A DNA stretch of 64,000 nucleotides from Rubripirellula sp. (GTDB taxonomy: Bacteria; Planctomycetota; Planctomycetia; Pirellulales; Pirellulaceae). The notes under the pieces are model-generated. The model had not been told where the DNA came from and ran no database searches. It worked only from the letters and a program-made list of their open reading frames with translations. The stretch is from positions 96,001 to 160,000 of the forward strand of contig OZ244207.1 in the NCBI GenBank assembly GCA_965216875.1, written 5' to 3'. The translations under genes were made by a program, and so were the position numbers. This document shows positions 1 to 64,000 of the stretch, one piece after another (within the stretch, counting starts at the first letter, position 1; each line of letters starts with the position of its first letter).

Positions 1-2
1 CA

Positions 3-1184
3 CCAGCCAAGTCCAACACTAAAGCTGCCGAGCCCAAGCTTCGCGCTCCGGCCGAGCCCAAGCTCGATTCTCCGGCTGAGGCCGGGGCGAGCGCGCGAGT
101 CGAAAGTGACAATGAACCGGTCGTCATCGCAGAACCTGCACCGCCGCGGCTCGACTACACCGGGTACCCGTTGCAACCGCTGCGGATGACCCGTAGCGTC
201 GCTGGCATGAAGCGATCAATTCGCTCGTGCCTCCAGTACTACTATTCGCGTCCCGAGATTGCGAACGAACGAAGCAATTGGGGCATGCTGCACTCGATCA
301 TGGTTTTCGGCGTCGACACCAAAGTGGTTGTTGGCCGTAAACGTTACAGCGCGATTGCGTGGATCGCAGGCAACAATGCTTGCCGCGGTCAAAAGCTGCT
401 TCGGCACACGCCTGAGGGGATCCAAGCCAATAGTGGTGTTGGACTTCAGGGCCACCAAGCTCAGATGCTAGCCGTGTTTGCGCTCTGCGACGTGCCGATC
501 GACTATCCGCTTTACGCCGATGACGAGAAATACACCGTCCGCGATTTGGTCGATGCAGAAATGGCTGCCTGCAAACGCGGTGCGGAGCTGACCTTTACGC
601 TGATCGGACTGTCCCACTACCTCGACACCGATGCTCGCTGGGTAGCTTCGGACGGACAACGTTGGGACTTCGAAAAGCTGATTCGTGAAGAGCTCTCGCA
701 ACCGATCGTTGGTGCAGCTTGCGGTGGCACCCACCGCCTGATGGGATTCGCACACGCACTTCGAAAGCGCCGGGCCGAGGACAAGCCGATCGATGGCCAA
801 TGGCGTCGTGCCGACATGTTCACACAGGATTTTCATTCCTACTGCTATCGACTTCAAAACCGCGACGGTTCGATGAGCACCGATTGGTTCGAGGGCCGCG
901 AGGACAACGGCAACCTCGACCGCAAGATTCAGACCACGGGACACATGGTGGAGTGGCTATTGTCCATCACGCCCGATTCGCAACTGCAAAACCCACGCTT
1001 GGTCTCGGCGGTGCGATTCCTGCTCAGCTCGATGTACAACGAGCGTGACCACGAGTGGAAGATTGGCCCGAAGGGGCACGCACTACGGTCGTTGGCCATG
1101 TTCTACGAACGAGCGTATCGTAGCGGTCCGGCCTGGCGACCGCCCAAGGTGATGGCTCAGTCGAGCGACTCGACTCGCCGCTAA
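3..1184 (+). CDS. Conserved planctomycete hypothetical protein, 5'-truncated by the window edge (Pro/Ala/Glu-rich linker, then an alpha-helical domain with an ACGGTH motif)
   Basis: The frame of ORF 171..1184 is open back to position 3 (PAKSNTKAAEPKLRAPAEPKLDSP...), so the true start lies upstream. The C-terminal ~330 aa look globular and protein-like; function not recognised. Confidence 0.75.
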   Translation, partial: PAKSNTKAAEPKLRAPAEPKLDSPAEAGASARVESDNEPVVIAEPAPPRLDYTGYPLQPLRMTRSVAGMKRSIRSCLQYYYSRPEIANERSNWGMLHSIMVFGVDTKVVVGRKRYSAIAWIAGNNACRGQKLLRHTPEGIQANSGVGLQGHQAQMLAVFALCDVPIDYPLYADDEKYTVRDLVDAEMAACKRGAELTFTLIGLSHYLDTDARWVASDGQRWDFEKLIREELSQPIVGAACGGTHRLMGFAHALRKRRAEDKPIDGQWRRADMFTQDFHSYCYRLQNRDGSMSTDWFEGREDNGNLDRKIQTTGHMVEWLLSITPDSQLQNPRLVSAVRFLLSSMYNERDHEWKIGPKGHALRSLAMFYERAYRSGPAWRPPKVMAQSSDSTRR

Positions 1185-1336
1185 CCAAAGCGGACATGGT
1201 GCACGCGGAAGATGATTCGCGGCGCTGCCTGTGCGAAGGCTGAGCGATGGGGTAAAACTTTAGCGATTGAGTTGGCTCGTCTTGGGGCTTCGTCCCGAAG
1301 CCACGCCCTCGCTTCCCAATCCAGGCAAACCGCGCC

Positions 1337-2284
1337 ATGCCGACGCAACGACTTACCAAGCAGAACGCCGCAATGATCCGCACGGCGGTCGAGCTGTTGC
1401 GTGCCCGCGATGCCGATGCGTTGCTGCTGTTGCTCGATGGTTCGACCGATTGGAAGCGAATCTCCGAAATGGTCGACGGCATCGACAAAGCGGTCATTGT
1501 CGCCGTCGACTCGGTCGATGACCTCGAGGGCGCGGCCGAAGCGGGACTCAAACCACTCGCTTTGAACAAAGAGAAGGCTCCGCTGCTCGAGCGGCTCCAG
1601 CACGCCCTGCTCGAAGCGGCCGCTGATGAGCTGATTCGGACCAACGGCGAAGTCGTTGCCGTCTACAGCGGATTCCAGCAAGGCCGGCTCGACTCGATTA
1701 GCCATCTGCAACTGGACGAGCGAATGCGACGGCTGACGGTTCGCGACCTTCAGCAACTTGAAAGTCGCGTTCCGCTGCGGACGATTCGATCGATCGTCGA
1801 CTTGGCTGCACAGATCGGCCGTGAGGGTCGTGAAGGCAAGCCGGTCGGGACCTTGTTCGTCGTTGGTGACACACGCAAGGTCCTGGGACACGCCAAAGAT
1901 AGCGGTGTCGACCCGTTTCGCGGCTACAACCGCAAACATCGAAATCTGTTGGATGCCAAGGTTCAAGAAGATGCGAAAGAGATCGCACAGCTGGATGGGG
2001 CATTCATCGTCAACAGTGACGGTGTGATTGAACGGAGTCGCCAGATCCTGAGCGTGTCGCATGAAGACCTCACGATGACCGGCGGCCTCGGCTCGCGTCA
2101 CTGGGCGGCCGCCGCGATCACTCGGATCACAAAGTCGATCTCGGTCGTCGTTAGCCAATCAACGGGCACCGTTCGGCTCTACCAAGACGGCATGCTTGTC
2201 ATTCGCATCGAACCGATGGACAAGGCGGTCAAGTGGCAAGAGTTCGCCTTCGAGCCACCATCGGCATCGCCCGAGAAAAGCTAG
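1337..2284 (+). CDS. Diadenylate cyclase (DisA_N/DAC domain), DacZ/CdaZ-like architecture with an N-terminal alpha/beta domain
   Basis: GREGKPVGTLFVVGD, KEIAQLDGAFIV (DGA motif), GLGSRHWAAAAIT (RHx motif), VVSQSTGTV; no TM helices and no HhH. Confidence 0.88.
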   Translation: MPTQRLTKQNAAMIRTAVELLRARDADALLLLLDGSTDWKRISEMVDGIDKAVIVAVDSVDDLEGAAEAGLKPLALNKEKAPLLERLQHALLEAAADELIRTNGEVVAVYSGFQQGRLDSISHLQLDERMRRLTVRDLQQLESRVPLRTIRSIVDLAAQIGREGREGKPVGTLFVVGDTRKVLGHAKDSGVDPFRGYNRKHRNLLDAKVQEDAKEIAQLDGAFIVNSDGVIERSRQILSVSHEDLTMTGGLGSRHWAAAAITRITKSISVVVSQSTGTVRLYQDGMLVIRIEPMDKAVKWQEFAFEPPSASPEKS

Positions 2285-2344
2285 ACGCTCGTTATTCAAA
2301 CCCCGGATTTGTGAGCAGTGATCGCATGAGCGGCCGGGCCTTAA

Positions 2345-3463
2345 TCACGATCCAACATACACGTTCGCAAAGTCAACCTTGCCGGTCGCTTTGAGCGTTA
2401 GGGGGCCTTTGGATGCAAAGCTTGCTTGGTCAACTTCGACTTTGTGGCCGTTGATTTCCAACCAGAAGGCGCCCTCGCGCTTCACTCCTTCGATGCGATT
2501 CCATCGCCCAACCTTTTCCAGGTGTTTGCTGATGCGATCATCCGACAGGTCGACAGCGAATGCCTTGCCAGCCTGGATTGCGGCGTTACTTGAGTCGGCA
2601 TGCAGTTTGACGTCGACAACGAAACCGACCTCCTGAAACGATTCGTTGCTGGTAAGCGTTGCGGTCTCGCCGGCCGCCCCACTGGCGCGCAGGATCCAAT
2701 CGCGAGATTCCCACTTCCCATCGCTCGAGGCTTGCCAGCCCGCGAGATCGAGTCCGCTGTAGATGCTTCGGTAGCCGCGATTGGCGATCGCAACGTGCTC
2801 GGGCGCGACATCACTATCCGGCAGCTCTTTGATCCGCACATTCCGGTAGTGAACGACGCCTCCTTCCGATTCGATGCAGATGTAGCCTTTGCGTGGGACA
2901 CATTCTTTGCCGCGCGTAACGACCTTGCCATTGACGGCCAACGAGATCTCTCCATCGCGACATTCGATGCGATAGTGGTTCCACTGAGGACTCGGATTCG
3001 ACCGATTCTCAGTGGGGAAGGCACGACTTCCACCGCGACCATTGACCGGAGTCATCTTTGCACCATGAATGGGAAAGATGTCGCCATGTGTGGTGTGACT
3101 GCGCGTGTTGCCATAGGCGTTCTCGAGCACCTGCACTTCGATGCCGCGGTGGAACGGGACGCCTCGTGCGGTGATGTCATCGGCCCAAACAAAGATTCCG
3201 GCATTGCCCCGAGGCACCATGTGCCGCCACTCAAGTTCCATCACAAAATTCTGGTACATCTTCTCCGTTCGGATTTCACCGATCGGCTTGCCCGTGCATT
3301 CGAGCCGGTCCTCATTGAAGGACCACGTTTGCGGCGGCGTGTTGGTCAGCACCCAGCCGCTCAAATCGCGGCCATTGAACATTGGGCGAAAGTCGTCTTC
3401 GGCAAAGGCTGCCATGGGGATCAGGCAGGCTACCGACACAACGAGACAATGAATGCGGAACAT
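2345..3463 (-). CDS. Secreted DUF1080 (3-keto-disaccharide hydrolase family) protein with a second degenerate DUF1080-like module
   Basis: Signal peptide MFRIHCLVVSVACLIPMAAFA; FNGRDLSGW, NAGIFVW, GIEVQVLE, WNHYRIEC, GYICIESEG, YRNVRIKEL. Start moved to ATG at 3463. Confidence 0.88.
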   Translation of the reverse strand: MFRIHCLVVSVACLIPMAAFAEDDFRPMFNGRDLSGWVLTNTPPQTWSFNEDRLECTGKPIGEIRTEKMYQNFVMELEWRHMVPRGNAGIFVWADDITARGVPFHRGIEVQVLENAYGNTRSHTTHGDIFPIHGAKMTPVNGRGGSRAFPTENRSNPSPQWNHYRIECRDGEISLAVNGKVVTRGKECVPRKGYICIESEGGVVHYRNVRIKELPDSDVAPEHVAIANRGYRSIYSGLDLAGWQASSDGKWESRDWILRASGAAGETATLTSNESFQEVGFVVDVKLHADSSNAAIQAGKAFAVDLSDDRISKHLEKVGRWNRIEGVKREGAFWLEINGHKVEVDQASFASKGPLTLKATGKVDFANVYVGS

Positions 3464-3608
3464 GTTGGCTAGGCGGGGGCAGGAGAATGGAGGCGGGTCA
3501 AAGTGTCGCACGCGACGCTCCAACAATAGTACCCGCTGGGGGCTGGTTCGAGTTGTGAGGATCCTTAGTTACAATCGTCCTAGACACCACGCGTTACTTA
3601 CCCCCCGT

Positions 3609-3636
3609 TTAGGACCATCAAGCTTAGGACCATCAA
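3609..3636 (+). repeat. Perfect 13-bp direct repeat TTAGGACCATCAA x2 overlapping the RBS/start of the oxidoreductase
   Basis: Copies at 3609-3621 and 3624-3636 separated by GC; the second copy ends on the A of the ATG. Confidence 0.85.
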
Positions 3637-5006
3637 TGCCCACGAATCGTCATACTTCTCGTCGCCACTTCCTGCAGGGCGTAGCGGCGGCTGGGGCAGC
3701 CAGCGTCATGATTCCATCGGCTGGCCGTGCATACGGATACCTTTCACCAAACGACCGACCCGTTTTCGCCACCATTGGGCTTCGTAACCAAGGCTGGACG
3801 ATCACGGACAAGACTTTTCAGTTTGCGGACTTCGCCGCTTTTGCCGACGTCGATGAAAACATTTTGGGTGCCAACATTCAAAAGGCAGCCAAGCGTCAGG
3901 ACAAAAAGCCCGAGGGCTACAAGGACTACCGCAAGATCCTTGAACGCAGCGATATCGACGCGGTCATGATTGCCACCCCCGACCACTGGCACACCAAGAT
4001 TGCGGTCGAGGCAATGCTTGCCGGCAAAGACGTCTACTGTGAAAAACCACTGACACTGACGATCGACGAAGGCAAGTTGATCGAAAAGATGGTCAAGAAA
4101 ACGGGCCGCACTTTTCAGGTCGGCACGATGCAACGTAGTGAATGCGGCAATCGATTTTTGCAAGCGGTCGCCTTGGTCCGCGCCGGTCGAATCGGCACGG
4201 TCAAGCGAGTGACCTGCGGAATCAACGGCATGGTGGCGTCGCCAAAGATTCCTGTTGCCGATGTCCCCGAAGGTCTCGATTGGGATATGTGGTTGGGGCC
4301 TGCGGCCAAGGTCGACTACCGCGCGTTGCCTGAACTGCGAGAGGGTTACGGTGGCGGCGTCCCGCTTTACAGCAACGCTCATTATTCGTTCCGCAATTGG
4401 CACGAATACTCGGGTGGCAAGTTGACCGACTGGGGCGCTCACCACGTCGACATCGCCTGTTGGGCGATCGGTGCAAGCGAAACTGGGCCGAGCAAAATCA
4501 CGCCGTTGGAATTCGATTTGCCAGTCGAATACAAAGACGGCCACCCAATGGTTGCGGACCAGTACAACGCTGCGACGAAGTTCAAGATCCGCGCGGCGAT
4601 GCCGAACGACGTCGAGATGATCATCACCAGCGAAGGTGACAACGGGATCCTGTTCGAAGGCACCAAAGGTCGGTTCTTTGTCAATCGTGGCAAGATCGTT
4701 GGCAAGCCAGTCGAGGACCTCGAAAAGAACCCGCTACCCGATGGTGCGGTCGAAGAGGTCTACGGTGGTCCGATCAGCAAGAACCATTCGGCGAACTTCA
4801 TCGAAGCGATCAATGCGGGCAAACAACCGATTTCGGACGTGTGGACGCATAACCGCATGCTTGAGATCTGTCACCTGTCGAACATCGCCATGCGTTTGGA
4901 CCGCGAATTGAAGTGGGATCCAAGTAAGCGTGAAGTGATTGGCGACGACCAAGCCAATTCGTTCCTCTCGCGCGAAGCCCGCGCAGGCTACGAAATCGAC
5001 ATGTAG
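3636..5006 (+). CDS. Tat-exported Gfo/Idh/MocA family oxidoreductase
   Basis: Twin-arginine SRRHFLQ, IATPDHWH, GKDVYCEKP, DWDMWLGPA, DWGAHHVD. Start moved to ATG 3636 behind AGGA. Confidence 0.93.
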   Translation: MPTNRHTSRRHFLQGVAAAGAASVMIPSAGRAYGYLSPNDRPVFATIGLRNQGWTITDKTFQFADFAAFADVDENILGANIQKAAKRQDKKPEGYKDYRKILERSDIDAVMIATPDHWHTKIAVEAMLAGKDVYCEKPLTLTIDEGKLIEKMVKKTGRTFQVGTMQRSECGNRFLQAVALVRAGRIGTVKRVTCGINGMVASPKIPVADVPEGLDWDMWLGPAAKVDYRALPELREGYGGGVPLYSNAHYSFRNWHEYSGGKLTDWGAHHVDIACWAIGASETGPSKITPLEFDLPVEYKDGHPMVADQYNAATKFKIRAAMPNDVEMIITSEGDNGILFEGTKGRFFVNRGKIVGKPVEDLEKNPLPDGAVEEVYGGPISKNHSANFIEAINAGKQPISDVWTHNRMLEICHLSNIAMRLDRELKWDPSKREVIGDDQANSFLSREARAGYEIDM

Positions 5007-5034
5007 GCCGCACGTCGAGAATCGATCCAGCGAC

Positions 5035-5064
5035 AACGCACAGGCGAATGCCTGTGCGTTTTTT
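5035..5064 (+). terminator. Rho-independent terminator
   Basis: AACGCACAGGC-GAAT-GCCTGTGCGTT hairpin followed by TTTT, 28 nt after the stop. Confidence 0.85.
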
Positions 5065-5084
5065 AATGGTCGATACTCGATTGG

Positions 5085-8000
5085 CTAGAGTTGCTCAAAG
5101 GGGATTGGCTTGAGGCACCAGGCATAGACGCGTGTTCGTCCCGATCGCGGACCAACGAACGGGTCGTCCACGATTTCACCTTCGAACGATGTCAGGCCGC
5201 TATTGGAGGTGTCGTCAAATTCGATGACCCATAGGTGTGAACCTTGCCACGCGAAGGAACCGACGACAACCACGTTATCACCCTGATCAGTCGAGTCGAC
5301 TGTCGCCTGGTAGCTATGAATTGCGTTGGCGGTTGTGAACTCGTAGCCACGGGTGTAAGTGTCATACTGCAAGTGTTCCCACTGTGCATGAATGAACTCC
5401 GTGCCGAGTCCGAAGTCTTCGAAGGTGATCGTTGATGCGACTTGTCCATTCGCATCGATCGTCGTGTTCACTTCATCCTGGTACGTGTTCACGTAGTCAC
5501 GAACATCCTCGACATCGATGCGCAAGAAATGATCGTACCATTTTTGGATGTAGAACGAGAAATGGTGCTCCGCTTCGGCGGTCGCTCCTTTTTCGTTCAT
5601 CGTCTGCACTCGCGAACCATCGTCGAAACGTTCGTCTTTCGAATGGACATCCCCATCCGCTTCGACGGTAAACGCATTCTTGTAGGCGTATCGATCAACG
5701 TCAGCCCAGCGCACATCGTCGCTGTTGGCTGACATGCTGTCCCATTCGGATTCGCGTTCCCAATACGTTGCTTCGTCTCGAGTCCCAGTTTGCAGTGGCA
5801 ATGCGACGGGACCGAACTCGCCCGTATCGTGTAGCGGTGTGATCGTCGACACGCCGGTGTGGGTCACGATTTGACCTTGCCCGTCACGTTTTATCGTTTC
5901 TTCAAAGTCAAACTCATGACCAAACGTCGATGTTCTGCTGAAGCGGTCATCATCGAACCAATCCGAGAAGCCCTCGTGCAGCTGCTCGAGCGTCACGGTG
6001 TAGTGTCGGAAGCCACCGTGGGGGCCGCATTTGTCGACGGTTATGTAGTCGATGTCATAGCAATTGGGCCTAGCATCCGCCATGTCTTCCCAGCCATTGC
6101 CGTAGAGTCGAATCAGGTTGGCCTTTGCGTTTCCGGGCAGGTTAGGGTTTTCGCTATGACGCACACCGAACCAGTTGTAGTAACCCTCGGCATCCGATCG
6201 CCAAAGACCTTGCGCCCCCCCGGCAAATTGGTGGGTCTCGATTGATTGCACTCCTCCACCAATTTCCGTGCCGTAGTCAGTCAGTTCGTTGTGGAAGTCG
6301 TAGGCAAAGACATCGTCAACCTCCTCGGCCCAATCGTCTCGCTGGTAGCGCGTGAAGAAGTCTGGGTCATCAGGTTCACTGGGATCCGCCGAAGCTAATT
6401 CGAAAAAGCCCTCGAGCGCGCCGTTGTGTCGCGCCAAGGCATCGCCAAAGTCCATATCCCACGTCACTGCGTTCAGGACGTGACCGGTGGCCGTTTCCTC
6501 TCGATCATGCTCTGTGTACCAAGCCCGGATGTACTCGATGTCGGGACTAAACAGGCTTTCTGAATAGGGCAGGCTCGTGTTTTCGGGAATCGTGTGCGGC
6601 AAGTAATCAATATACGATTGATAGAATTGAGCCGTTTCTGGATTCCCGTCCGGCCGGATGGTCGCTCGAAGGTAGCCATTGCCGACACCCGAAATGGACC
6701 AATAGGTCGTGTCGTCGTGGCCGTGGCCGTACTCGACTTCATCAAAGGTCGTCCCGTTATTGAAGCGTTGCAACCGGTTTCGGGACTCGATGCCCACGTG
6801 ACCTACTTCCTGCCAGAATTCGTCGACCGAAGCAGAGTCATCGTAGTTGGGATAAACCAGCTGGTCGTCATAGAGGAATTCGCCGTAGTTGACGGACCAA
6901 TAGTTTGAACGCTCGCCGCTGGCTGTTTCTCTCCAACTCAGGTCGCCTTCCGGGGGCGTGGCGTCCCACGTTGAGGTGATGAACTGCTCATCGTAGGTGT
7001 TGGTACGAAACGTCCCTTCGGCATCGTAAAGCTGGCCATCTTGATGGACGTTTAGGGTGTCGGGATTTGCCGAGACGGCGATATCCCAGTCGGTTGACGT
7101 CAGGCCGTTAAACTCACTCTTGTACTTCTTGTAGCCGAACCGGCGCACGTAAACATCGGGGTCGTAGCCGTAGCCATACCCGTCGTTGTAGTCGTAGCCA
7201 GCATCGCCGCCGTAGTCATAGCCGTAGTCGCCGCCGTAGTCGCCGCTGTAGTCGTAGCCGTATCCATATCCGTAGCCCCCCGAGCCGGATCCGCCAGTTG
7301 GAATCGGAAGCGGTAGTGTAAACCCGTTGGAATCGTGCCACAGCTGAAGTTCGCCCATCGCACTTCGGTCGTTCAAGACCGATTGCAGCTGAATTGGCTC
7401 GAGCGCAGATTCAACACGTTCCTGTCTCGTTGTGCCGGATGGATTAATCGGTGGCGGTGCAGCAGCGGGGGCGTCGAGATTCATCAGGATCACGTCATGC
7501 TGCTCACGATCCCTGACCGTGGCGAGGTAGCCGTAGGATTCGTAGATCGTTTCGCCGGGCAGGGTGTCTGGGGTTAACGATTCAAAGTACCAATCGTCAA
7601 AGTTGTCTTCGTAGAACTCGTCGATCGAATAGAAGGTGACTCCATTGGCGTCTCCCTGAAGACTGAACTGCAACTCGAAGGTTCCAAACTGTTGCAGGAG
7701 TCGTTGACGCACCAATGGGAACTCGGGGCCACTTTGGATCCCGTTGTCTTGGATGTAGTCCGCAAACGCTCCGCTGGGGTCAGGAACGCCATAACTACTG
7801 AATTCGTCGGGCGCCGGCAGCCCGACTGGAATCGCTTCGTCGTACCACTGAGTCGTGATAGTGAATCCAATCAGCAGGTCCTCACTGTAACTCCAGCTGC
7901 TCGCAAGATCGCCAGAGAAACCATCTGCCAAGTTCCACTGCAGGTCGTAGCTGACGGTCTTTCCTTCGTCGGGGAATTCTTCAACAACATTGATGTTGCC

Positions 8001-8645
8001 GGCTGATTGAGCGTACGGTGTCGTTGGTGGTGAAATCTGATCAGCGTCAACATCACTCCAGGCGATGATGTCGGGGAAGAAGTGTTTGATCGAATCGACG
8101 TCAAACATCCATTCCTCTTCGTTGTAAGTGTCGACGCTGTACGGCCTCAACTCGGGCGCCGACATGATTCCTGGTTGATACAGGTTGCGTGCATCGAGTC
8201 CATTGCGCGAGAGGATTGGGGATGGCGCTTCGGGGGAAACCGAGAGCGGTACCTGCGGAATAGGATCCGGATCATAGGGGTACGTTCCGGTGTCTCGTAC
8301 TGATGGAATCGCTGGCCCAAACTCCAACCGGGCGGTTTCGAAATCGGGAAGGAATCGGTCAACTTCATTGTTGTTGTGGATGCCGACGCCGTATCCGTTG
8401 TCGATCTTTCGCGCTTCTGATAGTAGATCGCGACGCAACAGCAGAGAGCGATCAATCAAGTCGGTCTCGGCCAGCCGCGAATTCTGCGGCAAGTTGATGC
8501 CAGGAGCCTGTCCCAGCGGGTTGGAGATCGCGCCAACAAGCAACCGTCGCGTCTCAAGGATTTCTAAACGCAGGTCTCGCTGCTTGCGTTGCTTTACGCG
8601 CACGCGCCGACGCAATTGCAGATTGGAATTCATGTTGCACCCCAT
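5085..8645 (-). CDS. Large acidic extracellular protein with a planctomycete-extracellular leader and a Gly/Tyr/Asp low-complexity insert
   Basis: N-terminus RRRVRVKQRKQRDLRLEILETRRLLVG matches the Planc_extracel-type motif; 1186-aa ORF rich in D/E/Y/W; no other domain recognised. Start may be 8633. Confidence 0.8.
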   Translation of the reverse strand: MGCNMNSNLQLRRRVRVKQRKQRDLRLEILETRRLLVGAISNPLGQAPGINLPQNSRLAETDLIDRSLLLRRDLLSEARKIDNGYGVGIHNNNEVDRFLPDFETARLEFGPAIPSVRDTGTYPYDPDPIPQVPLSVSPEAPSPILSRNGLDARNLYQPGIMSAPELRPYSVDTYNEEEWMFDVDSIKHFFPDIIAWSDVDADQISPPTTPYAQSAGNINVVEEFPDEGKTVSYDLQWNLADGFSGDLASSWSYSEDLLIGFTITTQWYDEAIPVGLPAPDEFSSYGVPDPSGAFADYIQDNGIQSGPEFPLVRQRLLQQFGTFELQFSLQGDANGVTFYSIDEFYEDNFDDWYFESLTPDTLPGETIYESYGYLATVRDREQHDVILMNLDAPAAAPPPINPSGTTRQERVESALEPIQLQSVLNDRSAMGELQLWHDSNGFTLPLPIPTGGSGSGGYGYGYGYDYSGDYGGDYGYDYGGDAGYDYNDGYGYGYDPDVYVRRFGYKKYKSEFNGLTSTDWDIAVSANPDTLNVHQDGQLYDAEGTFRTNTYDEQFITSTWDATPPEGDLSWRETASGERSNYWSVNYGEFLYDDQLVYPNYDDSASVDEFWQEVGHVGIESRNRLQRFNNGTTFDEVEYGHGHDDTTYWSISGVGNGYLRATIRPDGNPETAQFYQSYIDYLPHTIPENTSLPYSESLFSPDIEYIRAWYTEHDREETATGHVLNAVTWDMDFGDALARHNGALEGFFELASADPSEPDDPDFFTRYQRDDWAEEVDDVFAYDFHNELTDYGTEIGGGVQSIETHQFAGGAQGLWRSDAEGYYNWFGVRHSENPNLPGNAKANLIRLYGNGWEDMADARPNCYDIDYITVDKCGPHGGFRHYTVTLEQLHEGFSDWFDDDRFSRTSTFGHEFDFEETIKRDGQGQIVTHTGVSTITPLHDTGEFGPVALPLQTGTRDEATYWERESEWDSMSANSDDVRWADVDRYAYKNAFTVEADGDVHSKDERFDDGSRVQTMNEKGATAEAEHHFSFYIQKWYDHFLRIDVEDVRDYVNTYQDEVNTTIDANGQVASTITFEDFGLGTEFIHAQWEHLQYDTYTRGYEFTTANAIHSYQATVDSTDQGDNVVVVGSFAWQGSHLWVIEFDDTSNSGLTSFEGEIVDDPFVGPRSGRTRVYAWCLKPIPFEQL

Positions 8646-8858
8646 GCAAAAAGACTAGAACAAGCCAAACATGAGTCGTCAGGCTAACAGTCTCGGAGTG
8701 TGTGACGCAAACTTTTCAGGAGATTGTGCCGGCATTTTTTGGGCATTCACCAAGAATTCACGAGCAGCTCGACCAAAGAGGAGGCTCGCCTGCGACATTT
8801 TCATCTAGTATGCACGCCATGCATCGCTGCGAGCGCATGAGGGCATTCGCTTGAGCGC

Positions 8859-8901
8859 AAAAAAGAAACTGCAGTGACTCCTATGAAGTCACCGCAGCTT
8901 C
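8859..8901 (-). terminator. Rho-independent terminator of the DUF1559 gene
   Basis: Minus strand GAAGCTGCGGTGACT-TCATAGG-AGTCACTGCAGTTTC followed by TTTTTT. Confidence 0.8.
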
Positions 8902-8937
8902 GACGGTAGGTCCTGAGAGGTCTAGATCAAAGGAATC

Positions 8938-10203
8938 CTACTGATTCAGCTCTTCCTCGATGATCTCTTTGGAAGCTCGTGTGCCGAGTGCTCCCCAAAG
9001 CCCATAGGGGCTTGCTTCGCCAGCGATGTTGGGGTTTGTCGTATGACCGGTGAAGACGGCTACGACGGCGTTGTCGTAGAGGTTGCCGGCGTCGATGCTG
9101 TCGCTCATGAAGATCACAGCGCCGTCTCCCATCAACACGTGAGCACCGCCTTCGTGACGGCTGCCAGCTGTGGAGATGAAGTACCAGTTGCCATCGGAAC
9201 CGTTGGTAGAACAGTTGGCACGGTTGGGGGGCAACATTGTTTGGAAGGCTGTGTAGGTCAGCCGGCCATCGCCCCAACGTCCACCGCGCGAGCGAATCGG
9301 ACCTGTTTCAACCGTAAAACCATCGGCGTAAAACTGCGGACGCTCGGGATCGATGTGAGGGCCTTCCATGCAGAGCGCGGGCTGGCCAGCACCGTCCCAG
9401 GTTCCTGTTCCTCGCAGTGAAATGTCACGTACCCAGTCGGCCTTGATTTCGCGGTTGCCAAGCGACGTGCAGATCTCTCCGGCGGCGATCGTGTTGGAAA
9501 GACCGTCCAGGCAATCGCGGAATTTGGTTTCGTGTCGGCTCCAGAAGAACCCACGGTTCGAAGCGCGAGCTCGGATCGCCATGGTCTGGTCGTTGGTCGT
9601 GACGTTTTCCCAGGGTTGTCGATAGAAGCCCAGTTCGTTTCGACCGCCGACGTAGCACGAGTCAATCGTGTCACCCAAGCAAGCGGCATAGTTTGAACGA
9701 CCAGTTGCGACGTCCAGTACTCCCGGATCACTAGGGCAGCGGAACGTTGGGATTTCGGTCGCCCACGGCACATAGGCTGGTTGCCAGGGTGCGGGCCCCA
9801 TCGGTGGCCAAGTTCCGTTGATCACATCGCCGGGCATACTCGAGCCAGGAGTCACGTCCTGGCTTGGATTGGAAATGCTTTCCCACAACGCTTGCTGTTC
9901 GCAATAAGGCAAGATGGGAACAAGCCAGCTGAGGAACAAACGGTTGCTGTTGTTGGTCACACCACCAGCAAACGTTCGTGACGTACCGGTCATGTTGTTG
10001 GGCAGTTGCTTGAACGCACTGTGGTAGTTGTGCACGGCCAAGCCAATTTGCTTGAAGTTGTTGCTACAACTCATGCGACGCGCGGCTTCGCGTGCAGCCT
10101 GGACGGCAGGCAGCAGCAAGCCGACCAACACGCCAATGATGGCGATCACAACCAACAATTCCACCAAGGTGAAACCGCTGTGACGGCGAGGGACATTCAT
10201 CAA
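8938..10203 (-). CDS. DUF1559 (SBP_bac_10) prepilin-type N-terminal cleavage/methylation protein with H-X9-DG motif
   Basis: [68 protein letters not shown]. Confidence 0.95.
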
Positions 10204-10297
10204 AGACCTCTAAGAGAACAGAAAGGAAACAAAAGCGCAGCAGCGATCCCAAAGAGTCACCGCTACTCATAAACAGAAAATCAAAAAGGGGGACGAC

Positions 10298-10465
10298 TCA
10301 AACGCCGTCACCGCTGGGTGCTTGACCAACTTCGTCGTTGTACGCTTCGATGTCCGCTTGGTTGAATTGCGACTGATCGATCACCTGGTTCGGTGGTTCG
10401 GAACAACCGACAGAGAACGCTGCGACGGTGGCAAACAGAAAGAGAGCAAATGGAATGCGGGGCAT
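10298..10465 (-). CDS. Small (55 aa) putative lipoprotein upstream of DUF1559
   Basis: MPRIPFALFLFATVAAFSVG-C lipobox followed by a short acidic tail; co-oriented with DUF1559. Confidence 0.65.
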   Translation of the reverse strand: MPRIPFALFLFATVAAFSVGCSEPPNQVIDQSQFNQADIEAYNDEVGQAPSGDGV

Positions 10466-10683
10466 CAAAATCGGCTCGAATAAGGAAGGGAAAATGATGT
10501 GACCAGCCGGGCCAAGCCTGAATGAGGCGACCCGAAAAAGGGTGATCACGAAACCACTCTGGTTGCAGGGGGAATAGCCGCCCTAACGTGCATCTTTCGA
10601 CCTTTCTTCGTTTTTTTTCTGAATTCAGAATCGGTCGTGTCAAAATCCCCGAAAGGTTTTTGCACCTTTGGCTATTACTGGTG

Positions 10684-11229
10684 ATGGATAAAAGCGTTTC
10701 AAAATTCGAGCTCACGCCTGATTGGGTGCTTCGTTTGACCGATGCCCAGCCGAGGTTGTATGGCTTTCTTCTTAAGCGTCTAGGCAATAGCGATCAAGCT
10801 CAAGAAGTCCTCCAAGAAGTGAACCTGGTGATGTGCCGAAACGCCGACGCCTATCAGGCGGGGACGGACTTCATGGCCTGGGCTTTTTCGGTCGCTCGTT
10901 TCCAAGTGCTCGCGTTTCGCAAGCGGCAATCCCGCGATCGATTGGTTTTTCCGAGCGACCTTTTTGGTTCTCTCGAATCACTTGACGAAGACCTGTACCC
11001 GCACGAGCTCGCCGAAATCCGCCAAATGGCGCTTCGTGAATGCATGAAGAGTCTGCCAGACCATCAAACGCGGTTGGTCAGCCAGAGGTATGGTCAATCG
11101 ATGACAGTCAAATCGATTGCTGATGAACTCGGCAAAAGCGCCAATGCTGTTAGCATTGTGTTACACCGCGTTCGCGAACAGCTGATGAAGTGTGTTCAAC
11201 AGCGATTGTTGAAAGAAGAAACTCTATGA
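10684..11229 (+). CDS. ECF-type RNA polymerase sigma-70 factor (Rhodopirellula/Verrucomicrobium type)
   Basis: Region 2 AQEVLQEVNLVM...FMAWAFSVARFQV; region 4 IADELGKSANAVSIVLHRVREQL. Start moved to 10684. Confidence 0.92.
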   Translation: MDKSVSKFELTPDWVLRLTDAQPRLYGFLLKRLGNSDQAQEVLQEVNLVMCRNADAYQAGTDFMAWAFSVARFQVLAFRKRQSRDRLVFPSDLFGSLESLDEDLYPHELAEIRQMALRECMKSLPDHQTRLVSQRYGQSMTVKSIADELGKSANAVSIVLHRVREQLMKCVQQRLLKEETL

Positions 11230-12995
11230 ACAGCCCAACTGATGACGGCGGTCTCCCGTTTGAAGGAAGCCAACAGCATCAACAGCTACAGCGACTCTTG
11301 CCACAATTGACTGAGGGAAACCTGTCGGCCGATGATGAGCGGTTGCTTGCCGATCTGCTCGCCACGAGCGAGCACGCGAAACGCTACTACCTCAACTACA
11401 TCCAGATTCACACCGAGCTTCAAGCACAGTGGGGCGATCCCGAGGGGACAACCGCGGGCCTTGCGACGCTGGCCGAGCTTGAGTCGTTGGCTGAGCAAGG
11501 AGGTGCTGGAAATAAAGAGCAGGTTGAACTGCACCGCCGAGGCCTTTCCAGTCTGAGCGTTGCCGGTTGGGCGACCGTGTGCGCCGCGATTGCCTGCGCG
11601 TTGTTGATTGCGTTTGTCATCTCGCGAGGCGACGATGCGGCCGGGATTGCTCAATCCGAAACAAGGCTGCGACTGAATCCGAATCCGATCGTGGCTCCGC
11701 CGCAGAGTCACTTCACGCCGTATCCGCCTCGGGGGCGCCGAAATCCTGATGTGGCAGTGATTGTGCGTAGCGAGGACGTGGACAACACGGAGCTCACGGT
11801 CGGCACGCGTCTGCAGCCTGGGATCCTCGAGTTGACCACCGGAACGTTGCAACTTGAATTCATGAGCGGCGCGGTCGTCGCACTCGATGGGCCGGCCGAG
11901 TTCACGATCGAGAGTGAGATGTCGACCACGATGGTCGCCGGCACTGCCAGCGCATACGTTCCGCCACGCGCACGCGGCTTTACGGTCAATGCTCCAAACG
12001 CCGCCGTCGTTGACCTTGGTACCGAATTTGGAATTCGAGTCGGCGACTCGGGAAAGCCCGAGGTTGAGGTCCTTAGCGGTGAGGTCGAGTTGTCCTTGCT
12101 CGGCGCCGATGGCAGCACGTTGCTCAGCCGCCGTGTGCTTGAAGCGACCCAGGTCCAAGTGGACGAGTCGACTCAATCGCTCCGCCAACTCGGTCCCGAA
12201 GAAGGCTCAAAAAGCGAGCTGCCCAAACTGAGGCTCACGTACGAGACGCCGCTCGAAATCCCGAGCCAATACATTGAATCGGTGGTCGCCGCAGAACCGT
12301 TGCTCTATTGGCGCTTCGATGACGCAACGCACGATCACATTGACAATTTGGTCGGCGAAGCACACTCAGGTAGCGTCCTGCTGCGAGGACAAGCCGACGA
12401 GCAAGCGTTACAGCTGGAAAGCGGCTGCATTCGATTCAATGCATCTCCAGGTGCTCGGTGCGTTCTCAGTGAGCCAATCGATGGTCTGAACGAAGGCGAC
12501 TTTTCGATTGAATTATGGCTCAATCCTGATTCGCTCTCTCATGCAACGTGCCTCGGGATTTCACCCGCCAATGCAAAGCTGCAAACCGACTACCTGAACG
12601 TCATTGAAATCGCCAACAAGACCGAGTGGATTCACGAACCTGGCGCCATTCGATTCTTGCATCGCTCACCGCCCGGCACGCATAACTACCTGGGGCGAAA
12701 TGCGTTTAGCCCAGGTGCTTGCACGCCCGGTCGTTGGCATCATGTGGTCGCTACCAAACGCAGCGACACCGTTGAGCTGTTCTTGAACGGCACGATCGTG
12801 CGACGCATCTGGGTCGAGGAAGCGAATTGTCCAGGGGCCTTCGAGCTTTCGCTGGGCCAGCTGACCCGAGAGTCGGGGCAGCGTAAGTTCGTCGGTTCGA
12901 TCGACGAAGTCGCTCTCTACCGCCGTGTTCTCGAGCCGGACGAGGTCGCGGAACACTACAAAATGGTTGCCGAAGTCAACGGATTGGCCGAATAG
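11226..12995 (+). CDS. Anti-sigma factor-like membrane protein: N-terminal anti-sigma region, TM helix, FecR domain, C-terminal LamG/ConA-like domain
   Basis: ATGA overlap with the sigma gene; VVDLGTEFG and VLSGEV (FecR); LYWRFDD, FSIELW, WHHVV, GSIDEVALY (LamG). Confidence 0.88.
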   Translation: MNSPTDDGGLPFEGSQQHQQLQRLLPQLTEGNLSADDERLLADLLATSEHAKRYYLNYIQIHTELQAQWGDPEGTTAGLATLAELESLAEQGGAGNKEQVELHRRGLSSLSVAGWATVCAAIACALLIAFVISRGDDAAGIAQSETRLRLNPNPIVAPPQSHFTPYPPRGRRNPDVAVIVRSEDVDNTELTVGTRLQPGILELTTGTLQLEFMSGAVVALDGPAEFTIESEMSTTMVAGTASAYVPPRARGFTVNAPNAAVVDLGTEFGIRVGDSGKPEVEVLSGEVELSLLGADGSTLLSRRVLEATQVQVDESTQSLRQLGPEEGSKSELPKLRLTYETPLEIPSQYIESVVAAEPLLYWRFDDATHDHIDNLVGEAHSGSVLLRGQADEQALQLESGCIRFNASPGARCVLSEPIDGLNEGDFSIELWLNPDSLSHATCLGISPANAKLQTDYLNVIEIANKTEWIHEPGAIRFLHRSPPGTHNYLGRNAFSPGACTPGRWHHVVATKRSDTVELFLNGTIVRRIWVEEANCPGAFELSLGQLTRESGQRKFVGSIDEVALYRRVLEPDEVAEHYKMVAEVNGLAE

Positions 12996-13204
12996 ACGCT
13001 CAATTACCGAGTGTCCGGGGGTGAAGCAGATTGTCGCTGAGGGGTTGAGACGTCCCTGAATCGACTAAAATGGGAGTGAGCTTTGACAGCGGCCGCCATC
13101 GTCGGCCGCAACGGTTGACGCGACATTCTTTCCCGCCGCCACAACATCGTCTCGAAAAACCGATCAAAGCCCCACCACTTTCTGAATCTCGGACAATCGA
13201 CTCA

Positions 13205-16084
13205 ATGGTCTTTCCTCTCCAGCCGGCGCGGGTTCTCGTTCTGTTTGCAGCTCTGCCGGCATTGGGCGCGCTCGCAGGCGAACCCGTCAAGCCGCAAACG
13301 ATCCGCTTCAACGATCACATCCGCCCGATCTTCACAAAGCATTGCACCGCTTGCCACGGCGGGGTCAAGCAAGCGGGGGATCTCTCCTTTTCCTATCGCG
13401 ACAAAGTGCTGCCGCCCGATGGCTGGGTTGTCGAGCCAGGCGATCCAGAATCTTCCATTTTGATGGAACGCGTTCTGGCCGAAGCGGAAGACGAAGTGAT
13501 GCCGCCTCCTGAACATGGGCCGCGTCTTTCCGAGCATGAAGTCGCTTTGTTACGCCAATGGATCAAACAGGGCGCATCGTGGAGTGAACATTGGGCGTTC
13601 GAAACACCTCGGCAGCCATCATTGCCCAAGGTCGTCGATCCGTCGTGGTGCCGCCAGCAAATGGACCACTTCGTTCTCGCGGCGCTTGAAGCGAAACATA
13701 TACGCCCCGCAACGGACGAAGCACCACTGCGATGGCTGCGACGCGTGTCACTGGACCTGACCGGTCTGCCGCCGACCATTGAACAACGCGAATCGTTCTT
13801 GAAGCAAGTCGAGACCGAAGGCGAACAAGCCTATGCCAACGCGGTCGACGAACTTCTTCAGTCCGAGCACTTTGGCGAACGCTGGGCGAGCACCTGGCTC
13901 GATCAAGTCCGCTATGCCGATTCAAAGGGCCTCGGGCTCGACGCGCGGCGCCAAATCTGGAAGTACCGCGATTGGGTCATCAATGCACTCAACAGTGATA
14001 TGGCCTATGACACGTTCACGATCAAGCAGATTGCTGGCGACCTTCTTCCAAACTCGAGCATCGACGACCGATTGGCCACCGCTGTCCATCGTTTGACTCA
14101 AACGAACGAAGAAGGCGGAACCGATGATGAAGAATTCCGTGTTGCCGCCGTCCTCGACCGGGTCAACACAACCTGGCAAACGTGGCAAGGCGTGACCTTT
14201 GGATGCGTTCAATGCCACAGCCACCCGTATGATCCATTTGAACAGGACGAGTACTACAAGTTTGCTGCTTTCTTTAACAACACCACCGACAGCGACCTCA
14301 ACGAAGATTGGCCGATCCTGAAGGCGCCGGTCAATCGAGATGACTACGAGCGAGCTTCGACACTCGACCAAGAAATCGCCGAACTTCGCGACCAACTCTG
14401 GACAGAAGAGAGCAAACTCCTGGTCGACGATGCAATTTGGGAACCCCTTGTCGACGTCACCGCCAAAAGCAGCAACGCCACCAAGCTTCGCGTCGATCGC
14501 GTTGGCGAGCACGACGAGTTTTCAACGGTAGGGACGATCACCAGCGGATTAGGCATTTCCCTGACCGCGCCCGTTCCAAGTCGGCTCAAGTCCGTTTCGG
14601 CTTTCAAGGTGACCATCAAACCGCTTGATCCCGATGTTGCGGTCTCCGATTCTGAATGGGGATTCGTTCTGTCGCATGTCGAAGCCAAACTGGTCAACGC
14701 GGAAAAGACGGAGGCGAAACCACTCGAGATCAAGCGAGTGATCATCGACGAACCCAATCCGAACCACGACCCGCAGCAAAGCCTGAACGAAAAATCGAAA
14801 GAAGGCTTCAGTGCTTACACTCGTATTCACTACCCGCGACGCGCAGCCTTCATTCTCAATGAAGCCGTTTCGATTCCCGAAGGCTCGATCATCCAAGTCA
14901 AGCTGAAGCACAAAGTCTTCATCCTGGCGTCGTTTGCCCTCGTGTCGCGTCGTGGTCATGTCGCGCTGACGGATGACCCGCGATTGCTCGAACTGCAATC
15001 GAATCCGGAACGCAAAACGCTTCAAGAAAAACTAGCCAAGCTCAAAAAAGAGCGTTCGGGCATCAAGTCGGCCAACGTGCCCGTGTTGCGGCAGCGACCA
15101 TCGCACCTGCAGCGTCCGACGCATGTCTTTGTACGAGGCTTGTTCCTCACCAAGGACAAAGAGGTACAGCCTGGAACGCCAAAATCTCTGCCCGCATTGG
15201 ACGATAGCGATGGGCCGCCAAACCGATTGACACTTGCTCGCTGGATCGCAAGCGACAAGAACCCACTTACGGCACGCGTCGCAGTGAATCGACTGTGGGC
15301 GCGTCTGTTTGGACAGGGGCTCGTTTCGACCGAAGAAGACTTCGGTTCGTCCGGCGAAACACCGTCGCATCCGAAATTGCTCGATCATTTGGCGGTTCGC
15401 TTTCAGTCGGAATACGATTGGAGCGTCAAAAAGGTACTGCGTGAAATCGTTCTCTCATCCACCTACCGGCAAGATTCGCGGTATCGCGACGATGTTGGCG
15501 AGTTGGATCCGGACAACCGTTGGCTCGCTCGCGGACCGCGGCACCGACTCCCCGCCGAGACGCTCCGTGACCAGGCACTTGCGTTGTCGGGACTACTTGA
15601 TCGAACACTGCACGGCCCGCCCGTTCATCCGCCGATCCCTTCGGGTGTTTGGCAACCCTTCGCTTCAGACAAGTGGGAAACACCCAAGCCTGATCAATCG
15701 GGACGCTACCGCCGGTCGATCTACACCTACACCAAACGAAGCATCCCCTTTCCGATGTTTGCCGCGTTTGACATGCCGTCACGTGAGTTTTGCACACCGC
15801 GCCGGTTGCGATCCAATACGCCACTTCAAGCACTCATGACGCTCAACGACGAAACGTTCCATGAATGCAGCGAGGCGCTCGGCAAGCAGATGATTGAAAA
15901 AGGCGAGACGCCCCAGCAGCAAATTGCCGCCGGTTTCGAACTGGTGGTTTGCCGCAAACCCGATCAATGGGAAGTCGACAAACTAGTGGCGATGCACGAG
16001 CGGATCTCGGAAGCGGGCGGTCAATCGCCAATGACCAATGTTGCCGCCGTGCTGTTGAACCTTGATGAAGTATTAACCAAATAG
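13205..16084 (+). CDS. PSD1 and planctomycete cytochrome c domain protein (PSCyt1 + DUF1549 + DUF1553)
   Basis: CTACH and CVQCH heme motifs, [55 protein letters not shown]. Start moved to 13205. Confidence 0.93.
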
Positions 16085-16097
16085 GGAGGCCCATACG

Positions 16098-17585
16098 ATG
16101 AAAAAGCAATCACTCGAAGCAGAGATTCGTCGAGCATCCCTTTTGGATGTCACGCGTCGACACTTCATACAACAGTCGACCGTTGGACTTGGTAGCCTTT
16201 GGCTCGCATCACAAGCACTCGCAAGCGGTGCGCCCTATTCGGCACCGATACATGACGCCAACAATCCGTTGAGTCCGATTGCGCCGCCGCTGCCCGCGAA
16301 AGCAAAACGCGTCATCTTTTTGCATATGGTCGGCGCGCCAAGTCAATTGGAGCTCTTTGATTACAAGCCTGACCTCAAGGAACTGGACGGCAAGGACTGT
16401 CCCGACTCCTTCCTTGAAGGAAAGCGGTTCGCATTTATTCAGGGTACACCCAAGATGCTCGGGCCCCAGTTCCCCTTCGCCCAACATGGCGAAAGTGGTG
16501 CCTGGGTTTCGGACCGTTTGCCGAACTTGGCCAAGCACGTCGATGACATTTGCTTCATCAAGACGATGCAGACGGACCAATTCAACCACGGGCCGGCCCA
16601 ACTGATGGTGCACACCGGGCAATCTCGGATGGGATCGCCTTCGATTGGTTCGTGGGTCACCTGGGGACTGGGAACCGAGAATTCGGACCTGCCCGGTTTT
16701 ATCGTGTTGCTTTCGGGCGGCCGTCAACCGCGCGCCGGGAAAGCACTTTGGAGTGGTGGTTTCCTGCCGTCGGTCTATCAGGGTGTTCAATGTCGATCGC
16801 AAGGCGAGCCGGTCTTGAACATCTCTGACCCGGACGGCGTCAGTCGCCAAACGCGCCGAGAAATGCTCAACACCCTGGGTGAACTCAATCGACGTTCGCA
16901 TGAACACTTTGGCGACCCCGAAACGCTCACACGGATCGCCCAGTACGAGATGTCGTTTCGAATGCAGACGGCAGTTCCCGAAGCAATGGACATCAACAGC
17001 GAGCCAAAGAACGTCCACGAGCGATACGGCACAGAACCGGGCAAAGAATCGTTTGCGAACAACTGCTTGCTCGCACGACGCCTTGTCGAGAAAGGTGTTC
17101 GCTATGTCCAGCTCTACGATTGGGGCTGGGATTCACATGGCGCAGCCAAGTCGGAAGCCCTCAATGGCGGCTTTCACTCGAAGTGCCAACAGATCGATAA
17201 ACCGATCTCGGCGCTTCTGGGTGACCTAAAAGAACGTGGGCTCCTTGAAGACACGCTCGTTGTCTGGAGCGGCGAATTCGGTAGAACGCCAATGCGTGAA
17301 AACCGTGGCGGCAGCGAAATGAAGTTTGTCGGTCGTGACCACAACCCTTCCGCGTTCACACTTTGGATGGCAGGCGGTGGCGTTAAAGGCGGGACGACTT
17401 ATGGCGAAACCGATGCCGTTGGCTATTCCGCTGCCGAGAACCCGGTGCAGCTTCGCGACCTGCATGCAACGATGTTGCATTTGCTCGGTTTTGACCACGC
17501 TCGGATGAGTGTCCCGTTCCAAGGCTTGAACCAGAAACTTACCGGTGTGAAGCCAACGCAAGTGATCAACGACATTTTGGCGTAG
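16098..17585 (+). CDS. DUF1501 domain protein (Tat-exported, sulfatase-like fold)
   Basis: TRRHFIQ, KAKRVIFLHMVGAPSQLELFDYKP, WDSH, GEFGRTP, GRDH, LHATMLHLLG. Confidence 0.93.
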   Translation: MKKQSLEAEIRRASLLDVTRRHFIQQSTVGLGSLWLASQALASGAPYSAPIHDANNPLSPIAPPLPAKAKRVIFLHMVGAPSQLELFDYKPDLKELDGKDCPDSFLEGKRFAFIQGTPKMLGPQFPFAQHGESGAWVSDRLPNLAKHVDDICFIKTMQTDQFNHGPAQLMVHTGQSRMGSPSIGSWVTWGLGTENSDLPGFIVLLSGGRQPRAGKALWSGGFLPSVYQGVQCRSQGEPVLNISDPDGVSRQTRREMLNTLGELNRRSHEHFGDPETLTRIAQYEMSFRMQTAVPEAMDINSEPKNVHERYGTEPGKESFANNCLLARRLVEKGVRYVQLYDWGWDSHGAAKSEALNGGFHSKCQQIDKPISALLGDLKERGLLEDTLVVWSGEFGRTPMRENRGGSEMKFVGRDHNPSAFTLWMAGGGVKGGTTYGETDAVGYSAAENPVQLRDLHATMLHLLGFDHARMSVPFQGLNQKLTGVKPTQVINDILA

Positions 17586-17615
17586 TGCCGAAAAACGCCT
17601 CGGAGCCGCACAACC

Positions 17616-17858
17616 TGTGAGCCGAACGCGCTAGCGTCGGGCCCTACACTCTATTTCACGTTAGGCAATCGCTTGTCATGCGGAGCATGACCTACGGAGA
17701 GGACGCGGAGCGTCCGAAGAACCCGTTACCACGCGGAGCGGGGTAACGAGGACAGGCTAGCGTCGGGCCCTACATTTAACGTACCTACGCTCGCCAGAAC
17801 GTGGTGATACTAAAAACTCGGCTGCGAGTGGGAACCACCTTCTGGCGAAGGTCGCTAC
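17616..17858. repeat. Composite REP mosaic (family A TGAGCCGAACGCGCTAGCGTCGGG, a GTAGGTCATGCTCCGCATGAC-type unit, family D GGACGCGGAGCGTCC...GTAACGAG, and a family B doublet); left arm of a long inverted repeat
   Basis: Units recur elsewhere in the window; 17616-17778 matches the reverse complement of 19010-19182. Confidence 0.85.
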
Positions 17859-17864
17859 GATCAC

Positions 17865-18827
17865 TCAATTCTCAGGCACAAATTCACCATCAGCACGGTG
17901 GGTTAGCTTGCCGAGCAGCTCGGTCGAAATCTGTGGCGAGAAGGTTCGGACGCTTCCGTCACCGAAGACAAAGTTGCAGCCGCCGGTATGGTAGCTGCCA
18001 AAGTTGGTTTGAAAATCTTCGTTCGGGAAACGGGCGATGGGATACCCCGGTCCGCCACATCGAGAAAAGTTGGCAGGGTGATCGCCGTTATAGATTGCTC
18101 CATCTTCAGGAGCGATTCCGGTGTATTGTTCACGCACGTGCTTTTCGCCAATGAAGATCGTGTGGCTCGTGCCATCCAATATGCTGTTGAACGAAGTTTG
18201 GCTTTCCCACTGTTTCAAAATCGCACCGGGCGGCGCAAAGTCCCAACGCGGGACGGTTGGCGGTTCGGTTTCTCCTCGGCCCATGATGAACGCACCATTG
18301 GAAGTGTTCCAATTCCAAACCCCGGCTGGTCCGTGCCCCGCGGAACAGGCATAGTCACTCACGATCCCCGGTACATGGGGGCTCGTTTCGTAGCGTGACA
18401 GAATATCGTCGCCGGAAACGCTGTGGATCTTGCCGCTGCGACGCGAGGGGCAGAAGTACGTTGGCACAGACGTCAACCGCGCCTTGTCACTTTGGTAGTA
18501 GTACTTCAGTTTCGGATCGAGTTCTTCCGAAAGGGCGCCTTGTTCCAGTTCCGGCAAGATCAAGAACGCCCACGTCGTGTAGTGGTCATAGTTGCGCGAT
18601 GGGGGAAGGAAGTCGTAGCGGATGTGAAAGTTCTGAACCGCCAATCCGATTTGCTTCAAGTTGTTTTGACAACTGATCATGCGAGCCGCTTCGCGCGACG
18701 CCTGAACGCCCGGCAGCAGCAAAGCGATCATGATCGCGATGATGCCCATCACCACCATCAACTCAACGAGAGTGAATGCAGAGCGAGCCCTAGAGTGAAC
18801 CGATTGCAACACGGCAGCAACCAACAA
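17865..18827 (-). CDS. DUF1559 prepilin-type protein with H-X9-DG motif
   Basis: [76 protein letters not shown]. Exact start uncertain. Confidence 0.93.
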
Positions 18828-18974
18828 GATCGAGAAGGATAGGGTCCGACGAGCCGCCTCAACGGCGTTGACACCGCTTCTTTATAACGCCAACAGAAGC
18901 GCCGGGCCAATTCACTGTGCGAATACGTTGGACCGCGTACAGAGATCCAGTGCTGGCTCGCGGGCTGCACCACT

Positions 18975-19209
18975 CCACGCTCTGGCGAGTGTGGCTAGGG
19001 CAGGCAAATGTGTAGGGCCCGCCGCTAGCGCGTTCGGCTCACAGCCGTTCCGCCCTCGTTACCCCGCTCCGCGTGGCAACGGGTCTTCGGACGCTCCGCG
19101 TCCTCTCCGTTTGTCATGCTCCGGATGACAAGCGTTCGGCTAACGTGAAATAGAGTGTAGGCGCTAGCGCGTTCGGCTCACGGCCGTTCGTAGTCCCGCC
19201 TTTAGGCGG
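18975..19209. repeat. Composite REP mosaic; right arm of the long inverted repeat, plus a GTAGTCCCGCCTTTAGGCGG unit
   Basis: Reverse-complement copy of 17616-17804; the unit at 19190-19209 has a degenerate relative at about 50485-50505. Confidence 0.85.
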
Positions 19210-19236
19210 AAGCGATTTCAGATTTCGCGTAGCGAC

Positions 19237-19272
19237 GAAAAAAGCCGCTGACCGATTTGATCAGCGGCTTTT
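19237..19272 (-). terminator. Rho-independent terminator after tRNA-Ala
   Basis: Minus strand AAAAGCCGCTGATC-AAAT-CGGTCAGCGGCTTTTTT directly 3' of the tRNA. Confidence 0.85.
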
Positions 19273-19281
19273 GTTGATAAG

Positions 19282-19354
19282 TGGAGGTAAGGGGACTTGA
19301 ACCCCTGACCTTTTGGCTGCCAGCCAAACGCTCTCCCAACTGAGCTATACCCCC
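19282..19354 (-). tRNA. tRNA-Ala (anticodon GGC), CCA not encoded
   Basis: GGGGGTATAGCTCAGTTGGGAGAGCGTTTGGCTGGCAGCCAAAAGGTCAGGGGTTCAAGTCCCCTTACCTCCA: 73-nt cloverleaf, G3:U70 alanine identity pair, anticodon loop CT-GGC-AG. Confidence 0.97.
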
Positions 19355-19578
19355 ATCTGTTCTCACGGGTTCGGTCGGAACCAATGAAAGGGACTCCGCG
19401 GCGGCAAACTTGGTTCGCCCTGCGGGGAGGAAAAGTTAGCAGGTTGCTTTGGGAGTCGTCAAGTGGCTACCTGCCGCCACGATTCGGAACGTCTTGGGCG
19501 TGGCAACGACTCCCTTCCCCCGGCGTTCCCAGGCAAAACCGTACCTGGCACGCTTCTTCGCCCGGAAATCCGCGACGT

Positions 19579-21489
19579 TCACTCGAGTTCTTGAATCACG
19601 GTCGCAAATGGCACGTGCCGACAGATTCCGAATGACGGGTTCTTGGTGAGCCGGGAACGAACAAAACCGGGTGAGGAGAGGCCGCAAAGGAATCGGGCTC
19701 GGTCACGCACGGTTGTGAACCGGTCGGGATATTCGGCCGCCAATTGGTCGATCGCGGTCTTGGCCGAAGTGCCAATGGTCGTCGCCGATGGACCTGGGAT
19801 TTCGATCGCTCCCTCGCCTCGACAGGCCGTACAGCGACCACAGGGCTGAGCAAGTGATTCGCCAAAGTGTTCGGAAAGGATCGCCGATTGGCATTTGGGC
19901 GCCGCAGCGAGTTCAAAGACTTCGTCGAGACGGCCGATTTCGTTCTGCTCGCGACGACAAAGAAGATCAAACAGGTTGTCGGCCAACGTCTTGGTCGGTT
20001 GGTCGATGCGTTTGAGCCAGCGGTAGCCGTGAACCAAATCCGAGACCTGGACTTCGAGCCAGCCTTGCTCGGTCATGTAGTCGACGGCTTTGACGATTCG
20101 TTGACGCTCGGTGCCCAGTTTCTTTGTTGCGAGCACCATATTGAGCGTGAACCAAGTTCGCCCTTTGGTCAGCATTGAGAGAATGTTCGCAATGAATTGA
20201 CGCCGTTCGCCGTCAAAGTGGCTGAGGATTGTTTTCGAGGTGACCTTCGGTTTGATCTTGTACGTGTCGAATCGAGGCGAGGTCGCTTTCAGATAGCCAT
20301 CCAATTCGAGGTAGGTTAGAAGCGTGCGGACAACCAAAATGCGGATGTCAGCTTCACTCGAGAGTTTGTGATGCGAAACATAGAACTCGTCGGGTTGTCC
20401 GGCGATCAGGTCGATCAATCGGCCGACACTATGTCGGGAGGGCGTGTCACCAAAGGTAAAGTTTTCCAGGACGACACGGTCGTCTGGAACGAGCAACATT
20501 TCACAGACCGAGTCTTGCCCATCTCGTCCTGCGCGACCAATTTCCTGGGCGTAAGCTTCGAGAGACTTCGGTGGGTTGTAATGGTACACGTACCGCAGAT
20601 TTGATTTGTCGATTCCCATCCCGAAGGCGATCGTCGCGACGATGATGCAATCGTCCGACTCGAGAAAACGCTGCTGAATCTCTGCCCGCACCTCGTTGTC
20701 GAGGCCCGCATGGTAGGCTTCCGCACCGAGCCCATCTTCGGTCAACTTCTCAGCGATCTCCTCGGCTGTCTTTTGCAGCGATACGTACACCAAGGTTGGT
20801 CCGCGGGGACGCTCCTTCAAACGCTCGACAAGCAACTCGTATTGTTCGGTTCTGGTTGTGACGCAACTGCGAAGTTGCAAGTTTGGCCGATGGAACGTTG
20901 TGCGAATCGCATCTTCGGGTTCGATCGCAAACGCATCGCGAATGTCGGCCAGCACTTCGGGGGTCGCGGTTGCTGTCAGAGCAAGCATCCGTTCGGCCTC
21001 GAGGTGCCTCGCTTGCTCGGCCAGCTTCAAGTAGTCGGGGCGAAAGTTATGACCCCATTGGCTGATGCAGTGCGCTTCATCAACGGCGAACAAAGAAATC
21101 TTTAGCGATGCGATCGAGGCAAGAAACCGCTCGTTAAAGAAACGTTCTGGCGCGATGTAAAGAATCTTTGTCTCGCCATCTCGAACCGAATTCATGACAC
21201 CGCGAAACTCATCGCCACTCAACGTCGAATCAAGGCGCGCCGCGCGAATCCCTTTGTTGACTAACGCGTCACACTGGTCTTTCATCAACGCGATCAGCGG
21301 TGACACGATCAGTGTGGTGCCCTCCAGCATTTGGCTGGGAAGCTGGTAGCAAAGGCTTTTGCCTCCGCCGGTTGGAAAGACAGCGGCGACGTTCTTGCCA
21401 GCCAGCAAACGCTCGACGACCGCGTGTTGGCCTTCGCGGAATTGGTCCATGCCGAAGCGTTCGTTCAGGATTTGTATTGGGTCTCCCAT
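19579..21489 (-). CDS. recQ: RecQ family ATP-dependent DNA helicase (no HRDC seen)
   Basis: PTGGGKSLCYQLP, VDEAHCISQWGHNFRPDY, ALTATAT, ATIAFGMGIDK, QEIGRAGRDG, Zn-binding C...CGRCTAC. Start moved to 21489. Confidence 0.92.
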   Translation of the reverse strand: MGDPIQILNERFGMDQFREGQHAVVERLLAGKNVAAVFPTGGGKSLCYQLPSQMLEGTTLIVSPLIALMKDQCDALVNKGIRAARLDSTLSGDEFRGVMNSVRDGETKILYIAPERFFNERFLASIASLKISLFAVDEAHCISQWGHNFRPDYLKLAEQARHLEAERMLALTATATPEVLADIRDAFAIEPEDAIRTTFHRPNLQLRSCVTTRTEQYELLVERLKERPRGPTLVYVSLQKTAEEIAEKLTEDGLGAEAYHAGLDNEVRAEIQQRFLESDDCIIVATIAFGMGIDKSNLRYVYHYNPPKSLEAYAQEIGRAGRDGQDSVCEMLLVPDDRVVLENFTFGDTPSRHSVGRLIDLIAGQPDEFYVSHHKLSSEADIRILVVRTLLTYLELDGYLKATSPRFDTYKIKPKVTSKTILSHFDGERRQFIANILSMLTKGRTWFTLNMVLATKKLGTERQRIVKAVDYMTEQGWLEVQVSDLVHGYRWLKRIDQPTKTLADNLFDLLCRREQNEIGRLDEVFELAAAPKCQSAILSEHFGESLAQPCGRCTACRGEGAIEIPGPSATTIGTSAKTAIDQLAAEYPDRFTTVRDRARFLCGLSSPGFVRSRLTKNPSFGICRHVPFATVIQELE

Positions 21490-21689
21490 CACAGGATTCA
21501 GGGTCCTTCCGTAATTGGCGTCAGTTTTTGGGCTGCCCATTGTGTGATCCCAATCTCCGCGTTTGAAGCACCGGCTAATCACCCGGAAGTGTACAGGTGT
21601 TCATTTCGGCGTCAAGTACTTTTTCTAAGGGGCCTCGGCCGCGATGGGCTGGCAGCGAAGAGAATGCCAGGGCCGACGCCAGTGCCTTC

Positions 21690-21833
21690 GTAGCTACGCT
21701 CGCCAGAGCGTGGTCATACTGCGAGAGCGATCTAGCGATGGAAACCACCTTCTGGCGAAGGTTGCTTCCCATAGCGGAAAGCGTCCGAAGAGTGCGTTCC
21801 CACGCAGCGTCACGAGGGTGCGCGTGGGAACGA
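21690..21833. repeat. Family B REP doublet (REPIN-like) plus a family D unit
   Basis: GTAGCTACGCTCGCCAGAGCGTGG 21690-21713, 31-nt spacer, CCACCTTCTGGCGAAGGTTGCTTC 21745-21768; then CGTTCCCACGC...GCGTGGGAACGAG. Confidence 0.85.
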
Positions 21834-21849
21834 GGTTCAACAGCGTTGG

Positions 21850-24800
21850 CTAGAACAACGACGATTCCGCGAGCAGCTCGTCCAAGGCAGCATCGTTGAT
21901 GGCATCGTCGTCATCGTCCTGGATGAGCTCGCCGGCAAAGACAGGCCTGTCATCGTTGATTCCGTTGATGACCAACAACGCGTCAAGCGATGTGACGATG
22001 CCATCGGCCGAAGTATCCACAAAGCCGAAGAATGGCACAGCGTGGTCCAGTGCACTTGCGCCGGAGCCATAGCGTCCCATGAAATTGATGACGATCAATG
22101 CATCGACGGGGGAAACGTCGTCATTCGCATCGACATCCAGGGTGTCTCTCTGATTGGTCAAAGGAGTAGCACCGAGTTCAACTGCGACCGTCAGCGGAGT
22201 TTCACTAAACAGATCAAGAGGTCCTGGCTCGAAAGCTCGCACGGTCAGCTCATAGGTGCCCGCATCTGTTGGCCTCGGAAGCCCGGACAACGTTCGGCTT
22301 GCTTCGTCAAAATCGAGCCATTCGGGAAGTGAACCGTTGGCATCAAAGATCGCGATCGAAAACTCACGGCCTTCCGGGTCAACGATGAGGTCTTCGGGCA
22401 GGACGTATTCAAGTGGCTGTCCGCTACCGAGCGTGTCGATGGTCGGTGCCGCCGCCGTGAAGACGGGTGGTTCGTTGACGTCGTTGAGCAGCACGGCGAT
22501 GGTGCCGGTATTGGTCAACCCGCCGCTGTCAGTGACGCGAACTTGAAGTTCAAGCGGATCGGAGGGCACGTCGGCATCGAAGGTTGCACCGTTTGCAACG
22601 GTCAACACTCTGGTGTTCGGGTCGAGGTCAAAGAGTGACTGCGCGTTACCGCCGATGATCACGGTGGTTGCAAAGTCGACTTGGTCCTCGTCGCGCACCT
22701 GAACTTCCACTTTGCCAACTGGCGTGCCTGGGGTTGCCAGTTCCGACACGATCACTTCGTCGGTGATCAACGAGGGTGCGTCGTTTTCGTCGCGAAGGTT
22801 GACCGTCAAACGTTGAACCGAGGCGGGGTCACCCGCAGCGGTCAACTCAAAATCGATTTCAAAAGTCGGGTCCGTTTCAAAATCGAGCACCGCTCCTGCG
22901 CGAACGGTCAGTTCATTGCTGGTCGGATCAAACGTGAAGTTCGACGCGTCTGCAGAGTTCAGCATGCGAATTGCATAGTCCGCGATCACATTCTCTGGAT
23001 CGTGACCTTGAAGTGTTGCGACGGGAGTTCCTGCAGCCGCGTTTTCGACCAATTCGACCGATCCTGGGCTCAGGATTCCGGGTTCGTTGACGTTGTTGAT
23101 CAACAATGTGATGGTCGCTTGGCTCGCCTCGGGCGGTTGTCCGTTGTCGCTGACACGAACATCAAGGGTGTAGCTTGTCGCCGTTTCGAAATCGACGACC
23201 GCTCCTGGGCGAACAAAAATCGCTCCGTCGTCGCTGACGTCAAAGATGGCGTCCCCGCTACCGCCAAGCAGCTCAAAGGCGTGCTGTTGGTCACTATCTG
23301 GGTCGGCCACAAGCAACTGCGCGACGGTGCCGACGCTGTTCTCGCGAACCAAGAACGCCGTCGAGCTGATCAGAGGTGTGTCGTTCTGATCAATGACATG
23401 GATGACTTGCGTGTACGACGTGACAGCCGGGGTCGGCGCGCTATCGCGAATCAGGACGTTGAGTTCGAGTCGGTCTTGCTGTTCAAAATCGATGCCAGCT
23501 TCATTGATGAGTGTGATCAGGCCATTGGAATCATCGACGTTGAAGATCCCTGCCCCCGATCCACCGATGACGGTGAAGGTCAGATCGTTGTCCATCGTAT
23601 CGGGGTCGGCTGCTTGAATCTGTCCAATCGCCGTTCCATTGATCGTGCCTTCTGCCACCTCGAAGACTTCCGCGTCGACGATTGGGTCCTCGTTGACATC
23701 AAGTAGATTGATCAAGACGTTGGCGGTGTCGCTTGCTCCCAATGGATCGGTCACCGAAACGGTCAAGGCGAGCATCGGAGTCTGCTCGAAGTCGAGCACC
23801 GCATTGGGCGCGACGCTCAAGATCCCGCTCACAGGGTCAATGAGGAATCCTAGATCCTCTCCCGATTCGATCGCAAAGGTCGATGATTGAGGGTCGGGGT
23901 CCTGACTCGTGATGGCACCAATTTCGGTTCCGGGTGGCGCGTTTTCGTCGACTGCAAAAATGAACTCGTCATCGAGCGATGGGGCACTGTTTTGACGCAG
24001 CAGGAAATCGATTTGAAGGTTTTCGTTGTCGGTGATCCGAGCCATCTGACCACTGCCACCAATCAAACCTTCGGATTCGCCGTCTTGCAAAACGGTGATG
24101 TCGTAGTTGCCTGGCCGCAAATAGGGCAACTCATACATGCCTTGCGCGTTGCTGATTCCCGCTGCTTCGCTTTGCACATAGGCGAAGTTATCGAATCGAG
24201 CCAGCGACGCACTGCCACGAATGTTCTCGGCGTACGCGACCGCGAAGGCAATGTCCTCGTCCGCGGAGGTGACGGTCACCGTCGTTCGTTGTTGACGAAT
24301 GACGACATCGCTGACGTTGGTTGCGACCAATTCGCCAGCCGCGTTGTAGGCGGCGAGCCTTCCATAGGTCGCACCAAAGACTCCCTCAGCACCGATGACC
24401 TGAATCGAAACTTCCTTGGCAGGACGGTAGAGGTCAAATCGAAGCCGGCGTGTGCTTTGGAACGTGTCGGTGGGCGGCGGATCGTCGCCACCCACTTGAG
24501 CTGCCGCAAAGATTCGATTGAACAGCGTGGCATTCCCCGCCGTCTCACGAACGCTTTCCACAGGGAAGCCAAGGATCTGGTTGTTGGACCCCGCCGTCGA
24601 AATCGTCACGCCTTCAAAGGCATTGCGAATGGGATGAGGGCCCGTCGGATCGGCTGGGTTGATGGCTTGGTTCGGATCGACGACGAAATTGACGTCGTCT
24701 CGCTGCTGATTTCCGTTGAGGTCTGCAAAGACCGTGACGTTGGCAAGCGGCTCAGGATTGCTCACCACACCAACAGGGTTGTTCGGTGGCAGGAACTCAA

Positions 24801-27402
24801 CCGTGCCACGAACGCCGCCCACGAAATTGCTCTTACCAAGATGGTCGGCATCTCGTCCGCTGAACGCAGGGTGACTCGGATCGCCATTTTGACCCGCCAA
24901 GAATTCAAACGCCAAAGCACGCCCGGTGTTGGGATCGACACCCGTCGAATAGACGTCACCAAAGACCCAATCATCAACCCGGCTACCGACGGAGTCTCCG
25001 ATCCGGGCAGCGTAGCCTGATCCGAGTGCCCGCGAAACCTCAACGCCACTTTCGACGATCACGTTCAACCGGTTCGGCGGAGCGGTGTCTTGCAAGAGGA
25101 TTTGGCCATAGGCTTGGCGACTGGTCACGCCGCCAGGGTGAATGGAAACCGAATCGCGAATCTCCCAGTCAGCAAGTAGTCCGGTGGAGTCAGCGCGACC
25201 ATCCTGGTTTGCGTCGATCGATTCACCCACAACCGGTGGGACCGATGACGTGATCAAGAAGTAGCCGTTGGCGCCGCCGTCGCCGTTGAGTCGATTGGCT
25301 CCGTCATCGGCGTCAGAATAAATGTCGCCAGGCAATCCACCGAATCCGGCTGAGGTCGACGCCAAGGTCAGGCTCGCCGGATCTGTCACACTCAAGCTGT
25401 CGAGCTGAACCAAATTCAAGAAGCCATTGGCGCCCAGTGCTTGGTCGCTCAAATCGATCACGGTGTGAATCGTGCCCGCCGCGTTGTTGTCTTCGTCCAC
25501 AACAACGAAGTAGGTGTTCGCTGGGATCTTGCCCCCGGCAGGGCCGCGGATCTCGAGGTACTGGTCTCTATCGGGACTGCCCATCTGCGGATCAAGCATG
25601 ATCTCGTTGATGTAGTAACCAGGGTCACCTCGATCAATCCCCACGGGGATCGAGTCTGCAAGGCCAAAGTCGACATTGGTCCGCGTCTCATCGCCAAGGT
25701 TGACCAAATGCGGTACATCACCGAATCGATTGTGTTGCAGCGACTCGGCGTCCAAACGACTCTGCGCGAGCAGTGGACCAGAGGACACATTTCCGGTGTC
25801 GGGGTCAACAAGTAACGATTGCGTGTTTCCGGGAGATGCGTCGTCGAGCATCAAGAAACCGTTGCCGTCAAAGGCAAGCGACGTGCTGTCGATTGGCAAA
25901 TTGGCGGTTGCCAACAACCGACCGACACCGTCCGTTTCAAACTCAAAGAATTGATCGGTCGAATTGCTGAATCCAACGACGCGTTGACTTACGTAGTCAA
26001 ATGCCAGATCGCTGACCGTTCCGACGCCAGCCAGTCCGCCAGCGCCAAGCGATTGGATCGGTGCGGCGATCGCGTCATAGGCGGCTCCAGGCGTTGTCCC
26101 GGAATCGAGGACGGTGCCCGCCCCGGTTTCGGGGTCGATTTGAATCACACTCTGACTTGCGCTGTTGGTGGTCGCGAACAGCGAACCGTCTGCGGCCACG
26201 GTCAGTGATCGCAATTCACCTGCGCCCGAGAAGGCTGGATTGGGCAATTGCGTTGCCCGCCCCGTATCAGGATCGACGGTAAAAAGGTGCGAAGCATTAA
26301 TGACGTAGTGGACGCCATCGGGACCAATGTCAAACCCCGTGACCGCAATCGGACGCGAAAACAGATCGCGGATCGGAACCGGATTGCTTGTCGCGCCGGT
26401 CGTCGTGTCGATTCGATAGAGTGTCGAATTGGTTTCCGAGACACCCATCAGCTGGTCAAGGCGATTGAATCCGATGGCTGAGATTGCGCGATCGAGATTT
26501 GCGACTGTGTTTCCCGCAGCATCGGCTTCGGTCACCGCGTAGCGGTTGAGCGTACTTGATGCCGAGACGCCGAACAGCACACCATCGCTTCGAGCGTCAA
26601 GCGACTGCGAACGTGGCGGCAAGGTGCTGCCAGGGACCAACGTCGCGTTTTCTGTTGCCAAATCAAAATTGTAGAACCGACGTGAAAAGTTCATGACCAG
26701 CAGATCGGTCGGCGTTACTGCGGCTGTCGACCCGAGCTGACCAGAAAAGCGATTGACCGTTGCAATCGATACATCGCCATCAACGTTGATCACCGTATAG
26801 ATAGTGTCGGTGCCGGCGTCGTAGGCGAGGCCTGATTCAAGATCGACACCCGCCCGCGAAAGCTCGGTCTGGGCCCCAGTGATGGGATCAAGCGAATAGA
26901 TGGTGTCGCTGGTTGCGTTGATCCCCAACAACGAACCGTCGTTGGTACGGACCACGTCATCCATGTTCACGGAGTGAAAGCTAGGAAAGAACTGTGCGAA
27001 TCCGTCTTGGGCAAGATCGAACACGCGGTTGGATCCAAGGCCCTGGGTCCCTGATCCAATGAAGTTGGTGGGAAAGGTCTGGACTCCGCCCGACGAATCG
27101 ATTCGCACCCGGTAGCCGCGTGGTGCGATGTTCTCAAAAGAGTACTCACCGTTGGCGTCGGTGAAGGTCGATGGTTCGTTCGGGTCGGCCTGACGGTTGT
27201 TGTTGAAGTCGACGTAAACCTGGACATTCTGTGCGCCTGATTCCGCCGGGTCTCGGACACCGTCGGAGTTGTCGTCAACAAACACCGTGCCCGTTATCGC
27301 GGCTAACAAACAACGTTGTTCAAGCGATTCAAAAAGCGTTCGTCGTTTGCTACGTTTCCGGTCCTTTTTCGATGCCGCTACTCGCGCTGCTGAATGGATC
27401 AT
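21850..27402 (-). CDS. Giant extracellular adhesin-like protein: planctomycete-extracellular leader, SdrD-B-like domains, beta-propeller, lamin-tail-like domain, about 5 cadherin repeats, Ig-like domain, C-terminal dockerin-like domain
   Basis: KRRTLFESLEQRCLLA; ITGTVFVDDNSDGVRD...TDANGEYSF; YINEI...QYLEIRG; repeated LDFE/VDFE...DVNE-P cadherin signatures; LPEWLDFD...LSGLP; DVDANDDVSPVDALIVIN and DTSADGIVTSLDALLVIN. Confidence 0.9.
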   Translation of the reverse strand: MIHSAARVAASKKDRKRSKRRTLFESLEQRCLLAAITGTVFVDDNSDGVRDPAESGAQNVQVYVDFNNNRQADPNEPSTFTDANGEYSFENIAPRGYRVRIDSSGGVQTFPTNFIGSGTQGLGSNRVFDLAQDGFAQFFPSFHSVNMDDVVRTNDGSLLGINATSDTIYSLDPITGAQTELSRAGVDLESGLAYDAGTDTIYTVINVDGDVSIATVNRFSGQLGSTAAVTPTDLLVMNFSRRFYNFDLATENATLVPGSTLPPRSQSLDARSDGVLFGVSASSTLNRYAVTEADAAGNTVANLDRAISAIGFNRLDQLMGVSETNSTLYRIDTTTGATSNPVPIRDLFSRPIAVTGFDIGPDGVHYVINASHLFTVDPDTGRATQLPNPAFSGAGELRSLTVAADGSLFATTNSASQSVIQIDPETGAGTVLDSGTTPGAAYDAIAAPIQSLGAGGLAGVGTVSDLAFDYVSQRVVGFSNSTDQFFEFETDGVGRLLATANLPIDSTSLAFDGNGFLMLDDASPGNTQSLLVDPDTGNVSSGPLLAQSRLDAESLQHNRFGDVPHLVNLGDETRTNVDFGLADSIPVGIDRGDPGYYINEIMLDPQMGSPDRDQYLEIRGPAGGKIPANTYFVVVDEDNNAAGTIHTVIDLSDQALGANGFLNLVQLDSLSVTDPASLTLASTSAGFGGLPGDIYSDADDGANRLNGDGGANGYFLITSSVPPVVGESIDANQDGRADSTGLLADWEIRDSVSIHPGGVTSRQAYGQILLQDTAPPNRLNVIVESGVEVSRALGSGYAARIGDSVGSRVDDWVFGDVYSTGVDPNTGRALAFEFLAGQNGDPSHPAFSGRDADHLGKSNFVGGVRGTVEFLPPNNPVGVVSNPEPLANVTVFADLNGNQQRDDVNFVVDPNQAINPADPTGPHPIRNAFEGVTISTAGSNNQILGFPVESVRETAGNATLFNRIFAAAQVGGDDPPPTDTFQSTRRLRFDLYRPAKEVSIQVIGAEGVFGATYGRLAAYNAAGELVATNVSDVVIRQQRTTVTVTSADEDIAFAVAYAENIRGSASLARFDNFAYVQSEAAGISNAQGMYELPYLRPGNYDITVLQDGESEGLIGGSGQMARITDNENLQIDFLLRQNSAPSLDDEFIFAVDENAPPGTEIGAITSQDPDPQSSTFAIESGEDLGFLIDPVSGILSVAPNAVLDFEQTPMLALTVSVTDPLGASDTANVLINLLDVNEDPIVDAEVFEVAEGTINGTAIGQIQAADPDTMDNDLTFTVIGGSGAGIFNVDDSNGLITLINEAGIDFEQQDRLELNVLIRDSAPTPAVTSYTQVIHVIDQNDTPLISSTAFLVRENSVGTVAQLLVADPDSDQQHAFELLGGSGDAIFDVSDDGAIFVRPGAVVDFETATSYTLDVRVSDNGQPPEASQATITLLINNVNEPGILSPGSVELVENAAAGTPVATLQGHDPENVIADYAIRMLNSADASNFTFDPTSNELTVRAGAVLDFETDPTFEIDFELTAAGDPASVQRLTVNLRDENDAPSLITDEVIVSELATPGTPVGKVEVQVRDEDQVDFATTVIIGGNAQSLFDLDPNTRVLTVANGATFDADVPSDPLELQVRVTDSGGLTNTGTIAVLLNDVNEPPVFTAAAPTIDTLGSGQPLEYVLPEDLIVDPEGREFSIAIFDANGSLPEWLDFDEASRTLSGLPRPTDAGTYELTVRAFEPGPLDLFSETPLTVAVELGATPLTNQRDTLDVDANDDVSPVDALIVINFMGRYGSGASALDHAVPFFGFVDTSADGIVTSLDALLVINGINDDRPVFAGELIQDDDDDAINDAALDELLAESSLF

Positions 27403-27611
27403 GAGCTTCTCGGAAAAAGTGATAATGCATAAAGAACATTCAAAAACTAGTGGCGGTCACCGGCACGCTATGCGTCCGGTTGTAAGGATGATTCCGCTAA
27501 TAGGGATAAAATTGCCACCACGTGCATGAAGCCTTAGGATAGATGTGGGCTACGACCGGAACAACTGAAAAAGGGTTCGCGACCGCCAATTGGGGGTGGC
27601 GCTAAAGCGTG

Positions 27612-28673
27612 ATGGATTTCGCTGCAGATTTCACAGCCATCGACTTCGAAACAGCGAGTCGACGAACGGACAGTGCCTGTCAACTTGCGGCAGTGCGCGT
27701 GCGAGAAGGACGGATCGTTAATGAAGCGATGTGGATGATTCGCCCCCGTCCGCTGTACTTCAGCCCGATGAACATCCAGATCCATGGCATTCGCCCTGCC
27801 GACGTCAGGGATGCACCCGAGTTCGGCGACTTGTGGCCCGAAGTCCTTGATACGTTTGGTGACGATTGCCTGGTTGCGCACAACGCTGGTTTCGACATTG
27901 GCGTTCTTCTGGCATGTCTGCGGACGCATCGATTGCAGGTACCTGAAATCCAGTACACCTGTACGCGGAGCATCGCGCGCAAGGCTTGGCCAAGTCGACC
28001 GCGTTTTGGATTAAAGCCGCTTGCACAGTGGTTGGGTATTCGCTTCCAGCACCACGATGCACTCGAAGATTCCATTGCGTGTGCCAAACTTCTGTTGGCT
28101 GCAGGCATTGATGCCGAGGCGACCAGTCTTGAAGACCTTGAACGCAAGCTACGAATCAAACGGGGCTCGGCTGGTGAATGGGGCATCAAACGCCCTGGTT
28201 CGCGTTCGGCCCGGCGGAAGCCTCGGCGCGCCGATCCCCCCCAGCGACAGGTTGGCTTGCCATTCCACTGGCCCGGCCAAGAGAAACGCGTCAAAGAAAC
28301 TTCATCCGAGTATGAGTTTGGGTCGCACGAAATGCAGCGGCTGTTGATCCGCGCCGACTTCATTCGTCCACTTTCTGGCCAACGTGTCGTCTTGGCGGGG
28401 CGGTTTCGCAAGCTGGGCGATGATGAGGTCAAGACGCTGACTTTGCGGCTGGGTGGCGACTGCGACGAGCACGTGACCGATCGAACGGACATGGTGGTGG
28501 TCGGCGCGCCGCACGCCGAAGGATCCGAGGCACCGCAGAATGTGGCTCAATTGCGCCAAAACGCCGAACGTCTTCGTGCTTCGGGGAAGGCGGTCAAAAT
28601 CCTCAACGAAATCGAGTATCTCAGGCATTGCCAGGAATTGTTGGTCGGTTCGGCTGGTGCGCGCAGCCAATGA
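27612..28673 (+). CDS. DEDDh 3'-5' exonuclease (DnaQ/epsilon-like) with C-terminal BRCT domain
   Basis: AIDFETA, VAHNAGFD, HHDALEDS; BRCT-like LSGQRVVLAGRF...LGG...TDMVVVG...ILNEIEY. Confidence 0.88.
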   Translation: MDFAADFTAIDFETASRRTDSACQLAAVRVREGRIVNEAMWMIRPRPLYFSPMNIQIHGIRPADVRDAPEFGDLWPEVLDTFGDDCLVAHNAGFDIGVLLACLRTHRLQVPEIQYTCTRSIARKAWPSRPRFGLKPLAQWLGIRFQHHDALEDSIACAKLLLAAGIDAEATSLEDLERKLRIKRGSAGEWGIKRPGSRSARRKPRRADPPQRQVGLPFHWPGQEKRVKETSSEYEFGSHEMQRLLIRADFIRPLSGQRVVLAGRFRKLGDDEVKTLTLRLGGDCDEHVTDRTDMVVVGAPHAEGSEAPQNVAQLRQNAERLRASGKAVKILNEIEYLRHCQELLVGSAGARSQ

Positions 28674-28756
28674 CCCGGTTTGGGCTCTGTTAGGTTTCAG
28701 CCCCGAAAAACGACAACCCGCCACTTCCAATCTCGCCCAACGGCGCGAAAAAACCA

Positions 28757-29866
28757 ATGCGACATCCGCTGACAGCATTCATCGCGATACTCTTGGTCCT
28801 TGCCGTCCTTTCCGTTGCCCGCAAACCACTTGTGGCACAACCACCGCAAAACGCCCAACGTCCTGAACGCGAAAGTGCAACCGGCGCAAACATGCCTGCT
28901 GATGACATCGACAAGGATTCCGGTTCGAACGAAAAAGATTCGGCGGAAGGGGAATCCAACGTGACGCTACGTTGGAACCTCGCAACCAAGACCGCAGGTG
29001 GCACACAATTCTGGACGGATCACGTATGGCGCGAGGGCTACCGTATTCAACAAAACTCGCTCACCAACCATTGGCGGCTCGTCGATGCAGGCGATGTTCG
29101 CCGCGCTTGGGGCACGCGATCACAATGCGAAGAAGCGCTGCGGTTGGCCAAGCCGCCCCAAGTCAATCGAGATCCGTCGCCAGGTCAGGAAACGAAGTCT
29201 GGTGACAAGCACGTGATCGTCCTCTTGCACGGTCTGATGCGAACCCATCACTCGATGAAGCCACTTGAAGAGGCGCTGCACGCCAAGAACCACGACTTGG
29301 TGATTCGTTTCTCCTACGCGAGTACACGCCGGTCGATCAGTGATCACGCCGCGGCCTTGCGTGAAGTCATCGAGCAGTTGCCCGATGACACGCGTTTTAG
29401 TTTTGTCGGCCACAGCATGGGCAACATTGTTGTGCGTCATCTGATTGGTGACCTGCAACGAAGTGGCGACCCGCACCAAATCCTCGAGCGATGTGATTCG
29501 ATGGTCATGCTTGGCCCGCCCAATCAGGGAGCGTTGATTGCTCGACGACTTGCACCTACCGGCGTCTTTGAGTTCGTCACTGGCAAAGGCGGCATGGAAC
29601 TGGGGCCGCAATGGGAAAAACTCAAAGAGAAACTCGCCACACCGACATTTCCGTTCGCGATCATTGCCGGCGATGTCTCGGAAAACAAAGTGCAAAACCC
29701 GCTTGTCGACGGATCAAGCGACTTTGTTGTCACGGTCGAAGAATCCAAACTCGAAGGGGCCGCCATGTTTCAAGCGGTGCCGGTTCTGCACAGCTTCTTG
29801 ATGAATGACGAAACGGTGATCGAGATGACGATCGACTTTCTGGATCACCACGTCAAATCGCTCTGA
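28757..29866 (+). CDS. Secreted alpha/beta hydrolase (lipase/esterase-like)
   Basis: Signal peptide, LLHGL oxyanion region, GHSMG nucleophile elbow, LGPPNQG, late D and H residues. Confidence 0.85.
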   Translation: MRHPLTAFIAILLVLAVLSVARKPLVAQPPQNAQRPERESATGANMPADDIDKDSGSNEKDSAEGESNVTLRWNLATKTAGGTQFWTDHVWREGYRIQQNSLTNHWRLVDAGDVRRAWGTRSQCEEALRLAKPPQVNRDPSPGQETKSGDKHVIVLLHGLMRTHHSMKPLEEALHAKNHDLVIRFSYASTRRSISDHAAALREVIEQLPDDTRFSFVGHSMGNIVVRHLIGDLQRSGDPHQILERCDSMVMLGPPNQGALIARRLAPTGVFEFVTGKGGMELGPQWEKLKEKLATPTFPFAIIAGDVSENKVQNPLVDGSSDFVVTVEESKLEGAAMFQAVPVLHSFLMNDETVIEMTIDFLDHHVKSL

Positions 29867-29884
29867 TCGTTTAGCATGCTTTGT

Positions 29885-29960
29885 GTAGCTGCGCTCGCCA
29901 GAGCGTGGTGCGCTGGAGGGCGGTCACCCAACACATTCCACCTTCTGGCGAAGGTGCTAC
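29885..29960. repeat. Family B REP doublet between convergent genes
   Basis: GTAGCTGCGCTCGCCAGAGCGTGG, 29-nt spacer, CCACCTTCTGGCGAAGGTGCTAC. Confidence 0.85.
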
Positions 29961-29999
29961 CAACGGCTGACGGTAGAGATGTTTGGATCTTTCCGCTGC

Positions 30000-31019
30000 T
30001 TACGCTTTGGGCTCGTACGGTTTCGGTCGTACGACATCCTTCGCGAGTCCGACCGCTTCGAAGCACCGGATCACCCACCAGGACATATCGAATTCGAACC
30101 AGCGATGCCCATGGGCTGCCGATCGAGGTTGGGCGTGATGGTTGTTGTGCCAGCCTTCCCCGTGAGAAAACAAAGCGACTAACCAGTTGTTGGTGCTGTG
30201 TTCTCGGGTTTCATAATTGCGGTAGCCAAAGGTGTGAGCAAGCGAGTTGACGGCCCAAGTTCCGTGCAACACGAAAACCGTTCGCACGGCGACGGCCCAA
30301 AAACCCCAACTCGCGGCGTAGCGCACCGCTTCGCTCGAGCTGCCGCCAACGAAATACCCAACAATCGCACCTGCGGCGACGAACAAGAATGCGTGTGCGA
30401 TGAACACCAGTAGCCACCGGTGTTGTCGTTCAAGCTTCAAGTAAAAAGGGTCTCGCAACAGGTCGCGCACGTATCGCTCGTAGTGGCTGGTTTTGTCGAG
30501 CGATCGGTGACGGCAAACAACCCAGCCCATATGCGCCCACAGGAAGCTTGCCAGTGGTGTGTGGGGATCAGGTTGGTGATCACTGTGCTGATGATGCATG
30601 CGGTGGATGGCGACCCAACGAGCAGGGCTATCTTGAAGGTTGCACATCCCCAGTGTGGCCAGCGTGTGCTCAAGCCATTTCGGGCAGGTGAATCCGCGAT
30701 GGGTCAATAAGCGGTGGTACCCGATCGTGATTCCGAACATCCCAAACACAAAGTGCCCAAGGATTGCGAGTACCAATCCCGAGGGCGTGAAGAGGTAAGA
30801 CGCAAAGGGCGGGATGAAGGCAATCAGGCAAAGGACGTGCATCGCTGAAAGGACAATCGCGTAGTCCCACAGGATCTTGAGCGGTTGGGTTTCCTCGGGC
30901 AATGGCAGACGTTGCGGATCAACGCCACCTTCCGCTTCGGCCACCGAGGCGTCAGTCGTCTCGGCGGGATTCGAGCCGGTTTCGTCAGACAAGGATTCTT
31001 CGCACAGCGACTCAGACAT
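30000..31019 (-). CDS. Delta-9-type acyl-CoA/acyl-lipid fatty acid desaturase
   Basis: Histidine boxes HRLLTH, HRMHH and GEGWHNNHH; DPH; TM helices. Confidence 0.93.
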   Translation of the reverse strand: MSESLCEESLSDETGSNPAETTDASVAEAEGGVDPQRLPLPEETQPLKILWDYAIVLSAMHVLCLIAFIPPFASYLFTPSGLVLAILGHFVFGMFGITIGYHRLLTHRGFTCPKWLEHTLATLGMCNLQDSPARWVAIHRMHHQHSDHQPDPHTPLASFLWAHMGWVVCRHRSLDKTSHYERYVRDLLRDPFYLKLERQHRWLLVFIAHAFLFVAAGAIVGYFVGGSSSEAVRYAASWGFWAVAVRTVFVLHGTWAVNSLAHTFGYRNYETREHSTNNWLVALFSHGEGWHNNHHAQPRSAAHGHRWFEFDMSWWVIRCFEAVGLAKDVVRPKPYEPKA

Positions 31020-31208
31020 TCGGCCGATTCACTCCGTCCCAGCGGGCACGTTGGAGGTAACAGTTCGCCACGAACGTCACATCCAGAGAAAAAGCCGGCT
31101 CCCAGATGCGATGTTGGGAACCGGCTTCGGTAGTTTTGCAGATTCGCACGATTGAGGCAGCAGGAATCTTCCCGCCCGACGTGCGTCGTTTCATCGCAGA
31201 CTGATAGC

Positions 31209-31418
31209 CTACTTCTTGTCTTCGTCGTCTGCTCGTTTGACTTTCTTTTTCTTTTTCAGCGAGACTTTCTGGACGCGGACTTTAGGCATGCCCACGACTT
31301 TCTCTTCCTCGTTAAATTTGTCCAATTCCTTCAGACGAGCGATTCGCTCGGCGCGGGTGAGAACATTTCGAGTTTTGATCGCCCCAGCTTGTACCTTGAG
31401 GCTGCGATCCATAGTCAT
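31209..31418 (-). CDS. PVC-superphylum signature small basic protein (69 aa)
   Basis: MTMDRSLK...RNVLTRAERI..L........GMPKVRV followed by a poly-Lys tail; start moved to ATG 31418. Confidence 0.88.
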   Translation of the reverse strand: MTMDRSLKVQAGAIKTRNVLTRAERIARLKELDKFNEEEKVVGMPKVRVQKVSLKKKKKVKRADDEDKK

Positions 31419-31689
31419 TGCAATAAACTCTGTCGAATGCGATCGGTCGGGTTCATTTTCGGTTTCAAAGGCCCCGCAAAATAGAGGTTTGTCTCCGTTT
31501 TGACAAGGTTGCCCGAAATGACAATTCGAAATTTGATCGGATTCGTCCCGCGACCAATCCCTGGCTCTACTTGCGGCGTGCCACGATTTTGACGACAGGC
31601 GGGGCCATACCTCCACCGGGGGCCAGATTTGACGTCAATTACGGTCCTGGCGGATGGACATCGACCAGAGGCCAAGTAACCTACGGCCG

Positions 31690-32712
31690 ATGAACACCTC
31701 CTGGAAATCAGTCCTCGTCGCCCTGACCAAATTCGCGATTCCCGTCGCAATTATCGCCTATTTGTTGATTTGGCACGTCGGGCCCGAGAAATGGAATGAG
31801 CTCTCCGAGCAGCCCAAGGACTATTTCCTGCTCGTCCTCGCTCTCTTTGTGGCGCTTGCCGCGATGAGTATTTCGTTCGCTCGCTGGTGTCTGCTCGTCC
31901 GCTGTCAGGGGATTGAGCTCACCATGCTTGAAGCGTTCCGGCTAGGTGCCATTTCCTTTCTGCTTAGCTTCGTTGCTCCCGGCAGTGTCGGAGGAGACCT
32001 CTTCAAAGCGATTTTTCTTGCCCAGCGGCGTCCCGGGAAACGGGTTGAAGCGGTCGCCTCGGTGATCGTTGATCGCGGCTGCGGCCTGTACGCGCTGCTG
32101 CTGTTGGTCGCCATCGCTTTGCTGCTAACGAACCCTACCGAGGCCGAGTCGGGGAACATCGCTTGGATCAAGACCTCAACCGCGATCCTGGTCGGCGTTG
32201 GAACGGTCGTGCTCGCTTTCCTCGTCCTCGGTGGTCGAGCCGTCGATCGTCTGATTTTGTGGGGGAGCGATTTGAAGTTTGTCGGTGGCATCGTCAAACG
32301 CGTTGGTCCACCCCTTCGTATGTTCCACAATCACCCGGTCACCTTTGGCGTTTCCATTTTGATGAGCCTTGGTGTGCAGACGCTGTTAGCTGTGAGCGTC
32401 TATCTGATCGCGATCGGACTTTACAGCACCGCACCAACGTTCGTCGAACACATGGTGATCGTCCCGCTGGGAATGTTGGCTTCCGCGATTCCGATTAGTC
32501 CAGCAGGTCTGGGCGTTTTCGAGGGGGCACTCGATGCGTTCTATCGATTCATCCCCGCCGAACCGACACCCGTTTCGGGGACGCTGGTCGCGCTCACCTT
32601 CGAAGTGGTCAAAGTGGTGATGGCCGTTGTCGGAACGGTTTTCTATTGGACCGCGAACGAAGAAGTTCGGCATAGCCTCGAAGTGGCCGAAGAAGAAGCT
32701 CAGCCCGCATAG
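31690..32712 (+). CDS. Lysylphosphatidylglycerol synthase TM-domain / UPF0104 flippase-like membrane protein
   Basis: RWCLLV, PGSVGGDLFKA, SVIVDR, PISPAGLGVFE; multiple TM helices. Confidence 0.85.
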   Translation: MNTSWKSVLVALTKFAIPVAIIAYLLIWHVGPEKWNELSEQPKDYFLLVLALFVALAAMSISFARWCLLVRCQGIELTMLEAFRLGAISFLLSFVAPGSVGGDLFKAIFLAQRRPGKRVEAVASVIVDRGCGLYALLLLVAIALLLTNPTEAESGNIAWIKTSTAILVGVGTVVLAFLVLGGRAVDRLILWGSDLKFVGGIVKRVGPPLRMFHNHPVTFGVSILMSLGVQTLLAVSVYLIAIGLYSTAPTFVEHMVIVPLGMLASAIPISPAGLGVFEGALDAFYRFIPAEPTPVSGTLVALTFEVVKVVMAVVGTVFYWTANEEVRHSLEVAEEEAQPA

Positions 32713-32745
32713 TGTTTGCCCCGTTTACCGCGTGTTCCAACAATC

Positions 32746-32767
32746 ACCCTCCCGCTTGCGGGAGGGT
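32746..32767. repeat. Palindromic REP-like hairpin between convergent genes (possible bidirectional terminator)
   Basis: ACCCTCCCGC-TT-GCGGGAGGGT perfect 10-bp stem. Confidence 0.55.
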
Positions 32768-32872
32768 CGGACGCAAAACCTCTCCGGGCCTTAGAGGCCA
32801 TTGAGCCCGATTCTCCCAAGGGCGCGTGTTGAAACGCGCTGCTCGTGAGGCCTCGGACCTTCGCCATAGCAA

Positions 32873-34999
32873 CTATTGGAACGATCGCCGAATCCAACGC
32901 ACCACGCGCGTCGCGATCGATTGACGTGGCAAATCGATCTGAACGTGACCGAGGCGATGGACTGGCATGACCGGGCCGCCCGGATCAATCGCGATCCGAA
33001 CGCGATAGAACTTGAGACGACCAGCGTCGAGCAAAGACTTGTTGATCATGCCCGTTGCAGTCCAACGCGGTTCGAGCCGATCGGCAGGCATCGCTGAGAT
33101 CGCGGCCACCGTTCCCGTGGTTTCGCTGGCCTGATCACCAGCAGCGATTTTGACTGTCGCGCCGAGAGCAACCTGAGCGATCTCTGTCTGGCCAACCAAT
33201 GCGAACGCATCACGTCTCGTTGGATGGCCGATGGTGCAGAGTGTGGTTCCTGCTTCCAACCACGCACCCTCATTGGCTGGCGAAAGTGGGGTCTGAATCC
33301 AAGCTTGGCTCTGGTCGTCATCCACAACCTTGGGCTTCCATTGAGCGGCGAAGACTTTGCCGCCAACCGGAGCGTGCACTTTGAGTCTTTGCGCGTGCTG
33401 TTGCAAAGACGCGTGTCTGAGTCTTGCTCCCACGATCTGCTTCTCAATCGCAGGGATGCGGTCTGCGACCGAGGGTTCCGAGGAACGTCTCGCTTGAAGC
33501 GTTTCCCATTCTGCATCGAGCGTCGCCATTTCCGTCTCCAGCTCAAGAAGATCGAGGGTGGCTTTCGCGCTGGCCAGCGTAACAACAAGATCCCCTTCTT
33601 CAACGAGCTGTCCGACGGAGGCCGAGGAAACGCGGTTGCCAGCAACGGGAACGAAGACCGATCGGCCATCCGACGGCGCTATCGACATCGGTGCGATGAG
33701 CGAATGGGGCAACGGTGTGAAAACGATAATTGCGAGAAGGATCGAGGCCATCATGATCACGACGGCCGGACGACTGTTTCGGCGACCAGCCATCTCTCTC
33801 GGACGACTTAGCAAAGGCTTGAGCCAGCGTGCCGTTCCCAACGCAATGCCGACGATGAACAACGCCACGACGGCGCCTCCCAGGCCGACTCGCTGCCCGG
33901 TGTGATTGAGAAACAACCCAATCGCTACCATCACGAACGCACGATACAAACTGCTTGACACTCCGTAGGCCCACAACGTTTTGGTTGGTGCCCCAGAGTC
34001 ACTTGGGCGCGTCGACTGCGATCGCCCCCACACCCAATCACGCAACCTCTGACGGATCAATGCTTGCGACTGACTGGCAAGATTGGGGATGGCGATCAAA
34101 TCGGAAAGGACAAAGTAGCCGTCATACCGCAGCAGCGGGTTGGCGTTGAACAAGACGGTCGAAACCGAACAGACAAGCATGATCGTGACGCACACGTCTC
34201 GCAGTGCTGTGTCGGTTGCAAAGCACCACACGAACGTGGCAAGTGCCGCGAGCATCAACTCACATCCGATCCCCGCCAGTGATACAACGATTCGCTTCCA
34301 CCGTTGGCGGACCAGCCACGCGTCAGACACATCGCAGTAGAGGCACGGAATGCCGACCAAAAACATGAGGCCGATCTCTTGGCACTGGCCACCCACGCGC
34401 CGACAAGCGACGGCGTGTCCTAACTCGTGAATGATCTTGGTCATCGAAATGACCAGAGCCAGCATCACCCACCAACCGACGCCCGACTGCGAAGCAGCGA
34501 CGGAAAGGTCTTGGGCGAATTGATCGAAGTTGACCAAGACAATGATTGAGGCGAAAGCAACAAGGACACCCGTCAACGCGATGAACCTGGGGCCAAACGC
34601 AAACCCAAACACGGGGGCCAACTGATTGAGTAAGCGATGTGGGTTCACGCCTGGCAAACGGATCGCAAGTGGATTGCGCAGCCAGTTCCGGTTTTCCCTG
34701 CTGACTTGCGTTGTGCTTTCGACAAGTAAGCCGTTAACACCAGCCTGTTCGATGAAGGATTCGATCGCCGCCGAGGTGACCGTCGCTGGTTTGATGCGAC
34801 GACGGCATTCGGCGACGACATCGGCAAGCGTTTTCTTGCCATCGAGAGACTCAAGGATCTCGTATTCGCCCGGCTCAAAGTAAAAGAATCGACGAGTGAG
34901 CGGGTCTTTCACTGCAAACATCACCCGCTGTCCCATCTCGATGGGACGAACAACGAGGTCGCCGCGTCGTTTCGCAATGGGGCGCGAGTCGTTCGTCAC
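32873..34999 (-). CDS. PqqD/RRE-like + M50 site-2 zinc metalloprotease + HlyD-type adaptor fusion
   Basis: N-terminal VKDPLTRRFFYF...ILESLDGKKTLADV; HELGH (HExxH); NANPLLRYDG (NxxP...DG); many TM helices; C-terminal lipoyl/coiled-coil/beta-barrel region. Confidence 0.88.
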   Translation of the reverse strand: MTNDSRPIAKRRGDLVVRPIEMGQRVMFAVKDPLTRRFFYFEPGEYEILESLDGKKTLADVVAECRRRIKPATVTSAAIESFIEQAGVNGLLVESTTQVSRENRNWLRNPLAIRLPGVNPHRLLNQLAPVFGFAFGPRFIALTGVLVAFASIIVLVNFDQFAQDLSVAASQSGVGWWVMLALVISMTKIIHELGHAVACRRVGGQCQEIGLMFLVGIPCLYCDVSDAWLVRQRWKRIVVSLAGIGCELMLAALATFVWCFATDTALRDVCVTIMLVCSVSTVLFNANPLLRYDGYFVLSDLIAIPNLASQSQALIRQRLRDWVWGRSQSTRPSDSGAPTKTLWAYGVSSSLYRAFVMVAIGLFLNHTGQRVGLGGAVVALFIVGIALGTARWLKPLLSRPREMAGRRNSRPAVVIMMASILLAIIVFTPLPHSLIAPMSIAPSDGRSVFVPVAGNRVSSASVGQLVEEGDLVVTLASAKATLDLLELETEMATLDAEWETLQARRSSEPSVADRIPAIEKQIVGARLRHASLQQHAQRLKVHAPVGGKVFAAQWKPKVVDDDQSQAWIQTPLSPANEGAWLEAGTTLCTIGHPTRRDAFALVGQTEIAQVALGATVKIAAGDQASETTGTVAAISAMPADRLEPRWTATGMINKSLLDAGRLKFYRVRIAIDPGGPVMPVHRLGHVQIDLPRQSIATRVVRWIRRSFQ

Positions 35000-36090
35000 G
35001 GTTGCTCCAAACTCGCCTGGATTTGCATTCCCGGCAAGACTGCGTGGTCGGGATTGTCGAACTCAACCCAAAACCGCACCTCGTTATTGACGGGGTCGAT
35101 TTCGGGACTGACAAAAACAACTTTGCCCGTGATGTTGCCCGCGTTGTCACCGGGCAAGTCGACGCTGATGTTGACCGGTTTGCCTTTTGTCAAGACGTCA
35201 AGCCGTGCTGCATCGATGTAGCCCTCGGCTCGAAGCCGATCCAATCGAATGACGCGAAAGATCGGATCACCCGCTTTCACCCAGTCACCGACGTTGCAAA
35301 AGCGTTCGACGACCACACCGACCATGGGCGACGCGATGGTATGTTGCTCGGCCGCCAGTCGGGCCAACCTCCATTGTTGGTCCTGCAAGTCACTTTGCAG
35401 GCGCTCGATCTTTTCATCCGCATGAACTTGGGCCAACTCGATTTCGGATTGCTCCACATTGAGCTGATGCGCCATGGCCGCTTTCGATTCGGCTTGATGG
35501 TCCAATGCGTCGATTTCAAGTTCGAAGGTCGCTTGCACCGTTTCGAGTCGGCTGCGGTCATAGGCCAAGCGAAGGCCATCGATTTCTGATTGCGAAACGC
35601 TGTCGCGGTACCTTGCCCGCGCCGTTGTCGCTCTTTCAAGCTCGTTCTTGGCGACTTCTTGTGCCTTTTCCGAGGCCTGGATTCGCGTTTGGTTTTTTGC
35701 CTTTTTCGCAGCAGCTTCAAGTTGGATCCCGTGCTGGGATTTGAGTTGCTTCTGATGTGCGAGTTTCTTCTCTGCAAGTGCTTGGGCCAACGCATCATCG
35801 GCCTGGGAAACGGCAATCTCACGCTGGGTCTTCGCACGTGCCTCTTCAAGTCGAGCACGGCGATCGTCGAGTCGGCCGAGGGTTTGTTTCGCCTGGACGT
35901 TGTCGCCCTCGCGCACCCGCAATTCGGCAACCACACCGGTATGCTGGGCCGGCACGTTCACCGAATCAATCAGCGTTACCACCAGGTCGTTGATGATGAT
36001 CGGTTCACTCGCCGAGGCCCCGCCAAGTTGCGAAAAAAAGGCTGCGACGAAAAGACCGGCCGATGTGACAATCGTTTTTGTCGATTTCAT
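34996..36090 (-). CDS. HlyD/RND-type periplasmic adaptor (membrane fusion protein)
   Basis: Signal peptide; VPAQHTGVVAELRVREGDNV; long coiled coil; IASPMVGVV...VGDWVKAGD; FVSPEID; LPGM. 4-bp overlap with the downstream gene. Confidence 0.9.
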   Translation of the reverse strand: MKSTKTIVTSAGLFVAAFFSQLGGASASEPIIINDLVVTLIDSVNVPAQHTGVVAELRVREGDNVQAKQTLGRLDDRRARLEEARAKTQREIAVSQADDALAQALAEKKLAHQKQLKSQHGIQLEAAAKKAKNQTRIQASEKAQEVAKNELERATTARARYRDSVSQSEIDGLRLAYDRSRLETVQATFELEIDALDHQAESKAAMAHQLNVEQSEIELAQVHADEKIERLQSDLQDQQWRLARLAAEQHTIASPMVGVVVERFCNVGDWVKAGDPIFRVIRLDRLRAEGYIDAARLDVLTKGKPVNISVDLPGDNAGNITGKVVFVSPEIDPVNNEVRFWVEFDNPDHAVLPGMQIQASLEQP

Positions 36091-36097
36091 GTTTCTG

Positions 36098-38032
36098 TCA
36101 CCACCAAAATTGTTTGCGAGACCATTCGATCAAACTGCGAAACCAAACGAATCCGAGTGTGCGTTTTCCACAATCGATTTTTGCAATCACGGTCGCACCA
36201 AGGCGAAACTCCTCATGCGATGCCTCATTATTTGACGTATCACCGATGGACGATACGAGCCGCACAACCGATTTACCTTGTCCATTGACGTAGGCGGCAT
36301 CGTCGGACTGGTCGATTTCTGCCCGATAAACACGACTCGAGCCAGAGGCCATTCGGAATTCAACCGCACGAGGTGTGTCGTTGTTGCCAAGCACGTAGGC
36401 CGATTGATTGTCGGGTAGCTCGTATTCGACACGCCAGCCAGCGGTGGTTGAGTAAACGTCGGCAATGAATTGACCGTGAGTGAGGGGCCGCGACAATAAC
36501 GATTGCTCGAGGTTCCAGCGATCCACGATGCCATCGATGGGCGACACCACTTTCAGCTTTCCGCGTTGGGCGACCACAACCTCGATCTGCTTCTCAAGTC
36601 CCTCGATCTGCGTCTGCAGCACACGTTCCTCGGCTGAACTTGGAACGCTTCGGTCCTGCGATTGCCGGTTGGTTTGTCGACGGCCAACATTGAGTGCCGC
36701 AAGCTGTGTTCTGGCCGTATTTAACTTGGCTTGTCGTTCTTCGAGTGCCAAGTCCAGTGCATCGCTTTGAAGCTCGACCAACAGTTGACCCTGTTTGACC
36801 GAGTCACCATTGCGGACGTGGATTTCGACCACGCCAGCTTCGGACGGCGCAAACACACGCGTCATCACCGCCGGTTGTAACCTGCCTTCGACAGGCAACC
36901 AAAAAGTGACAGGAAAGCAAAGGAGGATGCCCAAGGCAGCAAGCACCCCCAAGCCAACTCGCATCCGGGTACGTCTCGCGTTTTCCGATGACAGACGTTG
37001 CGCAAGTTGAGCTGGCGAACCAAGGTGACGCTGAATGGTGATCCCGATCGCTGACGAAACACTCGAACGCATCGAATCGAAGGCGTCAGGTGACAGTTGA
37101 GACGCTGACCCAAAACTCTCGATTGCAATCGCGGCCACGATTTGGTCGTTCTGTCGAATCGGTTCAATCACAATCCCCGCGCAGGTCGAAACGGCAAAGT
37201 AGTCATCGATTGCGGCTTGCATCGTCGGTTCAGCCGGTGTCTCGTCGTGCCGAGTGGCGAAGAGTGGGGCGCCGGCGGCAGTCACTCGTTTCATCAAGCG
37301 TTCGAGCAAGCGAACCTGATTGCTGCGTCGATCAAAATTCAAACATGACGAAACCGCTTCAAGTCGGGCTTTGCTTCCGTCGCTGATTGCGACCGACACA
37401 CGTTCGAATTCACCTTTCTTTGCGACCAGCATTGAAAGACGGTACAGCGATTCTTGCAGGCTGGCTTCACGGTTGATTTGATCAAGCCAATCGTCACGCT
37501 CGCTCAAGCCACGGATCGCTTCACGGGCCGATGACAACTGTTGGCGAACATGAACCGATGCGAGCAGGTCGATGATCGCCTCGGCCAGGTGCGCCAGCGG
37601 TTGCCGCATCGGAAACGCAACGCTTTGCGGAAACTGAAGCTCCATCGCGAGACGCGTGGCACCTTCGATTCGCGTCGAGACGACAAGCTGGCTCGCAGTG
37701 GACGAATCGTCGTCGATCCAACTCGAGCCGACGTTTGTTCCAGGGTGTTGGTTTGCCTTATCTGGTTGCACGTCTGCCGAAGGGGCTTGATCCGAAACGA
37801 CCGCCACGCCGCAGCGCTCGATGACGCGTGTCGATTCACCGTCATCTTCACTGAGTGTGGCTGATGCTGCTCCGACAAACGAAGTCAGCTGATGGAGCAT
37901 TTGACTGAAAAGGCGGCCGCAGGCCTGACCGTCCGTCGGGTCGACCGAACGGCAGCTCGCTTCCGCGTTGGCGACAAAGGCCTCGGCGTCATTCCAGAAG
38001 GGGTTCGCTTGTGGCTCGGACGGTGCCATCAA
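36098..38032 (-). CDS. HlyD-type adaptor with N-terminal cytoplasmic GAF-like region
   Basis: ~350-aa N-terminal region (FERVSVA...LEAVS...FDRRSNQVRLLE), one TM helix, VFAPSEAGVVEIHVRNGDSVKQGQLL, coiled coil, VVSPIDG, IDCGKRTLGFVWF. Confidence 0.85.
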   Translation of the reverse strand: MMAPSEPQANPFWNDAEAFVANAEASCRSVDPTDGQACGRLFSQMLHQLTSFVGAASATLSEDDGESTRVIERCGVAVVSDQAPSADVQPDKANQHPGTNVGSSWIDDDSSTASQLVVSTRIEGATRLAMELQFPQSVAFPMRQPLAHLAEAIIDLLASVHVRQQLSSAREAIRGLSERDDWLDQINREASLQESLYRLSMLVAKKGEFERVSVAISDGSKARLEAVSSCLNFDRRSNQVRLLERLMKRVTAAGAPLFATRHDETPAEPTMQAAIDDYFAVSTCAGIVIEPIRQNDQIVAAIAIESFGSASQLSPDAFDSMRSSVSSAIGITIQRHLGSPAQLAQRLSSENARRTRMRVGLGVLAALGILLCFPVTFWLPVEGRLQPAVMTRVFAPSEAGVVEIHVRNGDSVKQGQLLVELQSDALDLALEERQAKLNTARTQLAALNVGRRQTNRQSQDRSVPSSAEERVLQTQIEGLEKQIEVVVAQRGKLKVVSPIDGIVDRWNLEQSLLSRPLTHGQFIADVYSTTAGWRVEYELPDNQSAYVLGNNDTPRAVEFRMASGSSRVYRAEIDQSDDAAYVNGQGKSVVRLVSSIGDTSNNEASHEEFRLGATVIAKIDCGKRTLGFVWFRSLIEWSRKQFWW

Positions 38033-38443
38033 ATTGTCAGACGCAGAGGCGGTGGTTGTTTGCGGTCGAGTTTCAACGGCGTCGCCCTTTGCTCCGCAAT
38101 CGTTGCCTTGGTCGCCGCTATTGATAGTCGACTTTTGCTCCGCAAAAGCTGCGTTCTTGCAGGCGCTGCGTTCGCGGAGCGAAAGGCGACGATCGGGAGC
38201 ATGGTACTCAGCTCAAACACCGCATTTTAACCAGCGTCACGCCCAAGACGGTGATCGAGGCACTGTTTCACGAACATCGCGGGAACAAGCTTCAAATCGT
38301 GACGATTTCACTGAATCCCCTCGGTCTGGTTGTACGAAAAAGAGAAACATTGCGGATTAGGCAGGATCTGCCGATTCACCCGTGAAGAGACGGACGTCTT
38401 GAAAGCAAACAACACCAAAGCGACTCGCCACCAGCCAATCCCG

Positions 38444-40264
38444 ATGACCGGGGTTTGCCGCGAGGCGGCTGCGCGATGGTTGCTGGTCGTGCTTGTCTTT
38501 GCCTCGGGGTGTCGAACCTATTGCAACGTGCCTGAAACAATCGGTCACAACACCGGGCTCATCGACGCCATCATGTGTCAGGTCGATGCGGGCGCACCCC
38601 CAAAGGAATTCGTCGAAGTTCCCACTGCACCGCTGACGTTGCGATTCGCTCACGATTTGGATCGTGTCGAGTATCGCGACATGACGCTCGAGGAAACGCT
38701 GCACTACGCACTTGGAAATGCTCAGGTGTTGCGTGATTTGGGGGCGGCCGTGTTGCGAACGCCCGGCGCCGTGTTGACGACCGAAACCAAAGGCATCATC
38801 GAAACCGACCCGCAAGCAGGCATTGAAGCGGCGCTCTCGGCTTTTGATGCCCAGTTCTATGCGTTTGGCAAATTCCAAAACAACGATCGACGGTTCAATA
38901 ACCGTTTCTTTGGCGGTGGTTCAACGGCATTCAAACAGGACACGCACGACTACGTGTTTCAGATGTCCAAGCGAACGGCAACGGGGGCGCAGTTCGCCGT
39001 CCGCAGCGTGACCGATTACGACGCCAACAATGCGACCGGCAATTTGACCGACAGCGCTTGGCAAACTCAATTGCACGCCGAAGCACGACAGCCATTGTTG
39101 CAAGGTGGCGGACTGACCTTCAATCGAATTGCTGGCCCAAGTGCCAAGCCCGGTGTGTACAACGGCGTGCTGATCGCAAAAGTGCAAAACGATCTGACGT
39201 CTTCAAAGTTTCGCCAGGGGACACGCGACTATGTTTCGAACGTGATCAACGCGTACTGGGACTTGTACTTTGCCTATCGCGACATGGATGCCAAACTCGA
39301 CGCACTCGGTCGCGCGCGGAAAACGTGGCAAAGCTACGAAGCGGATCGCAGCAGTGACCGAAAAGCGGGTGCACCCGAGGCGCTCGCGCGTGAACAGTAC
39401 TATCGTTTTCAGTCCGAACTCCAGGACGCGATCGCCGGCAAGCTGAACGAGCGGACCAAAGTCAACAATGCCAGCTCAGGCGGAACGTTCGCAGGCACCG
39501 GCGGTGTCCAGGCGGCCGAGCGACGATTGCGATTGTTGATTGGGATGGAGCTTGCCGACGGCAAATTGCTCAGGCCTGCGGATGATCCGAACCAGGCGCC
39601 CTTGGTTTTTGATTGGGATTCGATTGCCAAGGAAGCAATTGAACAACGAAGCGAACTTCAACAGCAACGGCTGACGATCAAACGCCGCGAGATGGAAATC
39701 CTTGCGGCCAAGAATTTTCTGATGCCATCGCTTGATCTGGTGACGATCTATCGCGTTCGTGGTCTGGACAAACGCCTTGCCGGAACGCAATCCGCATTTC
39801 GGGAACTCGGCACGATGGATTTCCAGGAATACGAAGCGAGCTTGGAACTGAAGCTGCCCGTTGGTTTTCGCCAGGGGCATGCAGCAGTGCAAAACGCCAA
39901 GCTGCAACACGCTCGCGACATCGCCCTGCTGCGTGAACAGGAACGCCAGGTGCTTCACGACCTTTCGTCGGTCGTCGCGGAATGCGATCGTGCTTTCGCC
40001 CAAATGGATTTGAATCTCAATCGCTTCGTCGCAGCGGGCGACGCGCTGGCCGCACTCGAGGCGAACCGGCAGGCGGGGATGAGTGTTTCGCTTGAACAAC
40101 TTCTCGATGCCCAGCGCCGTGCCAGCGAAGCACAGACGGCCTACTTTCGATCGGCATCCGAGTATTCCGTCGCAGCCAAGAACGTTCAATTCGAAAAAGG
40201 GACGTTGCTTCACACGGTCAATTTGATGATCGTCGAAGAGCCGCAGGTGATTTGGGAAGAGTAG
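38444..40264 (+). CDS. TolC family outer-membrane channel (lipoprotein signal)
   Basis: LVVLVFASG-C; RQPLLQG, VINAYWDLYFA, RSEL, MPSLDL, LLDAQRR two-repeat OEP pattern. Start uncertain (38399 TTG or 38444 ATG). Confidence 0.88.
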   Translation: MTGVCREAAARWLLVVLVFASGCRTYCNVPETIGHNTGLIDAIMCQVDAGAPPKEFVEVPTAPLTLRFAHDLDRVEYRDMTLEETLHYALGNAQVLRDLGAAVLRTPGAVLTTETKGIIETDPQAGIEAALSAFDAQFYAFGKFQNNDRRFNNRFFGGGSTAFKQDTHDYVFQMSKRTATGAQFAVRSVTDYDANNATGNLTDSAWQTQLHAEARQPLLQGGGLTFNRIAGPSAKPGVYNGVLIAKVQNDLTSSKFRQGTRDYVSNVINAYWDLYFAYRDMDAKLDALGRARKTWQSYEADRSSDRKAGAPEALAREQYYRFQSELQDAIAGKLNERTKVNNASSGGTFAGTGGVQAAERRLRLLIGMELADGKLLRPADDPNQAPLVFDWDSIAKEAIEQRSELQQQRLTIKRREMEILAAKNFLMPSLDLVTIYRVRGLDKRLAGTQSAFRELGTMDFQEYEASLELKLPVGFRQGHAAVQNAKLQHARDIALLREQERQVLHDLSSVVAECDRAFAQMDLNLNRFVAAGDALAALEANRQAGMSVSLEQLLDAQRRASEAQTAYFRSASEYSVAAKNVQFEKGTLLHTVNLMIVEEPQVIWEE

Positions 40265-40291
40265 TCGAATCGTCTTTGTGTTGGGATTGCA

Positions 40292-40651
40292 ATGACGCAA
40301 CGAGACATCTGCGTTTCGCTCACGTGGTCGGACCAGGGGATTCCAGAAAAGACCCTCGATGCGAACGCACATCTGGAAATGGTGGTGGAATCCGCTGAGT
40401 CGAAGCAAACGCCTGGTTTGCCACCGCAATTGAGTTCCGTTTCGATTCACGGGAACCGAGCGGGGCTCGTCGCACTCGCAACGCGGCTATTGGCAATCGC
40501 CTACACCGACATCGAAGGCTACCACGAGCATTTTGATCACGAAGTACAATCGGGTTTCGTGTTGCACGTGGACGATTGCTGGGAATTGATCGTCGGCAGG
40601 AATGATCATCGAGCCATTCGAAGAGCCAACGACCAGCAAACGCCCACATGA
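40292..40651 (+). CDS. Small hypothetical protein resembling Imm32-type immunity proteins
   Basis: VSIHGNRAGLVALATRLL...GYHEHFD...ELIV resembles the 'GNxxGLxxLA...HxHxD' pattern; by eye only. Confidence 0.55.
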   Translation: MTQRDICVSLTWSDQGIPEKTLDANAHLEMVVESAESKQTPGLPPQLSSVSIHGNRAGLVALATRLLAIAYTDIEGYHEHFDHEVQSGFVLHVDDCWELIVGRNDHRAIRRANDQQTPT

Positions 40652-40679
40652 ATTGGGCTGGGTCTGCAGAGGATCGTTC

Positions 40680-41153
40680 ATGGAAACGAAGCTCGTCGAA
40701 GGCGACTTGCTCGATCAAGAAGTCGATGTGATCGTCAATGCTTGGAACCGCAACATTATTCCGTGGTGGTTGCTGTTGCCTCAAGGAGTTTCGGGCGCGA
40801 TCAAGAAACGTGGCGGCACCATGCCCTTTCGGGAATTGGCAAAGCAGGGCGCAATGTCACTCGGTTCAGCCGTTGAAACTTCTGCTGGCAGACTGCCCTT
40901 TCAAGCGATCATTCACGTCGCAGGCATCAATCTGTTTTGGCGTTCGTCCGAGCGTTCAATCCGCGAATCGGTGCGCAACGCCTTGGCGATTGCCCAAGAC
41001 CGCGGCTACGAAACCATCGCGATGCCATTGATTGGCGCGGGATCCGGAGGCGGCAACGCAGACAAAGTGCAACGTCTGATTGAGACGACCCTCGAAGAGG
41101 TCGACTACGACGGTGTCGTCACGATCGTCCGCTACCGCGCGGCGAAGAAGTGA
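40680..41153 (+). CDS. Macro domain (ADP-ribose binding/processing) protein
   Basis: VEGDLLDQEVDVIVNAWN, GVSGAIKKRGG, TSAGRLPFQAIIHVAG, IAMPLIGAGSGG. Start moved to 40680 behind GAGGA. Confidence 0.9.
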   Translation: METKLVEGDLLDQEVDVIVNAWNRNIIPWWLLLPQGVSGAIKKRGGTMPFRELAKQGAMSLGSAVETSAGRLPFQAIIHVAGINLFWRSSERSIRESVRNALAIAQDRGYETIAMPLIGAGSGGGNADKVQRLIETTLEEVDYDGVVTIVRYRAAKK

Positions 41154-41186
41154 TCGGTACCCCTTCCCTAGGCCAAGATTCTTTTC

Positions 41187-42584
41187 TTACGCCAAGATGC
41201 TGTGAGCGACTTTGCCCGCGACATTGGTCAACCGAAAGTCTCTGCCAGCGTATCGGTAGGTGAGCTTTTCATGATCGAGACCGAGTAGATGCAGGATCGT
41301 CGCATGCCAATCATGCGTGTGCATGCGATCTTCAACCGCTTCGTAGCCAAGGTCGTCCGTTGCACCATAACTAAAGCCGCCCTTCACACCTGCACCCGCC
41401 ATCCAAGACGCGTACCCCTTGCTGTTGTGGCCGCGACCACTGCCCGTCCCATGTGGCGTGCGTCCAAATTCGCCGGCCCAGATCACAAGTGTGTCTTTTA
41501 GCAGGCCGCGTTGCTTCAAGTCGGCCAGCAAACCCGCAATCGGTTTGTCGACTGCCGAGCAGGATTCGGGAAGACTCTCAGCAAGTCCCGAATGGTGATC
41601 CCAGCCACTGGTGCCGATTTCGATGAAACGAACTCCGGCTTCGGCCATGCGACGTGCAAGCAAGCACTGAGTCCCAAAGTTGTTGGTCGCGGGTTCGCCG
41701 ATGCCGTACATCGCTTTTGTCCTTTCGGACTCTTGTGACAACTCCATCACGTTGGGCATCGAAGATTGCATGCGGTAGGCCAACTCATACGATTGCATGA
41801 TGCCTTCGACTTGAGGCTGGTGGACCTCCTGGTTCAATGTTGCTTGGTTGAGTTTTTTGAGTAGGTCAAGCTGAGTGCGTTGTGAACGCGCGTCGAGTGA
41901 TGGGTTGCTGATGTTGGGAATGGATTCGTCCGAGGAGGTCGCGCCGCGTGCACCACGTCCCGATCCGCCAGTCCCCGCGTTCACGTTGGTCGCTTGATAC
42001 CGCGCCGGCAGGAACGAACTGCCGTAACAAACGCCGCCCGCGCGACCCTCTTGGCCCATCATGACGAAGCCGGGCAAATCGGCGTTATCGGTCCCCAATC
42101 CATAGACACTCCACGCTCCCAGTGACGGACGAACAAACTGCGCTGATCCCGTATGGGCGGCGCGTTCCGCGGTCGGATGGTTGGGTTGGTCACACGCCAT
42201 GCTGCGGATCAAACAGAGATCATCCGCGTGGTTGGCGACATGAGGAAACAGATCCGAAATCCACAGACCACTTTGTCCACGTTGGCGAAATGGCGAGATG
42301 GGAGCCATCATGCGTCCGGACCGCCCACCGGCTTGCCCATCAGCCTTGATCAGTTGGGGCTTGTAGTCGAACGTGTCGACATGGGAGGGCGCCCCATTCA
42401 TAAACAGCATGATCACGCGTTTGGCACGAGCCGGGAAGTGTGTGTCCCGCGGCGCAAGCGGATTGTCACGCGAGCCTACACCGAGGGCGTCGCGTGTGGC
42501 CATCGCGGCGAAAGCGAGCGAACCGAAGCCCGTCGAAATGGTTTGAATCGCTTGTCGACGATTGATCTTGTTCATTGGAATCAC
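41187..42584 (-). CDS. DUF1501 domain protein (Tat-exported)
   Basis: NRRQAIQ, RAKRVIMLFMNGAPSHVDTFDYKP, WDHH, GEFGRTP, WHATILHLLG. Confidence 0.93.
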   Translation of the reverse strand: MIPMNKINRRQAIQTISTGFGSLAFAAMATRDALGVGSRDNPLAPRDTHFPARAKRVIMLFMNGAPSHVDTFDYKPQLIKADGQAGGRSGRMMAPISPFRQRGQSGLWISDLFPHVANHADDLCLIRSMACDQPNHPTAERAAHTGSAQFVRPSLGAWSVYGLGTDNADLPGFVMMGQEGRAGGVCYGSSFLPARYQATNVNAGTGGSGRGARGATSSDESIPNISNPSLDARSQRTQLDLLKKLNQATLNQEVHQPQVEGIMQSYELAYRMQSSMPNVMELSQESERTKAMYGIGEPATNNFGTQCLLARRMAEAGVRFIEIGTSGWDHHSGLAESLPESCSAVDKPIAGLLADLKQRGLLKDTLVIWAGEFGRTPHGTGSGRGHNSKGYASWMAGAGVKGGFSYGATDDLGYEAVEDRMHTHDWHATILHLLGLDHEKLTYRYAGRDFRLTNVAGKVAHSILA

Positions 42585-42587
42585 CGA

Positions 42588-45137
42588 TTAATTCAAGATT
42601 CGAAAACGGGCACTCGCCATCAACGTTTGGCAGAACACGGCAAATGTTTGATTGTTGGCTGCGATGAATTGCGACGGTTCGGTCGTGCCACGCATCCCTC
42701 GCCGCCCACCGCGCGCACTGGGCGCACTGGGCCCGGATCCGCCACCTCGGTTCGAGCGTGCTCCGCCACGTCGGTTCGGGCGTGCTCCGTCAGTTCCAAC
42801 GGGTCGGCGACTGACCGCTGCACCGTCAACGCGGCCTACCAATTGGCCCGATGGCTTGAAGTCGCGAAAGAACTCGGCACTGGCTCGTCGTTCCTCTGCG
42901 GTAGCGGGGCGACCATACGCCCAAAGGAATGCCATGCGGATTTGGTCATCGAGGTTGCTGAAGTGTTGCTCAAGCGTCGCAGCCATTCCTTGGGCTTGTG
43001 TCGCAACGAAATCGCCATTCATGAGGTACAACGCCTGTGTCGGCACGATGGACTCGGAACGTCCGGCGCTAGGGATGTTGGGGTCTGGGAAATCGAAAAG
43101 GTCCAGCGCCGAGGGAAGATTGTCCCTGATGATCGGAAGGTAAACGGATCGATGCGGGGCCTCGGCAATCGCGTCGGCAGGGCCGCGTCGTCCGAGGGTG
43201 GATTGCGAATTCGAAGGACGCTCGAGCTCGATTCGACCTGACATCGCAAGCATGGCGTCACGCATCGATTCGGCATCGATCTGTCGCGAGTTGGCTCGCC
43301 ACAACAGCTTGTTGTCGGGATCGACTTCGTAGTTGGCGGCGTTGTATTTCGAACTTCGTTGGTAGGTTTCGGTCAGCACGATCTCGCGGATCATCGCCTT
43401 GATGCTCCAATTCTGATCCATGAATCGCGTCGCAAGATGATCCAGCAGAGCTTGGTTAGTCGGCGCCGTTCCCGCAAATCCAAAGTTCGTTGGTGTTTCC
43501 ACCAGCGGCTTACCGAGCAAGTGCATCCAGATTCGATTGACCATCACTCGAGCCGTCAATGGATTGCGTTTGGAGGTCATCGCCTTGGCAAGTTCCAATC
43601 GGCCGGATGCCGTGTCGCTACGAACTGTGAAGTTCAAGTCGCCAAACACCTGAACGAACCCGCGTGGTACTTCTTGAGCCGGCTTGTCGACTTCGCCGCC
43701 GATCAAGAGATTCGCGTTGACCATCTCACCGAGGTCTTGCACGCCCATCGCAAACGCTTTGGCCGACCCGTCAGGATTGAGAGCGGCAAGTTGAGTGGCA
43801 AGACGATTGCGGAGATTGCGGACCTGCCTACGATCCTTGCCCCGCATGTTCGCCATCTTTTGGTCAAGCTCGGCGATCCGCTGATTCAGAGCGGCCATCG
43901 ATGTGTTGCCGGATCTTGGCGAACTGGACGCTTTTGAAGCGGATTGCGATTCAGCACCCGGCAGCAATAGCAAGTCACTCGGACGATGGTTTTGCGCGAT
44001 GCGACTGGTGCCATAATAGGTTTTGGTGCTGTACATGATCCCCGCCAAAGCGTAGTAGTCGTCGGCTGGGATTGGATCGTATTTGTGGTCATGACATCGC
44101 GCGCATGCGACCGTCAAACCAAGTACCGACTGAGTCATCGTGTCGATCTGTTCGTCGACCATGTCGGACATGAACTTGCGAGGGTTCTTTTGGTCCTGGT
44201 GTTTCAAGCCGATGGCAAGAAACCCGGTTGCGATCAAGTTCTTCTGCCACTGCTCGTCGTTCTTCACCGGCAGCAAGTCGCCTGCGATTTGTTCGGTGAT
44301 GAAGCGATCGTAGGGTGTGTCTGCGTTGAACGAATCGATGACATAGTTTCGATATCGCCATGCATGTGGGTATGGCACGTTGCGCGAACCGGACGATTCG
44401 GCATAACGAGCAACATCCAACCAATGGCGTCCCCATCGTTCGCCGTATTGAGGTCGATCCAAGAGTTCATCGACTTTCGCTTTGACCGCTCCGTCGGGAT
44501 CGCTACGGAAAGCAACGACAAACGCTTCAATCTCCTTTGGCATCGGCGGCAGACCGATCAAATCAAAATAGATGCGGCGTACTAACGAATAGGCGTCCGC
44601 TGGTTCGGACGCGAGCAAACCCTCGGCGGCAAGTTTTTCTTCAACAAGAGCATCGATCGTGGCCGTGGGACGACGTTTGGGCGGTTGGAATGCCCAGTGC
44701 TCCTTACGTCCCTGCTCGATCTCTTTCGCTGTGATTTTGGTTTTGAATTCGAGCAGTTCGCGGACTCGTGGGTCGGGTGCTCCCATGTCGATCCACTGTT
44801 TGAACTTCGCAATCACCGATGCAGGCATCTTTTCACTGGGCGGCATTTCGTAGCCGTCCCAATTGATCGCTTCCCATAGCAGGCTCTGCTCGGCATCGCC
44901 GGGGACGACGGCCGGGCCATTGTCCCCGCCCTGCAAGAGCCCGATTCGTGAATCGACCAGCAAACCTGCACGACTATCGCCCGCCTCGACGCTATGGCAG
45001 TCGTAGCAATACTTGACCAACGCCGGGCGGATGTTCGTTTCGAAGAATTTGATTTGGGCAGTCGTTGGCTGCTGGGCCTGGGCAGGCTCCGGCGCCGCCA
45101 ACAGGGCCACGGCCAACGCAAGAACGATGTTCTTCAT
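42588..45137 (-). CDS. PSD1 and planctomycete cytochrome c domain protein
   Basis: Signal peptide; [58 protein letters not shown]. Confidence 0.93.
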   Translation of the reverse strand: MKNIVLALAVALLAAPEPAQAQQPTTAQIKFFETNIRPALVKYCYDCHSVEAGDSRAGLLVDSRIGLLQGGDNGPAVVPGDAEQSLLWEAINWDGYEMPPSEKMPASVIAKFKQWIDMGAPDPRVRELLEFKTKITAKEIEQGRKEHWAFQPPKRRPTATIDALVEEKLAAEGLLASEPADAYSLVRRIYFDLIGLPPMPKEIEAFVVAFRSDPDGAVKAKVDELLDRPQYGERWGRHWLDVARYAESSGSRNVPYPHAWRYRNYVIDSFNADTPYDRFITEQIAGDLLPVKNDEQWQKNLIATGFLAIGLKHQDQKNPRKFMSDMVDEQIDTMTQSVLGLTVACARCHDHKYDPIPADDYYALAGIMYSTKTYYGTSRIAQNHRPSDLLLLPGAESQSASKASSSPRSGNTSMAALNQRIAELDQKMANMRGKDRRQVRNLRNRLATQLAALNPDGSAKAFAMGVQDLGEMVNANLLIGGEVDKPAQEVPRGFVQVFGDLNFTVRSDTASGRLELAKAMTSKRNPLTARVMVNRIWMHLLGKPLVETPTNFGFAGTAPTNQALLDHLATRFMDQNWSIKAMIREIVLTETYQRSSKYNAANYEVDPDNKLLWRANSRQIDAESMRDAMLAMSGRIELERPSNSQSTLGRRGPADAIAEAPHRSVYLPIIRDNLPSALDLFDFPDPNIPSAGRSESIVPTQALYLMNGDFVATQAQGMAATLEQHFSNLDDQIRMAFLWAYGRPATAEERRASAEFFRDFKPSGQLVGRVDGAAVSRRPVGTDGARPNRRGGARSNRGGGSGPSAPSARGGRRGMRGTTEPSQFIAANNQTFAVFCQTLMASARFRILN

Positions 45138-45319
45138 GATTGAATCCCTAGGAAAAGGCGACGCCAGCTGGCTCTACAGTCAAAAACGGACCGATGGCTG
45201 GAACAGCGACAGCACGGTCGATTTTTTTTGAGGATCTCGATCACGCCGCGGCGGCCCTGCGGGGAACTGCCTGAGGACGGACGGTGGTCGGACGGTGGTC
45301 GGACGGCTCGTGGGGGATT

Positions 45320-45358
45320 GCCGGATCTGCGTCGCTGTCGCTCCTTGATCCGGCCTAC
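45320..45358 (-). repeat. Family E REP unit (GTAGGCCGGATC...GATCCGGC)
   Basis: Reverse complement matches 54472-54510 with one mismatch in 39 bp. Confidence 0.85.
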
Positions 45359-45469
45359 AAAACACTACAACCGTTTCGATCGTTGGGACTCGACTTTGGC
45401 GCGGCACGGGGCATGAAAGCGACCTACCTTTGAGCGTATTGCACGTTCACTCGGTGGAAATCGCCCGTC

Positions 45470-46909
45470 ATGACATCGTCGACCCCCATTCCTTGGAAAC
45501 ACATTCGCAACGTTTTGGTGCTGTTTGCACCCCTTTGGGTCGGTGCAACGTTGCTGTTTGGCGTGTCGGGCGCGTGCTATTCCTTTTTGCGAGCTGACGT
45601 TTGGCAAGCACGCCAAGCGCTTGTCGTGCGAGACGAAGCGACCAGCGCCGTGGATCGCCTCGGACGTTTCAGCAGTCAGGCCGAGTTGAAGGCAGCTCAA
45701 GAAACGATTCTCGAAATGGCACAGAACCCCGAAGTTGTCGGCGCGGCCTTGCGCCAAATCGGACCGCCCGATGGCGATGATGCGGGTTGGCCATCAAGCA
45801 AAGTGATCGACGGCATCGCGGCAGATTGTGTCAACATCGTCGCGCCAAAGGGATCTGAATTTGGCAATAGCGAAGTCATTTACCTGCAAGTCAAGAGTGA
45901 CGACAAAGAACGCGCGATCGAGTTTTGCGAAGCGATGTTCGATAGTTTGACAGCCCAACTTCAAAACGTACGGCGTGTTCGCGCCGATAGCGTGATTGCG
46001 GAATTGTCTTTGGCACGCGACCTAGCTGAAAGAAACTTGGACGATGCTTCCGAGCGGATAAGGCAGATCGAAGTTCAGTTCGGTTCCGACCTCGGCGAGC
46101 TTCGTAACTTGAATGACACCATTTCGGGTGACGGAACGAACCGTCGTACCCTCGAACAAACCACCATAGAACGGCAAACCGCCGAGTTGGAATTGGATCG
46201 ACTCGAAGCGTTGCACGAATTGTTGACCGCCGGAGCCGATAACCCACAACATCTTTTGATCAGTGGCGGTGACCTCTTGGCAAGTCAACCATCGCTTCAA
46301 CGGTTGAAAGACGGATTGATTGATGCACAGCTTGCAGCCAGTCAACTGTCGGGAATCTATACCGCCGAGAATCCGAAACATCGCGCTGCTGTCGCTGCAG
46401 AAAAAGAGATCACTCGACGTATGCAACAGGAAGCGGCTGCGGTGATCCGCGCGATGGAACCTTCGCTGCGGCTTGCACGCCAACGGGTTGCGCGTCTTGC
46501 CGAACGCCAAGCAACGTTAACAAATCGATTGGCCGAGCTCGCACAAGCCCGCACCGACTACGCCAAGATCGATGCCGAAGTCAAAAACCGAACCCGTCAC
46601 CTTTCCGACTCCGAGCAAGCGCTCACCGAGGCGCAAGCGTCACGTTCGGCCGCGCTGGCAACGAACCTGATTGCGGAACTCGCTCCTCCACGTGTCGCGG
46701 ATGATCCCATCGGTCCCGGCGGAAGCCAACTGACACTCGGTTCGTCGATGGCGGGGCTCGTGTTTGGACTCGGAACGGTATTCCTGGTCGCGCCAGGTCC
46801 CACCGAGACGCGAGGTCGACGACGATGGAGTGACTACCTTAGCGGTGGCCGCCGAGCGACCGACAATCCCGGCACCTCCGATGGTGTCGATCGTCGACAG
46901 GGCGCATAG
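45470..46909 (+). CDS. GumC/Wzz-Wzc-like polysaccharide co-polymerase (chain-length determinant), no kinase domain
   Basis: Two TM helices flanking a long periplasmic coiled coil; YTAENPK motif; Pro-rich segment before the Gly-rich second TM. Confidence 0.75.
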   Translation: MTSSTPIPWKHIRNVLVLFAPLWVGATLLFGVSGACYSFLRADVWQARQALVVRDEATSAVDRLGRFSSQAELKAAQETILEMAQNPEVVGAALRQIGPPDGDDAGWPSSKVIDGIAADCVNIVAPKGSEFGNSEVIYLQVKSDDKERAIEFCEAMFDSLTAQLQNVRRVRADSVIAELSLARDLAERNLDDASERIRQIEVQFGSDLGELRNLNDTISGDGTNRRTLEQTTIERQTAELELDRLEALHELLTAGADNPQHLLISGGDLLASQPSLQRLKDGLIDAQLAASQLSGIYTAENPKHRAAVAAEKEITRRMQQEAAAVIRAMEPSLRLARQRVARLAERQATLTNRLAELAQARTDYAKIDAEVKNRTRHLSDSEQALTEAQASRSAALATNLIAELAPPRVADDPIGPGGSQLTLGSSMAGLVFGLGTVFLVAPGPTETRGRRRWSDYLSGGRRATDNPGTSDGVDRRQGA

Positions 46910-46912
46910 GTA

Positions 46913-47335
46913 TTGATGAGCGGCAACGTCCCCACTGATGCTGACAGCACATTCGTCTCTCGAACGACTTGTGCAGTGCTGACCTACGTCGGTGTGCTCG
47001 GATTGTTGCTGGTCGTGACATCGACGACCGTGCTGCCGCATAGTCAAGCATTCGTTTGGGCTGCATTCAACGCACACTGGCAGGCACGCGTTGTACGCGG
47101 CCACGGTGCGAGCGAACGCTCAGCAACACCGCTGCCACATCAAGTCATCTGCACGCTCATCATCTTGATGTTGTCGCTGATTTCGATTCCGCTGCATCTG
47201 CTGGCACCAACGACCTTTCCCGAATGGTACGTGGGGCCAGCGATGACGGCGATCGTTTGGCCGATGTTTGCGGTCATGGATGCGATCGCAGGTCCGGTGA
47301 TGCGAAGAGCTTATCCCAGCAACGCGGCTAGTTGA
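46913..47335 (+). CDS. Hypothetical membrane protein
   Basis: Three hydrophobic segments; starts 3 nt after the upstream stop. Confidence 0.55.
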   Translation: MMSGNVPTDADSTFVSRTTCAVLTYVGVLGLLLVVTSTTVLPHSQAFVWAAFNAHWQARVVRGHGASERSATPLPHQVICTLIILMLSLISIPLHLLAPTTFPEWYVGPAMTAIVWPMFAVMDAIAGPVMRRAYPSNAAS

Positions 47336-47906
47336 TCTTGACCTCGATCGTTCCACCTGCAGCTGGTAGCTCGATCACGGCTTCTTCAAAGGACGGTGGG
47401 CCGGTGAGTCCGCGTGCGCCGCGCGAGTAACCATAGCTTTCGGTCGGGATGCCAAAGCCATTGCGGTTGAGCTCGCCGTTGTTGTCTTCGTCGTGATAGG
47501 CTGCCACCGCGAGCCGCTCTGGCAATGCGTCTCGTTCAACCACCCACGATGCGATCCCCTCTTCAATGTGGACCGAATTTAATTGGCTCGCTTGTTCCTT
47601 GCGATTGAATGCCTCGGATGCGCCGTAAACTGCGATCATCATCATGCCCTGACTGTTTGATGCGCCGGTGACTCGGATCATCACCGTGCCTTCGAGTTCG
47701 TCGGGCTGTGCTTCCACCACAGGAATCGCACTCCCGTCAGGAAAACGGGGTGGCACGAATCGCAATTGACGGTAGGCCAAAATGCTAGCACCGACCAAAA
47801 AAATGACGATCACGAACGCAACCAAGAAGTTACCGTGATTCTCTTGCCATGCGGTTGGCGGCTCAGGTGTGGTCGGCTCGCCATCAATCGTCGAAGGGGT
47901 AGACAT
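47328..47906 (-). CDS. DUF2141 domain protein with N-terminal TM anchor
   Basis: AVAAYHDEDNNGELNRNGFGIPTESYGYS...GPPSFEEA. Start moved to 47906. Confidence 0.88.
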   Translation of the reverse strand: MSTPSTIDGEPTTPEPPTAWQENHGNFLVAFVIVIFLVGASILAYRQLRFVPPRFPDGSAIPVVEAQPDELEGTVMIRVTGASNSQGMMMIAVYGASEAFNRKEQASQLNSVHIEEGIASWVVERDALPERLAVAAYHDEDNNGELNRNGFGIPTESYGYSRGARGLTGPPSFEEAVIELPAAGGTIEVKIN

Positions 47907-48280
47907 AAATGGAGATACTAGGCGTCTGAAAAGGAAGCCGCGGCTCACGGGAAGCGGCTGCGGGGGCACCCCCGATTATCTCCCAAAACAGGGCGATTCA
48001 TCAACAGCCTGGCCCCTCTGCGGAAGCGGACGTACGGAGTCTATCACGAAAGTGCAGCTGATTAGAGCGTGGGGCGCCGTCGATTGGCCCACAATGGCGC
48101 GCCCGCCTTCTGGGGAAGGTCACTGGAGCGTGCTTTGGGGCGAGCAATTTCTCCTCTGGCGTTCGCCATCAGAAAAAGCCGAAAGTACCCGTGGAATCGC
48201 GCTGCTCGTTGACTTCGCATTACGCTTCCTCAACCAGCTGGGCTTTTAGGCTGTGTACCAATCCGGACATTGATCTCACG

Positions 48281-49213
48281 ATGACTTCGGCTGTCGATAT
48301 CAACCAAGTGCGAAAATCGTTTGGCGCCATCGATGCGCTTCGTGGGATGACTTTTTCAGTCCCTGAGGGCCAACGCGTCGCCTTGCTGGGGCCCAACGGG
48401 GCGGGAAAAACCACGCTTGTGCGGTGCCTTTGCGGCCGAACCAAGCTCAACTCGGGTTCGATCGATCTTTTCGGTGCACCGGCGACCGATGCGACCATCG
48501 CGACGACGATCGGTTTGGTCCCTCAGGAAATCGCACTCTACGGTGACTTGACCACTCGCGAAAACCTCTGGGCCTTTGGGCGGTTTTCGGGTCTAAAACG
48601 CAACGAGCTGCGCCATCGAGTTGACTGGGCACTCGCCTGGACCGGATTGGAAGATCGAGCGGGCGATTTGGTCGGCACGTTTTCTGGCGGGATGCAGCGC
48701 CGGGTCAACCTCGCTTGCGGCGTGATGCATCGCCCACGCGTGTTGCTATTGGATGAACCAACCGTCGGAGTCGACCCGCAAAGCCGTCAACGCATCTTCG
48801 AAATGCTTGATGAGTTGAATCAGCTTGGCACCACGATCTTATTGACGACACATCATCTGGATGAAGCTCAGCAGCGCAGTGATCGGATCGTGATCGTGGA
48901 CAAGGGCCAAGTGATCGCTGATGGAACATTGGACGAATTGATCGACAAGACGGTTGGCAGTCAGCGAATGGTCAGCCTGAGAATTGATCGGCCGCTGAGT
49001 CAACCGATCATGTCGCATGCCGCTGGCAAGCATCCTCTTGGGCGAACCGGGCAACAGGTCGTTTCCACTCGAATCCAAAACGCGTCGCACGAGTTGCCAA
49101 TGTTGCTCGACGCCGCACGGCAATCGGGTTACGAAGTATCCGACGTTCAAGTGCATTCACCAACATTGCACCACGTGTTTCTCCACCTGACCGGACACGA
49201 GCTGCGTGATTGA
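48281..49213 (+). CDS. ABC-2 type (DrrA-like) exporter ATP-binding protein
   Basis: GPNGAGKTT, FSGGMQRR, LLLDEPTVGVDPQSR, TTH, TLHHVFLHLTG. Confidence 0.93.
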   Translation: MTSAVDINQVRKSFGAIDALRGMTFSVPEGQRVALLGPNGAGKTTLVRCLCGRTKLNSGSIDLFGAPATDATIATTIGLVPQEIALYGDLTTRENLWAFGRFSGLKRNELRHRVDWALAWTGLEDRAGDLVGTFSGGMQRRVNLACGVMHRPRVLLLDEPTVGVDPQSRQRIFEMLDELNQLGTTILLTTHHLDEAQQRSDRIVIVDKGQVIADGTLDELIDKTVGSQRMVSLRIDRPLSQPIMSHAAGKHPLGRTGQQVVSTRIQNASHELPMLLDAARQSGYEVSDVQVHSPTLHHVFLHLTGHELRD

Positions 49214-50444
49214 GGGTGCAATGGTCTTCGAAGTCTTTCTCACCAATGTTCGTCGTTTGCTACACAACCGCGTGGAGCTCGTGCTGACGTTTGTCGTTCC
49301 AATCGCATTCTTCAGCGTCTTTGCCGTGATCTTTGGCGGTGGCGTCGGCAGCGGCGCGACTCCAAAACTACGCGTGGTGATCACTGACGACGTGCAATCG
49401 CCGCAAAGCGAGGCCGTTCTCAGTCAACTCGAACAGGGTTCGACGTTTCGGTTGATGAACGAAGGCGAATCCAAAACCACACTGACGCGCGAAGAGTGCC
49501 AACAACTTGTTCGTCGCGGCAACGCGACGCTTGCGATTCGCTTGCAAGAAAAGGATGGACGCCTCCATGCCGAAATCCTCAGCGACGCGTCAGACCAGAT
49601 CGCGGGCCAAGTCGCCAGCGCGGTGGTCAGCAAAGCGCTCTTGATCGTCGAAGCAAAGCAACGCATGTCTGCCTCAAAGTCAATCACCCAGCACATGCCA
49701 TCGGTGGTCGCCGACACGACGCCCCAATACGATCCCGCACCCGAGCATGCTCCCGCAGCCGAAGTCGATCCCGCGCCAGAGCAAGCGGGTGACATCGCGA
49801 GCCCCGTCGAGTTGGTCGATGTGATGGCGAAGGGAAAGTCGAATCCTGTGGTCAGTATGTACGCCGCGGGGATCGCGGTGATGTTTCTCCTCTTTGGCGC
49901 GACCTCGGGCGGCGGCGCGCTGCTTGAAGAACGCGAGAACCGCACACTCGACCGATTGTTGTCTACCAAAATGACCATGGACCATTTGATCCTTGGCAAG
50001 TGGTTCTACTTGTCCGCAATCGGTGTGTTGCAAGTATCGGTGATGTTTGTTTGGGCGCAGATCGTATTTGGCGTCGATCTGCTGGGCCACTTGGATGGCT
50101 TCTTGATGATGACCGTCGTGACCGCATCGGCTGCCTCCGCGTTTGGTTTGTTGTTGGCGACGCTTTGCAAAACGCGCGGACAGCTCAACGGTCTGTCAGT
50201 GATCCTTGTGCTGACGATGAGCGCATTGGGCGGTTCGATGGTGCCGCGATACGTGATGAGCGAGTCGTTGCAGGAAATCGGTTTGTGGACGTTCAATGCT
50301 TGGGCGCTCGACGGCTACAACAAAGTCTTTTGGCGCGACCTTCCTGCCGCATCCCTGGCGCCACAACTTGCCGTCCTGCTCACCACCGCAATCGTCTTGC
50401 TGGTCACCGCTCGCGTGCTCGCGATCTCGTGGGAACGCGAGTAG
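49206..50444 (+). CDS. ABC-2 type exporter permease
   Basis: N-terminal TM, extracytoplasmic loop, EERENRTLDRLL, ALGGSMVP, five C-terminal TMs; overlaps the ATPase stop. Confidence 0.92.
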   Translation: MIEGAMVFEVFLTNVRRLLHNRVELVLTFVVPIAFFSVFAVIFGGGVGSGATPKLRVVITDDVQSPQSEAVLSQLEQGSTFRLMNEGESKTTLTREECQQLVRRGNATLAIRLQEKDGRLHAEILSDASDQIAGQVASAVVSKALLIVEAKQRMSASKSITQHMPSVVADTTPQYDPAPEHAPAAEVDPAPEQAGDIASPVELVDVMAKGKSNPVVSMYAAGIAVMFLLFGATSGGGALLEERENRTLDRLLSTKMTMDHLILGKWFYLSAIGVLQVSVMFVWAQIVFGVDLLGHLDGFLMMTVVTASAASAFGLLLATLCKTRGQLNGLSVILVLTMSALGGSMVPRYVMSESLQEIGLWTFNAWALDGYNKVFWRDLPAASLAPQLAVLLTTAIVLLVTARVLAISWERE

Positions 50445-50552
50445 GGCTGGCTGCAAGCGGTCGTTTCTAACAAGCTACCCGTTCGTAGTACCGAGCTTTA
50501 GCCGGGATCTTCTGCCGGTCGACCCTGCTTTCGAGGAGAGGCTGCGATTCTC

Positions 50553-50670
50553 TGTGAGCCGAACGCGCTAGCGTCGGGCCTTGGTACCCATCGTTGCGAC
50601 GCTCGCCAGAGCTTGGTGACTGTGGAAAGCGGTCTAACGATAAAAGCCACCTTCTGGCGAAGGTAGCTAC
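50553..50670. repeat. Family A unit plus family B doublet
   Basis: TGTGAGCCGAACGCGCTAGCGTCGGGCC 50553-50580; arms 50593-50616 and 50647-50670 with a 30-nt spacer. Confidence 0.85.
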
Positions 50671-50861
50671 GGGCGCGGGAAAAGCTTGGAAAGGACGTGG
50701 TGCGAAGGGCGAATTGCAAGCACTCTCTCCTGCCGATACGGCATGGGACGGCGAACAAAAATCGCGCATAATGCCCTCTCAGAGTTTGCCAAAGGAGTGC
50801 GGTGATCTACCAACAGGACTCCTTTGGGTGGTAGTTCACACAACTTCAGGGATGAATCGGC

Positions 50862-52034
50862 ATGGAGGCGATGTGGCGCGAAGAGCCTGCGTTCGGCTTT
50901 GGCGTCGATCCACTCAATCCGCATCCGCCGCGTCCCATCGACGCGGTCGGCGGACGTTCGACCGATGACCTTCGTCGACGGGTCATGCAGGCCTGTCCGC
51001 GCGTTCCAGGTGTCTATGGAATGCTCGATCGCAAAGGCCAATTGATCTACGTCGGCAAGAGTAAATCGTTGCGGTCGCGTTTGCTGAGCTACTTTGCGGC
51101 ATCCAATGCCGAAGAAAAAGGTGGACGGATCATCGAGGCCGCTCGAGCGATCCAGTGGGAGACTCAGCCGAGCGAGTTTGCCGCACTCGCGCGCGAGCAA
51201 CAATTGATCCGCATGTTCAGTCCACGCTGGAATGTGCAAGGCGTTCCCAAACGTCAACGACCTGTCTATCTGTGTCTCGGGCGTTCGCCAGCGGCCTACT
51301 TCTTCCTCAGCCCCAAACCGCCGACCGATTGTGTCGCCGTCGAAGGCCCCTTTCACGGCGCGGGGCGAATGGCGCAAGCGGTCGACTCTCTTAACAAAGT
51401 GTTTCGGCTCCGCGACTGCAGCCAGCAACAAGAGTTTCGCTTTGCTGACCAGTTACAGCTATTTGATCTCGAGTACCGTCCAGGTTGTTTGCGGCTTGAA
51501 ATCGGGACCTGCAGCGGTCCGTGTGCCGCGGCGTGTACGCGCGAAGCGTACGATGCGCAAGTGAGTGCTGCCGAGAGCTTTCTTGATGGTTTCAATGACG
51601 AACCACTGACCGTCATTCAAGAACAGATGGATACCGCGATCAACAATCGCCAATACGAACTCGCCGGGCGTGCCCACGAGACACTCAAATCGGTCAAGTA
51701 CGTTTACCGCAAACTGATGATGCTCGCGCGGGCACGCCGCAAGTTCACCTTCATTTACGGAGTGCCCGGGTACGATGGTTGCGGAACGTGGTATTTGATC
51801 CACTGTGGTGAAATCGCCGATGCCATCGTCGCCCCTCGGCGACCCGAAGACTTTGCAGCGATCGAGCCGACGTTGAAGCAATGGCAATCGGCAATGTCAA
51901 ATCAGATCGACCGGGGGCACGGCGCTTACCCGCACACATTGTCGTTGGTTGCCACATGGTTCAAAAAGCACCGCGAGCAACTCGAGTGCACCTTCAACCC
52001 GGCGCAAGCGAAGCGGTCGATGGTCACGTCGTGA
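50862..52034 (+). CDS. UvrC-like (Cho-type) GIY-YIG endonuclease with Cys cluster and UVR-like helix; no RNase H-like domain
   Basis: PGVYGM...LIYVGKSKSLRSRLLSYF, E..LI....PRWN, LRDC...CLRLEIGTCSGPC, EQMDTAINNRQYELAG. Confidence 0.85.
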   Translation: MEAMWREEPAFGFGVDPLNPHPPRPIDAVGGRSTDDLRRRVMQACPRVPGVYGMLDRKGQLIYVGKSKSLRSRLLSYFAASNAEEKGGRIIEAARAIQWETQPSEFAALAREQQLIRMFSPRWNVQGVPKRQRPVYLCLGRSPAAYFFLSPKPPTDCVAVEGPFHGAGRMAQAVDSLNKVFRLRDCSQQQEFRFADQLQLFDLEYRPGCLRLEIGTCSGPCAAACTREAYDAQVSAAESFLDGFNDEPLTVIQEQMDTAINNRQYELAGRAHETLKSVKYVYRKLMMLARARRKFTFIYGVPGYDGCGTWYLIHCGEIADAIVAPRRPEDFAAIEPTLKQWQSAMSNQIDRGHGAYPHTLSLVATWFKKHREQLECTFNPAQAKRSMVTS

Positions 52035-52064
52035 TCCGTCACGTCGTGACTGGCACCGGCAAAC

Positions 52065-52838
52065 CTATTTGCCGCGTCCAAGAAGATGATTCATGATCGG
52101 GGGTGCAAGGCGATCGGCGTAAACGAGCGCCTTGCCGCCGACGCTTAGGATGACTTCGCTGCGACGAGCGCAGATGGCGGCGAGAGTGGCTCGGGCCACA
52201 CGCTCGGGCGCCCAACTGCCGATACTGTTCGATTTCGCCGATGCGTCTGTTTCGATTAGAGAATCGAAGAACTCACTACGCGTCGTGCTGGGACTGACAA
52301 GTGTGACTTGGATGCCGTCGCCGGTCAGTTCGGCTCGCAGGGAATCGCTCAACCCGTGCATCGCAAACTTGCTCGCGCAGTACTCGCTTTTGTCAGGCAC
52401 GGCACGGTGTCCCAAAACGCTGCTGACATTGCAAATCACGGGTGCACGGCCACGACGCAATGCGGGAAGGCAGCTGCGGATGAGTTCAGCGGGGGCGAAA
52501 AAGTTGACTTCCATCACGCGGCGAAGGCGTTCTTCGGTTGCGTCGGCAAACGGGCCAATCGCGCCGATCCCGGCATTGTTGACAAGCAAGTCGATTTTGC
52601 CGCCGCCAATTTCGCTGGCCGCTTCGACGACTCGATCGCGGATGTTTGCGTCGGTGATGTCGCCGACGACGGGTACTACTTTGGCATCCGTCGGGCTGGT
52701 CATCGATTCGATGCGTTCACGCCGGGCAACGGCGACCACATGACAGCCTCGTTGCAACAGCAGATCGCAAAGGGCTTCGCCGATTCCGCTGCTGGCACCG
52801 GTCACAATGGCGACCGATTCTTCAGGTTTCCAACGCAT
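52065..52838 (-). CDS. SDR family NAD(P)-dependent oxidoreductase
   Basis: TGASSGIG, NNAG, SS, YCASK. Confidence 0.93.
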   Translation of the reverse strand: MRWKPEESVAIVTGASSGIGEALCDLLLQRGCHVVAVARRERIESMTSPTDAKVVPVVGDITDANIRDRVVEAASEIGGGKIDLLVNNAGIGAIGPFADATEERLRRVMEVNFFAPAELIRSCLPALRRGRAPVICNVSSVLGHRAVPDKSEYCASKFAMHGLSDSLRAELTGDGIQVTLVSPSTTRSEFFDSLIETDASAKSNSIGSWAPERVARATLAAICARRSEVILSVGGKALVYADRLAPPIMNHLLGRGK

Positions 52839-52863
52839 GTTCGAAGATCCGACTGCCGCGGCG

Positions 52864-54237
52864 TTAAGCGACTTCGCTTGGAGGGTCTGTCAACGGCATC
52901 GACTGTGTCACGTCGCCCGAAGCTTCATTGCCGGAACCAGCATCGCTCAAGCCCTGGTTCCCCAAATCGCGGATTTCCAATGCACTCTTGTAGACCGGTC
53001 CCATTGCCGCTGCGGGGAGACGAACGTGCACGGTGATCACCGTTTCGCCGAACTCACGCGAAAGGACTTCGCCCTTGCTGGCAAGGTAGGCGAGTAACTT
53101 TCCGTCCGCGGGTGAGACATCCACTTCCACATCAGCAAACTCGCGCCCGAGCGCTTGGCCCACTGCTTCGGTCAGCTGCACGAAACCTTTCTTGCTACGA
53201 GCACTGACGGGAATCGCATTTGGATAGCGATCGAGCACGCGGTTGAGCACGGCGGGTTGGTGAATCGCATCGACCTTGTTCAGGACCAGTAATGTGTCCT
53301 TTTCGTCAATGTCAAGTTCTTTCAAAACTCGATAGACGGCAGAGATCTGGTCGAACACCGTCGGGCTGCTCGCATCGGCAACATGAAGCAGCAGTTCGGC
53401 TTGACGCGTTTCTTCCAACGTGGATTTAAAACTGGCGACCAACGAGTGGGGGAGGTCTCGAATGAACCCGACCGTATCGCTCAGCAGCACCGTGCCCCAA
53501 CCGGCAAGGTTCCATCGCCGCGTTCGGGTATCAAGGGTCGCGAACAGTTTGTCTTCGGCCAACACGTCCGCTTCGGTGAGCGCGTTCATCAACGTACTTT
53601 TGCCGGCATTGGTGTAGCCGACAAGCGAAACCGTAGGCGCTTCTTTGCGACCGAGCACCTGTTGCTCGCGTCGACGTTCGACTTTTGAGAGTTCTTGCTT
53701 GAGGTCGTGAATGCGCTTTTGAGCCAACCGGCGGTCAACTTCAAGTTGCTTTTCACCAGGACCACGCATCCCGACACCCATCGCTTGTCGCGACAAGTGG
53801 GTCCACATGCGTTTGAGTCGCGGAAGTGAATACTCGAGCTGGGCAAGCTCGATGGCTAAACGCGATTCGTACGTCCGTGCGCCCGCGGCGAAGATATCGA
53901 GGATCAACTCCGTCCGATCGAGCACTTTGGCTTTGGTTGACTTTTCCAAGTTGCGAACCTGTGCCGGTGTCAGATCATTATCAAACACGATCACATCAGC
54001 GTTGTGCCGTTCGACCATCAGACGCAACTCTTCAACCTTGCCCTTTCCCAGGTAGGTCGAATGATCAGCGGTTGGTCGTCGCTGGACGAGTTCGTCGACC
54101 ACTTCTGTTCCGGCGGTCGTCGCCAAGCCATAGAGTTCCTCGAGCGGATCTGCCGGTACGCGGTCATCTGGCAAGATCAGCCGTGCCAAGATGCTACGCT
54201 CGGGCGAATCATCTTGGACTTTGATTGGTTCACGCAC
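52864..54237 (-). CDS. hflX: GTPase HflX
   Basis: DRTELILDIFA, RGPGEKQLEVDRR, GYTNAGKST, LFATLD, DTVGFI, FKSTLEE, NKVD. Start moved to GTG 54237 behind GGAGG. Confidence 0.96.
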   Translation of the reverse strand: MREPIKVQDDSPERSILARLILPDDRVPADPLEELYGLATTAGTEVVDELVQRRPTADHSTYLGKGKVEELRLMVERHNADVIVFDNDLTPAQVRNLEKSTKAKVLDRTELILDIFAAGARTYESRLAIELAQLEYSLPRLKRMWTHLSRQAMGVGMRGPGEKQLEVDRRLAQKRIHDLKQELSKVERRREQQVLGRKEAPTVSLVGYTNAGKSTLMNALTEADVLAEDKLFATLDTRTRRWNLAGWGTVLLSDTVGFIRDLPHSLVASFKSTLEETRQAELLLHVADASSPTVFDQISAVYRVLKELDIDEKDTLLVLNKVDAIHQPAVLNRVLDRYPNAIPVSARSKKGFVQLTEAVGQALGREFADVEVDVSPADGKLLAYLASKGEVLSREFGETVITVHVRLPAAAMGPVYKSALEIRDLGNQGLSDAGSGNEASGDVTQSMPLTDPPSEVA

Positions 54238-54471
54238 GGTAAAGTGGGGTTCCTCCGCAGTTTGTCGAGCCCGCAAAAAGGGATGGGAAAGGTGGACAGA
54301 AACAGGCTCGACCGTCTCTAACAGTCTACTTCAAATCGGCGATTGCGGCAGGGGGATTTTTTGTGATGCCGCTGGGCAAACCGCTGGGCAAAACGAGTTG
54401 CTAGACCGCGATTTACAGCGTTTTACGGTCGCAGATTGATGGACGTTTTTCAAACCAAATAGGTTCAGTCT

Positions 54472-54842
54472 GTAGGCCGGATCAAGGAGCGACAGCGACA
54501 CAGATCCGGCATGGTACTTGGCTCTTTTACAAGTCGAACGCGCTAGCAAGCGTCGGGCGCTGCACTCAACGTAGCTACGCTCGCCAGAGCGTGGTGATCG
54601 TGGGAAGGGGTATGGCAACGGGAACCACCTTCTGGCGAAGGTAGCTACGGGCATCGAATCGGACACCGAGCGAGCGCGACAAGGCTGAGCCGAACGCGCT
54701 AGCGTCGGGCGTTGCACTCAACGTAGCTACGCTCGCCAGAGCGTGGTGATCGTGGGAAGGGGTATAGCAACGGGAACCACCTTCTGGCGAAGGTAGCTAC
54801 GGGCATCGAATGCAACACCGACGCTAGCGCGTTCGGCTCACG
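54472..54842. repeat. Family E unit followed by a tandem (152-bp period) nested A/B REP composite
   Basis: B doublets at 54571/54625 and 54723/54777 with near-identical spacers; the second is enclosed by inverted family A arms 54686-54710 and 54818-54840. Confidence 0.9.
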
Positions 54843-54857
54843 GGCTGGGAACACGTC

Positions 54858-56285
54858 TCACCGATCAAAGGTCGACTTAGAACGCAGGATGTGATGATAG
54901 TGCTGTGCGAATCGGTGTGATTCGTCTCGCACGTATTGAAGTAACCGAAGCGCAAACGCATTTCGCGACAATCGAAGGGGCTCCGATTCACCAGGACGAA
55001 AAATCTCTTCTTCGCGTTTGGCAAGCGAAATGACGGCCGGCGGCGTGATGTCTTGGTCGCGAAACGCCGCCATCGCCGCGTTGAGCTGTCCTTTGCCACC
55101 ATCAATCAACAGGATGTCGGGAAAGGATTCACCCGAGTCGGAGAGCTTGCGGAAACGTCGTGAGACGACTTCGTAGATGCTCCGAAAGTCGTCGATGCCG
55201 TCAACATCTTGAATTCGAAATCGCCGGTATCCTGGTTTGAAAGGAAGGCCGTCGATGAATTGAACCAAACTCGCAACCGTTTCGCCGCCACCGAGATGGG
55301 CGATATCGACTCCTTCGATCACACGCGGCGTTTCAGGCAATTCGAGGACTTTGCGAAGCCCGGCCAATCCCTTCTTGGGATCAATGTAAAAGACTTCGGG
55401 CTGGGCGTGCGTGTCGAGTTCGCCGCGTTCTTCGAGACGCTCGAGCATATTGATCTCGTCACGCAACACAGCGGCTCGTTCAAAATCGAGTGCCTTGCTG
55501 GCCGCCATCATTTCATCATGCATCTCCTTGAGTAGGCGTTTCTTGCCGCCTTCGAGGAAGGTTTGCAGCCGTTTGATGTCGCGACGGTACTCTTCCTTGC
55601 TAATGCGGAAGTTACAGGGCGCCGTGCATTGATTGATGCTCGCGAGCAGACACGGACGGAACCAATTCCAACGTTCATCCGATTCGCTGATGTCGAGCGT
55701 GCAGGTGCGGAATTTGAAGATCTTTTGTAGTACTTGAATCGCACCGCGAAGTGCTCCCGCGCTTGCGAAAGGGCCATAGAGTTTGACTCCCTTCGCTTTG
55801 GGTTCGCGCGTCACTTCCACACGCGGGAACTCTTCGCGCGTCGTGATCATCAGGTACGGAAACGTCTTGTCGTCTTTGAGTTCCTTGTTGTGCTTTGGCT
55901 GAATATCCTTGATCAGCCTCGATTCCATCAGCAGCGCGTCGACTTCACTTTCACACTCGACGTAGTCGATGTCCGCGATCTCGTGAATCCACGGGGACGT
56001 GCGTTGGTCTTCGGCCGCCGCTTTAAGAAAATAGCTTCCCGCACGACTGCGCAGATTCTTGGCCTTGCCGACGTAGATCACGATCCCGGCCAGGTCCTTC
56101 ATCAGATAGACGCCCGGAAGTTGCGGGAACGACCTTACCTTTTCGGCAGCATGGTCGAAGCCGAGCGAATCACTCTCGGAGACCTCGCTTTGCGCAGCAG
56201 GATCGGTCGCATCATCAGCTTGCGGACTTTGCGGCTGGGGGTTGCCTTGCGCGTCAGGTTCGTGGGGGCGATCTTGCTCAGTCAT
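54858..56285 (-). CDS. uvrC: Excinuclease ABC subunit UvrC (compact, lacks C-terminal HhH)
   Basis: PGVYLMKD...IYVGKAKNLRSR, Cys cluster, FERAAVLRD, IEGVDIAH, DDFRSI, PDILLIDGGKGQL, LAKREE, RDESHRFA. Start moved to 56285. Confidence 0.93.
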   Translation of the reverse strand: MTEQDRPHEPDAQGNPQPQSPQADDATDPAAQSEVSESDSLGFDHAAEKVRSFPQLPGVYLMKDLAGIVIYVGKAKNLRSRAGSYFLKAAAEDQRTSPWIHEIADIDYVECESEVDALLMESRLIKDIQPKHNKELKDDKTFPYLMITTREEFPRVEVTREPKAKGVKLYGPFASAGALRGAIQVLQKIFKFRTCTLDISESDERWNWFRPCLLASINQCTAPCNFRISKEEYRRDIKRLQTFLEGGKKRLLKEMHDEMMAASKALDFERAAVLRDEINMLERLEERGELDTHAQPEVFYIDPKKGLAGLRKVLELPETPRVIEGVDIAHLGGGETVASLVQFIDGLPFKPGYRRFRIQDVDGIDDFRSIYEVVSRRFRKLSDSGESFPDILLIDGGKGQLNAAMAAFRDQDITPPAVISLAKREEEIFRPGESEPLRLSRNAFALRLLQYVRDESHRFAQHYHHILRSKSTFDR

Positions 56286-56375
56286 CCAATGACTTGCCGG
56301 AGTGTTTTGGGGCGTAAGGAATGTACACAATAGGCAAGCCGATGGCGCTACCCGGATCGGGGCGTCTGCTACCGG

Positions 56376-57719
56376 TCAGTTTTCGTCCAAACCGTTCTTG
56401 ATCAGATTGCGTGGCAGCGCGGCCAGGTCATTGTGCTCGGTCACCGGCGCGTCGGTCACGGGTGGTTCGCCATCGAAACGAAATCGACGGATTCGTTTCC
56501 AAACGTCCGTTCCGTCGAGCGTCTCGATAAATGCGTTCCATTGCTGACGCTGCGAATGATCAAGCGACGCGTGCCAGTCCTGGTACTGCTTGATCGCTTC
56601 CCCCTTGAGTACGACTTTTCCGAACCGTCTGGTTTGCGTTTTCACGTCGGGTGTGGCCCAAGTTGCGTGAGCGAAGAAAGGTGGCGAGCCTTTTGGACCC
56701 TCCAGCACACCGATCTTGCCCTCCCAAACCACACGGCTCGCCTCGGCGTCCCAAACGCCGTTTGTCTCGATTGGCTCGTCATCCAAATGAAGTGTAAGTT
56801 GCAAAGAATGGCGACCACCGCTTGATGACAGAAACGCGAGCAGGAAGTCCTGCAGTATCAAATCCATGGGATCAGGTTTGTCTTGATCCTCATCGGTTTC
56901 TTGTCGAGAGACGGCGTCCGCATACTCAGCAGTGGACGCAAGGTAACTCTCGAAGGACTCTTGCGCCTGTTCTTCATCGGCCAGGAAATCGAACGCTTCG
57001 GCCGAATTCATCCCTGACTTTGCTGCGAGCAGTTTCGGAATCAGGTCGGACCAAAGTTCGTCCGCATTCCCTGCGTGTGTGAGCGCCATCCACTGGCGTG
57101 CTGAAAAGTAGTCGCGTTCGATGAAGTACAAGCCAATTCTTGCCTGAGCTGTCGCATCGCCCGAGCCGTCATTCGATGTCGACCAGATTTGCAGGCTGAT
57201 GTTCTTCAGGTCTCGACGGAGTTCGATATCAAGAAAGCGGGTCAGCGAGTCGAGGTCGTTATGCCCTTGTAGTTCCCGCTTCATCCAACCAACGAGGTGG
57301 TTCGCCAAACGATCGACTGCTTCAAGACGTTCGCTCACGCCAACGGTGTAGTCCTCATTCCCTCGAATTCGCTCCACGTACATGGATGTCGAACCAAACG
57401 GACCATCGATGACCGAATATCGACCAGCACCGCCGACGTCGCCCGGCATCTTTTCGGCGAACGTCGATTCGAACCGATGCTTTTGTGCCAAGTTCGCGGG
57501 CACGCTCGCTTCGGGGTAGTGCGTCGCGATCCGCTCAAGTTCTTCTTGAGGGAAATTGATGACTGTTTTGGAATCGCCTGAACTTGCCAAGTTCCAACAA
57601 GTCAGTTCACGCTTCATGCCCTCCGGGTGCGGTGTCAACGCAACTTCATAGCGAAGTGATTGACACCCTAGGACGAATGCGAGCGTTGAGAGAAAGAGTG
57701 CTTGTGGGATCCGATGCAT
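56376..57719 (-). CDS. Hypothetical lipoprotein
   Basis: MHRIPQALFLSTLAFVLG-C lipobox; 447-aa ORF; no family recognised. Confidence 0.75.
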   Translation of the reverse strand: MHRIPQALFLSTLAFVLGCQSLRYEVALTPHPEGMKRELTCWNLASSGDSKTVINFPQEELERIATHYPEASVPANLAQKHRFESTFAEKMPGDVGGAGRYSVIDGPFGSTSMYVERIRGNEDYTVGVSERLEAVDRLANHLVGWMKRELQGHNDLDSLTRFLDIELRRDLKNISLQIWSTSNDGSGDATAQARIGLYFIERDYFSARQWMALTHAGNADELWSDLIPKLLAAKSGMNSAEAFDFLADEEQAQESFESYLASTAEYADAVSRQETDEDQDKPDPMDLILQDFLLAFLSSSGGRHSLQLTLHLDDEPIETNGVWDAEASRVVWEGKIGVLEGPKGSPPFFAHATWATPDVKTQTRRFGKVVLKGEAIKQYQDWHASLDHSQRQQWNAFIETLDGTDVWKRIRRFRFDGEPPVTDAPVTEHNDLAALPRNLIKNGLDEN

Positions 57720-57820
57720 CGTTGTGTTCCCCCAGAGTCTCGTTGATGACGGGGCCTACCTGAACGGAGTATGCCGACACCTTCAGTCTATCGGGAACAC
57801 AACACGCTTGCCGGGCAATT

Positions 57821-58339
57821 TCACTCCGCCGGTGGCATCGGTGTGTTGATTCCAACAAGGAATCCGTTGATCTCGCGCACGTAAGCGACTGTCTGCCCCC
57901 ACGGTTTGACCTTGGGTTCGGCAACACAGGTGCACCCTGCTGCGATCGCGCGATCGTAGGCTGCGGGAACGTCATCGGTCACGAAACCGATGTCAACCGG
58001 AGGTGCCAATTCCGCAAGATCGTTTGGTTGGAACTCGATGCCTTGCGAGCGCGCAAGGGTGTGAGAGACGAAACCGAGCGTTGTCGCACCGGTGTTGAGT
58101 TCGCCGTAGGCTTCTTCCCCTTCGACGCTATAAAACTTGCGTTCGACTCCGAACGCCTCGGTAAAGAAGGTGAGTGTCGCGTCGACGTCGGCAACGTAAA
58201 AAAGCATGTATCCAAGTTGCATGGTTTCTTGTTTCTCAGTGGAGTTATCGGTTGATTGGGTTCGCTCACAACCAACAACCAATGCACCGAGACTTGTCAC
58301 ACAGCAGACGACAACGATAAGGAGAGGCAGTTGCTTCAT
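57821..58339 (-). CDS. VOC/glyoxalase family protein with an apparent N-terminal lipoprotein signal (alternative start 58222)
   Basis: YVADVDATLTFF..AFG, YGELNTG, FVTDDVPAAYDRAIAAG, KPWGQTVAYVR..NG. Confidence 0.88.
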   Translation of the reverse strand: MKQLPLLIVVVCCVTSLGALVVGCERTQSTDNSTEKQETMQLGYMLFYVADVDATLTFFTEAFGVERKFYSVEGEEAYGELNTGATTLGFVSHTLARSQGIEFQPNDLAELAPPVDIGFVTDDVPAAYDRAIAAGCTCVAEPKVKPWGQTVAYVREINGFLVGINTPMPPAE

Positions 58340-58456
58340 GGGAATCGCGTTTTCGGTGGATGGACTGGTTGGGATGCCAGTCGGCGATTCTTGCAGGCGA
58401 TGTCAAACGCGTCTTGGAAAAATGGAAACCGCCGATCGCGACTTCGGCCGGAGGCG

Positions 58457-59239
58457 TTAAAGCTGTGACGGCAGTACACCGGCGAGTTGACGGCACTCGT
58501 TGATCAAGTGCGACTGGTCGTAGTATCCGGCATCCAACGCGACCGCTGTCCAATCGATTGGTTGGTTGTTCTGCACCACATCGACGACTTGCTGTAAACG
58601 CATCACGCGCTGAAACACCTTAGGACTGACTCCGACTTGCTGGCGGAACAGCTTGCCGAGACCCTGTCGAGAAATGTCCATTTCGCGTGCAAGGTTTTCG
58701 ACGGTTTGGTTTTTAGCAGCAAGTTGTTGGACCGCAAATTCGATTCGGCGGTCGAACGAACGGAGGGTGACCAGGCGGTTCAGCAACAACTGTTCAACCG
58801 CAGTGACGGCAGGTGGCCGGGTCGTGTTCCGGACGCCTGAATGGATGCCCGATCCGATGCTCGGCTCATTCGCGAGTTCGCACAGCCTTGCAATGTCCCA
58901 ATCCCCCACGTCCCAGTCCCCCACCAATTCATGTTGAGCATCGGTGATTTCACAGGCATTGATTCCCAGGAAGGGGACCGCACCGCCAGGCTGAAACCGC
59001 ACCGCAACCAGGTTCACCGGTCCGGTGGGACGGAACAGGAGTGCCTGCGTCATCGTTCCCACCATCCTTGCCGAGGGAGCCGAGTGGTTGCCAAGGTCGA
59101 AGAGGATGTCGATGCATCCGTCTGGCAGGACTCGGTATTCACCCGAGGGCTCGGGAACACGAGAGGTCCAGTAACAGGCCACGTGCCGCCGCAATCGGGG
59201 ACAGGGAAGGAATTCTCGGTATCTCGACGTCTCGCTCAT
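58457..59239 (-). CDS. AraC family transcriptional regulator (DUF6597-type N-terminus)
   Basis: VLPDGCIDILF, VRFQPGG, FRQQVGVSPK...R, GYYDQSHLINEC..LAG..P. Confidence 0.92.
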   Translation of the reverse strand: MSETSRYREFLPCPRLRRHVACYWTSRVPEPSGEYRVLPDGCIDILFDLGNHSAPSARMVGTMTQALLFRPTGPVNLVAVRFQPGGAVPFLGINACEITDAQHELVGDWDVGDWDIARLCELANEPSIGSGIHSGVRNTTRPPAVTAVEQLLLNRLVTLRSFDRRIEFAVQQLAAKNQTVENLAREMDISRQGLGKLFRQQVGVSPKVFQRVMRLQQVVDVVQNNQPIDWTAVALDAGYYDQSHLINECRQLAGVLPSQL

Positions 59240-59424
59240 GAATTGGTGGGCTGCAGGAAATTGCGGCCGTCGTGGCTGGATGACGCATCTAATTTAGCCG
59301 CGATTTCGGCAAAGGGACAAATCGGGGTAAATGGGGTAGAATCGAACCGGTCGAAAACGAGACCAACAGACAACCTTTCCTCACCAAACAGCCTTTACTC
59401 ATTGGTGCCTTGGGAGACTTAGAC

Positions 59425-60255
59425 ATGTTCCGCTACTTCGTCGGATCGGTCACAGGCCTATTGCTTGTCGCATTGGCGACACCCGCCGATGCTCAAATCG
59501 TTCGCATCGGACCTTATGGTGGCGTCAGCATTCGGGCGCCCTTTGTTGCGGTCGACACCTCACCCTGGGGTGGCGCGCGAGTCCGGGCACCATTCACTGC
59601 TGTTGATACCGGCGTCTACGGCGGTTACTACCCCGTGCATCCAAGGCTGGGGTACGTCGTGCCCGCGCCGGCGGTGGTGTATCCGCCCGTGGTTGAGGTG
59701 CCGGTGCCGGTTTACGAGCCTGTGCCTGTCCAGGTTTATCCTCCTGTCGAACCCTATTCGGCGAGTCGACCGGTCGGATCATCCGATCCGATCTTGCTTG
59801 CCGAACAACTTCGCGCCGCGGCATTGCAACTTGGTGAAAGTTTGAACCGGCGCCGTGACGATGGCGATGTATGGTTGAAGTACCTCGGTCCCGGTCAGAT
59901 CGTCGACGCGGTCGATCGACGCGTGGATCCGCAAAGCTTGAAGTCGCTCTTGGCCAACTATGACGGTGTTGTTGGCAACGGCCAGCTCGGTTCCATTCGC
60001 GCTGCACGCGGCTTTAGCGAAACACGAGCGCTGTTGCGGCAATACATCCAACAGGGTGCTGCACCGACGGTGGCTGAACCCCAGCAACCGGTTCCGCCAT
60101 TGGAGCCGCGCGAAGCACCGCAACAACCGATCCAGCCCGCCGACGGTCCCGAGCAGTTGCCGGTTCCGCCACCACCGGCGGATGATTTGGATGCTGGAGT
60201 GCGTGAAAGCGAGCCTGGAGAGCTGGTGCGTCGACCCGCACCAACACCGATCTGA
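59425..60255 (+). CDS. Secreted proline-rich hypothetical protein
   Basis: GGAGA RBS, signal peptide ending ADA-Q, twice-repeated GG-x-x-[IV]RAPF, Pro-rich linker and tail. Confidence 0.75.
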   Translation: MFRYFVGSVTGLLLVALATPADAQIVRIGPYGGVSIRAPFVAVDTSPWGGARVRAPFTAVDTGVYGGYYPVHPRLGYVVPAPAVVYPPVVEVPVPVYEPVPVQVYPPVEPYSASRPVGSSDPILLAEQLRAAALQLGESLNRRRDDGDVWLKYLGPGQIVDAVDRRVDPQSLKSLLANYDGVVGNGQLGSIRAARGFSETRALLRQYIQQGAAPTVAEPQQPVPPLEPREAPQQPIQPADGPEQLPVPPPPADDLDAGVRESEPGELVRRPAPTPI

Positions 60256-60274
60256 TATCACACCCATTCTTAAA

Positions 60275-60335
60275 GTAGGGTGGCGTGCTTGCACGCACCG
60301 TAACAACCCGTCCTTGGTGCGTGCAGGCACACACC
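60275..60335. repeat. Family C REP doublet (GTAGGGTG-CGTGCTTGCACGCACC ... GGTGCGTGCA-GCACACACC)
   Basis: Direct-orientation copy of 61156-61220 including the spacer GTAACAACCCG. Confidence 0.85.
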
Positions 60336-60344
60336 AAGCGGTTG

Positions 60345-61025
60345 TCATGCCGCGTTTTGTCGGCGTCGTTTTCGATGGGCGCCGATCACTCCAACCACGC
60401 CGAGTAGCGCGAACGTCGCAAGCGACGCCGGTTCAGGAACGGGGGCGACCGACAGATCGGTTGCACTGACCGAAGTCAGGACCGCGTTGATCACATTCCC
60501 GTTGATCGTCGTTGGGCCAGACCTTTCGGAAATGGTCAACTGCTGAAACTCTTGGTTGGCAAAAAAAGGTGGATCGAAAACGCTCGCCTCCGGTAGAGAG
60601 AGGTCGCTAAGCGTTGTCGCGTCAAAGTCTCTGAAGGCGAACGTGAATCCGTAGTCACCGACGTTCTGGGGAATGCCGAAGAAGGTGATGTCATCAAGTA
60701 CCGTTAAGCCGGCGATCGCATTGTTTCGGATCGATGCTTGTAACCCAGAACCGTGCTCGGTCGGAAGCCCGGGCAAATCGATTGTGTAGCTGGCGCCGGC
60801 CATATCATAAAGACGCGTGTCGGCGGTAAAGAACGAACCAGGATCCGATGAATCGTAGGTGAAAGAACCGCTGATTGTGTCGCCGATGCTGACCGACGGA
60901 GGAGGAGTGAAATGGAGTCCGGTCACGCGACCCTCCCAATTCACACGTACGATTCCTGCCTCGACCGTTGAGGCGAATACCAAGGCGATGGCAAATGCCA
61001 AGAGAATGTGTGTCCGTGACTTCAT
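60345..61025 (-). CDS. PEP-CTERM sorting domain protein
   Basis: Signal peptide ending VEA-G; C-terminus VPEPASLATFALLGVVGVIGAHRKRRR (PEP + TM + basic tail). Confidence 0.92.
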   Translation of the reverse strand: MKSRTHILLAFAIALVFASTVEAGIVRVNWEGRVTGLHFTPPPSVSIGDTISGSFTYDSSDPGSFFTADTRLYDMAGASYTIDLPGLPTEHGSGLQASIRNNAIAGLTVLDDITFFGIPQNVGDYGFTFAFRDFDATTLSDLSLPEASVFDPPFFANQEFQQLTISERSGPTTINGNVINAVLTSVSATDLSVAPVPEPASLATFALLGVVGVIGAHRKRRRQNAA

Positions 61026-61155
61026 TTGGAAGAGACCCGCATGCGCGACAAAGATGAGATAGAAGCGTTGAGGGAGTGCGAAGGTTGTTGGCCAACCCTT
61101 GCCTCAAACGGGAGCGATCTTAGTCTGGCGGGTTTGCGAATGCAAATTGGCCGAT

Positions 61156-61304
61156 TAGGGTGCCGTGCTTGCACGCACCGTAACAACCCGACTCCTGGTG
61201 CGTGCAAGCACACACCCTACGGGCGACGGCCGATTCTCGAAGTAGGGTGCCGTGCTTGCACGCACCGTATTCAGTACGTCCCTTGGTGCGTACATCCATA
61301 CCCC
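61156..61304. repeat. Two tandem family C REP doublets
   Basis: 61156-61220 intact (ends CCCTAC); 61242-61304 has a degenerate right arm. Confidence 0.85.
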
Positions 61305-61311
61305 CAGTGGC

Positions 61312-61803
61312 TCAAATGTTCTTGGATTGCTCGGCGTAACGGCGCAGGTGTTCGATCAAGGTCTTCAGTTCTCGTGCCCCTTCGGGCAAGACGATTTCGC
61401 AGTGCTCGACAACATCGGCAAGCGGGCCAAGCACATCATCGCACTGCTTGTTGATTTCGATCGACCACTTGCGAGCTTCGCGAATCTTCTCATCGCATTC
61501 GCGCACCCGCTGCTCGGCCTTGCGAACGCGCATGGCTGCTTCGGTTGCCGGGATGCGATCCGAAGCACGCACGGCGGCGCGTTTCTGAGCTAAGGTTTCT
61601 TTGGCTTCGGTCAACTCGCGTTCGGCAAGTTGCATCTGCCGTCGCCAATAGGCGGGCCGCTCTTGCGTGAAATGGCTTTCGGCACGTTGGACCAGCATCC
61701 GAAGCTCTTGAAGGACCTTCTCCCAATCGCTGGAAAGACGCAGCAGTCCAGCGTGGAACGCTTCCAACGAATCGATGTTTCGGACATTACTGCGTTCAGC
61801 CAC
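61312..61803 (-). CDS. All-helical coiled-coil protein, putative WXG100-like partner
   Basis: 163 aa, helical throughout; N-terminus (NVRNIDSLEAFHAGL) and C-terminus (EHLRRY) echo the adjacent WXG100 protein; 21 nt downstream of it. Confidence 0.7.
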   Translation of the reverse strand: MAERSNVRNIDSLEAFHAGLLRLSSDWEKVLQELRMLVQRAESHFTQERPAYWRRQMQLAERELTEAKETLAQKRAAVRASDRIPATEAAMRVRKAEQRVRECDEKIREARKWSIEINKQCDDVLGPLADVVEHCEIVLPEGARELKTLIEHLRRYAEQSKNI

Positions 61804-61824
61804 CGCATTCAGGCTCCCAAAAGA

Positions 61825-62094
61825 CTAGCGTCCCAAGTAAGCGTCGATCTGTTCCGCTTTGCGCAACAAATAGGGGACGTGTTGTTCGGTCGTCTTGATC
61901 AACCGACTCATCTGTCGCATCTGGTCGGTGAACTCTTCAGCGAACTTACGTTGCTGTTCGTCACGCCAAGTTTGCTCCAATTGGTTCATCTGCGAAGCGA
62001 GGCCTGCAGAACGCTGCTTCATCTCCTCGGCGAATCGATGCAGGTGGCCAGCGAATTGCCTGAGTTGTTCTGGATCGACAACAGCTTGGTTCAT
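61825..62094 (-). CDS. WXG100/ESAT-6 family protein (89 aa, central WRD)
   Basis: MNQAVVDPEQLRQFA..L..F......L..TWRDEQQRKF..EF...YLLRKAEQIDAYL: helix-turn-helix of about 90 aa with a central Trp. Start moved to 62094. Confidence 0.85.
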   Translation of the reverse strand: MNQAVVDPEQLRQFAGHLHRFAEEMKQRSAGLASQMNQLEQTWRDEQQRKFAEEFTDQMRQMSRLIKTTEQHVPYLLRKAEQIDAYLGR

Positions 62095-62161
62095 GTTTGG
62101 CTTTCGTTCTTGAAGAGTATGTTCGGGGAAAAACGAAGGTGGAGCAATTGCAGCGGTTCGG

Positions 62162-63046
62162 CTAGGACGAAGCGGATTGCCCCGAGAGTTCTGCTTCGGC
62201 CGCCTCAAGGTGGTTGCGATACTGTTTGAGGGTCAATTCGACGCCCAATCGTTCGGCGGTTTCGCAAAGTAATCGCAAGGCGACGATCTTGACCTTGAGC
62301 GGCGGGACGACGGCACGCCGCATTGCCGCAGCACGCAACGAGGTCATCGCTTCAACATCGCGGTTGATTGCTAACAGGCACCGTCCTTTCATCAAGTACG
62401 CTTGGGGTGAAAGGTCGTCGTTGCCAAGCACGGTATCAAGTTCGTCGATCGCAGGTTCGTAGAGACCGGCGTCGTACATCGCTTCGGCAAGCACGACCCG
62501 CAAATGAACAAGCGACGAATCGCGTTTGAGACGAGCGCGGCAGACATCCATTCGCCGACAGGCCCAGTCGTTCTTGCTGCGTTTGAGTTCACGCTCGGTT
62601 TCAAGCGTATCGAGCTTCTGGGCAAGCTCGCTCACTTCCCGCAATTGTTGAAGTGATCGGGCAAGGGTTGCCTCTTCGAATTCCCAAAGTAGCTCCATCT
62701 CTTCGGGGAAAATCTCGATCGCTTGCTGAAGCACACGTTTTGCTTCGAGCGGCTTTTCTTCGGCGCGATAAATCGCCGCTAACTCCATATACGATTCGAG
62801 GTCGGTAGGACTGGCACGAATGTGCTGTTCCAATTCCTGACGCCGCTCGAGCCGCAAAACGGGTTTGGGCTTTTCCTTGCCCGTCTCTGCTTTGCGTTTC
62901 ACATCGCGCCGAAGCAATTCTTCGGGTTTGACCAGACGCCAACGTCCGCCCTGCATCGGATTCAATTCGCCCGCGGATTCGTTTGTCGCGCCCGCAGTCA
63001 TTTCTTGCTGTGGACCGTCGGTGGGAGGCGGCGGTTGCGTCGACAT
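62162..63046 (-). CDS. Tetratricopeptide repeat protein
   Basis: PTDLESYMELAAIY...A..VLQQAIEIFP; LAEAMYDAGLYEPAI; AYLMKGRCLLA. Confidence 0.8.
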   Translation of the reverse strand: MSTQPPPPTDGPQQEMTAGATNESAGELNPMQGGRWRLVKPEELLRRDVKRKAETGKEKPKPVLRLERRQELEQHIRASPTDLESYMELAAIYRAEEKPLEAKRVLQQAIEIFPEEMELLWEFEEATLARSLQQLREVSELAQKLDTLETERELKRSKNDWACRRMDVCRARLKRDSSLVHLRVVLAEAMYDAGLYEPAIDELDTVLGNDDLSPQAYLMKGRCLLAINRDVEAMTSLRAAAMRRAVVPPLKVKIVALRLLCETAERLGVELTLKQYRNHLEAAEAELSGQSASS

Positions 63047-63358
63047 GGCGAAAACTCAATTGTGCGGTATTTCATAGATGAGACTCTCTATTTTGAACCA
63101 CAGGAGCCGTCGGGGCAAATCGAGGACTGCCGATTCACAGCAACTTTTTTCCGTGCGCAATCCAACCATTTTTGCCCTGTACGATCGGATGCCTCGCGAA
63201 GAAGGAAACGAAGCGTGAATGCGATGTAGATCGTTCGCGATCCTCACCTTTTGCAGCGACAGCGGGATTTCACGGAATGCAACGGCGGGGCATGGTGAAG
63301 CCCACCGCCTTTGCGGCAGCGGCTCTTGAGGACTCGTTGCAAGGCAAAAGAATCCGTT

Positions 63359-64000
63359 TTATGCAACCGACCGGTAGAGTTGGCGGGTGCGATCGGCATC
63401 CAGCGGGACGGGATTGAAGGTGCCGGTCCACTGCTTGAGGGCGTCCTCGACAAAAGTGTCGATCCCCGATTGAGGGATGGACAGTTCGTCAAACGAGGTT
63501 GCCAGCCCAGCTTCGCGTAGCCATGTCGTCACCAATCGGGCGAGGTATTCCGGCGCGTCGGTCGCCGTCACCGTTGGTTCGATTTCACGCACCAGTTCGG
63601 CATACCAATCGGCGTGGGCTGCGCCGTTCATTCGGATCACCGCTGGCAACATCATGCCCACGGCTTGTCCATGCGTGATGTCATGATGTGCTGTCAGCGG
63701 ATTGGCAGTGGCGTGTGCGGCACCGAGCATGGACGTTTCGATTGCCATTCCGGCGAAACAGGCGCCGACTTGCATCTGGCTTCGTGCTTCAAGGTCATTG
63801 GCATCCGCCAAGACTCGCGAAAACCCACTGGCAAGCAACCCGAAGGCGCGGCGACTGTAGGTGATCGACATCGGATTGCGACGCTTGGTGACATACGTCT
63901 CGATCGCATGCGAAACGGCGTCGATCCCGGTCAATGCGGTGACCTTGGTCGGTTGGGTGACGGTCAGCAGTGGGTCCAGCAACGCGATCCGGCAGGCCGC
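63359..64000 (-). CDS. Iron-containing alcohol dehydrogenase, 5'-truncated by the window edge
   Basis: ALLDP.LT, TGIDAVSHAIETY, LGAAHATANPL, HG metal ligands, FNP; frame open to 64000. Confidence 0.92.
   Translation of the reverse strand, partial: AACRIALLDPLLTVTQPTKVTALTGIDAVSHAIETYVTKRRNPMSITYSRRAFGLLASGFSRVLADANDLEARSQMQVGACFAGMAIETSMLGAAHATANPLTAHHDITHGQAVGMMLPAVIRMNGAAHADWYAELVREIEPTVTATDAPEYLARLVTTWLREAGLATSFDELSIPQSGIDTFVEDALKQWTGTFNPVPLDADRTRQLYRSVA

Follow-up and report, generated by a model that had tools for sequence, protein, structure and literature searches.

Background

C39-ABC exporters cleave an N-terminal leader in the course of export, and in the SecA2 and SecA2-SecY2 systems of Gram-positive bacteria a second SecA serves large surface proteins with unusual leaders. 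Kamneva, Poudel and Ward described in 2015 a set of genes for M50-HlyD, HlyD and GAF-HlyD proteins, with or without an OEP, that goes together with a secondary SecA_DEAD protein and has no ABC transporter; they proposed the SecA as the ATPase and the M50 protein as the pore, some of the secondary SecA genes being unlinked, and in the accessible portions of their paper no RRE, cargo or leader is named and proteolysis is given no role (PMC4452313). For the daptides, leader removal is ascribed to the RRE-site-2 protease MpaP/DapP (10.1101/2023.03.08.531785, available text). The Planc_extracel (PF07595) or LEPR-XLL (NF012209) export signal was proposed in 2004 by Studholme et al. (as cited in PMC8567305), and the giant Chlorobium proteins Cag_663/665 carry LEPRxLL and have been proposed to use TolC/SapC/HlyD together with autotransport (10.64898/2026.03.19.712371); in the available parts of these two sources the leader motif is not tied to the module. 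The Chlorobium species with Cag_663/665 is also listed as a carrier of a secondary SecA.

Results

Organisation of the locus

The window, i.e. the whole stretch of 64,000 nucleotides of Rubripirellula sp. that was analysed, contains at 32873-40264 four genes, of which a minus-strand trio (GAF-adaptor, adaptor and RRE-M50-adaptor) diverges from a TolC gene:

32873..34999, minus strand: RRE-M50 site-2 protease-periplasmic adaptor fusion, 708 aa (Pfam, NCBIfam, AF2 and structure matches)
34718..34981, minus strand: RRE (PqqD-like) domain of the fusion, residues 7-94 (structure matches; PF05402 in homologs)
34415..34429, minus strand: HELGH zinc-binding motif, residues 191-195 (invariance of H191, E192 and H195)
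34118..34147, minus strand: NANPLLRYDG motif, beginning at residue 285, with the third zinc ligand D293 (conservation)
32891..33715, minus strand: C-terminal periplasmic adaptor (MFP) domain, residues ~429-703 (structure matches)
34996..36090, minus strand: stand-alone periplasmic adaptor, 364 aa (Pfam HlyD_3, E 1e-22; hydropathy scan; ortholog N-termini)
36098..38032, minus strand: GAF-like region-membrane helix-periplasmic adaptor, 644 aa (Pfam, hydropathy, homologs)
38330..40264, plus strand: TolC-family outer-membrane channel, 644 aa (Pfam OEP, E 8e-16)

The GAF-adaptor and adaptor genes are separated by 7 nt (36091-36097) and the adaptor and RRE-M50-adaptor genes overlap by 4 nt (34996-34999), which is the coupled arrangement that a preliminary description of this DNA had given. 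Its statement that the locus has no pump likewise stands: a Pfam scan of the window proteins found no ABC or RND gene there, and the nearest ABC gene, of the ABC-2 type (48191-50444), is 8 kb off with unrelated genes between. Nor do the orthologous loci contain a cognate pump, as ABC genes occur in 4 and an RND gene in 1 of the 80 GTDB neighbourhoods, neither of them recurring, and the single RND gene is on the other strand, accompanied by an adaptor gene of its own.

The same description put the locus forward as a candidate undescribed secretion system, which is contradicted by the computational description of the module in 2015 (PMC4452313, accessible text). Our locus belongs to that gene set: it has an M50-HlyD protein with membrane helices, a stand-alone HlyD/biotin-lipoyl protein, a GAF-HlyD protein (recognised via homologs and paralogs) and a secondary SecA_DEAD elsewhere in the genome, and no ABC gene. 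Three adaptor-bearing proteins, an optional OEP and the lack of an ABC transporter are thus shared, whereas here the SecA is unlinked and the TolC gene divergent, a small DUF3467 protein is a frequent further member (25/80 GTDB loci), and one whole clade has no secondary SecA.

The genome holds six paralogous loci of the module, five besides that of the window, and locus D, with the order OEP-SecA-HlyD-GAF-M50, is the full form of the Kamneva module. The window locus is the A-type copy, a Pirellulaceae paralog that evolves fast but has kept its TolC well conserved; a divergent TolC gene occupies the same position in 12 of the 80 GTDB loci and is 61-71% identical in 8 of those 12. Neither the Planc_extracel/LEPR-XLL tag, the five paralogous loci nor the DUF3467 partner figured in the preliminary description.

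Adaptors and outer-membrane channel

HlyD_3, HlyD_D23 and biotin-lipoyl domains were found by Pfam on the 364-aa and 644-aa minus-strand proteins. In the middle, 364-aa adaptor no membrane anchor passes the hydropathy cut-off applied; this protein is probably a soluble periplasmic one, because its N-terminus, judged by eye, resembles a signal peptide, as do those of its orthologs. The GAF-adaptor, which probably starts at ATG 38029, comprises a cytoplasmic GAF-like region, one membrane helix (~355-383) and a periplasmic adaptor. The term 'GAF-like' is supported indirectly, since homologs carry PF01590 (4 of 7, and at E 3e-10 in the scanned ortholog of the C-type paralog), but the window protein itself has no direct Pfam match to GAF; it matches the B and C paralogs at E 1e-39 and 4e-37. 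The TolC protein is a likely lipoprotein, whose start is probably ATG 38444 and whose predicted lipobox cysteine (Cys61 of the ORF) is conserved among orthologs.

The RRE-M50-adaptor protein

In the 708-aa protein, on which Pfam recognises Peptidase_M50 (PF02163) and HlyD_3 (PF13437), about seven membrane helices separate the N-terminal RRE from the C-terminal adaptor. The PqqD/RRE-like N-terminus that had been proposed from the letters is supported as an RRE fold by an AF2 model (pLDDT 91.8), in which residues 16-88 form three strands followed by three helices, and by matches of residues 7-94 to solved structures: the lasso RREs 6jx3_B (Z 10.1, rmsd 2.7, 83 of 85 residues aligned) and 5v1u_A (Z 10.0, rmsd 2.9, 82 residues aligned) and TigE 8vpo_A (Z 10.2). 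Two homologs, P0002 (23.0 bits) and P0038 (22.9 bits), match PqqD (PF05402) just below the cut-off of 23.4. The C-terminal domain resembles MacA, EmrA and ZneB (Z 14-14.5; Foldseek E 9e-13 to MacA). The protease motifs HExxH and NxxP..DG are intact, as had been read: H191, E192, H195 and D293 are invariant across 107 aligned homologs, and HELGH and NANPLLRYDG-type motifs are intact in all 80 GTDB loci.

Residues 30-387 match NCBIfam NF041824 (daptide_HExxH) at E 7e-52, with 176.8 bits against a family cut-off of 300, and all seven further homologs that were scanned match it as well (E 1e-42 to 1e-55, 147-188 bits). This sequence comparison makes the RRE-M50 half a homolog of the daptide leader protease, with which it shares an N-terminal RRE fused to an intact HExxH site-2 protease and a leader motif in register. 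In contrast, DapP lacks an adaptor domain, its substrates are short RiPP precursors and its gene accompanies those of ABC exporters. The 40 window proteins scanned (ORFs of at least 100 aa) include no aminotransferase, DapB/C or methyltransferase.

Leader and candidate cargo

At least 67 proteins of the genome, with ~127,000 residues in total and a median of 1385 aa, carry the Planc_extracel/LEPR-XLL leader, counted where the motif lies within the first 200 residues of the frame (internal matches at the same score: 0). It heads 15 of the 17 frames of at least 3000 aa, a count that includes four frames scoring under the profile cut-off or found by NF012209. The leaders are basic and have no hydrophobic core, the membrane-helix cut-off being reached in 1 of 67, and their L, E, R and L columns are invariant. 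L-E motifs are common among RiPP leaders, and when LExRxL[L/P] is aligned with the daptide ELExMEAP these four residues take positions -7, -6, -4 and -1; since the two leaders are in register, a cut is predicted directly after LExRxL[L/P]. Other planctomycete families have L or P at position -1 (see also PMC8567305, available part). MpaB, the other RRE protein of the daptide pathway, requires L(-7) and M(-4) to recognise the daptide leader (10.1101/2023.03.08.531785, available text); these mutational data concern the RRE of MpaB and not that of the protease, and the register match is short.

Two genes in the window, both outside the operon, encode candidate cargo with this leader:

21850..27402, minus strand: putative cargo, 1850-aa cadherin/SdrD/dockerin protein with a basic Planc_extracel leader (motif ~27298-27348)
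5085..8645, minus strand: putative cargo, 1186 aa, no Pfam match, same leader (motif ~8529-8579)

The nearer one is 5.5 kb from the locus, with four unrelated genes between. A leader gene lies within 10 kb in only 4 of the 80 GTDB loci, the best leader match falls within 16 kb of the protease gene in 8 of the 19 genomes checked for position, and in two genomes (G177 and G194) a cargo gene is found inside the operon.

Co-occurrence across Planctomycetota

The protease is present in 80 of the 81 Planctomycetia searched, many with a single copy, and in the sole exception (G003) neither a second SecA nor a leader match was found. Among 301 Planctomycetota genomes it is present in 51 of the 55 with an NF012209 match, in 24 of the 25 with four or more matches to a purpose-built leader profile, and in 64 of the 68 that have a second SecA in unsplit form. 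Because relatedness makes the genomes non-independent, Fisher p-values on these counts overstate the association; within 17 families of mixed status, NF012209 is matched in 34 of 64 protease-positive genomes and in 1 of 55 protease-negative ones, where the match is mid-frame and looks like a shadow. The protease-negative G205 has one real leader protein, which is on a 6-kb contig of an assembly with 6% contamination. Vice versa, 42 of the 93 protease-positive genomes are without an NF012209 match, a count obtained with short profiles and ~27 candidates scored per genome. SecA-like ATPases and giant proteins, for which the preliminary description had suggested a survey of gene neighbourhoods, do co-occur with the protease, and the leader-bearing giants often adjoin it, in keeping with the link to giant proteins drawn there.

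As a control, the adaptor of the genome's ABC-linked type I secretion system (T1SS) was found in 28 of the 301 genomes and in 12 of the 55 LEPR-positive ones; this query had no match in the leader-rich G148, G267, G281 and G286 and was matched in the leader-negative G003 and G035.

Discussion

We favour, as somewhat the better bet, the reading that the locus is one of six copies of a system that exports large Planc_extracel/LEPR-XLL surface proteins by an N-terminal tag. The leader's LExRxL[L/P] motif would be bound by the RRE in the cytoplasm and the fused M50 protease would remove the leader, just past the motif, while the chain would travel N-terminus first through a tunnel of three adaptors and then TolC; the helices with which the M50 fusion and the GAF adaptor span the inner membrane may together form the pore there. 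More tentatively, and with slightly less than even confidence, we suggest that this is a one-step exporter of a new class, in which leader recognition and cleavage of the RiPP type are set on a three-adaptor TolC conduit without an ABC, RND or MFS pump: a class near-universal in Planctomycetia that would pass cargo as long as 12,000 residues with the N-terminus leading, cut it after LExRxL[L/P], and for which a dedicated SecA-like motor would be optional. The interpretation in the preliminary description is partly supported, namely in the RRE fold, the intact M50 site, the lack of a cognate ABC/RND pump in orthologous loci, the candidate for an unlinked ATPase and the link to giant proteins; leader binding by the RRE and leader cutting by M50 stand as predictions.

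The motor proposed here for Planctomycetia is most likely a short SecA-like ATPase. The genome encodes two short SecA_DEAD proteins, of 761 and 673 aa, both unlinked to the window locus, which makes them candidates for the unlinked ATPase envisaged earlier. The ortholog of the 761-aa protein is linked to the trio in relatives, and a SecA_x ortholog (56-62%) is immediately upstream of the trio in G148, G261, G312 and L203; one ortholog scores below every SecA2 cut-off in NCBIfam. The motor is not fixed, because no secondary SecA was found in 29 of the 93 protease-positive genomes; in five of these 29 a dedicated profile finds canonical SecA only, and all five have the trio, most with an adjacent giant. 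In the clade without a second SecA, export would have to draw its energy from canonical SecA or from calcium-driven extracellular folding. A second SecA, large surface proteins and unusual leaders are shared with SecA2-SecY2, in contrast to which the module is coupled to adaptors and TolC; no SecY2/Asp genes were noticed in the neighbourhoods inspected.

The clade with canonical SecA only could also be accounted for by a two-step route, in which a short or canonical SecA feeds SecYEG, the RRE-M50 protein is a leader peptidase only, and the adaptors and TolC take up the periplasmic chain. SecA proteins are known partners of SecYEG, a new inner-membrane pore would be unnecessary, and the apparent solubility of the middle adaptor agrees with such a route. 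However, the leaders are without the hydrophobic core normally required for SecY gating, and two of the adaptors each combine an inner-membrane anchor with a fused cytoplasmic domain, as would be expected of a continuous conduit. The secondary SecA, moreover, is without the wing/scaffold domain in the description of the module (PMC4452313, accessible text), and PF07516, which represents that domain, is not matched in the G261 ortholog. We consider the two-step route unlikely.

The one-way N-terminal passage that we prefer can be turned around. LapG releases the adhesin LapA by cleavage, and by analogy the cargo might leave C-terminus first by way of this conduit, with the RRE anchoring the leader until a GAF-gated M50 cleavage frees the adhesin. 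GAF domains suggest regulation, many leaders end in AA or AG, and a C-terminal motif of the FDFAxFR type, counted by eye in ~18 of the 67 cargo proteins, could be an export signal. On the other hand, most cargo C-termini are mutually unrelated, whereas the N-terminal motif is common to all, by definition of the set, and RTX-like repeats run along the whole chain, including its first fifth (22, 18, 27, 33 and 15 per successive fifth), instead of being confined to the C-terminus. Retention and release of this kind seems to us still less likely than the two-step route.

An improbable explanation is that the module serves signalling and not export, the GAF adaptor and TolC forming an envelope sensor and the site-2 protease cleaving a membrane regulator or small peptide. 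The M50 domain does resemble RseP (Z 10.4) and SpoIVFB (Z 10.1) in structure, a regulatory role of the GAF protein was suggested by Kamneva et al. (PMC4452313, accessible text), and in G035 and G222 the adaptor and protease are kept although neither a second SecA nor a leader match was found. This explanation does not account for giant leader proteins and a SecA-like ATPase occurring together with the protease, and around the loci inspected in full no sigma factor, anti-sigma factor or small-peptide gene was noticed to recur.

MFP adaptors and a TolC channel are shared with type I secretion (HlyB-HlyD-TolC), and the candidate cargo, being large, acidic, Cys-poor, repeat-rich and without Sec signal, resembles T1SS substrates; unlike T1SS, the module has no ABC transporter, three different adaptors and a SecA-like candidate motor, and unlike C39-ABC exporters it has an M50 metalloprotease and an RRE instead of a C39 domain. 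That the adaptors and TolC are mere accessories of an unlinked ABC or RND pump with conventional T1SS cargo is very improbable: RTX repeats occur in some cargo proteins, one T1SS-type ABC-MFP-OEP operon exists in the genome (C1:1851660-1857228) and G035, G222 and L138 have an RND pump next to the protease gene, but that operon is complete with its own adaptor and channel and does not track cargo, as the adaptor counts above show, neither an adaptor nor a channel was matched within 6 kb of the other three ABC_membrane genes, and a cognate RND is absent from the module, the pump in G035 and G222 having its own adaptor and pumps being as rare in related loci as given above.

Conclusions

If the N-terminal-tag reading is true, an export signal proposed in 2004 without a machine would be joined to a T1SS-like module described in 2015 without a cargo. 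It would add a secretion mechanism that has no classical pump and borrows the leader logic of RiPPs, and would name the export route for dozens of the largest planctomycete surface proteins, at least 67 of them in this genome, and plausibly also that of the giant symbiosis proteins of Chlorobium chlorochromatii.

The locus and its proteins

The four open reading frames of the preliminary description, with the 7-nt gap and the 4-nt overlap reported for them, were all found at the claimed positions by an ORF check:

32873-34999, minus strand: RRE-M50-adaptor fusion of 708 aa (the protease)
34996-36090, minus strand: adaptor of 364 aa
36098-38032, minus strand: GAF-like adaptor of 644 aa
38330-40264, plus strand: divergent TolC gene

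Pfam places M50 and HlyD_3 on the 708-aa protein, HlyD domains on the 364-aa and 644-aa proteins, and OEP on the divergent gene. The M50 site is intact as claimed, with both HELGH (191) and NANPLLRYDG (285) found in the 708-aa protein; its zinc ligands do not vary among 107 aligned homologs, taken from at least 120 listed matches, and both types of motif are intact in 80/80 GTDB loci (best 80 of 589 confirmed). An AF2 model of the protein (pLDDT 91.8) has three strands and three helices in residues 16-88, and about seven membrane helices that precede a C-terminal adaptor. The N-terminus had been called RRE-like, and residues 7-94 indeed align to lasso RREs (6jx3_B, Z 10.1; 5v1u_A, Z 10.0); the middle of the protein matches RseP (Z 10.4) and SpoIVFB (Z 10.1), and its C-terminal end MacA (Z 14.5). 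The RRE match came solely from the wider structure search; the matches listed by Foldseek for the full-length model were all adaptors. When PDB sequences were searched with a profile, PqqD 5sxy came up at no better than E 0.43. In NCBIfam the protein is best matched by the daptide RRE-protease NF041824 (E 7e-52, residues 30-387), at a score under the family cut-off; a search for shorter protease homologs yielded fragments for the most part, with no named daptide protease among them. The GAF-like assignment of the 644-aa adaptor gains support through its homologs, and from these only. Judged from the sequence, TolC is probably a lipoprotein starting at ATG 38444, and the middle adaptor of 364 aa probably carries a cleavable signal peptide (by eye).

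The locus has no cargo gene attached, and two leader genes, whose products bear the N-terminal motif LExRxL[L/P] of Planc_extracel (PF07595) and LEPR-XLL (NF012209), lie elsewhere in the window. On the 3' side of TolC and on the same strand are an Imm32 immunity-family gene and a Macro-domain gene (40292-41153, plus). At 8 kb from TolC, an ABC-2 type transporter pair (48191-50444, plus) and a DUF2141 gene (47328-47969, minus) give no sign of module membership in the Pfam annotation of the window. A small basic protein, TIGR04137 (Chlam_Ver_rRNA family), is encoded at 31209-31616 (minus) and scores over its cut-off.

Paralogous loci and leader proteins in the genome

The host replicon is a complete planctomycete chromosome of 8.26 Mb, and the locus has its closest named relatives in Pirellulaceae. 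The genome holds six RRE-M50-adaptor genes (loci A-F, the window copy being A), 23-34% identical to one another and all with HExxH. Locus D has the full form OEP-SecA-HlyD-GAF-M50, locus F diverges from a leader-bearing giant of 4,700 aa, and locus C is followed by DUF3467. In the protease tree, a quick tree only, the window copy groups with B and C inside a clade of Planctomycetia, and D, E and F stand apart. An orphan adaptor at C1:7030712-7031680 of the chromosome belongs to the same subfamily as the window adaptor (E 3e-28) and stands where the rest of the trio is absent; it could complete locus B, which is without a stand-alone adaptor. Three SecA_DEAD proteins, of 1234, 761 and 673 aa, are encoded in the genome.

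An iterated profile recovered 67 leader proteins with the motif near the N-terminus and 0 internal matches (median length 1385 aa), and 15 of the 17 frames of at least 3000 aa are leader-bearing, four lower-scoring ones included. The 67 leaders are basic and have no hydrophobic core. The proteins are acidic and poor in Cys in their mature parts, and only 1/67 reaches the membrane-helix cut-off. By eye, about 18 of the 67 end in an FDFAxFR-type motif and some others in an acidic 'D..LD.LL' tail; such C-termini may serve as surface anchors or as a second signal. At C1:3196970-3215127 (minus), a leader-bearing frame of 2249 aa overlaps a frame of 3981 aa without leader; the two may be a single gene of about 6,000 aa that a frameshift has split.

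Distribution and co-occurrence

A search that scored three candidates in each genome detected the protease in 93/301 Planctomycetota genomes, and it is near-universal in Planctomycetia (80/81 genomes, 13 families). Kin are not independent, which makes the co-occurrence counts indicative; the protease is present in 51/55 NF012209-positive Planctomycetota genomes, in 24/25 genomes with at least four matches to our leader profile, and in 64/68 genomes with a second unsplit SecA (raw count 70/80, before 12 two-match genomes taken as having a split canonical SecA were left out). As a control, the genome's own ABC-linked T1SS adaptor occurs in 12/55 NF012209-positive genomes. Within 17 families of mixed status, the leader occurs in 34/64 protease-positive versus 1/55 protease-negative genomes. 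G003 (170 contigs, 100% complete), the only genome of Planctomycetia in which the protease was missing, yielded neither a second SecA nor a leader match, possibly a natural loss of the whole system.

PF07595 alone was rejected as a phyletic marker, since 12/30 positive genomes are without the protease. All 12 were fetched: one has a real leader, nine have mid-frame or short-frame, shadow-like matches, and two have no match to our own leader profile. Eight more leader matches in protease-negative genomes are of the same kind; the fetched matches from such genomes are shadow-like with G205 as the sole exception. A recurring mid-frame leader-like peptide (loci L035, L036, L106-L112) gives false PF07595 and NF012209 matches in many high-GC genomes, and resembles a shadow frame of a single conserved gene. 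An absence of the trio from Gemmata-type planctomycetes, suspected because Gemmata is missing from two supplement trees, now looks unlikely: the protease occurs in all families sampled, and the trio in the fetched loci.

Neighbourhoods and candidate motors

Among the best 80 of 589 confirmed GTDB loci, many of them on short contigs, the adaptor accompanies the protease in 67/80, the GAF adaptor in 59/80, DUF3467 in 25/80 and a divergent TolC in 12/80; SecA and a leader gene are each found in 4/80. The lack of a cognate pump reported for the locus extends to this sample, with ABC in 4/80 and RND in 1/80. Eight of these 80 repeat the exact layout of the window locus, with TolC 61-71% and the inner parts 26-49% identical.

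An ortholog of the 761-aa SecA, for which no wing or scaffold match was found, lies immediately upstream of a C-type trio in relatives (genomes G148, G261 and G312; locus L203), which suggests that motor and trio of the present genome were probably separated by rearrangement. A ClpB/ClpV-type AAA+ gene adjoins the GAF-adaptor-protease trio in two Pirellulaceae (L048:6144-8999 in G148; L054:185-5919 in G261), as does T6SS TssF in G261 only; the AAA+ protein is a candidate second motor, or a chance neighbour. DUF3467 (about 100 aa) flanks the trio at L210:7455-7751 (chromosome C1, about 6049457), as in the 25 sampled loci, and a tandem DUF3467 gene lies at C1:2460k. Its conservation (often 60-80%) far exceeds that of the trio, and its modelled fold (pLDDT 85) has a best structural Z of 5.1 (COMM/PC4/Pur-like). 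Several Pirellulaceae have a BBP7 beta-barrel gene oriented divergently from that of the short SecA (C1:7642418-7643935 in the present genome; L049, L203, L220), possibly a further outer-membrane part. The T. immobilis proteome table shows detection of a short second SecA and a DUF3467 protein; it also lists two PF02163 proteins, which are at most candidates for the RRE-M50-adaptor fusion.

No secondary SecA was found in 29/93 protease-positive genomes. In G256, G121, G194, G177 and G090 a dedicated profile finds canonical SecA only, and the trio is kept, in most cases with a giant repeat protein encoded next to or within it; a dedicated SecA is therefore usual but not required. Eight proteases of genomes without secondary SecA form one clade (support 100, quick tree). 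Trio and giant occur together in this clade, at L117-L125 and L065 (G256, G194, G177, G225, G090, G298, G293, G121), and in G177 the cargo, with RTX, PKD and cadherin repeats, is inside the operon. No NF012209 match was found in 42/93 protease-positive genomes. In G035 and G222 adaptor and protease stand beside an RND pump, with neither SecA2 nor leaders detected; the GAF adaptor of G222 is at another site.

Proposed export mechanism and relation to earlier work

The most likely reading, of moderate probability, is leader-cutting export: domains, catalytic integrity, gene order and co-occurrence are observed, and binding, cleavage, pore, direction and motor are what we infer. The RRE would bind the leader in the cytoplasm, and a SecA-like ATPase would feed the unfolded chain into a channel built from membrane helices of both the protease fusion and the GAF adaptor. 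The leader would be cut off at the M50 site, and the chain would pass through the adaptor tunnel and TolC to fold outside. RTX repeat positions in the leader proteins do not cleanly discriminate export direction. Two-step export via SecYEG is an unlikely alternative route. Retention and release of the leader proteins seems slightly less plausible again, a role in signalling is improbable, and service by an unlinked ordinary pump can be given very little credence.

For leader-cutting export, daptides offer a lead by analogy, built on a short match and falling short of proof. Their leader motif ELExMEAP spans positions -8 to -1; the MpaB RRE needs both L(-7) and M(-4), which are essential, to recognise the leader, and its removal is ascribed to the RRE-protease in the consulted part of the daptide study (10.1101/2023.03.08.531785). 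The invariant columns L, E, R and L of a 42-leader alignment fit daptide -7, -6, -4 and -1, where -1 is L or P across families; the predicted mature N-terminus would thus be the small residue after LExRxL[L/P]. Complex prediction from alignments of RRE-M50 (1-405) with a 40-aa leader gave a score of 0.16 (mark 0.32; controls not folded) and weighs on neither side.

The module had been called a candidate undescribed system, yet it has been published. In the portion available, Kamneva, Poudel and Ward (2015; PMC4452313) report it without an ABC but with a secondary SecA_DEAD protein, suggest that SecA is the ATPase and M50 the pore, and regard the role of the module as completely unknown; their module text there names neither RRE nor cargo. 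Studholme et al. 2004, as cited in the part of PMC8567305 consulted, put forward RRLxxExLExRxLLA as a new signal for export. Our literature search, with supplements covered in part, found no paper tying leader, RRE and module together. The module is real and conserved, and was described by computer in 2015, without experimental test in the literature searched. Because it has no cognate pump, it is not a member of the T1SS or RND families, and it probably works like a leader-cutting one-step exporter. Beyond what is in print, the present analysis adds the RRE and the kinship with daptide proteases, the near-universality in Planctomycetia, a predicted cut site, the tie to the Planc_extracel signal with its T1SS control, and a clade that works with no second SecA.
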